Assembly: GCA_002269645.1 (NCBI GenBank)
Contig: NIVC01001517.1
Location: 1-64,000 of the forward strand
Length of the DNA: 64,000 nucleotides
DNA from: Macrostomum lignano
Lineage: Eukaryota
Reading direction: 5' to 3'
In this document: piece by piece, positions 1 to 64,000 of the stretch
How the letters are laid out: the number at the start of each line of letters is the position of its first letter
Numbering within the stretch: the first letter of the stretch is position 1
Notes under the pieces: generated by a model
Told to the model about the DNA's origin: nothing
Databases searched by the model: none
What the model saw: the letters and a program-made list of their open reading frames with translations, nothing else
Program-made: the position numbers and the translations under genes

Positions 1-717
1 CAGCGGGTGCACGGGGTCGCCAGCCCGCCCGACCTGCACCTGCCGCCGCCACGCAGCGTCGCCTCAATGGTTGCTGCCTCGCTGGTCCCGGACTCGAATC
101 CCGCATCTGGCTCCTCAGCATCCTCATCCGCGCCCATCATGGTGGTCTCAACGGCGCCATCCGTGATCAGCATGGCGCACTGCTGCCCGCACTGTCCGCG
201 CCAGTACGCCAAGAAGGAGAAGCTCACCTGGCACATGCGCCAGGCCCATCCCGCTCTGGCGCCGCCAACCCGCGCCCAAATCCGCGCCGCCATCGCCAGC
301 GGCCTGCCGCACCCGCAGCTTCAGCAGCCGCAGCAGCAGCAGCAGCAGCAGATCTGCCAGTTCAGCGAGGACTCAGAGGATCTGCTCACCCAGGCATTGC
401 GAGAGCTCACTGGAAACGGAGCCGGGGTTGACCTGCCAGCTGAGCAGCAGCAGCAGCAGGAGGCTCCCAATGTCCAGTTCCTGCTGGTCAACTCTGCCAG
501 CGTGCCTGTGCTGTTCAACTCCGCCGTCACCGCCGGCGCCTCCACGGCCTCTCTGGAGGATGACGCGTCCGCCATCGTGGACGAGCTGACGGCCAGGGCA
601 GCCGCTGGCGAGTCGGCCGGTTGCCACCAGCCCGCCACCGATGAAACCGACTGGCTCGAGGGCGCCATACGGGAGGCCGGCAGCGACCAACCTGCCACTG
701 CCGGCCCACGGTGCTGA
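1..717 (+). CDS. 3' part of a C2H2 zinc-finger protein (gene begins upstream of window)
   Basis: Frame open from base 1. Contains CPHCPRQYAKKEKLTWHMRQAH (C-x2-C-x12-H-x4-H) followed by Gln/Ala-rich low-complexity sequence; GC-rich codon usage; TGA at 715-717. Confidence 0.75.
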   Translation, partial: QRVHGVASPPDLHLPPPRSVASMVAASLVPDSNPASGSSASSSAPIMVVSTAPSVISMAHCCPHCPRQYAKKEKLTWHMRQAHPALAPPTRAQIRAAIASGLPHPQLQQPQQQQQQQICQFSEDSEDLLTQALRELTGNGAGVDLPAEQQQQQEAPNVQFLLVNSASVPVLFNSAVTAGASTASLEDDASAIVDELTARAAAGESAGCHQPATDETDWLEGAIREAGSDQPATAGPRC

Positions 718-819
718 GGTGCCGGCTTCCATTTTTTAGATGCACCTCAAATCGCTTCAGGCTCCAATCTTATCTCGTCTCTTTTTGATCTACTCTCATC
801 CTTATGTAATCTACTCTTA

Positions 820-1725
820 CCCCTATCTGATCTACTCTCATCCCTATCTGATCTACTCTCATCCCTATCTGATCTACTCTCACCCTATCTGATCTACTCT
901 CATCCCTATCTGATCTACTCTCATCCCTATCTGATCTACTCTCATCCCTATCTGATCTACTCTCATCCCTATCTGATCTACTCTCATCCCTATCTGATCT
1001 ACTCTCATCCCTATCTGATCTACTCTCATCCCTATCTGATCTACTCTCACCCTATCTGATCTACTCTCATCTCTATCTGATCTACTCTCACCCTATCTGA
1101 TCTACTCTCATCTCTATCTGATTTACTCTCACCCTATCTGATCTACTCTTATATCTATCTGATCTACTCTCATCCCTATCTGATCTTCTCTCATCCCTAT
1201 CTGATCTACTCTCATCCCTATCTGATCTACTCTCATCCCTATCTGATCTACTCTCATCCCTATCTGATCTACTCTCATCCCTATCTGATCTACTCTTATC
1301 CCTATCTGATCTACTCTCATCCCTATCTGATCTACTCTCACCCTATCTGATCTACTCTCATCTCTATCTGATCTACTCTCACCCTATCTGATCTACTCTC
1401 ATCTCTATCTGATTTACTCTCACCCTATCTGATCTACTCTTATATCTATCTGATCTACTCTCATCCCTATCTGATCTTCTCTCATCCCTATCTGATCTAC
1501 TCTCATCTCTATCTGATCTACTCTCATCCCCAGCTGATCTACTCTTATCCCTATCTGATCTACTCTCATCCCTATCTGATCTACTCTCATCCCTATCTGA
1601 TCTACTCTCACCCCTATCTGATCTACTCTCATCCCTATCTGATCTACTCTCATCCCTATCTATTCTACTCTTATCCCTATCTGATCTACTCTCATCCCTA
1701 TCTGATCTACTCTCATCCTTATCTA
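820..1725. repeat. 21-bp minisatellite (CCCTATCTGATCTACTCTCAT)n
   Basis: Directly visible; gives the spurious RVDQIGM ORFs on the minus strand. Confidence 0.97.
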
Positions 1726-2094
1726 ATGAAGTCCCCCATCTCAGTTTCCATACTGTATTCTAATCTGCATATAAATTCGCAGTTGTTCTTCAGTTCAAAA
1801 TCATAAATTAATCAATTGAAAATTTAACCTCTGTAGTCTCACAGATCACTAAACAGCCGGTTTTGTGCTTTCAATTATTTAATTGAGTTTTGCTGTCGTG
1901 GTTAGCAAATATTTTAGCAAATATATCTAGTTTAAATAAGAGCCTGTTATTGATTGACCCAATTTTACTGACTTAATCCAATTTCTTGCAAATTTTACCT
2001 GTGCACTCAGCCGCTACATTGAGAAATGCGTAGTTTGTGTCACTGTTGCTTTAGTTTCATTTCTGGTACCATTGATACTTAAATCTTTAACACT

Positions 2095-2880
2095 GTTGGA
2101 TCCGCCCTTGTATCATCTAGATCCCTCCTGTACCGCTAGATCAGCCCCTGTTCCCCTAGATCCCCCCTGTTTCCCTAGATCCGCCCCTGTTCCCCTAGAT
2201 CCGCCCCTGTACCGCTAGATCCGCCCCTGTTCCCCTAGATCCGCCCCTGTACCGCTAGATCCGCCCCTATTCCCCTAGATCCGCCCCTGTACCGCTAGAT
2301 CCGCCCCTATTCCCCTAGATCCGCCCCTGTACCCCTAGATCCGCCCCTATTCCCCTAGATCCCTCCTGTACCCCTAGATCCGCCCCTATTCCCCTAGATC
2401 CGCCCCTGTACCGCTAGATCAGCCCCTGTTCCCTAGATCAGCCCCTGTTCCCCTAGATCCGCCCCTGTTCCCCTAGATCCGCCCTGTACCGCTAGATCAG
2501 CCCCTGTTCCCCTAGATCCGCCCCTGTTCCCCTAGATCCGCCCCTGTACCCTGAGATCCGCCATTGTATAATCGAGATCCGCCCCTGTACCCTGAAATCC
2601 GCCATTGTATCATCGAGATCCGCCCCTGCACCCTAAAATCCGCCATTGTATCATCGAGATCCGCCCCTGTACCCTGAAATCCGCCATTGTATCATCGAGA
2701 TCCGCCCCTGTACCCTGAAATCCGCCATTGTATCATCGAGATCCGCCCCTGTACCCTGAAATCCGCCATTGTATCATCGAGATCCGCCCCTGTACCCTGA
2801 AATCCGCCATTGTATCATCGAGATCCGCCCCTGTACCCTGAAATCCGCCATTGTATCATCGAGATCCGCCCCTGTACCCG
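2095..2880. repeat. 20-bp minisatellite (CTAGATCCGCCCCTGTTCCC)n grading into a 41-bp dimeric unit
   Basis: 20-bp period from ~2095-2545. 41-bp period GAGATCCGCCCCTGTACCCTGAAATCCGCCATTGTATCATC from ~2550-2880 (CGCCATTGTA recurs at 2641 and 2682). Confidence 0.95.
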
Positions 2881-3087
2881 TTGGTTTGAACTGAAACACC
2901 CATAGATTTCCCATTGAATGCCTCTAGATCCGTCATTAAAAAAAAATTGATTCGCCCTGGAACACCATTTGATCCTCTCTGTGAGCACTCTAAATACTCC
3001 CCCTGATAACTGATAAACCCGGCCCTGCAAAACACCTGGACTGAGCGTGGCAGCGCCCACAACTCCATCCCGCAGCCCCGATCGGGA

Positions 3088-4619
3088 ATGTCGCAGTCGC
3101 ACCGACCCACGCTATCGGAGGAGCAGCGCCTGGGAAGCTGCCACCAGGCCACGGTGCTGTGGCCTGAGGACAGCGCGAGCCCGAGGCCTGGCTGGCTGCC
3201 CAGCCAGTCGAGGAGCTCAAGGCCCAGTTCGACAACGATGGCTACGCGGTTGTCCGCGGCGTTCTGACGCCCTCGGAGGTGGCGCTGCTCGGCGAGCTGT
3301 ACGACCGGCTGCTGAACGGCAGCATCGACGCCAGCAGCCACCGGCACGACTTGGGGAACACGCAGACTGTGCAGAATGCCAAGTTCAAGGAGAACATCTG
3401 CCAGATCATGTGGCCCAGCCTGTTCGTGCATGTGCGGCGTGGGATTTGATATATTTTAGTCTGGGGTATTTTAGTCAGATATTTTAGTTTTGGGATATTT
3501 TAGTCTGGGGTATTTTAGTCTGGGGCAGTTTAGTCTGGGGTATTTCAGTCTGGGGTATTTCAGTTTTGGGATATTTTAGTCTGGGGTATTTTAGTCTGGG
3601 GCATTTTAGTCTGGGGTATTTCAGTCTGGGGTATTTCAGTTTTGGGATATTTTAGTCTGGGGTTTTTTAGTCTGGGGTATTTTAGTTGTGATATTTTGTC
3701 TGGGGTAATTTAGTCTGAGGTATTTGGATCTGGGATATTTTAGTCTGGGGTATTTTATTCTGAGATATTTTAGTTTTGGGATATTTTAGTCTAGGCTATA
3801 TTTTTGTTTAGGGTATTTTAGTCTAGGGCATTTTAGTCTGGGGTATGTATTTTAGCCTGGGGTATTTTAGTTTGGGATTTTAAAGATTTAGCATAATTTA
3901 GTCTGGGCTATTTTATTCTGAGGTATTCGGGTCTTGTGTCTTCAATAGACAATCTCTGGCATACCTTTGCATCGCACAGGTTTCTCATCCATCAAGCAGA
4001 TTTTATGAGCATTCACGAGTCGCATTGTAAACGCGCGCAAATTCTCTCTCTGGCGTAGGGCCTCGCGGACCCCTGCCCTGCTCGCCAGCGCCTGCGCCTG
4101 CTGGCCCGGGCGCTGCTCGGCCCCGACATGGACTTCGACTTCGACATGATGCTGGCCAAGCCGCCGCAGTCAAACACGCCCACGCCCTGGCACGCTGACG
4201 CCGCCTACTGGCTGGACATGCCAGATAAGAGGGCCGTGTCCTGCTGGCTGGCTGTGGATGCCACCTGGCTGGACAACGGCTGCATGTGGTTCGGCCCCGG
4301 CTCTCACCGCCGGCCTCTGCTGCCGCACCGCTCCGCCGCTGCGGGCACCCACGTGCTCACCTGCGACGGCTCCGAGGCCGACGGGGTGCCGTGCGAGCTG
4401 CAGCCGGGCGACTGCACCCTGCACTCGGGCCAGACCCTGCACTACAGCCGGGGGAACACCTCCGACTGCTGGCGCCGCGGCTACGTGATGAACTTCCGGC
4501 CGCTGGCCATGGTGGAGTTTGAGCGCCAGAGAAACTATGACCACGGCCAGGCTGGGCTCGGCAAGATCTTCGGCGCCGGCCAGGCCCATGCGGCTGACGG
4601 AGCCGACGCTGTGGCCTGA
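3088..4619 (+). CDS. PhyH-family (phytanoyl-CoA dioxygenase-like) Fe(II)/2-oxoglutarate dioxygenase; exons 3088-3431 and 4059-4619; one apparent 1-nt deletion at ~3170-3260
   Basis: ELKAQFDNDGYAVVRGVLT N-terminal motif; TPWHADAAYW (HxD), NGCMWFGPGSH and TLHYSRGN (distal His, 2OG-binding Arg region). Phase-0 intron GTGCGG...CGTAG joins the exons. Confidence 0.85.
3450..3930. repeat. Degenerate ~20-bp intronic repeat (TATTTTAGTCTGGGG-type)
   Basis: Visible degenerate tandem array filling the PhyH intron. Confidence 0.85.
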
Positions 4620-7600
4620 GACGGGCCGGCAGATCTGAGAAGAGCGATGAGCAGTGAGTTAAGCTAGATGAATTGTCGACAGTCAACTGTCGCTGATTGT
4701 TGTGCGTATGGGGCTACGTGTATTTTTGCTCTGGCGTTTGTACCTCAACCCCTGTTTAATATCGATACGCAACCTCAGCTTTGGACAAGTAGCCTCATCT
4801 GTGTTCTATTGCAAGCAGTAGTGAGACTGAAGTGCTATTAAGGGAACAATGGACAATTATTTCAACAAGCAACAGCTACATATATACTCAGCAACATTGA
4901 AAAGTCGCCACTCTATGCGCCAGTGAGCAGTTTCTCTTGGACAGTTCTGAAATATAAGATACGAACAAGAAAACTGATCGGGGTAGCTTTAATCCGTCCA
5001 ACCGTACATGTAGCTGAGTTGCGTCACTCGCAAAGATTATGAGAGACTTTACCTGAACTAAAGAAATTATCTTCTGTGATGGCTGAATATACTTCAGTAT
5101 ATCTATCATGCAGTGCAAGTTGCTTTTTTAATAAAGATCCATAAATCCATCCATCCATTCGAATATATAGAAAGGCAGTTTACAGGGGGTTTGAGGTTGA
5201 AATTTACGGTTGCGCTCGTACACAATTATGGACACTGAATATCCCAGTTTTTTCATAAACTTTTCTTGTAAATTATTTTCGAGATTCTTCTGTTATAAAT
5301 CGCACTTCGTGATCTCCTTCTATGCATCTGTTTAGTCCTTATCTCATTGATTGAGCAGCACTTTGCTGTCTCAGAAAATTGTGCCTAAATTACTATTTTT
5401 AGTAACACTAATTGCATAAAAACATACATTTTTCATTTTTAGTATATAACACTAATATATAAAAGCTAATTGGGTGTTTTGATGGCTTATGCTGCACGCG
5501 TTGATTTTTAAATCGTATTTTGGGTACTTTTTAAATGTTTCTAAATATAAATCATCTTCTTTAAGTCAGATTATAAAAAATATATCCATAAACTGTTCGC
5601 AGAGTTCCATAACATCATGTAGCAAGACTTTTGATTGACTTTTTTGCATGTCAGTCTTCTGTAGGGCATTAATTGGGTGGGACGGGGTGTAGCCCAGTAG
5701 TCTTGTGCCCATGGCTTACTGTTACTGTGCTTGCTTAAATAAAACATTTAACCAAGTATACTGAGTAAATAACGTATGCAGTAGCGAGTCAGTCAGTGTT
5801 GAAGTTCCTTTAGTTTTTAGGCTCATATTTTTTTGTTATTATTAAGCGAAATTGTCACAACCGGCACGAAAGCTTAGTTTATGATAAATAAACAGCTTTC
5901 TGTATAGTAAATACCTACCCGAGTAGTATTGAGGGAGAAAATTATATCTGGAAATCAACAGTGCGAGTATATTCTGGTAAATGATTTTTGGGGCTGCATA
6001 AACAGTTAACGAAATATTAACAATTATAAACTTGAACCGTAATAACAAAACGGATACATTCTTCAAAGCGAATATCGATCGTTAGAGTCAGGATCGAGGC
6101 GCACTTTAAAGCGACATAATCGCACAACCGAAGCTTATGTTAAATAAGCAGATTTATGTATAATAAACAGCTAGCAGAGTAGTATTGAGAGAAAAAGTCA
6201 TGCCTGGATATCAAAAGTACGCGTTCGAGTATATTCTGCTCGGCTGCTTTGCTGCTAACTGAATAACAAATAAAACAACAAAACGGATACTGTTTCAAAG
6301 CGAATGTCTGTTTAGACTGTCGGTGCACCTGCTGAATCAATTTTTATCCCTCTATCTTTAGCAACGCTTCTCTAGAACATCCGCAAGCTGTTCTGCAATA
6401 TAGGCCGTTCCAATTGCTGCATACCCTCCATTCAGCACTGTGCAGCCAATGTAAACGAGTTCGCCTGTTGTCAGGGTCATTCTGACCATAGTTGTGGCAT
6501 ATTTTGTGGCAGGATTAAAGGCGGTGACGAGATCAACTGCTGTTGCAGCCAGCGTCATTTTGTCGTCGAAGAGATGCTTCTCTTTGCCGAATATGTGCCA
6601 CAGTTTGTTTGCATTCACTGGCAACACTGCTTTGCCCAAGCACTTGCTCACTGCCCAGGCCAGTCTTCCGTACTGCCGGACCCATCTGGTCGTTTTTAAA
6701 AATAAAGTAAATAAAATAAGATCGATACCCAAACACAAACGGTCTGATCTGAAGAAACAACAGAAGCGCACTTACGCAAAAGGGGTAACTGAAGGCCCCC
6801 ATGCGCCTCTTTCACGAAGCAAAGTGTGAAAACAAAGAAAATGGCAGCCACCAGAGTAACGCGGCTGAAATATTGTTACATGTACATACAATAAATTAGT
6901 ACTTGAAGCATTCAGTTCATTTTATATTGGATAAAAATACATGTACGATTAGCTACATAAAACTTATGAGCTTGTAACTTACATAATCGATGATTATCAG
7001 ATTTTTCTCACTTCATTGAACAGAAGCAGAGTTTTCTGAAGGGCTCTCCGCATGCCGCCCGTGTCTACATTTACATGGGCGCATACCTACCTATATGTAT
7101 TGCAAAATTTCAAGGAAGGCAATTCCGCGGAAACTCCACGGAAATTCCATTTTTATAGAAAATTCTAGAAAACTCCCTGTACACAAAAAGCGCATCAATA
7201 ATTGTGTACACTGTTTAGTGGGTATTAGTGGGTATTTTAGGATCTGTAATAACTGTACAACTTAGTACCTTCTCAATCGTACACCGCTATCTCATACTGT
7301 ACGTACGAGTAGGTTGAAAGAGATTTAAATCTACATTGAACCTTTTGTTGGGGGGAGGGTTGAATATACCCTGTTCGCTGCTATAAGTAAAACTGAACTT
7401 GCTAAGTCGAGTTGCTCGGAAGGGACTTATATTAAGTTTTAATAAAATTTTCAACTGAAAAATTGTACTCATTTGCTAGTATTATATAATTTTAAGCAGT
7501 TCTCTCTTTAGTTAAGGCATCTTCGGAACAAGAGTTGCAGAAAGAAATCGTTAAGCTCCATGTGGTGCGACGCCCATTAAATAGTTCCTCTGGGTATGAC

Positions 7601-8287
7601 ATCACAGCATGTGTGCTTCCGCATACAGGCTGCTTAGCTGATCCCGAAGATGAGAGCGCCTATCTGGTAGAGACGGGTGAGTCCGAAATGTTAAGCTGCA
7701 TGTTCTGCCGGATATGGAGAGTGGAAAATTAAAAGTACACTCAACTCGCTTCTTGCTCAGTTCTCAGGCTTCGTTTTGAGGCAGCTGTTAACCGTTTCCC
7801 AGGCCTCGTCTAGAAATCACAGGCTTGATTTTTCAGTGGGTTTTGGCCATTGACAGCTAGCCGTTCCATCGGTAAAGGAAGAAATATCCTTCCAATTCCT
7901 AATTGGCCTAGCCAAAGAAATGAAAAAAAACTCGTTTCTTCCCCACTTTGGCTGGGCCGGGTCTGTCTATGGTTCAATGCTTTTTTCCGCACACAGTCAC
8001 TATTGACGGATGGCATGCCACGCGTACCATGGGGCTTCAATCTCTTTCCCACTGCCACAGAGCACTGTGTCAATTTACGGCTCAAGAAATTCCCATAGAC
8101 TACTGACTGGCTTACTTAACTATTGAGTTCCAACTGTCCTAAAATTTGCGCTTGACTGATACTACAGTTTATTTTAAAACTGTCTATGGTAAAAACAGTC
8201 CAGAATCATGCAGTAAATTTTTACTGATATCACAATCTTGTCCAACTTTACTGTATAATTAATTAAACTTACGCGAGACTCAAAATC

Positions 8288-9330
8288 ATGGCTAACAACA
8301 TTGATGATGCTGCAATTGCAATTATGGAAGGTTCTGTTTTCACCAGCGATGGCAGCGACAGCGAATATATGAGTGTCGATGGAGATTTGCTGGACGAGGA
8401 AGATGGTGAGAGTAATGGTGAAGTAGCTGAGCATGGAGTCGAGTTCGCCAACGAGAATGAATGGACAACTGCTCAAGATGGTGAAGATTCGCGTCTCAGC
8501 GATCTGCCCGAATTCCTCGCTGTGCCTGGCCTGAACCCGGACATTCAAGCACAAGCTCCTGAAGGTAAAATGGCCCAGGTGCAATTCTATCTGCAGCACT
8601 TTCTCACCGCTGATCTGGTGTCTGCCATTCGCATCTGGACCAACGCCCGAGCTGACATGGAGCTTCAACATTTGACAGCTGAAGATCAGGACGGAGCTCT
8701 TCCCAATTTGCTATCAACTTGGAGACCGTGTACCGACAATGCGGTGAAGAAGTCACTAGTAATCATCCTGTACATGGGTCTTGTGAAGAAGCCCAAAATG
8801 CACATGTACTGGTCCACGGGAGACTTCTACGGCGGCGAATACTTCCAGAAAGAACATTGCCTTGGAAGGGATCGGTTTGTGCAGATACTGTATTATCATT
8901 CCTTCGACTTTACGACTGCACCACCGACAACCAACATGACTCCTTGAAAAAGATTCGACCTTTTCTTAACATTGCCCGCGATATTTGCCAAGCAAATTAC
9001 AGCCCACGTCAAGAGGTGTCTGTCGATGAAGAACTGGTCATGTACAAGGGCAGGCTCATTTTCCGGCAGTTCATGCCCAACAAGCGTGCCAGATTCGGCA
9101 TCAAGGTCTACTGCTTGACGGAAGCTTCGACAGGTTTTCTGTGGAACTTTCATGTACATGCTGCTAATCAGGATAACGACAAGTTTGGAGATGGATTAAA
9201 CTGCGGTAATGTATCGATGAGCGAGAAGATCGTCGTTGAATTGAGTAAAAATTTGCTGGACCTAGGGTACAAGGTCTTCTGTGACAGCTGGTTCACATCG
9301 CTCCGTCTGGCGCATTCACGCTACTCTTAG
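8288..9330 (+). mobile_element. Decayed piggyBac (PGBD4-like) transposase, frameshifted at ~8890 and 3'-truncated
   Basis: ILYMGLVKKPKMHMYWST, KIRPF, SVDEELVMYKGR...QFMPNKRARFGIKVYCLTEASTGF and VFCDSWFTS are piggyBac DDD-transposase motifs. The third Asp and C-terminal Cys-rich domain are missing. No TTAA-bounded TIRs were found. Confidence 0.88.
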
Positions 9331-10295
9331 TAAGCATCCGAGAAGATCGACGTACATTTAAACGGTGTCTAAAAACCTTAACGATCGTGCTAGCGACCGC
9401 TCGACTGCGACTATATCTACCCTCCCCCAGAATTGAGGACCCCGGCAGACGAAGTATCCAGGCGGATTTATGAGTTCACGCGCGAACTCAAGCTCAGGCG
9501 CGGCAATTCAAATTTCCGAAACCGTCCCTCGATCTTCAGCTACCGACATAAAAACCCACCCCCACCTCAGAGTTATGGTAGCTGATGTCCTGTTATTTCC
9601 AAGCTTGCATTACTCGACACGATGATGTTCTGGCCAAGCGAATATATTGTCTACTGATAAGTAGCAAGTATAGAGAGTATGGCGCAGAAAGTTTGCAGGA
9701 TATGCGAGGAAATTTTGTCATTCGCGTAGAAGCGGGAGTTCTGTTCAGCTTGACTGATGGATGTTGTCTAGCCTTGGACAGGCTCGCTGAGGCAGTCTAC
9801 AGGAACAAATACCGGTCCTGGCTGTAGCATGCGGGTTGAATTCCACTTTAGTTAGCTGCAGAGACAAATATTTCATTCTATTCATGATCTATTTTAAATA
9901 AAAGGATCAATCTATCTGCAACAGCTAAGGCTTAAGAATTCCAATCGATCATGAATAAGCAAGAGGAGATTTCCATAATTCCAACTGATCCACAATCTTT
10001 TCGAAGCAGTGATGCCTCTTTAAAAATGAAATTCGCCGAATTCCAAACAAGCATGGAGCTGAGCCTGTAGCTTCGGGTAGACCACCGTTCTAAAGTATAC
10101 AACGCTATGCATTGCTAAAAAAACTGGGTTTCTGTGACTTCGATGCAGCATTCCAGCTCTCGATCGAACGAAATTCATTTAAAATATCGATCCCTAAATT
10201 CCAATTGCATTTCAACTATACTCGTATTAAATGCAAGCGAGAGCAGTCAAAGAGAAGTTTTAATTTAATTTTAAAAGACGAAACAGTCGTGAGTG

Positions 10296-11869
10296 ATGCA
10301 GCTCCAAACCGCACTGCACCTGACCATCTGGCTTTGCTTAGGCATCGGAGTCTCTGCAAAGATCAAAGTGAACTTTTTGAACCAGCCTGCTGACATCATC
10401 TACAACTATTTAAGCGGTACCTTTGAGGTCACGATGATGGCAAAAATTGGCGAATATGTGCGAGGAGAGCCCCAGTCCCACCTGAAGGTGGAAAGACTGG
10501 CTGTGAAGCTGGACAGCGGCAGGGATTTCGGGGTCCCAGTGACGGCTCGGCTAAGCACAGACGGAACCGTTGCCCAGCTGGTATTCGAGTGCCGCAGTTG
10601 GCGCAAGTGCTTGCAAGTCCGGGAACAAATTAACTTGAACCCCGCCAAGGTACAGAGAGCTATCGAGTTCACTCTAACCGGCCACTCTGACACCGGATTT
10701 TTCAACTTGCATGTTCGAGCACCGGAGTCGGCGCCGGCACAATACGCGGTCGAATTCCAGCGAAACTTCGACCGCATCATCTCGTTTGCCCAGAACTGGG
10801 ACACCTACGTGAAGGGCTTTGGGAATTCGGATATCAGATTAGGAAACTACTGGATGGGTGAGTCGGTTGGGAATGCAGTTGCAGGATTGAAACGTGTTTT
10901 ACGACCAAAGGTCACAGAATAGAAATTATTGAAGCATATAGCTAGCGTTTATTAGTGCTCATGTAAGTGGACTGTAGATCGTTGAGCTTAAAAAATAGAA
11001 GCAGATCTTGGGCATTAGTAAACGTGTGTGAATTGAAGCAAAGATGTTTAATTTGCAAAAGCATTGCAAATAAAATGTTTTTTATTACACCTGCCCCTGT
11101 TGGCCTGATGATGTGCAACCGACAGCTCCGTAGCAGCTATAGCGCGGCACATCTTAAGGCTGCGTACGGCTGTTCAGTCTAAGGACTGGGGGGAAGGTCG
11201 CCACACAAACCTCAATTATCCCAGCTAATGCTGGCTCCCATTTCACAGCTGGGTGAACTGAAGCAATGCAGAGCTAAGTGTCTTGCTCAAAGCAGTGGGA
11301 TCGCGGGTATCGAACCCCCGGCCTTCAAGTCGTAAGTGAGACGCTCTGACCACTGGGCAACAGCATTGCAAAGCGTGTCCCCAAGCTTGCATAAATCTGC
11401 AAGAGCAACAGATGCAGCTCACTCAACCGATTCCGCAGGTCTCAAGCGGCTGTCCAGTCTCACAAAGGACCGGAGCTGCAAGCTCATTTTTGAAGCAATG
11501 AAGTTCGACGGCACAGCTCAGAGAGGAATCTTCAAGGATTTTCAGGTTCGCGGAGAGGACGAGAACTTCAAGCTGCGCGTGGGCGATGCTGAGCCGGGCA
11601 ATCCGATGTACATGATGAAAAATCACGACAACGCACAGTTCAGCACCTTCGATAGAGACAACGACAAGTGGAGCGCGGACTGCTCAGGCTATCACGGGAA
11701 AACTGGCTGGTGGTACCACGATGGGTGCCATAACCACAACCCAAACGGCATCATAGCCGAAAAAGACTTCCCAAATAAAGACGCATGCTACAACTACTGC
11801 TCGAGCTGGACTAAGCAGGATAAACGGGTCTGCTGGAGGGCGACGCGTCTGTCATTTATCTGCGCCTGA
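10296..11869 (+). CDS. Secreted fibrinogen-related-domain (FReD) protein with an unassigned ~150-aa N-terminal region; exons 10296-10857 and 11439-11869
   Basis: Signal peptide MQLQTALHLTIWLCLGIGVSA. FReD motifs FQRNFDRIISFAQNWDTYVKGFG...YWMG|LKRLSSLT...FSTFDRDNDKWSADC...GWWYHDGCHNHNPNG. Phase-1 intron GTGAGT...CCGCAG. Confidence 0.88.
11086..11362 (-). mobile_element. SINE family 1 (tRNA head + CORE-like domain), copy a, inside the FReD intron
   Basis: Reverse complement matches copies at 16.2, 17.0, 17.9, 22.1, 33.5 and 37.7 kb. Confidence 0.85.
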
Positions 11870-11880
11870 AAGAGTGAAGC

Positions 11881-14710
11881 AAACTATAGCCTACTAACTG
11901 AATAATTTGTGACCAAACTATAGCCTACTAACTGAATAATTTGTGACCAACCTATAGCCTACTAACTGAATAATTTGTGACCAAACTATAGCCTACTAAC
12001 TGAATAATTTGTGACCAAACTATAGCCTACTAACTGAATAATTTGTGACCAAACTATAGCCTACTAACTGAATAATTTGTGACCAAACTATAGCCTACTA
12101 ACTGAATAATTTGTGACCAAACTATAGCCTACTAACTGAATAACTTGTGACCAAACTATAGCCTACTAACTGAATAATTTGTGACCAAACTATAGCCTAC
12201 TAACTGAATAATTTGTGACCAAACTATAGCCTACTAACTGAATAATTTGTGACCAAACTATAGCCTACTAACTGAATAATTTGTGACCAAACTATAGCCT
12301 ACTAACTGAATAATTTGTGACCAAACTATAGCCTACTAACTGAATAATTTGTGACCAAACTATAGCCTACTAACTGAATAATTTGTGACCAAACTATAGC
12401 CTACTAACTGAATAATTTGTGACCAAACTATAGCCTACTAACTGAATAATTTGTGACCAAACTATAGCCTACTAACTGAATAATTTGTGACCAAACTATA
12501 GCCTACTAACTGAATAATTTGTGACCAAACTATAGCCTACTAACTGAATAATTTGTGACCAAACTATAGCCTACTAACTGAATAATTTGTGACCAAACTA
12601 TAGCCTACTAACTGAATAATTTGTGACCAAACTATAGCCTACTAACTGAATAATTTGTGACCAAACTATAGCCTACTAACTGAATAATTTGTGACCAAAC
12701 TATAGCCTACTAACTGAATAATTTGTGACCAAACTATAGCCTACTAACTGAATAATTTGTGACCAAACTATAGCCTACTAACTGAATAATTTGTGACCAA
12801 ACTATAGCCTACTAACTGAATAATTTGTGACCAAACTATAGCCTACTAACTGAATAATTTGTGACCAAACTATAGCCTACTAACTGAATAATTTGTGACC
12901 AAACTATAGCCTACTAACTGAATAATTTGTGACCAAACTATAGCCTACTAACTGAATAATTTGTGACCAAACTATAGCCTACTAACTGAATAATTTGTGA
13001 CCAAACTATAGCCTACTAACTGAATAATTTGTGACCAAACTATAGCCTACTAACTGAATAACTTGTGACCAAACTATAGCCTACTAACTGAATAACTTGT
13101 GACCAAACTATAGCCTACTAACTGAATAATTTGTGACCAAACTATAGCCTACTAACTGAATAATTTGTGACCAAACTATAGCCTACTAACTGAATAATTT
13201 GTGACCAAACTATAGCCTACTAACTGAATAATTTGTGACCAAACTATAGCCTACTAACTGAATAATTTGTGACCAAACTATAGCCTACTAACTGAATAAT
13301 TTGTGACCAAACTATAGCCTACTAACTGAATAATTTGTGACCAAACTATAGCCTACTAACTGAATAATTTGTGACCAAACTATAGCCTACTAACTGAATA
13401 ATTTGTGACCAAACTATAGCCTACTAACTGAATAATTTGTGACCAAACTATAGCCTACTAACTGAATAATTTGTGACCAAACTATAGCCTACTAACTGAA
13501 TAATTTGTGACCAAACTATAGCCTACTAACTGAATAATTTGTGACCAAACTATAGCCTACTAACTGAATAATTTGTGACCAAACTATAGCCTACTAACTG
13601 AATAATTTGTGACCAAACTATAGCCTACTAACTGAATAATTTGTGACCAAACTATAGCCTACTAACTGAATAATTTGTGACCAAACTATAGCCTACTAAC
13701 TGAATAATTTGTGACCAAACTATAGCCTACTAACTGAATAATTTGTGACCAAACTATAGCCTACTAACTGAATAATTTGTGACCAAACTATAGCCTACTA
13801 ACTGAATAATTTGTGACCAAACTATAGCCTACTAACTGAATAATTTGTGACCAAACTATAGCCTACTAACTGAATAATTTGTGACCAAACTATAGCCTAC
13901 TAACTGAATAACTTGTGACCAAACTATAGCCTACTAACTGAATAACTTGTGACCAAACTATAGCCTACTAACTGAATAATTTGTGACCAAACTATAGCCT
14001 ACTAACTGAATAATTTGTGACCAAACTATAGCCTACTAACTGAATAATTTGTGACCAAACTATAGCCTACTAACTGAATAATTTGTGACCAAACTATAGC
14101 CTACTAACTGAATAATTTGTGACCAAACTATAGCCTACTAACTGAATAATTTGTGACCAAACTATAGCCTACTAACTGAATAACTTGTGACCAAACTATA
14201 GCCTACTAACTGAATAATTTGTGACCAAACTATAGCCTACTAACTGAATAATTTGTGACCAAACTATAGCCTACTAACTGAATAATTTGTGACCAAACTA
14301 TAGCCTACTAACTGAATAATTTGTGACCAAACTATAGCCTACTAACTGAATAACTTGTGACCAAACTATAGCCTACTAACTGAATAATTTGTGACCAAAC
14401 TATAGCCTACTAACTGAATAATTTGTGACCAAACTATAGCCTACTAACTGAATAATTTGTGACCAAACTATAGCCTACTAACTGAATAACTTGTGACCAA
14501 ACTATAGCCTACTAACTGAATAATTTGTGACCAAACTATAGCCTACTAACTGAATAATTTGTGACCAAACTATAGCCTACTAACTGAATAATTTGTGACC
14601 AAACTATAGCCTACTAACTGAATAATTTGTGACCAAACTATAACCTACTAACTGAATAACTTGTGACCAAACTATAGCCTACTAACTGAATAACTTGTGA
14701 CCAAACTATA
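11881..14710. repeat. 34-bp satellite (AAACTATAGCCTACTAACTGAATAATTTGTGACC) x ~83
   Basis: Period 34 (phase recurs after 1020 bp = 30 units). Almost no variation except TAATTT/TAACTT. Confidence 0.98.
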
Positions 14711-15269
14711 CCATCGCTGTTGACTATTGAAAGCTCGAAATAAAACCCCTGTGACTGCAGCACATAACTTTCCTCGAAATGTTCTAGTTTCTTAAAGTCG
14801 GGGTCAGATAGAATACCGTACGATGGTAGCTGCATGTAGAAAAGTTAGTTTTCAATCTACGAGTAAAATTAAAAGCTGCCTAATTAGGGAAACTACAACA
14901 TGTACGTATTGTATAAGTATTGATAGAATTTCAGAAATAAATTTTAGCAATTTAACTTGCTTTATTGAATTGTCACAGATCAGATGAATTATTGAAAATG
15001 AAGGGTATATTTTCAAAGGTGTACAAATTGACAGCATAAATTATCAATTAATGCTTCCTGTGTCATTTAAATCTGAAACACTAGCACAAAATTTATCACA
15101 GCAACACTGCTACATTAGATCAGGAGCCATAAAGTCCACCCATTTACAATTAAAGTTCTCAATTTATGAAAGCACAAAATATTTAAAAATAATTTGGCAC
15201 TACATGTCAAGCTTAAAAAACTTGAATAATTAAAATATTAGGCCTGCTCAATGTTCTCAGCGCTCTCAC

Positions 15270-15740
15270 ATCTAGTCCCCTCTCTCCTCTCCTCTCATCT
15301 TCTCTTATCTTTCCTCTCCTCTCTCCTCTTTCTCTCCTCTCTCCTCACTCATCTTCTCCTCTCCTCTCTCATCTTCTTCTCCTCTCCTCTCTCATCTTCT
15401 TCTCCTCTCCTCTCTCATCTTCTTCTCCTCTCCTCTCTCATCTTCTTCTCCTCTCCTCTCTCATCTTCTTCTCCTCTCCTCTCTCATCTTCTTCTCCTCT
15501 CCTCTCTCATCTTCTTCTCCTCTCCTCTCTCATCTTCTTCTCCTCTCCTCTCTCCTCTTTCTCTCCTCTCTCCTCACTCATCTTCTCCTCTCCTCTCTCA
15601 TCTTCTTCTCCTCTCCTCTCTCATCTTCTTCTCCTCTCCTCTCTCATCTTCTTCTCCTCTCCTCTCTCATCTTCTTCTCCTCTCCTCTCTCATCTTCTTC
15701 TCCTCTCCTCTCTCATCTTCTTCTCCTCTCCTCTCTCCTG
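15270..15740. repeat. Polypyrimidine 23-bp repeat (TCTCATCTTCTTCTCCTCTCCTC)n
   Basis: Visible; source of the spurious Leu/Ser ORF 15251-15859. Confidence 0.9.
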
Positions 15741-16202
15741 TCATCTTTTTCTCATGTACAAAAACGATTTTGTTTAATAAGCATTTATTCCTTCGTGCAT
15801 TATTCAAATTGGCCGATGCTTTCTTTGACAGCCGTGTGAATGAGCCTTTAGCCTTCTAAAAAACTTGAGCACCAAAACAGAACTAAACAGTGCATTGTGC
15901 AACCTCAGAGCCGATAAAAGATTAGCTAAAAATCAATTATTAAAACCGAAAATAGTTGAGTAACCGAAGACCCTGGAGTTATAAATTATTCAGCATGACA
16001 TCGATTAGCTGGCTGGGTGTGAGCCTGGAATTTGAATAAAAGATTATAACAATATAAAACAGTGAAGATTTATATAATACAAAAATGTAAAATAATGCAG
16101 GAATTTACACTCTAATCACTTTATCAGACAAAACGGCTGGCATATGGACATGTCACTACGAGCTAAATCGTATTATAAGCTACTGAAAGTAATAATAGTT
16201 GA

Positions 16203-16445
16203 TAACACCTGCCCTAATAGGAAATTGTGCAACCGACAGCTCAGCCGCAGCTATCCGCGGCGCATCTGAAGGCTGCGTACGGCTGTTCAGTCCAAGGACT
16301 GGGGGGTCGCCACACACAGCCTCAATTACCCCAGCTAATGCTGGCACCCATTTTACAGCTGGGTGAACTGAAGCAATGCAGAGTGGAATCGGGAATCGAA
16401 CCCGCGACCTTCAAGTCGTGAGGCTGACGCTCTGACCACTAGGCT
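16203..16445 (-). mobile_element. SINE family 1 copy b
   Basis: Shares an ~80-bp identical stretch with copy c in opposite orientation; B-box complement GAATCGAACCC present. Confidence 0.85.
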
Positions 16446-16597
16446 AGTAGTACTTTTCTAGATCAAAAGGCTACTTGAAAGCTTTGGCAATAATTATCAG
16501 AACAAGAAGCCGAGTGAGCAATGAAATAATCAATATTTATAAATTCCGCAATATAAATCATCTCCGAATTCCAAGTTGCAGAACAAGCAAGCTCCAG

Positions 16598-19500
16598 TCA
16601 CACCAGCACCCAGTCAGACAGCAGGCCGTCCTCACCAGCGCTGGCTCCGCTGATGCCGCGCGGCAGCAGCTCGGCCGCATCGGCCAGGGCCAGCGAGACC
16701 ACCGCAAAGGCGGCCACACAGCGGTCCATCTCGGCCGGGTCCTGCACGGTCATCATGTCGCCTTCGCTATGGTGAAAGTAAAAATAAAAATCATCCGGCT
16801 GGCCGGCCCGTTTCGTCAGCAGGTCGCCAACTGGGACGCCGGACTTTGCCCACACCGTGATGTCGGGTCCGTCTGTCGAAGGCACCAGGGTGGTGGCGCC
16901 GATGGGTTCAAGGAGGTTCAGCACCTGCTGATAGGCCGATCGGGTGGCCTCGGATCCCGAGCAGGTGGTGCCGATGGGCCTGAATGTGGAATTAAAAATT
17001 TTAAGCATGTTTAGTAAAGTTTAAAGTAAGCCCAGTGGTCAGAGCGTCGGACTCATGACTTGAAGGTCGCGGGTTCGATTCCCAATCTAAACTAGAACAA
17101 TTTGTGTCCTTTGAGCAAGACACTTAACTCTCTGCAAATGGGTGCCAGCATTAGCTGGGGTAATTGAGGGTGTGTGTGGCGACCTCCCCCCCAGTCCTTG
17201 GACTGAACAGCCGTACGCAGCCTTCAGATGCGCCGCGGATAGCTGCGGCTGAGCTGTCGGTTGCACATCTGGCCCATTAGGGCAGGTGTAATCAATTATT
17301 TTTTCAGTTGCCTTAATTGAGGGTTTTAAGGGCGCCCTACTTAAGGGCGAGCTTCTAATGATTGATGTTAGCACAGGTGTCCCCAAACTCACTGCCGGCA
17401 TTTTATAGACATTAGCTAAAGATGCGCGGGCCGCAAAAAGTGCATAAAAGGTGTGCAATAAAAATAAAACTCAGATCAAGAAGCAACTGCAGTCCAAATA
17501 GCCGCACACGCACCCAAAAGTGCCGCTGTCCGATTCCAGCATAAAGGAGATTTTATCAGCCAGTTCGGCCTTGTGCCGCTCATAGTAGGCATTGCCGCCC
17601 AGAATGCCGAATTCCTCACCGGAGAACAGCACCAACCGGATGGTGCGCCTGGGCCGCAGCCCCATCTCCAGCAGGGTGCGCACCGACTGCATGGCGCAGA
17701 AGGCGCCGCCGCCATCGTCCATGGCGCCCTGCGAATGGAAAAACAAATTAATAATCAATTAGCAAAGCAGAACAACTTTGTGGCTGATTAGGATTCATTC
17801 AAATTCATTTGGGGCTTGTTTCCATGAAAATTGGCTCTTAGATTGTCGTGCCATGACGGCCAAACCCCAAGACCTAGAGAATGTACATGTCTAACGCTGT
17901 GCACCCTGTGTGAGTCAGTGGTTTGAGCGTCGGACTGAAAGATCGGAGGTTCGATTTGTGTCCTTTAGGCAACACGCTAAACTCTGCATTGCTTCAGTTC
18001 ACCCAGCTGTACAATGGGTGCCAGCATTAGCTGGGGTAATTGAGGCTGTGTGGCGACCCCCACCCCCAGTCCTTGGACTGAACAGCCGTACGCAGCCTTC
18101 AGATGCCGCCACACAATAGCCATTAGGGCAGGTGTAATCTATAATTATCAATTATTATTACAATGCAGTGCTCAGGGTCAACTTCGCCGAAGGCATTTTT
18201 TTGTACTCAGACCAAACAGACCAGGATAACAGCAAACTCAACCTGGGCTTACTCTGGGACTGCTCAAGAAGATCGGGACTCTACTATGGTTCTTGGGAAA
18301 TCTTGATTTTTACAGGAAAAATGCCATTTCTTTTGGTAAGGCAGAACCAGTGTTCATCTTTTGATTTGCTGTGCCTTTCTTACAGCTCTATCGACATTCA
18401 AGAAGCTTTTTGTTCAGAAAATTGGGATTCTATGTTAATTTTATTTTCTGCACCTTAAAATCATAAAAATGCATGGCACAACCTAACTAACTGGTTTTAT
18501 GAATCCATTTCATCATTCTTAGCTGACTATGTAACAGAGATGATTTCTCGCTACAGGAACGAATGTACATTACATAGAATAAAGAATTAACATAGAATTC
18601 TAATTTTCTAAACAAAAAGCTTTATGAATATCGATAGAGCAATAAGAAAGGCAGAACATTATAAGAAAGAAATAATAATAAGAAATAATAAGAAAGGCTC
18701 AAAGGAACTCAAAACAATAAAAATTGTGTACAAAACCAACCGTACCTGTCCGACATCCCAAGAGTCGATGTGGCCGCAGACCACAACCAGCTCCTGCGGC
18801 TTCTCGCTACCTTCCAAGTCGGCAACGATATTGCGCGACTCCTGAACGCCTGCGGAGCCGCAGGACATGCGCAGCCGGACGCGAACTTTGTCGCCCCGTC
18901 TGGAAAATAGTAGATAGAAAATCTGGCCATTCCGCAGACTCCTGTGCACACAGTACTGTACGCAGGCACGGCACTCATGCACACGCTCACCCAGGATGTA
19001 CTCGTACATTGGTCCACGCACAGGGGCACACGAGCTCCAAGCTAATGTGGCCGCCCACAGAATGAACCAGGGCTCGTAGCGCGAGAGTCAGACGCGTTTA
19101 CCGCTAAGCTGCTCTGCCATCTGACAGACAGACTCAGACAGACTCAGACACACTCAGACAGACTCAGATAGACCCAGACAGACTCAGACAGACTCAGACA
19201 GACTCAGACAGACTCAGACAGACTCAGGCAGACTCAGACAGACTCAGACAGGCTCAGACAGACTCAGACGGGCTCAGACACACTCAGACAGACTCAGACA
19301 GACTCAGACAGACTCAGACAGACTCAGACAGACTCAGACAGGCTCAGACAGGCTCAGACACACTCAGAAACACTCAGACAGACTCAGACAGACTCAGACA
19401 CACTCAGACAGAATCAGACAGACTCAGACAGGCTCAGACAGACTCAGACAGACGCAGACAGACTCAGACAGACTCAGACAGACTCAGACAGACTCAGACA

Positions 19501-21448
19501 GACTCAGACAGACTCAGACAGGCTCAGACAGACTCAGACACACTCAGACAGACTCAGACAGACTCAGACAGACTCAGACAGGCTCAGACAGACTCAGACG
19601 GGCTCAGACACACTCAGACAGACTCAGACAGACTCAGACAGACTCAGACAGACTCAGACAGACTCAGACAGACTCAGACAGGCTCAGACAGGCTCAGACA
19701 CACTCAGAAACACTCAGACAGACTCAGACAGACTCAGACAGACTCAGACACACTCAGACAGACTCAGACAGACTCAGACAGACTCAGACAGGCTCAGACA
19801 GACTCAGACGGGCTCAGACACACTCAGACAGACTCAGATAGACCCAGACAGACTCAGACAGACTCAGACAGACTCAGACAGACTCAGACAGACTCAGATA
19901 GACTCAGACAGACTCAGACAGACTCAGACAGACTCAGATAGACCCAGACAGACAGACTCAGACAGACTCAGAAAGGCTCAGACATACTCAGACAGACTCA
20001 GACAGACTCAGACAGACTCAGACAGACTCAGACAGACTCAGACAGACTCAGACAGACTCAGACAGACTCAGACAGACTCAGACAGACTCAGACAGACTCA
20101 GACAGACTCAGACAGACTCAGACAGGCTCAGACAGACTCAGAAAGGCTCAGACGGACTCAGACAGACTCAGACAGACTCAGATAGACTCAGACAGACTCA
20201 GACAGACTCAGACAGACCCAGACAGACAGACCGACTCAGACAGACTCAGACAGACTCAGATAGACCCAGACAGACTCAGACAGACTCAGACAGACTCAGA
20301 CAGACTCAGACAGACTCAGACAGACTCAGACAGACTCAGATAGACCCAGACAGACAGACTCAGACAGACTCAGAAAGGCTCAGACGGACTCAGACAGACT
20401 CAGACAGACTCAGACAGACTCAGACAGACTCAGATAGACCCAGACAGACTCAGACAGACTCAGACAGACTCAGACAGACTCAGACAGACTCAGATAGACC
20501 CAGACAGACTCAGACAGACTCAGACAGACTCAGATAGACCCAGACAGACTCAGACAGACTCAGACAGACTCAGACAGACTCAGACAGACTCAGACAGACC
20601 CAGATAGACCCAGACAGACTCAGACAGACTCAGACAGACTCAGACAGACTCAGACAGACTCAGACAGACTCAGATAGACCCAGACAGACAGACTCAGACA
20701 GACTCAGACAGACTCAGACAGACTCAGATAGACCCAGACAGACAGACTCAGACAGACTCAGAAAGGCTCAGACGGACTCAGACAGACTCAGACAGACTCA
20801 GACAGACTCAGACAGACTCAGACAGACTCAGATAGACCCAGACAGACTCAGACAGACTCAGACAGACTCAGACAGACTCAGACAGACTCAGACAGACTCA
20901 GATAGACCCAGACAGACAGACTCAGACAGACTCAGAAAGGCTCAGACGGACTCAGACAGACTCAGACAGACTCAGACAGACTCAGACAGACCCAGACAGA
21001 CTCAGACAGACTCAGACAGACTCAGACAGACTCAGATAGACCCAGACAGACTCAGACAGACTCAGACAGACTCAGATAGACCCAGACAGACTCAGACAGA
21101 CTCAGACAGACTCAGACAGACTCAGACAGACTCAGACAGACTCAGACAGACTCAGACAGACTCAGACAGACTCAGATAGACTCAGATAGACTCAGACAGG
21201 CTCAGACAGACTCAGACAGACTCAGACAGACTCAGACAGACTCAGACAGACTCAGACAGACTCAGACAGACTCAGACAGACTCAGACAGACTCAGACAGA
21301 CTCAGACAGACTCAGACAGACTCAGACAGGCTCAGACACACTCAGACAGACTCAGACAGACTCAGACAGACTCAGATAGACCCAGATAGACAGACCGACT
21401 CAGAAAGGCTCAGACGGACTCAGACAGACGACAGAATCAGACAGACTC

Positions 21449-21481
<33 letters not shown>

Positions 21482-22680
21482 GCCAGACAGACAGTCTGTC
21501 GGGAAGCAAAGGTGGCACTGCCACTCACTTGTAGATGCGGTGCATCAGCTCGGCGTCTTCAACGGTGATGCAGCAGGCGGGAATCTGGACAGGCAGGCCG
21601 GGCTCGTACTCCTGCATGCCGGTGTGCGGCGAGCCAATGGAAAACGGCGTCACGGAGCGAATGAGGGCGGCTACGGCGCCGTACTTGGAAGCGCGACTGG
21701 CGCCGTCTGTTCTGTACTGGACAGACACGCCGTAGCCCTTGTACAGCTGGTTGTACACGACTATCTTGCCGGATATGCCAGCTTTGCCCAGCCTGTCCAG
21801 CTCGTTGAAGCTCTCCACGACAACGCAGTCGGCCTCGATGCTGCCATCGGCGCTGTCAGAAGCCGCGGCGGTGCCAACCGAGGAGCCGAGGCTGAGCATG
21901 GGCAGCCGCTTGCTCAGCGGAGCCACGAGCTCGGCAGATTCGGCACCTCGCTGCCAGCCTTCGAAGCTGAATGACTCGGTGTGCACCTGGGGAGAGCGGG
22001 GCAAGTCTCAGTTTTATCTGAGATTTGAGACTTCGAGCTAGGGTCTATGTTGACATTGATGTTGGTATGTTGGGGGTTGTGGCCTAGTGGTCAAAGCGTC
22101 GGACTTCTGACTTAAAGGTCGGGGTTCGATTCTCGACTCACTACTCGGAACATTCTGTGTCCTTGGGCAAGACACTTAACTCTCTGCATTCATGCTTCAG
22201 TTCACCCAGCTGTAAAATGGGTGCCAGCATTAGCTGGGATAATCGAGGGTGTGTGTGTGGCGACCCCCAGTCCTTGGACTGAACAGCCGTATGTAGCCTT
22301 CAGCTGCAGCTGAGCTGTCAGTTGCACATTTGCCCATTAGGGCAGGTGTAATTAATTATTATTATGGCATCCCGAGACACGAATCTTGACCCTGGATGCT
22401 GTTTAAGTCAAGTTCCATATTTTCTGTAATTATCATCACATTATGCCAAAAGGCATTAAAAACCCCAGTTAACAAATCGCCAAACCTTCAAGCTCCCAAG
22501 AGACTCCAGTTCTGACACAAGATGGCTGATGGCATCTTCTAACCGTTGGGTGCCCACTTTTCTAGAGCCAAAGCGGTCAACAAAAGTGGCCAGGTTTTTA
22601 TAAGCCTTGCCAGAGCCGTCACCTTTGGTCACATAGTCAATTATCTGACTGTAGACTGGATCTAAATTTTGCTTAGTTGA
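16598..22680 (-). CDS. CPQ: Carboxypeptidase Q (plasma glutamate carboxypeptidase, peptidase M28); exons 22680-22486, 21986-21529, 18899-18746, 17728-17514, 16979-16598; signal-peptide exon not located
   Basis: DRFGSRKVGT, VHTESFSFEGWQRGAESA, YGAVAALIRSVTPFSIGSPHTG, CITVEDAELMHR, VCGHIDSWDVGQ|GAMDDGGG, LFSGEEFG, MLESDSGTF and YFHHSEGDMM match CPQ and its Zn ligands. All four junctions are GT-AG and phase-consistent. Confidence 0.93.
17028..17300 (+). mobile_element. SINE family 1 copy c
   Basis: tRNA-like head GCCCAGTGGTCAGAGCGTCGGACT...GGTTCGATTCCC, then GTGTCCTTTGAGCAAGACACTTAACTC and a 3' end GCAGGTGTAATCAATTATT. Confidence 0.85.
17912..18140 (+). mobile_element. SINE family 1 copy d (internally deleted)
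   Basis: Same head, CORE-like and tail blocks as the other copies, with deletions. Confidence 0.75.
19121..21480. repeat. 10-bp satellite (GACTCAGACA)n, ~2.35 kb, inside a CPQ intron
   Basis: Visible; fills most of the intron at 18900-21528. Confidence 0.97.
22073..22365 (+). mobile_element. SINE family 1 copy e (most complete)
   Basis: A box TGGCCTAGTGG, B box GGTTCGATTC, and CORE-like CCTTGGGCAAGACACTTAACTCTC...CAGCTGTAAAATGGG. Confidence 0.88.
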
Positions 22681-24181
22681 CTGATAGCCACCATACATGA
22701 TTATAAGCTCTAAAGGCTATTTATGCAAACTGTAATAGATGTGTAAAATGAACAATTTATAAATAAAAGCACTTATAAAACAGGACTTTCCCTTGCTTTA
22801 GGAAGTAAAAATGTATCAATGTTCATTGAAACCTTATCAGTTGATAAAAATGAATTTTATTGAAATATATATTAAATCATTTAGAATCAATAAATTATGT
22901 ATTTTAATGCTATTTAAATTAATAGTGCTGTTTAATCATTTTATTCCTTATGGATATAACAAAATCCTAGTCTAGGTTTTTTGGGCCATACAGGGGTTTT
23001 CGGTCCCTTGAAAATTTCATTGGCAACTGGATTTTTGGTATTCGAGACCAATCTGGCAACTTTATTTCCCCCAATCCAGTTGCCTTTTTAAAAAAAGGAT
23101 TTTGTAGGTGTAATAAAAGTGCCATAAAAATTGGTATAATGGAATTGTTAGTTTGTTATTGTTTGCAGTATAGATAGCAATTTTATAGTTGAGAGAACCA
23201 ATTTCTGCTCTTCAAATGTAGCATTGGAAATATCCATCCTTGAGAATTTGGCTAGTTGCCAATGGCAACCAAAAATAGCCATTGGCAATTGAATTTTAAG
23301 CCAAAAGGGCTAGTTGGCAACTGGATTTCCAATCTTAAAAAAAACCCAGATCCTAGTGCTATGGAAGTCATACTAGATAGTTTGTCAGACAAGTTTGGTC
23401 TATTTTCTATTTATAATAGCATTAGACTAGGTGCTTAAGACTAGCCTATCTGATTTACATGTGGATGCTAGCAATGGCATCTCACTTAAACCCTGCATGA
23501 GTTGGCAATGTCCAAAGAAATATCTCTGTGCTTAGCCTCAAGATAACCTCTATTTTTATTTTAAAGTTAAAATGCTCAATGATAGCTAGATAGCTTGACA
23601 AAAGTGTCAAAAAGAGCCAACCTCATGCTGAAAATATGTAGAAGACTAAAGTCTTGATTAGATCATGTACCAAGATGCTATTAAGAATAAGACCCTTTTT
23701 TCTACAATTGCATTCTAAACTTATGCATTTCTATATACTTTTATAGATTTATGCTAGAAATTTTCTATAGCATGGGCTAGCTAGGCTGTCTTATACTTAG
23801 TGCACTTGCTAGGGGGCCTATTATGATTTTTTGTGATATAAGGCTCTTAATGATAGGACCAAGGCAGCCACTGCGACTGTTCTACTTTAGTACATTATTT
23901 TAAGACTGGCAGTTTGGGTTGGGCCTAATACCTAAAAATAGCTAGATGTTGCACACTAAAATATCATACCCAGAATTTGGTATGCACTATAGCCTAGGCC
24001 TGTCCTATAGGCAAGATCATGTCAACTATGCGCTAGAACATTTTTTCATTTTTTTCATTTTTCATGCACTACAACTATGCCACTTATGCTATATGTGCCA
24101 ATGTAATATATTAAACTAAAAAAGCTTCTGCATGCCAGAATTCTCTAGGAAAAATAATAGCATCTTGAGTGTGGAGCCTGC

Positions 24182-26442
24182 CTAAAATGAAATTTTGACC
24201 TGCTAGCTAGTTCCACCAGTGAACGAGCCGAGCCCGGCGCCGCTAAAGGCGGCGTCGGGCGAGAGCGAGAGAACCCGAGGCCCCACCAGGGGCCGAGGGC
24301 AAGTGAATAATTTCTACCCATGGCGGCCGAAGGCCGACATGGGCTAGAAAGTATTTACGAGTAAATAAGTTAGACTCTTATGCATTTTGAAATTTCACGT
24401 TTTTTTGCTAAAAAATGCTCCTGTTTTGCAACCACTGCACCAATTGAGTTGAGTGAGGTGTCGATCGATAGAAAACTTTTAGATCTATCGAATGAATGTA
24501 CTTTTAAATGCAGAGATTTTTTAAATGAGCCGTAAATTAACTGGAAAGACGATTTTTTCAAAAGTGCTTCTAGGAGATCTCAAAATTCTGGTACACCTTA
24601 CGAGATACAGCTTCGACATCTGAGGATCAAAGTTGTAAAACTAAATTTCCTACAAAATGGTATATGGCGCTTTGATTTATTTTGGTATCTTTATGTAGTT
24701 TTGGTGGGTTTTTTGGGTAAAAAATGACCCTCATTTTATTATTTCCCCACTTTTTCCTACGAAGCTTTTTGAGTTTCGGCTTCAAAGCAGTGCATTTGGA
24801 TGCGCAATGCAAATATCTACAAGTGTCTAAAGTTTAGTTTTCCTACGCTTCTGCAGTGCTGAGAAAATTGACAAAAATCGATTTTTCAAAAAATCACATG
24901 ACTTTCGCATTATTGCTCATTATAATTTTGAGAACATGGTGCGAATAAGCCAATATTGAATTTCTATAGCATAGTTGCTGTACTATATTGGTGTAAATTG
25001 CTGCCGTCTGCTTTCGCTGCTTTCGGATTGAAAAATCGATCAGAAATCGATAATTTGTGATTTTTGGCTGATTGGGTACCAGAAAAATGGGTGATTAAAA
25101 TTTTAAAAGATTTCTAGATCAAATGCGGATACTGCAACGAGTTGTACTAATGTCTGGCTAAAATTTACCAAGTTTTTGAGTGTCTGCAACAAGTGCTCAT
25201 GTGTCAAAAGTGATTGGAAATCAATCAGAGTAGTGATTTTTTAATATTTTGCTTGAAATCAGGCAAAAAAACGCAATAAGACGGCATTATTTTTATGACG
25301 GCTGATTTCCCAAAAAACGAGGCATATTTGTGTGCAATTTCTAGAGATTCGGTTCATTGGGTAAAAAATTATTGATAAAAAACTGAAAACTTGACTTTTT
25401 ATTTTTATGTTAGTTCTGGGGCTATTTAAACTGGAAATGGTACGAATTTTGCATTGAAACCAATGCACAGTGTTCCATATAGTTAATTTAACAAATTTCG
25501 TGAATTTCATAACCATTCGATGTTTTTTTCATGTAAAAAATGCCTTTTTTGCATCGAAATTCATCACATTAAGCTGCATACCGCTTTGCATAATCTGCAT
25601 TTGCATGTGATTGCTTGCATGGCTTTGGCATTGGGCTGAGTTAAGCTGGTTAGAAAGGAAGGAAAGGAAAGGAAAGGAAGGAATAATCGTACATACAATA
25701 TACACACCCGTCCCTTCCAAGTGGGGTTGTGGCAACGCAAGAGGGCTTGGCGGCTTGGTTTGGAGGGCGTGTAATAGAGCTTCATTTGACTCGCACACAA
25801 ACCAAGGGAAATTAGATCGATAAACGGGCGTCACGTGATTAGAATTTCATATTAAATTTAGCTCTTTAACTGCACATTTGAATTGCAAGCCCAGTACAAA
25901 GTTTGTCGGGCGCAAGATCCAAGTCACTACGTGTACAATCCTCCCCCCCGACTAAAAAGTCAGGCGATATGGCTTCTGAAGTAGGTATGTACAGTGTTTT
26001 GGAAAGACTTTATTTATAGCTTTCTTTGCAAAATATAACCCTGCTACGCTCTGGAGTCATTAGAAATTTTTTTATATTGAGGCCTTCTAAAGCCTATTAT
26101 AGAAGACTCGATTCCAGCTCATGGCTGCGGGTCAGATGAGAGAGAAAGAGAATAGAGAAGAGATAAAACTAAAGAGAAGATAAGAAATAAAATGAGAGCT
26201 AGAAGCGAGAGGAGAGGGGAGACTAGAGAGAGATTAGAGTGGAGAGAAACAGAACAAAGAGAGAAAATGGGAGAAGTAGAGATTTACATTTTTATTGAGC
26301 TTCTCAAAGTTCTTTTTCATCGGTACAAAACTAGGTTTATCAAGTAGTATGAAGACCCACGTCTAAAAAGAAGCCCGTTCACTGGTGGCAAAAAGACGTG
26401 TGCGTCTTCATACTAAAATGAAATTTTGACCTGCTAGCTAGT
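24182..26442. mobile_element. ~2.2-kb non-coding insertion flanked by 30-bp direct repeats, with subterminal inverted repeats and a right-end hairpin
   Basis: CTAAAATGAAATTTTGACCTGCTAGCTAGT at 24182-24211 and 26413-26442. CCACCAGTGAACGAGC (~24213) vs GCCCGTTCACTGGTGG (~26373). Hairpin arms AGTATGAAGAC...CACGTCT / AGACGTG...GTCTTCATACT. Confidence 0.65.
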
Positions 26443-27885
26443 AGCTACTATAAAAGATTATTTAGGCTAGGGCCTAGCTAGCTACCATATTAGGCCAAAG
26501 CCCAGAGTCTATACTATGAACTACTATATAGTTTGCTTAAATAGAACAATATCAGAGCCCACAAAGATAAAGCCAAGGACTAAAATGCATTACCCTTAGC
26601 TACTTCTATCCCAAGGATATGAAAGTTGCAAATGCAAATCCCCTTTTTGACTCTAATAAGGCCAGGGAAATTGGCTTTTAAAGCATAGCTTAAAGGCATA
26701 CATTTTGACACTTCCTCTATGGCCAATTATAGCTACTAAGGTATATCTTGATTGCTTTGCTTTGTTGCTTGTTGCTTTGCATTTAATTACTCTATTTGAC
26801 TTAAGTCATTGCTTATGTCATGAAATATTAGGCCTAAATTAATTTTTTATAAAACTAATTAAATTATTGTTAACAATTTCTGGTTTTTAATTTACTAATC
26901 TTGATGAAATTTATCTCTATCTATAGTGCATTTTGATTTTATTTCTATGTCTTTAGACTATAATATTTTATTGAGCCTAATAAAAAAACAAGTAATTAAT
27001 TGAGTTATAAATCGAAATGAACTTCAAAATTTTTAAAATCTAGGCCTAGCAAATATCTGAGAGAGCAGTTCTAAAATGAGTTATATAAAAGGCCTCTACA
27101 TTAGGTTGAGTGACAGTGTTGAATCCAACGGGTATGACTCATGTGTGAAATTCTCAGTGACTGCAGTCTGCAGGAGAGGACAGAAAGGGTCAACTTGTTC
27201 AAGTACCTATATTGAATCGATAAGCATATGAGGAAGCAAAGGATAAGCATAGTTGGTTTGGTGATTGCAGTAGTAGGTTAGTAACAAAGTGGGTCAGGCG
27301 AGACAGCCTGTTCGGCCAATAAAAGGTAAACGACCGTATATTTTGTTAACTGGCTTTGATCTTTGAGTGTGACTAACTAACCACGAATGGTTTCTATGAA
27401 ATTGTTGATTTTGAATTTGCAAGATTTTAAATATTTACGGTATATAAAAGGAAAAGCGAAGAGAGCAAAAAACAAAGTACGAAGAGGAGGGATAGCAATA
27501 CATGTACCAGTAACATAAAAATGTTTGTAATCAGTTAGTTTGTCGTAGTAAAATGCGATTGTATTTTGACCTTAATGGGTACACTTGTAGAAAAGCGGAA
27601 CCCGAATTCAATGCAACTAAAAGATTATAATACACCACTTTAATCCATCCGATCCAATAAATAATTAAAATTTTCATTTGCCAAAATAAAAAGGAAAAAA
27701 CAAAGGAAACGAAAGACAGGGACAAAAGTTTAAGACCGACACGATTCTCTTTCATGCAGTGTATGGGACACAGGATGTGAAGAGGGGAGAAATAAATAGA
27801 GGGGAGGGAATTAAGAAGGAGAGAGGAGAGAGAATAGAGAGAAGAGATGAGGAGAGAGAGGAGAGAGAATAGAGAGGGAGAGAAG

Positions 27886-28160
27886 GGGGCCGTAGCCCAG
27901 CGGTAGCGCAGCTGCTCTGGTGTGCCAGCGACCCAGGCTCGATTCCAAGTGCAGTCACATTAATTTGGGGCTGAATTGGAATCTCTGCTTGGCTCTGCTC
28001 GTGCAATAAAAGGCCTTGAGAGCCAACCCCCAAGGCGCAGTGAAGTTTACATGCCTAAACGATAATATAAAGTTAAGGCCGCTGTACACTCCCTGTGTGA
28101 GTGTGTGCCTGCGTACGTATCCGCGCGCTTGTGTGCCTGCTCAGGGGAGTCGGCGGAATG
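27886..28160 (+). mobile_element. SINE family 2 (tRNA-like head), copy a
   Basis: Head GGGGCCGTAGCCCAGCGGTAGCGC...GGCTCGATTCC. Body GCCAACCCCCAAGGCGCAGTGAAGTTTACATGCC...GGAGTCGGCGGAATGGGCAG recurs at ~33975, ~34730 (minus) and ~45300. Confidence 0.75.
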
Positions 28161-29112
28161 GGCAGTAAGCCTGCGCTACAACTCAAAGGGCCCGAGGGTC
28201 GGATACAGAGGCTTAAGCTTTGCGGGTCGGAGTTTGCCGACCCCTGACGTACATGTAGACTCTCGTGGAGTTACCCCAGGTACATGTAGAAAGATCGGTT
28301 CTGAAGGGAAGGGTTTCACACGGGGTGATGACGTCAAAACACCGCAGCTGTAACCCTATTATTCTCGCATCCTCAACTCCCGTGGCAAATGTCACCGGCT
28401 TCGAACTTGTCTTGACATTTCCTAAATAAGGAAGCTGTCAGATCCATGACAGATAATTAGAGGAGAAGGCACGGCTGCAATTCAAGTTTTTTCTAGATTC
28501 AAGTGGAAGTGAAAATCAATTTGTTATATAGATATTTTACTAAGCTGCAGCTGATACTGATATTTGTAATACGCGATACTACTTTATCACTTCAAGCGCT
28601 GAACTAGCTCTGCTGTCGGTACTGATTAAGAAACTCAGAGGATGAGTCCAAATTGAAACATTTCAAAAACAGTGTTCGTTTTTATCAATGTGCTATACCC
28701 ATAGGACGTGTTTTCAAGTGCCTCATCTACGTTACTACCTATACTACTGAGAGATCCTAAGGCTAGCATTAAATTGCAATTGGAGTCGGAATGACAAATT
28801 TCTTCTGCTTATAAAATACCACAGTATGTAACTCAGTACATTTACCAGCTGTACTGAGGCAAGAGGATTAAAATAGAAACGCTCACTGTAGATTCAAAGT
28901 GCACGCGTTGGGCTGTGGCTGTACAGTAGGTGGCAGCGGGCGCGCACATAATAGCCAAGCGATTATGTCTCTCGCTTTCTACAAGGTACTAAAGCCAACT
29001 TAACTGGCGAGCGGTTATAATTAAGCATGAAATTTGCTGATAAGTAAGGTAATGCGTTAATCACTGCTACTTGCTCGCTAGAATAGCAAGGTACTCACGA
29101 CTGCTGCTTACG

Positions 29113-32100
29113 ATGAGCATCAGCCTAGAGCATCTACGGCTGCTGTCGGCCTGCGAAATGGGAGACGTCCAAGAGGCACGTCGGCTACTGCTGGCGGGGG
29201 TTTCGCCCGAATGCTGCGAGGCCGACACCAGAGAGACTCCCGTCTACGTAGCTGCCAGGTGAGAACATCCCATTCTTATGCATTTCTGGGCTAAACAGAG
29301 GAGCAAAAACTGAATCGGAGATTTGCTCATCATCCGCGCCGAGTCGTACTGCCCACAGCCGATGCAGGAGGTGCTATTGCTAACGCTGCAGGCCCCCTAC
29401 CGGCGGGGACAGGCGCGCACTCAGCTTTTCATCAACTGCCTGCTAGCTGACGCCGGCGCCCCGGATTCGGCTGGCGGCGTGGCGTTCATTCGCGGCCTGG
29501 CCTTGAAGCGCGCCCTGAGACGCTGACAGCGTATTCTGTTGTTGTTGTTATGCTTTAACAATAATCCTTTTAACCATCTTTTTCCTTAGAAAAAAGCCTT
29601 CGAGAGCTTCAGATAGCTTGAATGTCAAATTTCAAAGTCTAGAAGCTGGGAGCTATATTCCCATATAGATTTTTTTTGGTTTCGCTCCCAGCTGGTTTCT
29701 AATCTGCTGTTCTGTGATAAGATTAAGATTGCAGTCGGCTCTGGGCTTTACTGGTGTCCTGCAAGGCTGGCTAAATACTATAGGGCTGGGAAACCAGCGG
29801 TTTGCTTATTTCCAACAACACAACAAAATACGCAATCAGATCTTCTAAAAACAACGTCTGCAGCAGAACCTCCTGCATCGTCTGCAGAGAGTACCACGAT
29901 ATCACGCGCAGCGATCGCGTGACATCGCGTGTTGCGTTGTTGCTCTGCCGTTACTCTGATAATTTTTGTAGCCAGGGTCTTTGGATTCTAGAAGAAGATA
30001 ACAAAATTGCCAACGTAGCCTTTAAAATAGAGAACTCGCGGCGACCCGCGAAAGCGTTTCGAGGTCGAATCGATTTTTTAACTGTCTTTAATTTTCATAA
30101 GTAGTTAGCGGTATCAGGGTACGAGTAGTTAAGATAAATAAAATTGGCAAAAAATTCGTTGAAAACGATTTTAAAACATCGATGCAGAGAAGGACACGCA
30201 AGAGTCGTCGACTTGCTGGCCCGTTTTGGAGCTGACATCGATCACACGGAGGTGGACGGCTTCAGTCCGCTTTACATGGCCGCTCAGAATGACCACTGCG
30301 CAGCTGCCGAGCGGCTCCTGGTGGCCCAGGCGGACGTGAACCTGCCGCAGCAAAACGGCGGCACCCCACTGCTCATCGCAACTCAGCAGGGCCACGGCGG
30401 CATGGTCCGGCGACTCATTCAGGCCAAAGCCGACGTAAATTGCGGTAACGTCAATGGCACAACGCCGCTGTACATTGCCTCTCAGTACGGAAACGCAGGC
30501 CTCATCCAGCGGCTTTTGGACGCTGGCGCCGCGCCCGATCAGCCAGAAACCGACGGCACCGCGCCTCTGTGGGTCGCGGCTCAGAACGGACACTTCGAAG
30601 CGGTCGAGCGACTTGTGCAGGCCGGCTGCGAGCTGGATCCGCGCCGCCTCGAGACCCAGTCGACACCGCTGTTCATCGCAGCTGAGAACAACAACCTGGA
30701 CATTGTGGAGCTGCTGATCACGGCGGGAGCAAACACGGAACTGGCTGACTATCACAACCAGACGCCGCTGTACACGGCGGCATGGAGTGGCTATTTGTCC
30801 GTTGTTGAACGCCTGATCGAAGCTGGAGCCGCTGTCGATGTTGCGAGATCTGACGACGGCACAACCGCGCTGTTTCGCGCGGCGATTCGAGACCATGCGG
30901 CACTCGTTAAACGTCTGGCCGCCGCCGGGGCCAACGTCAACCACCCGGCAAGGAACGGTCACACCGCCCTGGTTGCCGTCTCTCTAAAAGGTGACGCAAA
31001 GATGGCGGCTCTGCTGCTACAGCTGGGCGCCGACGCAACTGTGGCGTGCGGAAACGAAAATCCGCCACTGACGCCGCTTCGGGCGGCAGTCGAGTTCAAT
31101 CGAGTGGCCGTGGTTCGAGTGCTGCTAGACGACGCTTTTGCCAAAGGGCGGCGGTTCAACAACTGCGACGAAGCGTTTCGCCGCGACGCTCTGGACTGCA
31201 CCAGACTGTCTCGGCGGAGAGGCTTGAGGGAAATCGCCAGCCAGCTGGGAGCGTTCTGGAACACGCGGCCTGTGACTCCGGGGCAGCAACAGAGTCAAAT
31301 TTTGACGGTAGAGAGCAGGTGAAAATAGGAGCCTCTGAAATGTTTATATAACTTTTCCTTTTGGTGTTTCTCAGAAAAAAATGAAATAGACATTTAATGG
31401 GTTTGATTTGGGTCAGCTAAATGTCATATTTTTGGTCGCATCCATACACTAGAGAGCACATTAGGACACTCAGAGAGTAAAACATTTCTTAGAACACCTT
31501 ATAACCAATTTTTACCAACTATTTCAGTAACATCACACAGTCAAGAGCGGCTGAACTCCGAGGACCTCAAAGCCTTCACGAAGCGTTCAACGCTGCCGGT
31601 TTCACCAGCGATCGGGCGGCCTTCCAGTGCGCCATGTCGGACGTGCTCGAGGAGGTGATCCGCGGCCACAGGAACACCAGAGAAGTGAACCTTGTGGGCA
31701 GCTACAGCGAGGGCTGGGGCAACAGCCTGGTTTCGCTGAACGGTCGCACGGACCCAGACTCAGATCTGGACATAACAGAGTTCTCGCACAGGAGACTGTT
31801 CCACATTCGGGGCAGGTGTCGCTGCACTGAGCCCCAGGTGGAAGATGTCCTGGACTACGACAGGGGCCATGTGCTCTACGAAGGAGCCAGTAAGTTTGTT
31901 GTGTTCGGTCTTCGCTGCAAAAATAAAGTCGCACTAAAAAGTTCCGAAGATATGCAATAAAATGTTGATCGTTACCTGCAGGCTCCAACCCGTCCCTGCC
32001 GGACAGAGGCTCCGATCTCAGGCCCGCCATGGACCTGGTGCCAGCGTTCGCTTGCTGCTCCTACCCGGATATTGCCGTTCTGCATCAGCAGGACACTTAC

Positions 32101-33423
32101 CTGCCAAAGCTGCTGTTAGCCGAACTGCGAGCGGAGCTGTCGCGGCCTCGCTCCTGCCACCTGATCCGCGCCTCGGCTCCCGGTTTCGAGGCCAAGCAGA
32201 TGCGGGTAAGCACGACCTTCTTTGAGAAACGGTTCATGCGCAGTCTCACCGCAGTCCAGGGACAGCTGTTCCTGACACTCAAGTTCCTCATCAAGCGGGT
32301 CATTGGCAAGGAGCTGAATGTACACGGACTCAAGTCCTATCACGCAAAGACGCTCACGTTCCGCATGGTGACTAGCATGGAGCCAAGACTGTGGCAGCCG
32401 GAGAACCTCAGGGAGCTGGTCTGTACCGCTCTTGAGGATTTGCGCCACTGCTTGACCACCGCTCCGCCTGGCGAGTGCATGCCGCACTACTTCATGCAGG
32501 ACGCCCCGCTCTACCTGCGGCGGGGCAGCTCAGCCAAGGCCGAGGTGATCGCCGCTCTGGACAAGGTGAAGAGCAACTTGGCAATGTACTTGTCCAGTCT
32601 GGCGTCACAACTGCAGCCACTGACGGATGCTCAGGCCAGCTTCCGGCTGCATCCGTTCACGTTGCTACCGATCTACCTGGTGCTGCCTTGGCCAGACGAA
32701 GGAGAGCTGCAGTACCACCACCTGTACGCTGTTGTTCGCAAGCTCGTGCTCGATCTGGGAGCGCCAAAAACTCCGAGGACTCAGGCCGAATTGCAGGAGA
32801 TGTACCGCCTGGCACAGCGACTGCCTTATTGCGCGCTCACCGCCCGCACCTGCCTACTCGCGCTGGCGCTGCTCCGAATGTCGCGTCCGTCAGAGGCAGC
32901 TCAGCAGCTGCGGCTCAGCCTGGGCTTCGAGAGGCGTCATCAGCGACCACTGCTGCGCAGCCTGCCGGTGGGCCTGGCCGCCGGGCAGGACGACGGCGGC
33001 CGCGGCAACATCCGCCGCCTGCTGGAGACGACAGACTCGGCATGGCGGTTCTGCTTCTACTACGAGTCTCTGCCGGGCCCCAGCTTCCACTACCTGCTGC
33101 CGAGTCCTAGCGCCTACGCTAGCTTCCCCTGCATCATGGCCAGCTACGAGAACTTCTTCTACGTAAACTTCGAGGCTCTGGCCAGATTGCTGATGTGCCA
33201 GCTGGCTCCGGACCTGCTGACTACCGCTGAGACGGACAGCTGGTTCCGGGAGCTGCAGACCGGCGACCCGGACTGGCTGGAGGTGGCCGTGCTCGCCCAG
33301 CACAGCCGCCGGCCTGAGCAGCTGAGGTGGGCGCTCAGCTGGCTGAGCAGTGCGCGGCCGGAAAGCCTCGAAATGCTTCGCGATATTCGAGAGAAGATCG
33401 ATCGGCTGCGGGCGCCGGAGTGA
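29113..33423 (+). CDS. Ankyrin-repeat / Mab-21 (cGAS-like receptor) nucleotidyltransferase, ~1026 aa; exons 29113-29258, 30188-31318, 31528-31889, 31982-33423
   Basis: About 10 ankyrin repeats (G-x-T-P-L-x-x-A-A). NTase motif VGSYSEGWG...DSDLD; MDLVPAF; Mab-21 C-lobe RVSTTFFEK...LKFLIK...LKSYHAKTLTF...W.PENL...MPHYFM. GT-AG junctions give an intact 3081-nt frame. Confidence 0.87.
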
Positions 33424-33534
33424 CGGAGCTGCTGCGGTTTCAGCAGCCTTAAACACCGAAGTCAGTGAACCAATGGACAATAGCAGAATTTGTAGTAAAG
33501 CCAGGAGACAGTTCGTTAATTTATGAAATATTGA

Positions 33535-33820
33535 TTACACCTGCTTTAATAGGCAGATATGCAACCGACAGCTCAGCCGCAGCTATTGCGCGGCGCATCT
33601 GAAGGCTGCGTACGGCTGTTCAGTCCAAGGACTGGGGGGTCGCCACACACACCCCTCCATTATCCCAGCTAATGCCATGGCACCCATTTTACAGCTGGGT
33701 GAACTGAAGCAATGCAGAGCTAAGTGTCTTGCTCAAGGACACAGATTGTTCCGAGTGGCTCGAGAATCGAACCCCCGACCTTTCAGTTGTGAGTCCGACG
33801 CTCTAATCACTAGGCTACGA
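33535..33820 (-). mobile_element. SINE family 1 copy f
   Basis: Reverse-complement match to copy e. Confidence 0.85.
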
Positions 33821-33971
33821 CTTCCCCCAGGAACCCCTCAAAGCCCCCGTTTGACTAATTTATTTCCCTGTCGCTCTGCGTACAGCACGCACGCTACGCC
33901 CACAGCCGATTCAATAGCAGTACAAAATCAGATTGCGCGAAAACTTTTGTAGCTGGCGCAATCAACTCACT

Positions 33972-34150
33972 TGAGGGGCCAACCCCCAAGGCACAGTGAA
34001 GTGTACATGCCTAACGATAAATAAAGTTAGGGCCGCTGTACACTCCTGTGTGAGTTTGTGCCTGTGCGTATGACTGCAGTGTACGTATCCGTGCGCTTGT
34101 GTGCCTGCTCAGAGGAGTCGGCGGAATGGGCAGTGATGCCACTCGCCGGT
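33972..34150 (+). mobile_element. SINE family 2 body fragment (copy b)
   Basis: Near-identical to 28020-28160. Confidence 0.75.
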
Positions 34151-34729
34151 TTTGGGCAATGTCACTCAAGAGACAAAGTCTTGAGAGAAATTATTCTTGT
34201 CTTGTCTTATTCTAGTCTTGAGGGATAATTTCACAACGATCGAAATTAAAATCTTAAAGTTAGATACTTCAAACTCTTCGATCGATTAATAAACCAACCG
34301 ACAGGTTTACAATTTTAAATAAAAAACCTTTCTGAGTCTTAGATGCAGAAATACTCAGCAACTGCTAATCGATGCCTTTTTCCCATCATTTGACAGACAA
34401 AACACCTTATTCTTTGTCTAATAATTCTGTTAGACTTGCATGCATTCAAGGGTTCCCAGACCTAAGGGAGAGAAATGGACCTTTGCAGAGCTCTCATCGT
34501 TAGATTGGCTGCATGCAGTTAGAATAAACAAGAATGCAGGCCTAAATGGGGCTATCTCGTGTTTTCATCTAGCCATGTTGTCTGCTGAAGGTGGCTGTTG
34601 TTTGAGTCTTTTATGCAATCGTTCTGTTGCAAAAGTGCAAATTGCAGCTCATCAACTTTCATTAATTCATTATTGCGGAGGGGCTGCTCAACGCTCTTGG
34701 CGACACCGTCCCACACAACCAGCGCTAAG

Positions 34730-34900
34730 GCAATACACTCATACACACACTCTCACAGGGTGTAGAGCGGCTCTGACTTCCTGATCGTCAGGCATGTAAA
34801 CTCTCTCTGTGCCTTTGTGGTTGGCCCTCATGGCCAATTCTCGTGCACAAGTCAAGTCCCAAGATACTGTGGCCGCGAGCGGAATCGAACCAGGGACTCT
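34730..34900 (-). mobile_element. SINE family 2-related copy c
   Basis: Minus strand reads GGTTCGATTCCG (B box)...GAGGGCCAACCACAAAGGCACAG...GTTTACATGCCTGACG...AGAGCCGCTCTACAC. Confidence 0.65.
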
Positions 34901-35598
34901 TTTTATTGTAGCTACGGTCGTATAAATATATTTTTTTAAACTTTTGAAAAGCCTTTCATGAAAGCTCCTTAAAATTGAAATAATTAGCTATAAATGTATG
35001 AATACCCTGTCGCAGCTTGATTGTGTTTGAGCAGTCTTGCTGGACTGGGCAAGAGTTGCTAATTAGGCAGACATGGAAGCTTAAGAGAAATTGCAACTGC
35101 CTGAATTTTACCACCAAGAAATGCATTAAGGGTTCTTTGTAGAATTTGATGACCTTTTGTGCCTCCCGATGCAATATTCTATTCTCTGCTACACCTGGCG
35201 AGTGCCTGAGGCTGGCAGCTCTGATGGGTTCTCAGACAGGCTGCTCACGCTCAGCAAACACAATGGGAGCTGAACCCAGAGCGGGTGAAATTCTCCAGCA
35301 AAAATATTCAAAGAAGCCAGGCAAGGAGAGAGAAGGCAGCTGCAAATACGCAGTTTTTGGCTAAACAGTGCCTCGATGCCGTTCCCATGGTGACTGCTAG
35401 TGAAACAGCTTTAGACATGATATAAATTTTTAAACAACTGAGTTCCACCAATCATTAGGGCGATGAGGAGTAGCGGAGTCTGAGTGGCAGCTGAGGCCAG
35501 TTAAAGCTGGAAACTCACGCAATTTCCACACGCGGCGCAGCGTTTTTGTTTTCTTGAAGCCAGCCTAAAATTAGACAAACTTTTTCATTGCTGTCGGC

Positions 35599-38500
35599 AT
35601 GTCCGTTTGGGCCAGCAGTTGGCTTTGCGGAGTGCCTCTGCTGCTGCTCGGCTGCTTCTGCTGCCTGCGGTGGGCCACCGGCTCTGCCGCAGATCCGGCG
35701 GTTCCGGGTCGGTTGGTGAGTTCGGAGCTTACCATGATTGCTGGGCTGGTGATGGAAGGTGTGATCTGATCTACTGACTATACTCGTACAGGAGTCACAA
35801 TGTCCACTTCATGCAAATTTTTGCGTACAAGCTATTGTAGATGCTAGAGTGCCATTATCGACGTTATTACCGATGCTAGAGTGCCATTATCAACGTTATT
35901 ACCGATGCTAGAGTGCCATTATCGACGTTATTGTTGACGCAAGAGTGCCATTATCGACGCTGTTGTTGATGCAAGAGTGCCATTATCAACGTTATTATCG
36001 ATGATAGAGTGCCATTATCAACGTTATTACCGATGCAAGAGTGCCATTATCGACGTTATTTTAGATGCTAGAGTGCCATTATCGACGTTATTGCTGACGC
36101 AAGAGTGCCATTATCGACGCTATTGTTGATGCAAGAGTGCCATTATCAACGCTATTGTTGATGCAAGAGTGCCATTATCAACGCTATTGTTGATGCAAGA
36201 GTGCCATTATCGACGCTATTGTTGATGCAAGAGTGCCATTATCAACGCTATTGTTGATGCAAGAGTGCCATTATCGACGCTACAGAGCTATTATCGACGC
36301 CGGAGAGCCATTATACATGTAGATGCTGGAGAGCCATTATCGATGATAGAGTGCTATTGTCGGCGCTAGAGTATTAATTTTGGCAGAGAAGGTACCAGGC
36401 CAGATGCTAGTAAATTAGCGAAGGTACTTACTTAGAGGTCAGATCCAGGTGCTATGGCGTTATTTCCTCAGGCTTAGATGACAATCTAGGAGGGAAAGCA
36501 AAATATTTTGCAGACATCTCGATATCTTTGACAATCCCGATGCTCAACAGCCAGCCGCTACTTCACCTCGGCGAGCTCGGCACCGGCTCCGATATCTTCC
36601 CCAATGTCTGTCAGCCCGGCCCGCAGCGACATCGAGTGCGCCGGAATCTGCGCTTCGAAACTCGGCTGTCGGCACTTCCGGTTCGCAGTCGAGAGCCTGA
36701 GCTGCGCCCTTTACGACGCAGGCAGCGGGGGCGCCGGAGGGACTTCCGAAGTGGCGGCTTTTGAAGCCGACGGTGAGAAGCAAATCTCAGTGCGACACTT
36801 ATCCAAGGACTACTAAAGTAGAAGGACGCGACACTCGCAATCAATAGAAAATGTTTTGAAGGCCACCTTTCGCCGAAAAATGCACTACGGAGATAGGAAA
36901 GCTTCATTTTTTCAGCACAAAAATATTTATTCCGTTAGATAGAAGGCCGACCCAATGCTCATCATTTAATATGCTCTGCCTTTCTTACAGCTCTATAATT
37001 GATATTACGGCAATAGATCTTTGATATCAATAGAGCTATAAGAAAGGTACAGCATATCAAATTATGAACACTGGGTCTGCCTTCTATCGAACGCAATAAC
37101 AAATGACATTTTCCATAGACTGCGAGTGTCGCGTCCTGTATATACATGCTTTAGTTGTCCTTGCACTTATCACTGGGATCCCAGTTGCTACAATAAAGCC
37201 AGAGCCACAGCTTTGACAATGCTCAAAGTGCGACCCTAAGTGCTCGTAATTGTGGGACCTTGACTAAAGTTGATGTCAAATCGAGACCCTGGAGTGAAAG
37301 CCAAAACGGTAGCTTCAAACGCTTCAACCTTGATAAGATGTCATTTGAGATGGCACTGCTTGAGGTCGAGACTTAGGGCCAAAAGGTACAAGACGTTTTG
37401 GGCATTCAAATTCCCGATTCTAATCGAGAATGTTGGGGGTCACTGAGAATTCAACCCGCGCGATTACCCCACAGCAACCAACTGCCCCTACATGGCAACA
37501 CTCGGCGACCGCAGCTTCTGCACCTTCCAAGAGCGAAACAGCGCCTCTGTGAGCTTCGAGAGAACCTGGACAGAGTACGAGGCCGGCTTTGGGGACGGCA
37601 GCAACTTCTGGATCGGTGAGTGGCGAAGCTTTTGTCTACCTATGTATCAGTATTGTAGGATCAAGGACCACTAGTAGATACTACTTAAGTAGGAGGATTT
37701 TGGTAACTTTTATTAAAGCCCTTTGTAGTCTAGTGGTTAGGAGGGTTATAGCCTAGAGACTAGAGCGTCGGACTCACGACTTGAAGGTCGGGGGTTCGAT
37801 TCCCGATCCCTCAGAAACAATATGTGTCCTTGAGCAAGACACTTAACTCTGCATTGCTTTAGTTCACCCAGCTGTGAAATGGGTGCCAGCATTAGCTGGG
37901 GTAATTGAAGGTGTGTGTGGCGACCCCCCAGTCCTTGGACTGAACAGCCGTACGCAGCCTTCAGATGCGAAATAACTGCGGCTGAGCTGTCGGTTGCACA
38001 TCTGGCATGATTGGGGCAAGTGTAATCAATTATTATTATCAGTAGTAGTATTATTAAGACCTTAGATATTTAGTATATTGTGATAAAGACCCTTGACTTT
38101 TATATCCTAAATGTCATTGCCGAAGGCTCACCCATTCCGTATCAACTTTCCGTACCAAAAATTTGACATTCAGTCGTACCCGTGTCAATCAGGCCTCCAG
38201 CGCATTCACGAGCTCACAGCCTCCACGCCGAGAACCCTCCGGATCCGTTTTCTGCTGTACAACAACTCCGAGTACTTCAACGAGTACAGCAGCTTCACGG
38301 TGGGCAATTCGACAACAAAGTACCAGATGAACTATGCCGCGTTTCTGCCCAACCAGTCAAACTTGGCGAGCGACTGCCTGGCGGTGCACAATGGAATGAA
38401 GTTCTCCACCAAGGACCAGGACAATGACGCTGCGCAGGCAGACTTCTGCGCAGTCGCATACGGAAATGCGGGCTTCTGGTTCAACTACTGCCTCACGTGC

Positions 38501-38619
38501 AACCCGAACGGTGGTACGCGCCCAGCGGAGACGTCTACAGCCCCAAGTACGCCTACTGGAAATGCGTCGAGAATAACTACACTGCGGTTCGCTCCATCAG
38601 CATGATGCTGCAAGTCTGA
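35599..38619 (+). CDS. Secreted PAN/apple + fibrinogen-related-domain protein; exons ~35599-35710, 36551-36772, 37475-37616, 38192-38619; apparent 1-nt deletion at ~38510
   Basis: Signal peptide MSVWASSWLCGVPLLLLGCFCC. PAN-like SDIECAGICASKLGCRHFRF...SCALY. FReD FCTFQER...SFERTWTEYEAGFGDGSNFWIG|LQRIHELT...NGMKFSTKDQDND...GFWFNYCLTCNPNG, continued in the shifted frame as WYAPSGDVYSPKYAYW...SISMMLQV*. The exon-1 donor is uncertain. Confidence 0.82.
35840..36345. repeat. 32-bp minisatellite (GCAAGAGTGCCATTATCGACGCTATTGTTGAT)n in intron 1
   Basis: Visible degenerate array. Confidence 0.92.
37723..38040 (+). mobile_element. SINE family 1 copy g, in the PAN-FReD intron
   Basis: tRNA head ...GTCGGACTCACGACTTGAAGGTCGGGGGTTCGATTCCC, CORE-like block and tail. 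Confidence 0.85.
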
Positions 38620-38699
38620 AGTCTGCAAGGCTGAATTCGACAAGTCAGCCAGAGATTGAAGAGATGAAAGAGTACTGCATGGGATCGAAAATTTTCATG

Positions 38700-41600
38700 C
38701 ACACTTGAGAATATTGTTTTGTAGCTATTTGTTTAAATCGGTAGGTTTATATGAGCTTTATTTAGTTCTGTAGGTGGTCAATTATTGTTTTTAATCGGTA
38801 CTACGAAGTCCTATGTGTCTCAATTTTGAAAAAGACCTTATATAAATAAGTTTGCTTCCAAAGTTATTTATTTATGTGTCAATCTCGTGTGAAAGATTTC
38901 TCGACCTCATCACCAATTAGTATCTACTTTTACAAACTTCAATTTATTTCGACTGGACTAAAAACAAAGTTAAATTTGAGAAGGTTTAGTTGACTCTAGC
39001 AAGGTCAGATAGCCCCTCGACTCGACGTACTCTCGCCGCTTTCGTCGCTACTCGTAGGCGCCGGCCCGGACGCGTTACAGGTGGCCCCTCCGCTTGTGGA
39101 ACCGTGGCCGAGCGGTCGAATCTGACTGTCGGTCCGCCGCAAGACGTCGGCGAGGACGCAAATAAGCTCCAACCAACCGAGTCGGTCCAGTAACCCTCGC
39201 AGTCCCGTGTACGTCATACTTATGGGAGCTTAACCAAAACCCTCTGGGTATAAATAAAGTCTTGCCATAACTCACAAATCACAAAAGCTGTAACTTTATC
39301 GTTAACAGCGGGGGACAACCCTGTATTTGGATTTGGATTTGGATTTGGATTTGGATTTGATGCACAGCGAGCGTCCAAGAAGAAAAAATGAAAAACTTCC
39401 TTTTATTACCCAAATTTCGTTTTTCGTGGGCGGGACTTTAAGACTGTAGATCGGACTTTATAGTCGTAGGAGACTCACAAACCTAGCTTCGTAGAGTCGT
39501 TGGGAGTACTCAGAACTGGAACTTTAGAGTTGCTAAGAGGGTACTCGTTGTCGTAAAGCCGCTGGGGGGTATGTAGAGTCGTTGAGAGAAATTCTCGGTG
39601 TTTTAAGGTCGTCAAGAAGTCGGAGCTCGAACAACAAGCTCAGGTTTAAACTTCGAAATAACGGACAGACTAGCTGCCGAACGACTGTTTATGACCCTTC
39701 AAGCTCGAAGGGTTTGAGTGGCGTAGCCACCGGGGGCCGTCGTGGTTCGACATCAGCTGTATCGGCCCGGAGTCCGTCAGCTACTCCAGGTCGTCCGTCA
39801 CCGTCAACGGGTCCAGCCGCAGGTCTTTGCTCGCGTTGGCGCTGAAGAACGGTGGCGCGACGTCGACGAGCAAGCAGGTGAGCTGTTAGCACAAGAGCAG
39901 TTGGTCGGCGAACCTCAATAGCTGAGCTGACAGGGACCTCTGACGCCGGCCCAACACGCTCTCGTAGTCGACGGCGTCGTCGCGTTCTCAGCCGTAGAGC
40001 AGTGGCAGGTCCTCCGAGAACGGTGCCTACGGGTGGTTCGACTTCGGGTCGACGGACGGGTCGAGGTGTCGCATCAGCGTCAAGAGGTCGGCGACTTTCA
40101 TCCGAGCCCGGGGCGCTTCACAGACCGAGTGCGCGCTGGTGACCTGGTCCGGGCCGGCCTAGACCAGGTCGTCGACGTCCATGCCGTCGGGCCTCGAGCG
40201 CAGGCACATGTCCGTCAACTAGGACCCGACGTGGGGCCGGCTCAAGTAGGTCAAGCGCATCCAAGAGAGGAGCGCTTGGTCGAGACCGCCGAAAAGTCGC
40301 CGGACGAGTCGGGGCCGGACCGGCGGTAGGCCGTCGAGCCCGTCCGTCCCGTTGGCAAACTTGTCCAACCGGTGCTTGTACTGCAAGTCCAACCTTAAAG
40401 GCGACTGTTACAGGAGGCCGACTTCTTTAAGCGCTCGAAGTTACTCTAGGCGCAAGACGTCTTGGTCGACGCGAGAGTCTTCCTCCAGTGAAACTCGCTG
40501 TTAAGGGACGTTCAAACGCCGTAAAAGTTCTAATTAAAACTACGTGACCCCGTTCAAGGACGAGTGAGAGTGCAGAGTTCCTACATACGCGACTGAAGAA
40601 ACAGGAGTCCGTCACGTCGTAACCTAAATCGGTGTGGTCGGTTTTCCGGCCCAAATCAAATCCAGTCCAAATCAAATCTAACACAAATCAAATCCAGTCC
40701 AAATCAAAATACTTGCCCTACTCTTATGACGGTCTTCCGTTGCGAGCTTTCACTTTTCACTGAATTTTTTAATCGTCGACGAAAGATTTCACGTTTTAAA
40801 TCCTTCGTCCCTATGCTCGTCCTAAGACAGAAAAGCCCAACTTACACACGCTATTCGATTATGAATAACGCTAGTCTTGGCTCCACTGAGTGCCGTCGTC
40901 CTAAGTTCGTCAGGGACTACAGTCCGCTCGTCTAGACGACGTCGTCTTCGCGCATTCGGAGCGACAGAGAGTGTAGGAGTGACTTCAAAAGTTAGCTTGC
41001 AAGTGACGGGCGTAATGCGTCTACCATCAAGTGGGTAGCGTACTCGTAAACAAGTCCACGTTACGGAGCTTACAGACGCAGGACAAGACAGAGACCCTCG
41101 TACCGAAACTCGAAGACGCTCAGACGCCGTCGGCGGACGAACTGTCGCAGTCAGTCCGGCTTGGTCTAGTCGACGGTGTCCTCTAGCTCGTCGTCGAAGC
41201 CTGAGACGCGGTTAAGTCGGCGGAACCTCGATTGCCCTTGAGGCTCCGAAACTCGGCTCAAGTCGCGGTCCCATTACAAGAGTTAGACCACGCTGGCTAA
41301 GTACGGACGCAGAGACACGTTGCGAGCGAACAGCTAACACAGGACACTCTGTCGCAACTGGCGCGACGACGTTAACTGTCTATTTCTTCACTTCACAAGA
41401 CAGTCAACGTTACGAAATCTGATGTTCGACGTTTGTTTCCGAGATTCAAAAGAACCTTATTTAGGTCCTTTGGAAGTTCCTAACAAGACGATGAACATAG
41501 TGTCTTATTTATTAACGTACGTTGCCAATCACTAAATGGTATCATTATACGGTAGCAGTTTAAAGGGAAGCTAAAGGCGTTCATACAGGAGTTAACCGTC

Positions 41601-43334
41601 CATGAAGAGTGTCAGTCCTAGGCTGGAGTCCAAAAACAATTCGGTTAGTCGGTGACGACGGAAGAGAGGTCGTCGACCAACCAGACTTTGGAGACGAGGT
41701 CCAAGTAGGAAGCTGAGACTTCAGAGCAAGAAGCAAAGGTATCATCCTCCAAGTAGAAGATTGCAAAGCTTAGCCTGTCGTAGGTCACGGCCGAGCAGAA
41801 GACCACGAAGGCCAACGCGGAGAGGGTCACGGCCGAGCAGAAGACCACGAAGGCCAACGCGGAGAGGGTCACCGCCGAGTAGAAGGTCGTCGTCAAAAAG
41901 ATTAAGCAAAAGGTCGACGTTTAGCCGATTAAGGAGTCCGGCTCCGCGTAGGCCGTCGCCCAGGTCGCGGTAGAGAAAAGAAAGCACCAAGAGGACGAAA
42001 GCGAACGCGTCAGAAAGTAATGGGTCCGCTGAGTCCAACTCGAATCGGCGGCTAGCTTAAAGGAACAAAGCTTATCAAACTAGGAAGAGGCTAAGCTTGA
42101 ACATCGAATCGTCGAGCCGCGTGTACAAGAGTGACCCTGGCGGCTCGTCGAATTGTCTGCTCGGACGGCTCAGAAGCTCAGGGAGCTACCACGGGACGGT
42201 CTACAACTGTAGCAGGGCGACGTAGTGCCACGCGAGCAAGAACGGGAGCAAGTCGTTCATCCGGTGAAACTTCAGGCCTAGCGGCTAAGCCTGTGAGTGG
42301 CTGTGGCCGAACAAGTCTCCGTCGTCGAAGACGCAGCCTACGTTGTCATCTAACAGCGACGAGGTGCGCCCGTCCCCGAGGCCCTTGACGAGTCGAGCTG
42401 GCAGGTCGACCGGGTGCGTGGCCTACTTCATCAAGTACATCGCGACGGTGCCCGAACTCGACGAGACAGCCATTTTATCAACGTCTTGCATCACTGGTCG
42501 CTAGAACTTGGCGTGCAGGTGCTACTTCGGCAGCGACAGGGACCTCTACTTTCACATCGGCGACTCGAGAAGCGAGAGGGGCAAGCTCGTTTACATTCTG
42601 TCGAGTCGGGACTAAAGGTCCGCTCGAGAACTTCGTTTGAACTCGACTTCCGACCCCAGTAACGTTTCTTACATGCCTAGCCCTACCGAGTCGCCGGCGT
42701 GCTCAAGAACGTGCCGTAGCAGTCGTTGCAGGTCAGGCGGGTCCGACAGGTCCAGGCCGTTCCCTTTCAGCGCTGTTAGCGCTTTAAGTCTGCGTCTCAG
42801 TTCGTCTTTGACTGTCTGACCCTACGGAGACAGCGCCTGCTGGTTCCGCTTACTGGGGCTCAGACCGCTGTCTTTGACCTACGACCAGAAGCCTGGCTGA
42901 CAGGTTCTGTCGTCCAAGAAACCGCTATACGAGAGCAGTCGTCGAGGCATGTCGACCGTGAGGTCGGCCACGCCAGCGACTAGACACCTGAGGTTGACAT
43001 AGTCAGCGAGCGGCAGGAGGTGGAACTAGAGCGGCCCGAGCAGGCAGAAATCAGCTCGTCTCCGCTCGACGCGAGGGCGCGGTTTCACGTAGTCTAAGCG
43101 CGTCGGGTGCCCGTGGTAGAACCGCCAGGCCAGTCGTGCCCCCGTCACTTAATGCATTCTCTGCATAAGTTAAGGATAAACGTTATAGAACAGTCCTATG
43201 AGCTATCGAGAATCCTCTAATTAACTATTGTACTTAAAGGGCGACGTGCCACCTTGTTTGAACTTCGCGTGTCACAGCACCGAGTAAGACCAACAAAACC
43301 TGTCCATCGGCAACTACGACCGAACGACAAACTA
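38700..43334. other. Block of sequence complemented in place (not reverse-complemented); left edge approximate (38690-38760), right edge 43332-43337
   Basis: Coding sequence, GT-AG introns and AATAAA are recovered only by reading the printed bases right-to-left without complementing. The frame joins ...DGTRRL at 43335 to IKQQASINGY.... The block is rich in GTC/GAC/CG where the flanks are rich in CAG/CTG/GC. Confidence 0.93.
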
Positions 43335-44801
43335 GAGGCGGCGGGTCCCATCTGTGATGTTGGATTTGTGGATGCTAACAACGGCTTTGTAGTCGTACAT
43401 CTGGCCAGCAGCCTCCCTTAGGTAAACCTTGACGGTACCTGGCTTGCCCAGAATGACATTCAGCGGGTGGCTACTTGGGTTTATGCTGTAGTGGAACATC
43501 TCGTCCAGGGCCCCTGAAAAGAACTTCGGCATTCGATGAAACTCGGCCAGGGTGAGGGGCCTGGCCAGCAGCTGCCACTGGCGCAGTTCCTCCACGGGGA
43601 AGTGCGTGAGAATGAGGTTCTCCGGATCGGTGAGGAAGTAGAACTCGTTGCAACCGTAAATCAGCCGTCCCTCCGACTTCCTCGAGTCCTCCACGTTGCC
43701 CTGGTCGTCCAGTTTGGAATAGTTGCCGGTGTCGAATTCGGTGAGGATCTCCGCGCCCCACAGCGGATCGACGAGGCGCCACTCGCCCTCGACGTAGCAA
43801 GCGGTCCAGTTGCCGCCAGACCTCCGGGCCTCCATGCCGCTCTCGAAGCCCGCGCCTTTCTTGTAGCCGAATATCTTTTTGGATGGCACATTGGTCAGCC
43901 TGTGCATGTAGTTTTCAGGTAGTATACAGTATTGGTATCTCATAGAGTTTTTGCTTTAAGGTAATGCTAGTCTCTTTAACAGACCAGCTCATATCTTATT
44001 TGTTATTTTGCTTTTTATCCCAAATTTTAAACACTAAACTTGAGTTTTCAAGAATGGCTTTACTGAGTCCTAATTTCAAAGTAAAACTCGCAGAGAAACG
44101 CATTTTTAGGATGTGTTTCTGTTCTTGTGCTTTAGATTGACAATAATTCTAAGTAGGTTTTCAGTCATATGTGCATACCTAAATAGGTTTCCACATGGCC
44201 AAGTGGGGATATAAAGAAAAAAATTATATATATTTGATAATCAAAGCCAAAAAGTGAGCATAACTTTTTATCTTCATGCTGATAATTAACCTTACCCGAT
44301 CAACCAATCGAAAATCTCATCACTGTCGTCGGTTTGCCGCATCCGCCTGACCCGGGTGTAGAACTCAGACTCAACCTCCGCCTCGGCCAGCTCGTCCACG
44401 GGCAGGCAGCAGACGAAGCAGAAGGCCGCCCTCACTGAGTCCAGGCCGCAGCTGCTCCGCTCGAACAGCCGCACGGCGAATTCCGCGTCCGACTCGAGCG
44501 GCTCCGGCCGCAGCGACTTCACAAATTCGTCCTTCTCGGCGAACTTGGCCGCGTCGAAGATGTCCGACTTGAGCCGACGCGATGGGAACGGACCGACATC
44601 CGTGGCGTCTGGGTCTTTGGGCTCCTCGCCCAGAGTGCGCTGCAGGTGGGCGAGCACCGTGGGAGTTGGGTAAAACCCGGACGCGATCTTCTCGGCCAGG
44701 TTGTCCTCGTCCAGCAGGTAGGAGGCCAAGTCAATTTCCCCATCTTCCGGCCGGTAGGCGCGGTAATACTCCAGATCTGCGAGACTCGGTGGAAGGGACA
44801 T
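38988..44801 (-). CDS. KY/hillarin-like transglutaminase-fold protein fused to plastin/fimbrin-type CH1-CH4 actin-binding domains, ~1430 aa; exons 44801-44296, 43899-41539, 41367-40893, 40506-39721, 39154-38988 (bases below ~43334 must be read reversed, uncomplemented)
   Basis: KY-like: IFGYKKGAGF, WTACYVEGEWRLVDPLWG, NEFYFLTDPENLILTHFP...WQLL. Plastin-like: WLNKNLRSDPDC...DDGILLC...DTIDKR...ENITLALNSAQSLG; LMRWVNYHLRNAG...ENFSEDVRDSEAY; GNSNLNVMFVANLF; REERTYANWMNSAGV; LENCDYAVELGRQLGFSLVGI; IVEWTN...LLDLID; GAKVFASPVD...MLIAAFAALM. One 1-nt deletion at ~39135. Confidence 0.88.
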
Positions 44802-45299
44802 TGCTGAATCCCAAACACGTAAGCAGCTCTACAAGTAAAAATTTCTTCTCTTTGATTTTTTGGAGAGCTCTTGAATGCAGCACTGCTGACCTGTTATCTA
44901 ATCTTAATTACGCTAAAAATAAGGCACTAACATTCTCACGGATTTACTGCTGCTCTTCTCACCGCCCGTACGAGCGCAGCAGCGCGCAAGTGCACAAAAC
45001 AACCGCCTTTGACAGGCTGCGATATGAAGATACGAAGCTTACAGAGGCCTGGAGCGTACGCTAGTCTACTGTTGGCTCGTTAATGTACGTTCGTACTTTT
45101 AATTTAACAAGCCCGCAAGCAAGTGAGAGCGCACAGACTTTGAGTCTCGTACAAGCGGCAGACAATCGAAATAAAATGGACAAAAGCGGGTATATAGCAA
45201 AACCGCAACCCTGAAGGAGGCCGTAATGTCAAGTGGTCTGGCGCAGTCGCATTAATTTCGAGCCGTCTGCTGATGCAAAATTATAACGGCTTTGAGGGA

Positions 45300-45465
45300 G
45301 GAAAACCCCCAGGGCACAGTGAAATGTAACATGTCTAACGATAAATAAAGTTGGGGCCGCTGTGAAATCCTGTGTCCGTGCATATGACTGCGTACGTATC
45401 TGCGCGCTTGTATGCCTGCTCAGGGGAGTCGGCGGAATGGGCAGAAATGCCTCTCGCCGGTTGTG
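45300..45465 (+). mobile_element. SINE family 2 body fragment (copy d)
   Basis: AACCCCCAGGGCACAGTGAAATGTAACATGTCTAACGATAAATAAAGTTGGGGCCGCTGT...GGAGTCGGCGGAATGGGCAG. Confidence 0.7.
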
Positions 45466-45961
45466 TGACAATGTCTCTTTAAGTGCGCCAGGGTGCACAC
45501 AGCCCCTTTGTCTCCCACTAAAAAATCGCAATCCATTCTTTTATCTGTAAAATTTTACCTACTTCTTGCAAGAATATCCTGGTGCGAGAAACAAACTTTA
45601 TTTGTTTATTAAGCAAAGAAAGTAGTAAATTTACTAAGAAACAAACTGTCATATTTACAAAGCAAATCTTTCTTTCAATTCAACTTAGAACTGAAGTGCG
45701 CAGGTTTAAGCTGAAACAAGTGGACAAGATTTGTGCATACGTCTTTGTATATTTTTCAGTGAGCAGTACAAGCAATATCAGTGCAGAGCTGAATGGAGCG
45801 AAAGATCTATCAGACTTACGAGTACTAAAGCAGTTTATAACTGGGAAGAATAAATACAAAAATGCAACGGAGACAAAAGTTTGCAGAAATTCATCCAACT
45901 ACATGTCCAAGCAACATTAGATGTAGAAAACTGAAGGTAAACTTATGAACAAAGCTTAGCG

Positions 45962-46420
45962 TTGAGTAGGTTTCCAATCATCTACCCACCTGTGAGTAGG
46001 TTTCTAATCATCTACCCACCTGTGAGTAGGTTTCTAATCATCTACCCACCTGTGAGTAGGTTTCCAATCATCTACCCACCTGTGAGTATGTTTCCAATCA
46101 TCTACCCACCTGTGAGTAGGTTTCCAATCATCTACCCACCTGTGAGTAGGTTTCCAATCATCTACCCACCTGTGAGTAGGTTTCCAATCATCTATCCACC
46201 TGTGAGTAGGTTTCCAATCATCTTCCCACCTGTGAGTAGGTTTCCAATCATCAACCCACCTGTACGAGTCATGTAAGTAGGTTTCCAATCATCTACCCAC
46301 CTGTGAGTAGGTTTCCAATCATCTACCCACCTGTGAGTAGGTTTCCAATCATCTACCCACCTGTGAGTAGGTTTCCAATCATCTACCCACCTGTGAGTAG
46401 GTTTCCAATCATCTACCCAC
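45962..46420. repeat. 30-bp minisatellite (GTGAGTAGGTTTCCAATCATCTACCCACCT)n
   Basis: Visible; lies just past the GT32 stop codon. Confidence 0.95.
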
Positions 46421-46446
46421 TAATCAACTCATCTAATCACCAGGGC

Positions 46447-48978
46447 TCAATGCAGCAGCACCCCCGGCAGCAGCTGAGCTACCTTAACCGCAGCCGTCCT
46501 GTCTTTATGATATCCCAGATGCAGGAAGTCGTGCTTGGCAAAGGCGGCCACAGACTGGTTGACAAAGCTGTCAGGCCGCTGCAAGAACCTGTCGCAGTGC
46601 TGCAGCTGCAGGGAGTTGAGCAGCAGGCGGCGAAGCAGCGGCACTCGGCACTGCCAGCGAAGTTTGGCGAGGCCCGGCGCCTCAGCGTCGAACACAGGCT
46701 GGAACAGCTCCGGCGGCGCCACCAAGATGCTTGAGGCAGCTGCGGTCAAGAACTTCCTAGCGATCGAGTCCAGGACCACTGGGCCCGTGGCGAACACCGC
46801 TCGATGTCGCTGCCAGCGGCGCCGCCAGAGACGCAGCGGGCCGCCGTGCTCAGCCCACAGCCTGGCCGGCTGGGTCAGGAAGAAGTGGCGCCAGAAACTG
46901 CGGCACGGCGCCGAGTAAATCAGCGCGTTGCTGATCAGGCTGGGCTGGCCGTACAGGAAGATGGCGTGCGGCTGCGGGTGGCGCGGGTCACCTGACTCAC
47001 CGACTGGGTCACCTGACTCACCGACTAGGTCACCTGACTCACCGACTGGGTCACCTGACTCACTGACTGGGTCACCTGACTCACTGACTGGGTCACCTGA
47101 CTCACTGACTGGGTCACCTGATTCACTGACTGGGTCACCTGACTCACTGACTGGGTCACCTGACTCACTGACTGGGTCACCTGATTCACTGACTGGGTCG
47201 CCCTGACTCACTGACTGGGTCGCCTGACTCACTGACTGGTCACCTGACTCACTGACTGGGTCACCTGACTCACTGACTGGGTCACCTGACTCACTGACTG
47301 GGTCACCTGACTCACTGACTGGGTCACCTGACTCACTAACTGGGTCACCTGACTCACTGACTGGGTCACCTGATTCACTGACTGGGTCACCCTGACTCAC
47401 TGACTGGGTCACCTGACTCACTGACTGGTCACCTGACTCACTGACTGGGTCACCTGACTCACTGACTGGGTCACCTGACTCACTGACTGGTCACCTGACT
47501 CACTGACTGGGTCACCTGACTCACTGACTGGGTCACCTGACTCACTAACTGGGTCACCTGACTCACTGACTGGGTCACCTGACTCACTAACTGGATCACC
47601 TGACTCACTGACTGGGTCACCTGACTCACTGACTGGGTCACCTGACTCACTGACTGGGTCACCTGATTCACTGACTGGGTCACCTGACACACTGACTGGG
47701 TCACCTGACTCACTGACTGGGTCACCTTGACTCACTGACTGGGTCACCTGATTCACTGACTGGGTCACCTGACACACTGACTGGGTCACCTGATTCACTG
47801 ACTGGGTCACCTGACACACTGACTGGGTCACCTGACTCACTGACTGAGTGGCTGGATTACCCATCTGTCATACAGAATGGACTGGCTGTGTCAGTGATCT
47901 GTCCTACAGAACAGCCGGCTGTGTCAGTGATCTGTCATTCAGAACGGACTGGCTGTGTCAGTGAACTGTCATACAGAATGGCCGGCTGTGTCAGTGAACT
48001 GTCATACAGAATGGCCGGCTGTGTCAGTGAACTGTCATACAGAATGGCTGACTGTGTCAGTGAACTGTCATACAGAATGGCCGGCTGTGTCAGTGAACTG
48101 TCATACAGAATGGCTGACTGTGTCAGTGAACTGTCATACAGAATGGCTGGCTGTGTCAGTGAACTGTCATACAGAATGGCCGGCTGTGTCAGTGAACTGT
48201 CATACAGAATGGCCGGCTGTGTCAGTGAACTGTCATACAGAATGGCTGACTGTGTCAGTGAACTGTCATACAGAATGGCTGACTGTGTCAGTGAACTGTC
48301 ATACAGAATGGCCGGCTGTGTCAGTGAACTGTCATACAGAATGGCTGACTGTGTCAGTGAACTGTCATACAGAATGGCCGGCTGTGTCAGTGATCTGTCA
48401 TACAGAATGGCTGGCTGTGTCAGTAACCAACAGTCAGCACAGCTCACCCGAGGCTCCTCAGTGAAGACAATGTCATGCTGGGCCATGATGGACTGTGCAG
48501 GCCTGAGTGACATGACATCAAGGTCGGCATACAGGCCTCCGAAATGGTTGAGAATGAGCAGCCGGGCCAGGTCTGAGCGCTCCACCCCGTGCGCCAGCTG
48601 TTCGTGAAAGAAGCGGCGCATCCGTGGCCCGAACTGAGCCATCAGGAAGCTGTCAATGCCCGCGTCAGTCCAGAAGTGCAGCTCGAAGTTCGGGTAGTCG
48701 CGGGCCCAGGAGCGGATGTAGTTGGCGAATGCGACTGGCACAGAGTCAGTCTGGTACATCAGGTGGATCCTACGGACCGGCAGTTCCTGATCTCGCCCGG
48801 TGCAATGAGGCGAGGCGTTCCACCTGGCTGCGAACTCTTTGTAGGGAAAGCCGTCACCTGAGAGCAGCTGAGAGGCCGGCCACATGATAAACATGAGCAG
48901 CAGCAGCACTGACATGATGATGGGGTGGCGCAGCCGGAAACTGTGCCGGCACCTGAGCAGGTGCCTCATTAGCCGCAT
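46447..48978 (-). CDS. GT32-family (DXD, Gly_transf_sug) type II membrane glycosyltransferase; exons 48978-48448 and 46971-46447
   Basis: N-terminal TM PIIMSVLLLLMFIMWPASQLL; RRIHLMYQT; YIRSWARDYPNFELHFWTD; SDLARLLILNHFGGLYADLDV. Exon 2 has SLISNALIYSAP and ATGPVVL. Phase-0 intron GTGAGC...CCGCAG. Confidence 0.85.
46985..47850. repeat. 21-bp minisatellite (CACTGACTGGGTCACCTGACT)n in the GT32 intron
   Basis: Visible. Confidence 0.96.
47875..48425. repeat. 33-bp minisatellite (GTGTCAGTGAACTGTCATACAGAATGGCCGGCT)n in the GT32 intron
   Basis: Visible. Confidence 0.96.
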
Positions 48979-49304
48979 TTTGAAACTGCGGGATTAGCCA
49001 GTGCAGCGCCATTATGCTGTGTTCAAGTGCTTGGCAGTATCGTGTTTTGCTGTGCTTTAATCCTAGTTAATTCTATTAAATTATATATTATATATCATCG
49101 GGCCAGCTGGCGTGGGGCCCAGCCAAAGTAAGTCACAAAAATGCCCACCCCAAATAATGCAAAAGTACTAATTAGATGACGAGGCATTTAGCTCTAGTCA
49201 TACAGCTATATTTACTCTTGCCGTTAACCCAAAATTACATTAGTTTTATAGGCAAGTCACATTTTTGGTCAAAAAGTAAGTTGCCTGGCTGGTGTAAAAT
49301 GGAG

Positions 49305-49360
49305 GGGGTCGTGCTGTTACGCTTCCTGTAGCCCCTTGCAGCTAAGTCAAGTAAGTCAAT
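49305..49360 (+). mobile_element. Short LINE 3'-tail remnant
   Basis: GCAGCTAAGTCAAGTAAGTCAA is identical to the 3' tail of the LINE at 56889-59411. Confidence 0.5.
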
Positions 49361-52354
49361 GGGAGGTTGTGTATGTATGTATGTAATATATCCTGGGTTT
49401 TTCTAGCATCAGAGTTGCAATGCCAGAACTTATATACCAGAGCTTCAGCTGTTGCTTAAGGAGACCAAGTTATTACTACTCATATACATGTATAGGTTAA
49501 ATCAATATCATAAAGCTTTAATTGAAAGTTATATCCTTATATGAAAAGTAGGCCCTATATAGGCCTAAAGCTTTAGATCTAGCTCAATAAGTTATATAAA
49601 GACTATTTACTGTTTATATTTATTAATTTGAAGTAACAGCTTTTAGTTTTGAACCAAAAATATTGTTTTTTAATACAAATTCAAATTTTTCAGATTTTAA
49701 CACCATTAATTGCAAAATTATAATTTTTTAAATGCAAATCAAATGCTTAAATAAAAATTCATATTATCATTTATATGGATAAATTCATTTATGAATTTAA
49801 ATCATATTGTATCTTCTAAACATTCTAGAGTTTGAAAATCTTTGATATCTGCCATGCAAAGGAAAATGGTAAAAGTTAACTTATATTAGGGACTTCAGTG
49901 AGGTTTTTAAAACTAAAAATTAGGCCATTTTTTGTACTTCATCATATAGATCCATGCTTTATGAGCATGGTGACATTTCATTTATAAAAATTGGTTGGGT
50001 ATTAAAAAAGTTATGGTACATTTTGTGCTACATTTTTTATGTTGCCTTTTCAAAGTATATTAACTTTACTTCACACTTTACTCCTTTCAATAGTTATAAG
50101 TGTAGAAAGATAGGCCCTTTTTGCCATTTTTACAATTTTGAACGGGATAATTTTGCCTCATTGAAGTCCCTACTTATATTCTGCTCTGATCCCATGTAGC
50201 ATTTGTGTATACATTTTCTTATGCATACTTTTGGACTAACTTATAGAGTTACTCAATGATAGAAACTTGTTGAGCTCAATAATATTAATATATTAGGCCC
50301 TAAACTAAAGCTTTTTTGCATTCCAATTATAAAATTCTTCCTGTCTTTTGTGTCACACCAGTTTAAAACTTAATTAACTAAATAACCAAAGATTGCGAAT
50401 ATACTACCACTAAGAGGTTTACACTGTTTACACATAATAGACATGGTGACCTGGCAGGCCACCCAGGCCTCTAACTAAAGTTAAGAACCCAAGATACGAC
50501 CCTTCGGCCTTCATCAACCCTTGGCCTTGCCTTGCGCCCTTACTACATCTTGCTTAACTAAATTTAATCAATGCATGGTTATTATAGCCAAGATGTTCTT
50601 TGACCTACTACATGTCGTCAAATATGCATGATATCCATCGACATAATCATGGTAAACGGGCGCAACCATAGCGCATATGGCATATGCTTAATGCTGCTGC
50701 ACGTGATACGAATCATCAGAGTCGAGAATCAACGAGAATCTACTGAAGTTGAAAATGTGGTAGTGACAAGTGTGACTGTTGTATTTTTTATTTTGGCGTC
50801 CATTGCATGGCCTTACCTTTTGGAAGTTTTTCGGAAGTTCCCCCATTTATCGGTCTAATCGTGGGATTTTTGTGCCCTTTACTTGTTAAATAAATCATAA
50901 AAGTTTGTTTTACTCTTTCCTATCGATAACCTGGAAACAGCGTTCCAATTCGGTAAGTCCCGCTGTTGGTCCCAGAACCTTGCCCGTGGCCGTTTATATA
51001 TACATGTAAACTCACAGTATACACCACACATAAAAATGTATACTTCTTTTTCTTTTCCCACTTTTCCTTTTGTGTTGCCACTAGTAGTATATACTATAGA
51101 AGGTGGAAACGGAACCAGCAGCGCTGTCCAGTTTTTTGACTAAACCGGTTATTTCGAATAGCCGCTAATAACGCGTTCCACACTGGCAGTTACTAGTTAC
51201 GAACCGGACGAAAATATTTTGGATTTGTTTAAAAGAATTAACTGGGATAACTTGCTGGGATGGCCTTCATGTCAGAGCATTTTGGGTGTGCCCGCGGCCA
51301 TGAAGTGTAAGTAGCAGAATACGATTCGGTCAAAATCGTTGCAAGTGTATACATGTAGATAGTAGTCGAGGTGGTGGAGTTAGCGAAGGTCCCGGAGTGA
51401 GGCAGGTATAGAGCGGGAGTGAGGTGGTCGCGGAGTGAGTTGGGCGCGCGGAGCGAGGGGTTCTCCAGCAGTTCAGTCGTGCTTGCTAAGATTCTGCATC
51501 TTCGTAGAAAATCTCAATCATTTTGCCGGCACTGAAACTTATTCAGTTAGTTAAATATAACCCACTAATTTTGTTCTGTTCGATCACGCAGTATATCTTC
51601 GCCCGCAGTTGAATGTACAAATACGTTGCGGAGATTTTGAAGGCGATTCCTCTCAAATTCAATTCGGAATCGGATCACTGGAGCACCAAGCGATACCATG
51701 CAGACTCCAAGAAGTCAGGCAGCGGCCACCGCAAATATTGGGGTGTTTATTCACAAATCTTCCGTCATAAGTTGTTTGCATCTCCACCAGTTGACTTTTC
51801 CACCAGTTTGAAACTTTTTTCTCTGAGGAGCAGAGGACTCAAAATTGCGTTTATCTGCATGTTGGTGGGGTCTCAGACACACAGTGCCCCAAACTGCTGA
51901 GGTGCCCCCCCCCGTCTAACTTTGGCATTGCATTCCAATCTCCAAATTTGTGGTTTTTGCATTCTTTTGAGTTTGAAATTAGCTTTGCTCTAAGTAGTTG
52001 AAATTATACTCGATTTCTACCGTCGAAGTTTACAATTGTCTCCTCAATATAGTTTCTGAATTCCTTAATTAATTCTATAGATTCTCATTTTTTTCTGCGA
52101 GAGTTTTCTGAAAAAATGTAAGACAATAATTACGACGCAAATTCGTGCTTCAAATTCCGCAGTGGAAACTTTGGCATTTAAAAACTGAAGCAGAATTTAA
52201 TAAATCCATTTTTCTTTGCCATTTCTCACAGAATTGGAATTTCAGCGATTCAAATCCTGAGATATACATGTAAATTGCTTCAGCTTGGAACCTTCCTAGA
52301 CAGAAGCTACTCACAGAAACAGAAGCCAGGGTACAAGAGCTTAAACTCTCAGCC

Positions 52355-54360
52355 ATGAACTTTTCTCTGCTAGTTGCTGCGGCTCTGCTGGCCGCTCTGA
52401 CGGGGTCATCGGCCAATGTTGCCGAGAAGCAGGAGAGAGGCAAGCGGATGGACCACATACTGTGCCAGGCCGGTCACCAGCTAAGTGAAGACTCGGACTT
52501 CATTTGCCAGCCCTGCAGCGCCGGCACCCATAGGGGAATAACCGTGAATTCCAAGTGCCAGAAGTGCCCGCCAGGCTCATACAGCCGCGCCGGGGCCGCC
52601 GCCTGCTCCAAGTGCTGGCCGGGCAGCTTCGCCGCCAGCTCAGGCTCCGCGAGCTGCCAGAAGTGCGCCAAGGGCTCGATGGCCGCCACGGACGGCTTGT
52701 CGAGCTGCACGCCCTGCCCTGCCGGCAGCTTCATCAGCTTCAGCGGCTCCCCAGCCTGCGTGCAGTGTCCCGCCGGCACCTCGAGCAAGGCCGGAGAAGC
52801 GGAGTGCAGCAAGTGCCAGCCGGGCCACTTCTCCCCAGCTGGAGCGGCCGCCTGCAGGCCGTGCCCGGCCGGAAGCTACTCAGCAGCGGGCGCCTCAGCT
52901 TGCACCAGCTGCCCGGCCGGAAGCTTCTCAGCTGCTGGCGCCTCGGCTTGCACCCGCTGTCCGGCCGGCCAGTTCGCCTCATCAGAAGGCAGCAAGCAGT
53001 GCAAGGCCTGCCCTCCGGGCTCCTTCTCTGACACGGCGGGGCGACTGAGTGCCAACAGTGCGATCGGATCTTCGCCCTGGCTACCAAGTCTGGCATGACT
53101 AAATGCGACCTTTGCCCCAACGGCGGCGCCACCTTTGGGGACAACCGCTGCTACAGTGAGCTCCCAGCAGTCCATCCTATTTCTTACCTCAAGCTCATAA
53201 AACCTCGAGAACCCTGAGAATAGCACTAGTGCACCAGTTACTGCTAAACTATCGGGGTTGCTACGAGCGCATATTGCGATCGTGGCCCTTGCGGTTTAGG
53301 CTACTTGGTTTATTATGATTGTTCTTGGTGAATCTAACTAGTTTGATTTTTGGTAGGTTGCTGCCACCAGGTTTTTGGTATTCCCTAATCCTAGTACTTA
53401 GATAATTAAAGACTTAGACCGGAAAACAAAGAATTTATTTACTCGAGAGATATAGTCCAACAAAACAAACTTATTAATATGCAATAGGTACTACAGATAG
53501 TTTATTAAACTGGTGCAAAAATTGATCGGCATCGACTACCGTTATGTACTGCTATGGCATCGACCACCTGTAACAGTTTTACGTACATGAATTCCACAAC
53601 TGCTATTCCCGATCTTACTTTATCATCTCCTCTACGTTAGAAATGCCTTAGACTGGCTCAAAGTCCCAAAATGTGTAACTTCTTCTTCACGAGTCTCAAC
53701 TGCTCGCTACTTAGAACAAAGCCCCAAAATCACGTTCTAATCCCATCATGAATACTTTCCCTGGCTAGAACTACTGACAGTAGCGTAAAAGCATAAATGC
53801 CCTATTATTACAATGTTAAAGAATCCTTTTTTATTTTGTTTCTTTTGATTAGGTAGGCCTATAGATTGAACACAACGGAAGGTCGAAAGTACATTTTTAA
53901 GCCTCTCTAGAACCTCACCCCCGACACCAAAACCGGAATTCCAGGAAAGTTGAACGTCTCCTGTTGGACGAGCTGGCCAGAATGCGAGCGCACAATTGAC
54001 AATGACGTGTACTCCTACGGACAGGCGCTGAACAAGAAGTTCGCCAAGCCTTCGACTCCAGTGCATGAGACGTATTTTCACTACAAATTTGATGCTCCAG
54101 TGCACTTGAGGGGCTACGTTGTCTGGGGCAAGTACGGCTGCTGCTTGAAGAGCCTCACTGATTACGAAATATATGTCATCCATGAGGGGAACCCGATATC
54201 CTGCTTCTATACTGTTGGAAAATATTATGCAGACAAATACTATGCTTCTCATGGCGGCTGCGATGTGGATGAGGTCAAGGATTTAAAAATTATTCCCAAA
54301 AAAGACGACGCAGTCAATAAAATCATCACAGTGGCTGAGGTGGCGTTCTACGTCTATTGA
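52355..54360 (+). CDS. Secreted Cys-rich protein with tandem GCC2/GCC3 (ephrin-receptor-like) repeats and a C-terminal beta-rich, possibly lectin-like domain; exons 52355-53155 and 53945-54360; 1-nt deletion at ~53040
   Basis: Signal peptide MNFSLLVAAALLAALTGSSA. About 10 C-x2-C-P-A-G-S-F/Y-S repeats. The shifted frame continues ATECQQC...KCDLCPNG...RCY into a phase-1 GTGAG...CCAG junction with exon 2 (ending VAEVAFYVY*). Confidence 0.8.
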
Positions 54361-54724
54361 CCGTGATCGGACTTGGAGAAAGAGCAGAAATAAACCACAG
54401 GAACAGCTGTTTAGCTGGGAATCCAGTTTCATTTTACTCTTTTATTGGTCCGACATTGTCCTGATACAGATTGAACATTTCAAGCAGCCCCTCACTGCAG
54501 TCAGTAAGCTGCAAAATAAGAGTCGATAGCATCAGTCATGATTAAAGTGCAAGACAGCCGCAAGATGGCCTGATGTGCTTTTACAAGGTTGAAAAGTAAA
54601 TTATTTCACAAGGTAGATACTGCGTCGAAAACTTGAATTTAGCAGCCACTTTTGCAAGGTCGAAACTTTATATAACAAGAACCAAACAGTAGTTTTCTCT
54701 AGTCTAGTAACGAATTAATCGATC

Positions 54725-54802
54725 GATCAGTCAATCAATCAATCAGTCAATGAATCAATCAATGAATCAGTCAATCAGTCAATCAGTCAATCAGTCAATC
54801 AG

Positions 54803-54853
<51 letters not shown>

Positions 54854-54905
54854 GTCAATCTCCCAACCAACCAAATAATCAATTAATCAATCAATCAATC
54901 AATCA
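54725..54905. repeat. (TCAA/TCAG)n microsatellite
   Basis: Visible. Confidence 0.9.
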
Positions 54906-54918
54906 AGCGAGCAAACAT

Positions 54919-56526
54919 TTAGGTTACAAGTGGTGCACTTGGCGAGTCTTTGTCGACGTCTTTGTCGACACTAGCGGCAGCGGCAGCACCACGCCGGTAG
55001 GACGATGGACGCCCGGGGCCGGCCTCGGTGACCTCCGTCAGGCGCGTCGGCGACTGCTGCAGGCCGATGCTCGGAAAGTGAAACGGCGCTGGGGGCAGCT
55101 CGGCGGAGCCCGCGGCGGTCGGGCTGCTGGGCTGGCAGGGGTGGCGGCCCGTCTCCGCCTTGTCAGCTGAGCGGCTCGCCTTCCGCAGGCCTACGTAGGG
55201 TGGGTTAGAAAAGTGTGACAGACAAATCGCAAAGGGACACACAAATCCCAGAGTGACACACAAATCCCAGAGTGACACACAAATCCCAGAGTGACACACA
55301 AATCCCAGAGTGACACACAAATCCCAGAGTGACACACAAATCCCAGAGTGACACACAAATCCCAGAGTGACACACAAATCCCAGAGTGACACACAAATCC
55401 CAGAGTGACACACAAATCCCAGAGTGACACACAAATCCCAGAGTGACACACAAATCCCAGAGTGACACACAAATCCCAGAGTGACACACAAATCCCAGAG
55501 TGACACACAAATCCCAGAGTGACACACAAATTCCAGAGTGACACACAAATCCCAGAGTGACACACAAATCTCAGAGTGATACACCCTAGAGTGACACACA
55601 GATCCCAGAATGACACATGCTAGAGTGACACACAATCTTGGAGTAACAGACACTGGAAGTGACAGACACAGGGAGTGACAGACACAGAGAGTGACAGACA
55701 CAGAGAGTGACAGACACAGGGAGTGACAGACACTGCGAGTGACAGACACTGCGAGTGACAGACACAGAGAGTGACAGACACAGAGAGTGACAGACACAGG
55801 GAGTGACAGACACTGCGAGTGACAGACACTGCGAGTGACAGACACAGAGAGTGACAGACACAGAGAGTGACAGACACAGGGAGTGACAGACACTGCGAGT
55901 GACAGACACTGCGAGTGACAGACACAGAGAGTGACAGACACAGAGAGTGACAGACACAGAGAGTGATAGACACTGCGAGTGACAGACACAGGGAGTGACA
56001 GACACAGGGAGTGACAGACACAGGGAGTGACAGACACTGCGAGTGACAGACACAGGGGGTGGGGATGCTCAGGTGGGGATGGGGTGCTCAGGTGGGGATG
56101 CTCAGGTGGGGATGCTCAGGTGGGGATGCTCAGGTGGGGATGCTCAGGTGGGGATGCTCAGGTGGGGATGCTCAGGTGGGGATGCTCAGGTGGGGAGGGG
56201 GTTGCTCAGGTGGGGATGGGGATGCTCAGGTGGGGATGGGGGTGCTCACCCTCATCAACCAGGGGCTCAACAGTCGGGAAGCGCTTCTTGATGGGCGCGC
56301 TGACGGTCATGAGCAGCAGCACCTCGCACAGCAGGAGGTAGCGCACGATGGTCCTGCGCAGCATCACGGTGACCTCATCGGCGCCGGGGATCAGGGTGCT
56401 GATGTAGGACATGAAGCTGCAATGGGGGATAATGACCTAGAGAGTTGAGCACTGCTCTTCGCTTATCCTACAAGTCCCCTTCACCTCACCGGTCGGGCCA
56501 GGGAATGTGCTATAGTGCAGCTGGAA
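54919..56526 (-). CDS. Partial bestrophin chloride-channel gene: exons 56526-56490 and 56416-56250, plus a possible terminal exon 55190-54919
   Basis: FQLHYSTFPWPDR (needs +1 C) | FMSYISTLIPGADEVTVMLRRTIVRYLLLCEVLLLMTVSAPIKKRFPTVEPLVDEG matches the bestrophin PWPD...LRRTLxRY...KRFP segment. N-terminal exons and the C-terminal TM region were not found. Confidence 0.72.
55225..55600. repeat. 20-bp minisatellite (GACACACAAATCCCAGAGT-type)n
   Basis: Visible. Confidence 0.93.
55650..56055. repeat. AC/AG-rich minisatellite (GTGACAGACACAGAGA-type)n
   Basis: Visible. Confidence 0.9.
56056..56245. repeat. 15-bp minisatellite (GGGGATGCTCAGGTG)n
   Basis: Visible; abuts the bestrophin donor site. Confidence 0.9.
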
Positions 56527-56661
56527 CTGCAGAGAGCAAAACTGGCTGGGTCACATTCTGCCACTGGACTGGGTTGCAAACGGCTTCGCAACATACCCGT
56601 AATGGACTTTAGCAGATAGAACGAAAAATAGAGTCCAAGCTGCTTGTTGAAAGTTCAGGCC

Positions 56662-56880
<219 letters not shown>

Positions 56881-56888
56881 GGTTGCAC

Positions 56889-59411
56889 TTGACTTACTTG
56901 ACTTAGCTGCAGGGCTATCCCGGAGGGGACACAGCGGGAAGGCGCGGGCGCCCATTCCGCTAGTCCCTGAACGGCCGACGCGTCGCTATGGACGGAGGGT
57001 TGGCGCCGCCCAGGGAGGTCCCCCAGTGTCGCCAGCAGCTATAGTGCTCTCTGGAAAGGAGAGTTCAGCCCTGCGGGTGGCCCGAAGGTAGCGCATGAGC
57101 TGATTAAAGTTTTCGGGTTTGCACGCTTCAGTAATAGATGTGTGTGGCCCGAGGTAAGTGAGTCTGGCCCGCGTGAAGGCGGGACAGATGCTGACGAAAT
57201 GCTCAGCGGTTTCGTCACCTGAGTTGCAGAAACTACAGGTGGCGTTGGTGGCGTTGCCCTGCAGGTACTGGTGCCTGGAGAAGCAGCCGTGACCAGAGAG
57301 GGTCATGGTGGCAGCCCGGATGTCTCTGCGCGAGAGGCGCAAGAGGAGCTTCCGGAGCTGGTGAGAGGGCTGAGGGACAGCGCCTCTGGATTGCCTGCAG
57401 TTCGTGCGGTTCGCCCAAGTCGAGCGGTGCTGAGTCCTGATCCACGCTTTGATGCGCGAGTCGATGACACAGCCAGGAATCGGGACAAGGGGTTCGGGGC
57501 CGAGAGAGGAGCCGGAGGCACCAACTTTTGCAAGGGTGTCAGCCAACTCATTTCCTCGGATCCCCACATGCCCCGGAACCCACTTAAAGGTAATTTTGTT
57601 GGCGGAACCCAACACGTTGAGGAGTTTGATACAGTCGAGGACTGTAGCAGAGTTGGTGCTGCAGCCACTGATGGCGTGCAAGGCAGCTTGGCTGTCCGAA
57701 TGGAAAATGATGTTCTTACCAGTAACGCCAGTGGCGAGAAGCTCTGCAGTGCAGGAGCTGATGGCCAGAACTTCATTTTGGAAAACACTGGAGTTGACCC
57801 CAGTGTATTGAGCGTGGGTAGCGATGACCCTCCCGTTCAGAAAGATTCCAACACCAAAGCCGGTGTTGGCTGACTGCTTAGAACCGTCGGTGTAGCAATG
57901 AAGCTCACCAGGGTTCCATTGGTCATTGATGTTATCGCGCGAGTCGATAGCTACGGAGTAGCGCTGTCTCAGGTTGAGCGTTGAGGCAATGCCATCGGTG
58001 AAGACGCGATTGGCCTGACACTCGTTGAGAAAGTTGAGGCACAGATCGCTATGCGGGACAAGGTTCCGCTTAGCAGGTGCTCTCATGTAAATGAATTTGA
58101 CGCCGGCATCAATTAGACGCCGCGTCGTTCTAGCCGCCTCACCCCTGATGAAGAGGTCAAGAGGCGGAAGATTAAGGAAGGCCCCCATGCCAGCAAAGGG
58201 CGTGGACCTGGTGGCGTTGCAGATGAGCCTACACGCTCTGCCTTGGATCGTGTTGAGCAGGTCTGCATGGCTTTTGACCTGGGTAGCGCTAACCCAGACA
58301 ACAGAGGCGTACGTAATGGCAGGTCTAACTACGGAAGTGTAGATCCACCAAAGCCGCTTTGGGGATAGACCCCAAGAAGTGCCAAGTGCTCGTCGGAGCT
58401 GGGCCAGGATGGCTGAGGCACGCTTGGCTTTTGCTTTCACGTGGGAGGACCAGTTGAGCCGGTGGTCAAGTATGACCCCGAGACATCTGGTCTGGTGCGC
58501 GAAGGCAATATCTCTGCCGTAGAGCTGCAGAGGACGTATGTTCCAGCGTAGTCTGCTGGTAAACATAATGGCAACGGTTTTGGGCTCAGAGAGTTCCAGA
58601 CCATTGTCATTGGCCCAGGATTCTGCTTTGCGGATAAAGCTCTGCATCAGATCCCTGAGCGTGCTGGGAGACGGTCCTGCCACAATGGCCGTGACGTCAT
58701 CAGCATACCCGACTTTGAAGACGGGGTCGGGTCGGGAGTCACTCAAAAGAGCGTCCATGACCAGGTTCCAGAGCGTCGGGGTGAGGACTCCGCCTTGGGG
58801 TCCACCCTTACAGACTCTGGTGGAGGCAATTTGCCCAAGAAGTTGGGCAGTGACCGTACGGTTGGAGATCATGTACATGATCCACCGTATGAGGGTAGCA
58901 TGAGCTTTGCGATTTTGAAGGGCCCTCTGAAACGCTTCAAAGATAACGTTGTCGAAGGCGCCAACAATGTCAAGAAAGAGAGCCAGAGCGTAACCGTCAC
59001 CCAGTACCGCCCTTTCAATCTTCTCGACAATCGCATGCAGGGCGCTGTCAGTCGACCTCCCGGTACGGAAGGCGTGCTGATTATTGCTGAGGGGCATCGC
59101 TGTCAGCTCGCAGGACAGCAGCCGCCAGAGAATAAGCCTCTCAGTGAGCTTAAGCATTGCTAACGTTAAGCTAATAGGCCGGAAGGCCTTGACGCTTTGG
59201 TAGTCACCCTTCCCAGGTTTGGGAATAAAGACTACCCGAGCTTCAGTCCAGCATTTGGGAACGTATCCCAGCTGGATAGAGGCCCACATAAGATTGCGGG
59301 TGAGTCTCAGGAACGAGGGTATCTTGGCTGCTTCACGAAGGAGAACAGGGTAGATACCATCAGGTCCAGGAGATTTGAAGGGTTTGAAGGTTCTGACCGC
59401 ACGAGCGACCG
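56889..59411 (-). mobile_element. 5'-truncated non-LTR retrotransposon (R1/LOA/I-group type) with RT, RNase H and CCHC domains; 10-bp TSD
   Basis: Intact 811-aa frame: KSPGPDGI, FRPISL, QHAFRTGRST, FLDIVGAFD, PQGGVLTPTLWN, YADD; RNase H YTDGSK...WVPGHVGIRGNELAD; CSFC...ETAEHFVSIC. TSD CAGGTTGCAC at 56879-56888 and 59412-59421. Tail (AAGTC/AAGT) repeats. No endonuclease domain. Confidence 0.93.
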
Positions 59412-60246
59412 CAGGTTGCACAGCGGCCCTGACTTTCTAACCGTCAGGCATGTACACTCTCCATGTGTACCTGAAGAAGACATGGAACCATGAAGAAGAA
59501 GAAGAAGCAGAAGCCGGTAAAATGTTCTCGATTGATGCCGGTAAAAATTACCGAAAACTTCGAGTGCTGCACTCACTGCAGAATAATTATCGTACATCAT
59601 CAGCCTGACGAAGCCATAAGGCCATAAGGATCAGTAAGGCCTGTGTGTCCACTATGCAATTGGGCGTCCACAATTGACCATCGAATCCCATTGTTGCATG
59701 CGCCTGCCTCTTCGTGACGTTTCGTTAAACAATGGCTTTATCATTAATTCCGATAAGCAACAGCATTTTAAATGAGTCCACAGGCTTTATGGCTGCAGAA
59801 GTTTTGTTTCTCATTTACGAGCGTATCCCGAGGAATTTTCGGAGCGGCTTCAGTCTGTCTTATTAATCACCGCTGCTCTTCTCTCTTTGAGTCACAAACT
59901 GAGGCTGCAATAAAATTAAAAGTCATTTATTCACGCAAGCAGATGCTGGGCCTGATGGCTTCGACGCCTCCTGCGAAACAATGATTCCGATTTGACAGAG
60001 ACAGAACAAATCGAGACTCCCAATGATCGCACATCTCACTGAGTCTGAATACTCACAGAGAGTTAATACCGATTTCAATCAGACTCATGCCGCATCGACA
60101 GAGTTCCCTTTACCGATAGGCAAGAGGCTGCCTGCTGAGAGTCGCCATGGCAACGCATCAATAAGGCTGCTGTTATTTAGCCTCTCTCTCGCGCAGAGAT
60201 TCGGCAATCTTCTGCTTAATGCCGCACTGACAAACCCAGCCTGGCC

Positions 60247-61963
<1,717 letters not shown>

Positions 61964-63207
61964 GTGCGAATGAATCAGACAGTGATGCAGCTGAGCAGAG
62001 CTGAGAAACTGTAAGAACCGCAATTTAGAGGCAGATCAAGACAAACAGTTTCAATTAGCGAGCATACCTAAGCCTACTCAAAGACTGTAAGCACAAACCA
62101 GCTGTAGATGGGTGCCTCGTAGATCAACTGGCCGAAATTGAACGCGAACCTGTTTTTGCTTCTGGTCCGAAATTCAAAAACTTTTTTTCTTTTTACCACA
62201 ATGTTTCAATGTACTTTCCTTTATAGTCTGCGAATGCACTTCTGTGTGTAAGACGTTCGATTTCCTCTTTTGTTAATTGCCGTTGATTCGAAAGGAGTCC
62301 TTGTTTTGTGTGCAATCAGATATTTTTTTCTTATAATTCATAACCAGAGAAAAGATTGTCCTGTTACAATTATTTATTGCCTTTTTTGCCTCTCAAACAG
62401 CTCAATCTTTTTAAGACTCAAATTTCATGCTATACTCGGATATAAGCGGCGAACTCTGCACACCATCAGTTGTTTGCTAAGGGCACAGATTTTTTTCTTT
62501 TTTGAAGCCCGATACTAACGAGCACTCACCTTTCAATGCACTTTTTCATTCAATTTGATTCTTTGGTTCGTACCAGTGAATTTATTTAGCCAAGACAGAC
62601 TTGAGCACTTAGTATTTTTCTCTGATACACGCGCTCTTACCTTGTAATTCAATGTTTTGAAGACTTTTCATATCAATATAATTGCAATCACTAAACTTAT
62701 TTGACTCAGTCTGCAAGTTATTACTATTAGAAGCAAAATTCTGTAAAACGATTGGGACAGCGAGGACAAAGAGGCTGAGACTGGGGTGCCACATTCGGCA
62801 TGGCGATGAAGGTAACAAAAATACTCGACAGTAAGTCACGGAATTGAGTAGCCGCTCGCTTATAGTGACAGCCGAAAATTTGGTCGTCTTTTTAAACAAA
62901 ACAAAACAAATTATACTTTCTTGAATGAATGAATCGATTACATTTCCAATCTCATTGATATTGTTAGCAAATTCTTCAAAAGTCACGTTTATATCTGCAG
63001 TGAACACTTTTTTTATTGATCTTTTAGATCGATCAGAAAGCACTTGCAATGTCCTATGGGGATCAGAAAGTACTTGTACTATTTGGGTGGATAACACGAC
63101 ACGGATGTCCGAAATCATCCTGCTCTCGTTTTTCATCAATCTTTGATGGTTTACCGTACAGAAGACGCGAATGTTTCGATGCGATACTGAAAGCTGAGAA
63201 TCGTTCG

Positions 63208-63396
63208 CTGGAGTAGCCGTTCGCTAGAGTAGCCGTTCGCTAGAGTAGCCGTTCGCTAGAGTAGCCGTTCGCTAGAGTAGCCGTTCGCTAGAGTAGCCGT
63301 TCGCTAGAGTAGCCGTTCGCTAGAGTAGCCGTTCGCTAGAGTAGCCGCTCGCTAGAGTAGCCGTTCGCTAGAGTAGCCGTTCGCTAGAGTAGCCGC
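63208..63396. repeat. 16-bp minisatellite (GAGTAGCCGTTCGCTA)n, ~11 copies
   Basis: Visible; abuts a LINE (GAA)n tail. Confidence 0.95.
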
Positions 63397-64000
63397 TTCT
63401 TCTTCTTCTTCTTCTTCGGGCGTGCTCGGGCCAGGGCCCATGGCACCGGGCGTCAGATGGCGCCCGCCTTCCCGAGGAAGTTCAGCACCGCGACGCAGTT
63501 CTCGAAAACTGCCGCGGGCTCCGGGCTTGGCCCCCAGAGGCGGCAGCGGTGTGATGTCAGGGCGGGGCAGGAGATCAGCAGATGGGCCGCCGTCTCCTCT
63601 CCATCGCCACAGAAGCGGCAGGTGGGGGCCACGTCAACGCCGATGGCGGCCTGGAAGCCCCGCAGGGCCGGGCAGCGGTCGGCGCGCAGCTGGCAGATCA
63701 GCCGCTCCTGCCGCCGCGTGAGGTCGCTTGTCGGCTGAGGCGGCAGGCGGCCCGCCGTGCAGGCAAGGTGCCAGGCAAGCGAGCTCGTGCTCGCCGCCTC
63801 GGTGGCCGCCGCGTTGTAGATTTGGTGCCAGCGGGCGAGGCAGTAGCGGCGGACGGCAGCCTGCGCGGCAGCTAGCGGTACGGGCGCGGTGCCTTGCGCC
63901 AGCGTGGTGCCTTGCTTGGCGATCTCGTCCACGGCCTCGTTGCCTGGGATTCCCGCGTGGCCAGGCACCCACTGCAGGTGGACCGAGGTTCCCCGGGCCG
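63397..64000 (-). mobile_element. 3' end of a second RNase H-bearing LINE with a (GAA)n tail
   Basis: HLQWVPGHAGIPGNEAVDEIAK (RNase H end), CQLRADRC, CRFCGDGEETAAHLLISCP (CCHC). Stop at 63453, short 3'UTR, then (GAA)n on the minus strand. Runs off the window end. Confidence 0.88.

What the first reader, a model, noticed from the sequence alone, without database searches (positions are those of the whole stretch)
38700..43334. 4.6-kb block is complemented in place: it reads only backwards, on neither real strand
Between ~38.7 and 43.33 kb neither strand has credible genes, and composition flips to GTC/GAC/CG-rich. The minus-strand KY-like ORF stops abruptly at ...DGTRRL-TAG (43334-43332). Reading the printed bases right-to-left without complementing from 43334 gives ATC AAA CAG CAA GCC AGC ATC AAC GGC TAC = IKQQASINGY.... 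This stays in frame for ~600 codons to 41539. It then passes three GT...AG introns (GTAAAT..TTGCAG, GTGAGT..TTGCAG, GTGAGT..ACGCAG), a TGA at 38990-38988 and an AATAAA at ~38849-38844. So the true + strand is the base-wise complement of what is printed. Polymerases cannot generate a complement-only (mirror) segment, and a true inversion would be readable by reverse complementing. The block is therefore most likely an assembly, scaffolding or data-processing artefact that hides a real gene from standard ORF finders. A real mirror-sequence event in vivo would be unprecedented.
Basis: partly seen in the sequence, partly recalled or inferred. Interest (0 to 1): 0.95.

Follow-up and report, generated by a model that had tools for sequence, protein, structure and literature searches.

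The report
Base-complemented block hiding a flatworm gene
About 4.6 kb of this flatworm sequence has had every base swapped for its complement without being reversed, which hides most of a normal gene; this is almost certainly a data-handling error and not biology.

Summary
From about 38,730 to 43,340 the printed sequence makes sense only when read right-to-left without complementing. Read that way it gives a 606-codon open frame, three canonical GT..AG introns and a stop at 38990-38988. It encodes a KY-like/plastin protein: four CH domains, a KY Ig-like domain, E=2e-99 to human plastin-3. It matches Macrostomum lignano protein UniRef100_A0A1I8H0G3 essentially residue for residue.

Complementing the block in place joins it, in frame and with no indel, to the normally readable minus-strand exon at 43341. 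Reversing it in place breaks that continuity. A true inversion matches nothing.

A reversal-sensitive Markov statistic is negative only in this block. The four 1-kb tiles inside it score -18 to -55 nats, against +32±21 in 58 control tiles.

The left border is about 38,721-38,731, with support 38,695-38,860.

No polymerase makes such a segment, and a near-identical public gene copy reads straight across the junction. Verdict: an in-silico artefact, not a real feature. I cannot tell whether it sits in a deposited assembly or was introduced when the window was prepared.

The parts
38729..43340 (.). Block whose printed bases are the complement, without reversal, of the real + strand. The right end is exact to within 1 nt. 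The left end is a statistical estimate: best 38721-38731, support about 38695-38860, hard bracket 38621-38988.
   Evidence: Held-out Markov LLR of the block is -142 to -194 nats. tblastn of P0001 is continuous only after complementing in place.
43340..43341 (.). Right junction, inside a coding exon. The repaired minus strand reads TDGTR|AEIKQ. The printed minus strand reads TDGTRRL*. Base 43341 is ambiguous, because either state gives an Arg codon.
43332..43334 (-). Spurious TAG stop created by the complementing. It truncates the printed minus-strand KY-like ORF.
44295..44801 (-). Exon 1 of the KY-like/plastin gene, outside the block and readable normally.
   Evidence: It matches P0001 residues 1-158.
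43341..43898 (-). First part of exon 2, outside the block and readable normally. 100 % identical to P0001 residues 159-344.
41539..43340 (-). Remainder of exon 2, readable only in the mirrored reading. It holds the KY Ig-like domain, an acidic repeat linker and the start of CH1. The public model removes a possible in-frame 153-nt intron, 43271-43119 (GT..AG).
41368..41538 (-). Intron, 171 nt, GTAAAT...TTGCAG in the mirrored reading. GC 0.37.
40893..41367 (-). Exon 3, mirrored. Rest of CH1 and CH2. 137 of 138 residues identical to P0001.
40507..40892 (-). Intron, 386 nt, GTGAGT...TTGCAG in the mirrored reading.
39721..40506 (-). Exon 4, mirrored. End of CH2, all of CH3 and most of CH4 of the plastin-like actin-binding core.
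39155..39720 (-). Intron, 566 nt, GTGAGT...ACGCAG in the mirrored reading. It contains a (TTTAGG)n microsatellite.
38988..39154 (-). Last exon, mirrored. Plastin C-terminus, with stop TGA at 38990-38988. It needs a 1-nt frame correction near 39131, where the C run GCCGCC[C]TGG appears to lack a base.
38844..38849 (-). AATAAA in the mirrored reading, 139 nt after the stop. Candidate polyadenylation signal (inference only).

Best explanation
The block is a sequence-record artefact. In the real genome, evidently Macrostomum lignano, a five-exon KY-like/plastin gene lies on the minus strand from about 44.8 to 38.8 kb.

In the printed record, each base between about 38,730 and 43,340 has been replaced by its Watson-Crick partner while the order of bases was kept. 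The same result arises if a piece stored in the opposite orientation was flipped by reversing only. It also arises if an intended inversion was carried out as complement only.

The order and length of the bases are untouched, so positions, reading frame and exon-intron layout are preserved. Every strand-specific signal (codons, splice sites, poly(A) signal, CpG depletion) now reads only right-to-left on the printed strand. Standard six-frame tools therefore see nothing there, plus a false stop at 43334-43332.

Shown here: the transformation, its right border, the identity of the hidden gene, and its continuity with the flank.

Inferred: that the cause is software or data handling rather than DNA. 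Both borders are gap-free (no N). The right border sits at an arbitrary position inside an exon with base-perfect continuity. That pattern fits a programmatic in-place operation on a finished string, a bug or a deliberate control, better than a mis-joined contig. My rough split is 70:30. I cannot decide between them with the data at hand.
For: - The mirrored reading has a 606-codon open frame. Long frames in the mirrored forms elsewhere in the window lie mostly in simple or tandem repeats.
- The reversal-sensitive k-mer and Markov statistics are negative only in this block.
- The mirrored reading matches UniRef100_A0A1I8H0G3 of M. lignano at E=0.
- It carries Pfam Ig-like_KY and four CH domains.
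- It aligns to plastin-3 (7r94_F, E=1.9e-99) over residues 124-623.
- Exons 4-5 hit 69 plastin/fimbrin proteins, best E=2.4e-74.
- Only complementing in place restores a single continuous alignment across 43341|43340. Reversing in place and reverse-complementing in place do not.
- P0001 has 0 mismatches in the 244 residues spanning the junction, 0 in the next 476, and 1 in the next 138.
- All three introns have canonical splice sites in the mirrored reading and are AT-richer than the exons.
- ORFs of the block as printed have no family match above cut-off.
- There are no N bases at the borders.
- In the searched literature, reversed-but-not-complemented DNA turned up as a deliberately designed synthetic sequence, not as a natural or assembly event (one paper read).
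Against: - No raw reads, no source accession and no independent DNA for this exact locus could be reached. The physical absence of the printed junctions is therefore inferred, not shown.
- P0001 comes from a slightly different copy or assembly. It differs at one residue in exon 3 (K in the window model, E in P0001, model residue 1004), by an S/R substitution in exon 1, and by an indel-like stretch in exon 1. It therefore proves only that a near-identical copy is normal, not that this very copy is.
- The left border is only statistically placed.
Confidence: 0.97

Rival explanations
1. The artefact sits in the deposited genome assembly itself. A scaffolding, curation or patching step flipped a 4.6-kb piece by reversing or complementing only. 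On this reading it was not introduced when this 64-kb window was prepared.
For: A reverse-only flip of a piece held in the opposite orientation gives exactly complement-in-place (logic; consistent). The underlying sequence looks like a draft long-read assembly, with two apparent 1-nt frameshifts within 1 kb. M. lignano assemblies went through several assembly, polishing and scaffolding steps (PMC5730564).
Against: There are no N gaps, overlaps or missing bases at either border. The right border lies mid-exon with perfect continuity, which is unusual for a contig join. Widely used assemblers and scaffolders are not known to emit such pieces (my own knowledge). Polishing with mapped reads, as Pilon was used there, would be expected to flag or rewrite a block to which no read maps (inference).
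Confidence: 0.28
2. A physically real 'mirror' segment: the organism's DNA really carries the base-wise complement of a gene in place, produced by some unknown parallel-strand copying event.
For: Nothing positive. It is simply not excluded without raw reads.
Against: All known DNA polymerases synthesise antiparallel complements (established knowledge). The hidden gene matches a public copy at 637 of 638 residues aligned inside the block and keeps intact splice sites. A real event would therefore have to be extremely recent, and it would have destroyed the gene. A near-identical copy reads normally across the junction.
Confidence: 0.002
3. An ordinary chromosomal inversion or rearrangement that disrupted the KY-like gene.
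For: The printed minus-strand ORF ends abruptly at 43332-43334.
Against: An inversion would be readable on the reverse complement. Neither printed strand of the block matches the protein, and reverse-complementing the block adds no alignment. ORFs of the block as printed match nothing.
Confidence: 0.001
4. Chance: the mirrored open frame and the skewed composition are coincidences in non-coding DNA.
For: None.
Against: E=0 to a M. lignano protein and 1.9e-99 to plastin-3. LLR is -18 to -55 nats per kb, against a control minimum of -3.7.
Confidence: 0

Closest known systems
[quoted passage not shown] 2024, as described in bioRxiv 10.1101/2025.02.04.636130)
   Same: It is the same string transformation, since a reverse-only sequence is the reverse complement of a complement-only one. 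Base composition, homopolymers and short repeats are kept, while coding sequence and all non-palindromic signals are destroyed.
   Different: That sequence was designed on purpose, chemically synthesised and installed in cells as a roughly 100-kb payload. Here a 4.6-kb stretch inside an otherwise natural flatworm locus is affected, with arbitrary borders inside a gene. Nothing indicates that it exists as DNA.
Genuine chromosomal inversion, or a mis-oriented (reverse-complemented) contig in an assembly
   Same: A block with sharp borders interrupts a gene, and an ORF is truncated at the border.
   Different: An inversion is readable by reverse complementing and moves the far end of the block next to the junction. 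Here the order is preserved and only the letters are complemented.
KY (kyphoscoliosis peptidase)-like proteins and plastin/fimbrin actin-bundling proteins: the hidden gene
   Same: An Ig-like_KY domain (PF23265) and four CH domains that align end to end with the actin-binding core of plastin-3, residues 124-623. The same fusion is annotated in public M. lignano protein A0A1I8H0G3.
   Different: The Pfam scan at E<=0.001 reported no EF-hand headpiece of the kind canonical plastins have. A KY-like region takes its place at the N-terminus. The Pfam transglutaminase-core model was not hit at E<=0.001 either.

Membership tests
In-silico complement-only / reverse-only sequence artefact | Protein homology is found only in the reverse-without-complement reading, not on either printed strand | tested here: met
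In-silico complement-only / reverse-only sequence artefact | k-mer statistics are swapped XY<->YX relative to neighbouring DNA, with sharp borders | tested here: met
   Only this block is negative. The right change-point lies within about 10-60 nt of the protein-defined border, depending on Markov order.
In-silico complement-only / reverse-only sequence artefact | Undoing the operation restores base-perfect continuity with the flank (same frame, no indel) | tested here: met
   for the right junction. The left junction lies in non-coding DNA and could not be tested this way.
In-silico complement-only / reverse-only sequence artefact | The printed junctions are absent from raw reads or independent assemblies of the same genome | not testable with these tools
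   No eukaryotic read or assembly resource was reachable. Look-ups found nothing.
True chromosomal inversion | The block is readable after reverse complementing, and the distal end of the gene abuts the junction | tested here: not met
   the rc_in_place variant gives the same truncated alignment as the printed window.
Plastin/fimbrin | Two tandem actin-binding domains, each made of two CH domains | tested here: met
   four CH stretches, E=2.1e-60; alignment to plastin-3 residues 124-623.
Plastin/fimbrin | N-terminal EF-hand calcium-binding headpiece | tested here: not met
   no EF-hand family reported at E<=0.001. The N-terminus is KY-like instead.
KY-like proteins | KY-type immunoglobulin-like domain (PF23265) | tested here: met
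   58 and 42 bits, against a cut-off of 27.
KY-like proteins | Transglutaminase-like core domain | tested here: inconclusive
   No Pfam transglutaminase-core hit at E<=0.001. A motif resembling it (...CYVEGEWRLVDPLWG...) is visible by eye only.

The most novel reading that the evidence does not exclude
The printed sequence is physically real. On this reading, a 4.6-kb stretch of a flatworm chromosome was replaced in vivo by the base-wise complement of itself in the same 5'->3' order. That would imply an unknown parallel-strand copying mechanism.
Probability: 0.002. Interest if true: 1.

Novelty: not a real feature. Interest (0 to 1): 0.08.

Why it matters
This is a matter of data quality, not biology. 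The block hides about 75 % of the coding sequence of a 1,380-residue gene from every standard ORF finder, aligner and gene predictor. It also creates a false premature stop.

If it is present in a deposited assembly, it should be reported and corrected. The same simple statistic (forward versus mirrored Markov likelihood, or XY/YX dinucleotide ratios) could then screen whole assemblies for further cases.

If it was introduced when the window was prepared, by a bug or as a deliberate control, the first-stage reader detected and decoded it correctly.

A physically real mirror segment would overturn basic assumptions about template-directed DNA synthesis. Nothing here supports that.

Tried and rejected
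- **Independent DNA for the locus.** I tried look-up of encoding contigs with P0001 and with two flanking window ORFs. I also ran an exact look-up of five as-printed ORFs in the protein collection. Nothing was on record, so whether the artefact sits in a public record could not be tested.
- **Repeats shared with the rest of the window.** I looked for repeats shared between the block, printed or complemented, and the rest of the window, to get a DNA-level cross-check. There were none at E<1e-3.
- **Reverse-in-place hypothesis.** Rejected. The protein aligns, but the continuity with exon 2 at 43341 is lost, and a mid-exon start would sit next to the stop of the fibrinogen-like gene.
- **True inversion.** Rejected.
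- **Exact left border.** It could not be fixed. Markov change-points give 38721-38731, but the support interval is about 160 nt wide because the region is AT-rich UTR or intergenic DNA. The poly(A)-signal arguments are suggestive only. These are AATAAA at 38849-38844 in the mirrored reading, and an AATAAA for the + strand fibrinogen-like gene at 38758-38763 only if that stretch is complemented.
- **Precedent in the literature.** A search for natural or assembly-derived cases returned eleven papers, six listed. The one I read describes a deliberately designed synthetic sequence, and none of the listed titles concerns an assembly or natural event.
- **Scans not run.** The protein search that includes those sources found only P0001 for this region, so no related DNA was to be expected there.
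Full report

Yes. I translated the window in four forms: as printed, reverse complement, reverse only and complement only. The reverse-only form has a 606-codon open frame from 43355 down to 41538. Only an 816-codon retrotransposon ORF on a real strand is longer. The other long frames in the reverse-only and complement-only forms lie mostly in simple or tandem repeats.

The mirrored reading from 43334 starts IKQQASINGY.

Dinucleotide frequencies inside the block are swapped XY<->YX relative to the rest of the window. CG is 0.089 and GC 0.063, against 0.041 and 0.064 elsewhere. TA/AT, CA/AC and TG/GT are swapped too. This is the signature expected when strand-symmetric DNA is complemented without reversal.

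I ran a leave-one-out order-3 Markov log-likelihood ratio of forward against mirrored reading.
- The 58 control 1-kb tiles average +32.4 +/- 20.8 nats, minimum -3.7.
- The four tiles inside the block score -31.5, -55.0, -51.7 and -17.9.
- The only control tiles near zero are reversal-symmetric simple repeats, at 20-21 kb and 54-55 kb.
- Held out from training, the whole block scores -142 to -194 nats, depending on model order.

**2. What is hidden there?**

The mirrored 599-residue peptide hits one protein at E=0. This is P0001, UniRef100_A0A1I8H0G3, a 'CH domain-containing protein' of Macrostomum lignano. It also hits the Pfam KY-type Ig-like domain.

I rebuilt the gene on the repaired minus strand:

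| Feature | Coordinates | Note |
|---|---|---|
| Exon 1 | 44801-44295 | outside the block |
| Exon 2 | 43898-41539 | crosses the right junction |
| Intron | 41538-41368 | GTAAAT..TTGCAG |
| Exon 3 | 41367-40893 | |
| Intron | 40892-40507 | GTGAGT..TTGCAG |
| Exon 4 | 40506-39721 | |
| Intron | 39720-39155 | GTGAGT..ACGCAG |
| Exon 5 | 39154-38988 | stop TGA at 38990-38988 |

The introns are AT-richer than the exons (GC 0.37-0.45 against about 0.59). Non-coding signals are therefore mirrored too, not only the codons.

The 1,380-residue model has four CH domains (E=2e-60) and the KY Ig-like domain. Its C-terminal 526 residues align end to end with the actin-binding core of human plastin-3 (7r94_F residues 124-623, E=1.9e-99). 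Exons 4-5 alone hit 69 plastin/fimbrin proteins, best E=2.4e-74. ORFs of the block as printed match no family above its cut-off.

**3. Which transformation, and where are the borders?**

I aligned P0001 by tblastn to four versions of the window.

| Version | Result |
|---|---|
| As printed | alignment at 100 % identity, stopping at 43341 (residue 344) |
| Complemented in place | one uninterrupted minus-strand HSP, 43913->41679, across the junction, then 41345->40929 |
| Reversed in place | aligns, but away from its partner exon |
| Reverse-complemented in place (true inversion) | nothing added |

A global alignment of my model to P0001 shows 0 mismatches and no indel over the 244 residues that span the junction. 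It shows 0 mismatches in the next 476 residues and 1 in the next 138. The remaining differences are gene-model choices.

At nucleotide level the repaired strand reads TDGTR|AEIKQ, whereas the printed strand reads TDGTRRL*. Base 43341 is ambiguous because both states encode Arg.

The left border lies in AT-rich 3'-UTR or intergenic DNA, between the stop of the + strand fibrinogen-like gene (38620) and the mirrored stop (38988). Markov change-points put it at 38721-38731, with support of roughly 38695-38860.

**4. How did it arise?**

Complement-in-place keeps the order, length and positions of the bases and inverts only the letters. As a string operation it is trivial. Three routes give it:
- complementing without reversing;
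- reversing only a piece that is stored in the opposite orientation;
- carrying out an intended inversion as complement only.

As chemistry it is unknown, because template-directed synthesis gives antiparallel complements (established knowledge).

The hidden gene is intact apart from one 1-nt frame error in its last exon, and is almost identical to a public copy that reads straight across the junction. Both borders are gap-free (no N). The right border lies at an arbitrary place inside an exon, with base-perfect continuity.

In the literature I could search, 'reversed but not complemented' DNA turned up as a deliberately designed synthetic sequence, such as the SynHPRT1R payload.

I conclude with about 0.97 confidence that the block is an in-silico artefact. 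The clean, gap-free, mid-exon borders fit an in-place operation on a finished string, a bug or a deliberate control, somewhat better than a mis-flipped contig in a deposited assembly. My split is roughly 70:30, and I could not test it. No raw reads, source accession or independent DNA for this locus were reachable.

One caveat applies. P0001 stems from a slightly different copy or assembly: one residue difference in exon 3 (K in the window model, E in P0001), plus an S/R substitution and an indel-like stretch in exon 1. M. lignano assemblies contain 180 Mb of blocks that are at least 95 % identical (PMC5730564). P0001 therefore shows that a near-identical copy is normal, not that this very copy is.

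**5. Comparison with known things**

The block works like the synthetic 'backwards' control sequences. It is not an inversion: that membership test was run and failed.

The hidden gene combines a KY-like N-terminal part with a plastin-like four-CH core. It lacks a detectable EF-hand headpiece. The public annotation carries the same fusion, so that architecture is not new.

**6. Verdict**

- The decoding is confirmed, with a 6-nt correction of the right border.
- The artefact interpretation is supported.
- This is not a real biological feature, and its interest is low except as a quality-control flag.
- The unexcluded extraordinary reading, a physically real mirror segment, deserves a probability of about 0.002.

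Noticed in passing
window 44801-38988 (minus strand, repaired): The hidden gene fuses a KY-like N-terminal region (Ig-like_KY domain) to a plastin-type core of four CH domains through an acidic repeat linker (EDEPALGEAQPEAP x2). No EF-hand headpiece is detected. The same fusion is present in public M. lignano protein A0A1I8H0G3, whose model stops in exon 3. Exons 4-5 have no near-identical public protein.
   Followed up: partly
window ~39125-39135: The last exon of the hidden gene needs a 1-nt correction to stay aligned with the plastin C-terminus and reach the TGA. The window reads GCCGCCTGG where GCCGCCCTGG would keep the frame. This is either an indel error of the underlying assembly or a decaying paralogue. 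It is independent of the complementing.
   Followed up: partly
window ~38500-38520: The + strand fibrinogen-related (FReD) gene just left of the block (Pfam Fibrinogen_C, ORF 38111-38605) also changes frame. The conserved C-terminus ...YAPSGDVYSPKYAYWKCVENNYTAVRSISMMLQV* is in another frame and ends at 38620. This is a second apparent 1-nt frameshift within 1 kb, typical of a draft long-read assembly or of pseudogenes.
   Followed up: partly
window 43271-43119: The public gene model splices out a 153-nt, in-frame GT..AG segment (GC 0.46 against 0.59 in the flanking exon). It stays open in the mirrored reading, so the '600-codon ORF' probably includes a retained in-frame intron.
   Followed up: partly
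window 11880-14710; 19125-21480; 61124-61621; 786-1724; 46985-48424; 55215-56196: The window is packed with tandem arrays: a 34-mer x83 at 99 % identity, a 10-mer (CAGACAGACT) x240, a perfect (AGT)166, and several 16-33-mers. This fits the reported 15 % simple and tandem repeat content of M. lignano. The arrays produce long spurious open frames in all reading forms.
   Followed up: no
window 59436-56989 (-) and 63998-63456 (-): A retroelement ORF of 816 codons with RVT_1 and RNase H domains. A second RNase H/zf-RVT fragment runs off the right end of the window.
   Followed up: no
window 8267-8944 (+): Fragment of a piggyBac-type transposase (DDE_Tnp_1_7, E=2e-8).
   Followed up: no
window 30138-31319 (+), 31969-33420 (+), 52274-53095 (+), 10293-10919 (+): Normally readable neighbours: an ankyrin-repeat ORF, an ORF with a Mab-21 C-terminal domain, an ephrin-receptor-like cysteine-rich repeat ORF, and a possible second fibrinogen-related fragment (21.8 bits, just under the 22-bit cut-off). 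None shows the mirror signal.
   Followed up: no
window 20001-21000 and 54001-55000: These are the only control tiles with a forward-versus-mirrored LLR near zero (-0.4 and -3.7). Both overlap simple repeats, (CAGACAGACT)n and (AATC)n, whose k-mer content is nearly reversal-symmetric. The statistic is uninformative there and does not indicate a further mirrored block.
   Followed up: partly

Follow-up and report, generated by a model that had tools for sequence, protein, structure and literature searches.

The question raised by this locus is whether one gene of the flatworm Macrostomum lignano joins a KY/hillarin-type transglutaminase-like module to the actin-bundling core of plastin, and in what state the copy examined here is preserved. 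The window is a stretch of 64,000 nucleotides (contig NIVC01001517.1, positions 1 to 64,000). We conclude, with a probability of about 80%, that it carries one copy of a multi-copy M. lignano gene, that a single mRNA yields a cytoplasmic KY-like/plastin fusion protein of ~1,430 residues, and that the gene looks hidden solely through a stretch complemented in the data (38792-43341). The gene itself is a real KY-like/plastin fusion of M. lignano.

A complemented block overlapping a five-exon gene

The decoded reading gave a five-exon gene on the minus strand (44801-38988). Its features, together with the altered block, are as follows.

44963..45016, minus strand: probable 5' untranslated exon (tblastn of P0001 residues 1-18, 100% identity)
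44296..44801, minus strand: coding exon 1, with the ATG at 44801, the acidic N-terminus and the first part of the KY-like core (ordinary ORF; donor GG/GTAAGG)
41539..43899, minus strand: coding exon 2 (2,361 nt), with the remaining transglutaminase-like core, the Ig-like_KY region, the acidic linker and the first half of CH1
41783..41885, minus strand: 42-nt in-frame tandem repeat encoding the EDEPxLGEAQPEAP unit (Tandem Repeats Finder; protein alignment)
40893..41367, minus strand: coding exon 3, with the remaining CH1 and most of CH2 (decoded GT...AG borders; alignment to P0155/P0156 and plastin-3)
39721..40506, minus strand: coding exon 4, with the end of CH2, CH3 and the first part of CH4 (decoded; tblastn of public proteins)
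38988..39154, minus strand: last coding exon, with the C-terminal half of CH4 (decoded; DNA alignment with L001 and L002)
38844..38849, minus strand: candidate polyadenylation signal, the first AATAAA after the stop (pattern scan of the decoded 3' flank; kept in L001 and L002)
38792..43341, not reversed: block complemented in place, exactly 4,550 nt (blastn against L001/L002)

L001 and L002 are two paralogous public M. lignano loci on different contigs of GCA_002269645.1, with the GenBank models P0155/P0156. The blastn comparison showed that the block matches them solely once the window is complemented (96.5-99.7% identity), whereas the flanks agree with the window as it stands. Both edges can be placed to the base, with 25/25 matches on each side of 43342/43341 and of 38792/38791; the upper edge falls within exon 2 and the lower one ~200 nt beyond the stop codon. 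Both public loci are collinear with the window and read normally across the block, and an alignment of the raw plus strand to them was uninformative, as expected. In the raw window, the minus-strand ORF halts at 43332 and introns 2-4 have the borders CA...TC; after decoding, all four introns are GT...AG. Between 43355 and 39580, the plus strand read from right to left without complementing has frames that stay open for 606, 187 and 332 codons.

We conclude that the block is an artefact of data handling and not a rearrangement. The original prediction had called the gene hidden; it seemed so because 4,550 nt were complemented without reversal, an alteration absent from the public paralogous loci, and for the same reason automatic annotation of the window will miss or break the gene. 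A block end near the stop codon, suggested by a raw minus-strand AATAAA at ~38947, was rejected, as this motif arises from TTTATT by complementing and the edge actually lies at 38792. Candidates for further hidden blocks in the window were also discarded, their long complement-only or reverse-only ORFs being Arg/Ser/Pro-rich or repeat-derived and not protein-like. Outside the block, the ordinary reading of positions 28930-55351 runs collinear with L002.

The junction between the two parts of the protein lies in exon 2. Positions 43899-43342 of this exon are read normally and 43341-41539 solely after complementing; the KY-like part extends to ~42081, the linker occupies 42080-41670 and the CH core begins at 41669. 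The exon is open throughout, no stop codon arises for any junction between 43333 and 43358, and the paralogues fix the residues at the junction as GTRAEIK. Its counterpart is an ordinary ORF of 802 codons in L002 and 854 codons in L001. The placing of the KY-to-CH1 transition within the single exon 43899-41539 was thus borne out: the KY-like and plastin-like parts share one exon and one coding sequence and belong to one gene. The duplicated EDEP[P/A]LGEAQPEAP unit foreseen for the acidic linker was likewise recovered as the 42-nt repeat, whose 14-residue unit is present in 2.5 copies in the window and 6.5 copies in L001.

The start at 44801 is identical in the GenBank models P0155 and P0156. 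In older UniProt models, 44963..45016 is translated as the first 18 residues. Exon 4 ends in a consensus donor, GCG/GTGAGT, at 39721/39720. For the acceptor of this exon, 40545, which adds 13 residues (CIKINLENAANLQ), was replaced by 40506, the site used in the transcript-based GenBank models.

The KY-like and plastin-like parts of the protein

The protein opens with an acidic N-terminus, followed by a KY-like core and Ig-like_KY domains; an acidic, low-complexity linker then leads to four CH domains. After decoding, it shares 97-98% identity with the M. lignano proteins A0A1I8HW62, PAA67832.1 and PAA57614.1. A Pfam search had been expected to return a transglutaminase-like domain and four CH domains. 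It returned CH in four stretches (E=3.2e-57) and Ig-like_KY (PF23265) in up to three stretches, at 55.7-58.9 bits against a cut-off of 27, and reported no other family; Transglut_core (PF01841) was not matched even at E<=10.

A transglutaminase-like core is probable from its relatives. The region matched the core of a scallop KY-like protein in BLASTP (E=2e-21), and the family profile found FAP246 at 4.4e-15 as well as a transglutaminase-like domain protein, PDB 9crn, at 3.6e-4. Relatives carry PF01841, and UniProt names the paralogues 'TGc domain-containing'. An AlphaFold2 model of residues 1-454, built from a five-sequence alignment, reached a mean pLDDT of 45.6, too low for use. Aligned with an archaeal homologue whose triad is intact, the fusion shows QTDDSDE...GGNWTAC...LVDPLW in place of GVCGEY...NHAWNAV...LVDSTW. 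Of the triad, the Asp alone remains, the catalytic Cys and His having been lost, and the same loss is seen in two mollusc relatives. As the Cys and His are gone, this alignment predicts that the KY-type core is a catalytically dead pseudoenzyme.

The last 533 residues align in a single stretch to residues 125-623 of the 630 residues of human plastin-3 (E=3.7e-96). The absence of EF-hands had been predicted correctly: Pfam found no EF-hand family in the whole protein at E<=0.01, and the alignment to plastin-3 begins at residue 125, past the regulatory head. The closest CH core is that of an EF-hand plastin of M. lignano itself, BOX15_Mlig009179g2 (51% identity over 99% of the core), while plastins of other animals reach ~42% identity.

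The state of the copy and the rival readings

The KY and CH parts stand in one coding sequence in the RNA-seq-based GenBank models PAA67832.1 and PAA57614.1 as well as in UniProt entries. According to the genome paper (PMC5730564), such GenBank models derive from a genome-guided RNA-seq assembly that used trans-splice and poly(A) sites to divide transcription units. Transcripts spanning both parts had been proposed as a check on the fusion, and the transcript-derived models show the same coding sequence at two 97-98% identical paralogous loci; this is evidence from the paralogues and not from the copy in the window. The fusion is therefore already deposited and automatically annotated in GenBank/UniProt as an uncharacterised protein, and its sequence is not new. 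No contig is on record for A0A1I8HW62 in an exact look-up; two GenBank members of its cluster gave the loci. The searchable literature yielded no experiments on the fusion protein, nothing under the locus tags Mlig024785 and Mlig003158, and no paper joining KY and CH domains in one protein.

When the window copy was compared with both paralogues, pN/pS was ~0.2 overall and 0-0.33 per module, wherever substitutions exist. We conclude that purifying selection acts on every module. The same genome also carries a canonical EF-hand plastin and KY-only paralogues.

Meanwhile, the last exon raises a difficulty for the window copy. DNA alignment with both L001 and L002 showed that one C is missing at 39138/39137. 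Because of this missing C, splicing from the consensus donor at 39721 leads through ERLQNAAWLSV to a stop at 39121-39119, giving 1387 residues and a truncated CH4. The weak donor at 39717 alone holds the frame to the stop at 38990-38988, with a product of 1432 residues. The spliced ORF of ~1430 residues announced in the original prediction was thus found as a decoded five-exon gene, but in the window copy this length needs either the weak donor or a sequencing error. The same applies to its complete plastin core: all four CH domains and the long plastin-3 alignment are there, and the core is nevertheless not securely complete in this copy.

The deletion may be real and the window copy a decaying or defective paralogue, whose product of 1387 residues lacks the C-terminal half of CH4, intact function residing in the other copies. 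The second actin-binding domain would then be weakened or abolished, as half of CH4 is lost. The missing C and the early stop from the consensus donor speak for this, as does a further 2-nt deletion near the normal stop. Redundant gene copies do exist, since the DV1 genome contains large duplicated blocks that are at least 95% identical (PMC5730564). On the other side, pN/pS stays at ~0.2 across the remaining coding sequence, and the other coding indels are in frame (an RGD/R-D difference and differences in the number of repeat units). Several 1-nt indels of the non-coding flanks lie in short base runs, like errors of long-read assembly, and a donor only 4 nt downstream restores the frame. We regard a defective copy as a serious possibility, though not the favoured one.

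Two products of one locus are considerably less probable. Here, a KY-like protein and an EF-hand-less plastin would be made separately: an internal promoter, or spliced-leader trans-splicing within the linker, would be combined with translation from an internal ATG (Met812/Met889), and the fused coding sequence would be an artefact of read-through or of a precursor. Transcription units of M. lignano are indeed often precursors for several genes, with 38.8% of genes trans-spliced (PMC5730564), and in-frame Met codons are present in the linker. In spite of this, the first half of CH1 shares an uninterrupted exon of 787 codons with the Ig-like domains, and the annotation pipeline, although it cuts units at trans-splice and poly(A) signals, left the coding sequence whole at both loci. 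The ~137 linker codons are open and in frame in three copies, and all changes in repeat number are multiples of 42 nt.

An assembly chimera that wrongly joined a KY-like gene to a plastin gene is highly improbable. Misassembly is made easier by the repeat-rich and duplicated genome (PMC5730564), but the junction exon recurs in the window and in two different contigs of GCA_002269645.1, and also in gene models of an earlier, independent assembly (UniProt A0A1I8HW62, A0A1I8III7 and A0A1I8H0G3). Finally, the chance that the complemented block is a genuine genomic rearrangement or strand switch is negligible: beyond its presence in the window nothing favours it, its order is collinear with both flanks and the bases alone are complemented (an inversion, being a reverse complement with flipped order, is thereby excluded), its edges lie inside an exon and in the 3' flank with no repeats at them, its length is exactly 4,550 nt, and reading frame and splice signals make sense solely after the complement is undone.

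Origin, proposed function and known systems

A search of 1.84 billion proteins found Ig-like_KY together with a plastin core in no organism besides M. lignano, within a database from which other Macrostomum species are apparently absent. The fusion had been described as unfamiliar from model animals, and this holds for other organisms, but M. lignano entries were already deposited. By this comparison, the single-gene fusion looks lineage-specific, also because the nearest relative of its CH core is the EF-hand plastin of M. lignano itself. Since the core is 51% identical to that plastin against ~42% for plastins of other animals, it was probably in the macrostomid lineage that a plastin duplicate became joined to a KY-like gene.

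From this architecture, we infer a protein in which two actin-binding domains would cross-link F-actin free of Ca2+ control, and the KY-like and Ig-like part would serve as a non-catalytic docking module tying the bundles to partner proteins; we consider the odds of this function evenly balanced. Docking would have a parallel in vertebrates, where KY associates with filamin C at the Z-disc. One report (PMC6078408) describes filamin C, a CH-domain actin cross-linker, as mislocalised in KY deficiency, and KY loss as leading to a human myopathy with this mislocalisation.

Domain fusions often mark proteins that work together. The flatworm gene may thus be a 'Rosetta stone' indicating that KY-type pseudo-transglutaminase modules physically work with CH-domain actin cross-linkers. 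The Ca2+ control of a plastin would in Macrostomum give way to partner-dependent anchoring through the module, for example at muscle attachments or dense-body-like structures. This proposal is tentative and rather unlikely to hold. If true, the weld of KY-like and plastin-like parts would support a direct connection of KY to an actin cross-linker and open the molecular role of KY to experiment; in humans, myofibrillar myopathy results from its loss. The fusion would also be a natural plastin core without a Ca2+ switch. M. lignano is amenable to RNAi and transgenesis (PMC5730564).

Hillarin and LTD-1 are cytoskeleton-linked proteins with a transglutaminase-like domain, such as the KY module of the fusion probably contains. 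They pair this module with LIM and W180 domains and are not known to pair it with an actin-bundling core. Hillarin of Drosophila concentrates at the cleavage furrow, and LTD-1 of C. elegans localises in an actin-like pattern (PMC3718969).

The KY part has closer counterparts in mollusc KY-like proteins (Ostrea edulis LOC125669562 and Mizuhopecten yessoensis LOC110442821), which match it with HMMER E-values down to 2.8e-35 over 83%, at an identity of only 24-32%. In these and in KY itself, a transglutaminase-like core is followed by Ig-like_KY, as is probable for the fusion, but the mollusc proteins have ~1,050 residues and no CH domain, whereas the fusion has four. The KY-only paralogues of M. 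lignano, A0A1I8H883 and A0A1I8JCF9, follow the fusion at 35% identity from the core through the Ig-like region into the beginning of the basic/acidic linker; an Ala/Glu-rich tail forms their C-terminus, and they contain no CH domains.

Long proteins with a plastin core also occur in protists. 'Fimbrin-1' of Anaeramoeba ignava (1,094-1,171 aa) carries the four CH domains at its C-terminus behind a long N-terminal extension without EF-hands, as does the fusion. However, the N-terminal parts of proteins of this type contain neither an Ig-like_KY nor a transglutaminase-like domain, and Ig-like_KY was found in none of 14 long plastin-core proteins checked among those of the representative search. 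The protist proteins are unrelated fusions.

Plastin/fimbrin (human PLS3, PDB 7r94) has four tandem CH domains in the same order as the fusion, with CH4 possibly truncated in the window copy. It bears an EF-hand pair and a regulatory head, as M. lignano plastin BOX15_Mlig009179g2 bears EF-hands, whereas the fusion carries no EF-hands and instead has an N-terminal KY-like module of ~910 residues with the acidic linker.

The complemented block in the fusion gene

The minus-strand gene at 44801-38988, which joins a KY-like transglutaminase-like module to the four-CH core of plastin, had been described in the original prediction as hidden, i.e., readable only after decoding. In the raw window, the ATG at 44801 starts a minus-strand ORF of 169 codons and a second minus-strand ORF extends from 43943 as far as the stop at 43332, past which the ordinary minus-strand translation is stop-rich. 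The decoded reading, in which the plus strand is taken right-to-left without complementing, yields three long open frames.

Open frames in the decoded reading
43355-41538, 606 codons
41420-40860, 187 codons
40575-39580, 332 codons

The predicted peptides FKFVPPCSGKFMLSI, VRFKIAGHYVLQLFY, and SHPDPYI are all present in these frames. With the M. lignano UniProt entry A0A1I8HW62, the decoded protein shares 97% identity. The 90%-identity cluster of this entry includes GenBank PAA67832.1 and PAA57614.1. The loci of these two proteins (L002 and L001, respectively) were taken from the assembly GCA_002269645.1 and compared with the window by blastn. In ordinary reading, both are collinear with the window at positions from 43342 upward and at positions up to 38791, and the window interval 43341-38792 matches them solely after base-complementing (96.5-99.7% identity). 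The block is thus exactly 4,550 nt long (38792-43341), and its edges are base-exact, with 25/25 matches on each side of each edge.

An inversion produces the reverse complement with a flipped order; in this block, the chromosomal order is kept and the bases alone are swapped. The upper edge interrupts exon 2 partway through a run of codons, the lower edge lies ~200 nt beyond the stop, and a search for repeats flanking the edges found none. Once the complement is undone, every one of the four introns has GT...AG borders; in the raw window, introns 2-4 read CA...TC. From the retained order, the positions of the edges, the lack of edge repeats, and the restored GT...AG boundaries, we conclude that the block was complemented, not reversed, through data handling (either in the source record or during preparation of the window) rather than rearrangement. 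As L001 and L002 each differ from the window by 1-3%, neither is the window's own source locus. Neither the complement-only and reverse-only readings nor the collinearity with L002, which extends in ordinary reading over 28930-55351 outside the block, pointed to a second complemented block in the window. The gene is therefore not hidden in itself: the need for decoding comes from the complemented block, and L001 and L002 read normally there. This corrupted block, which breaks any standard gene finder or BLAST at 38792-43341, is the outcome of greatest practical weight.

Gene model and neighbouring features

The exons of the fusion gene were modelled on the GenBank models.

Exons of the fusion gene
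44801-44296, minus strand, exon 1
43899-41539, minus strand, exon 2
41367-40893, minus strand, exon 3
40506-39721, minus strand, exon 4
39154 onward, minus strand, exon 5

The GenBank models align with the window protein without gaps except for repeat-number and small in-frame differences. They are ORFs called by TransDecoder in a genome-guided RNA-seq assembly in which transcription units were split at trans-splice/poly(A) sites (PMC5730564). Because they are RNA-seq-derived, cut at such signals, and still hold both modules in one CDS, we count them as transcript support, at two paralogous loci, for a single coding sequence across the KY-like and CH modules. Exon 2 is open over the artefact edge at any junction from 43333 to 43358, the paralogues set the junction residues as GTRAEIK, and its counterparts in L002 and L001 are ordinary ORFs, 802 and 854 codons long, respectively. 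The claim that the KY-to-CH1 transition lies within one exon, and is not a splicing guess, is thus correct.

Relative to both paralogues, one C is missing from the window at 39138/39137, within a short run of C in the last coding exon, and so are 2 nt near the normal stop (about 39008). With the consensus donor GCG/GTGAGT (exon end 39721), translation of the last exon gives ERLQNAAWLSV and a stop at 39121-39119; the resulting 1387-residue product lacks the C-terminal half of CH4. The weak donor A/GTTTGG, 4 nt downstream (exon end 39717), restores the frame and gives 1432 residues ending at 38988. The predicted length of ~1430 residues therefore depends on the weak donor, or on the missing C being a sequence error, and the predicted complete plastin core, which does align over all of ABD1/ABD2, is cut short in CH4 under consensus splicing. 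The missing C may be an assembly indel, since further 1-nt indels of the non-coding flank likewise fall in short base runs, or a real frameshift of a copy that is redundant.

The neighbouring ORFs follow the ordinary reading.

Features around the fusion gene
8267-8944, plus strand, DDE transposase fragment
10293-10919, plus strand, Fibrinogen C-terminal domain ORF
30144-31322, plus strand, ankyrin-repeat ORF
32029-33423, plus strand, Mab-21_C ORF
38111-38605, plus strand, Fibrinogen_C ORF (E=7e-22), converging on the fusion gene 3' end
52274-53095, plus strand, ephrin-receptor-like cysteine-rich ORF (six ephrin-receptor-like/TNFR-type repeats, E=6e-30)
56989-59436, minus strand, reverse transcriptase/RNase H ORF, 816 codons
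63456-63998, minus strand, RNase H/zf-RVT fragment at the window end

The stop of the ORF 38111-38605 lies ~190 nt from the block edge. In L002 (21286-25597), the ankyrin-repeat ORF and the Mab-21_C ORF that follows it are united in one gene model of 1,026 residues, with ankyrin repeats and a C-terminal domain of Mab-21 (cGAS-like nucleotidyltransferase family). The ORF 52274-53095 is probably one exon of a larger secreted/membrane protein. Long tandem arrays at 18955-21826, 45900-46480, 46450-48600, and 61070-61670 comprise an array of ~3 kb translating as (TQTDSDRLRQ)n, a 30-nt repeat immediately upstream of the fusion gene, 33-nt-type repeats, and a trinucleotide run of ~500 nt. These arrays agree with the reported high tandem-repeat content of the M. 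lignano genome.

Modules of the fusion protein

The Pfam analysis identified four CH stretches (E=3.2e-57) and Ig-like_KY (PF23265; 55.7 bits against a cut-off of 27), with up to three Ig-like_KY stretches when the N-terminal part was scanned alone. Transglut_core (PF01841) was below significance, so that the expected Pfam outcome was obtained for the four CH domains and not for the transglutaminase-like domain. The C-terminal 533 residues align in a single stretch (E=3.7e-96) with human plastin-3 (residues 125-623 of 630), taking in the whole of ABD1 and ABD2 and nothing of the regulatory head; Pfam likewise found no EF-hand in the fusion protein, as predicted.

The transglutaminase-like core matched a scallop KY-like protein (BLASTP, E=2e-21) and two KY-like proteins ~1,050 residues long (HMMER, E=2.8e-35 and 2.5e-33), both of which carry PF01841 and PF23265 and one of which is from the oyster Ostrea edulis. 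The family profile matched the transglutaminase-like domain protein PDB 9crn at 3.6e-4 and, at 4.4e-15, FAP246, an axonemal protein of Chlamydomonas. These similarities point indirectly to a transglutaminase-like core. The better fit is thus to FAP246 of the ciliary central apparatus (PDB 7n6g/7sqc, residues ~565-700), meaning that a KY-like core within a cytoskeletal assembly already has a solved structure. The AlphaFold2 model of residues 1-454 had a mean pLDDT of 45.6, too low for use. In the alignment to an archaeal homologue with the full triad (GVCGEY...NHAWNAV...LVDSTW), the flatworm and mollusc proteins have lost Cys and His and keep Asp alone; hence the KY-like module is most likely a non-catalytic scaffold.

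The linker is acidic (Asp/Glu at 38 of 137 residues), and its predicted duplicated unit, EDEPxLGEAQPEAP, was seen as a tandem repeat of 42 nt, in frame, which is present 2.5 times in the window (41783-41885) and 6.5 times in L001 (12937-13207).

Proposed origin and mechanism, and comparison with known proteins

The pN/pS of the window copy against each paralogue is ~0.2 overall and 0-0.33 per module where substitutions exist, which fits a protein translated and constrained over its full length. Outside the fusion group, the CH core is closest to that of the canonical M. lignano EF-hand plastin BOX15_Mlig009179g2 (51% identity over 99% of the core), and other animals' plastins among the matches listed show 37-43% identity to the CH core. 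The KY-only M. lignano paralogues A0A1I8H883 and A0A1I8JCF9 show 35% identity. The proposed search of other proteomes, performed with paralogue residues 251-1450 against 1.84 billion representative proteins, found both modules in M. lignano alone, the only other such protein being one further copy. Ig-like_KY was present in 0 of the 14 long plastin-core proteins checked, and those whose source was looked up come from protists, e.g., Anaeramoeba and a ciliate. The simplest reading of these comparisons, in databases seemingly without related Macrostomum species, is that a duplicated plastin gene was fused to a KY-like gene inside the macrostomid lineage.

Plastins bundle actin filaments because a single chain carries two actin-binding domains in tandem, and their Ca2+ sensitivity comes from the EF-hand head. 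As this head is replaced in the fusion protein, Ca2+-independent bundling would be expected, and the KY-like and Ig-like part, having no catalytic site, is predicted most likely to dock the protein to partners. We give the two together, as one mechanism, a probability of about 0.5. The docking picture fits the link of vertebrate KY to filamin C localisation (PMC6078408), the accumulation of Drosophila hillarin at the cleavage furrow, and the actin-like localisation pattern of C. elegans LTD-1 (PMC3718969).

The sequence is already public, auto-annotated as a 'TGc domain-containing' or 'Calponin-homology domain-containing' protein, and a literature search did not find a paper on the fusion protein. 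The fusion protein shares the full core of canonical plastin but lacks the EF-hands, and so is not a canonical plastin. Its incomplete triad likewise sets it apart from an active transglutaminase-like enzyme, while its KY-type module is shared with KY-type proteins. We regard its domain architecture as undescribed and lineage-restricted, combining modules of known kinds.
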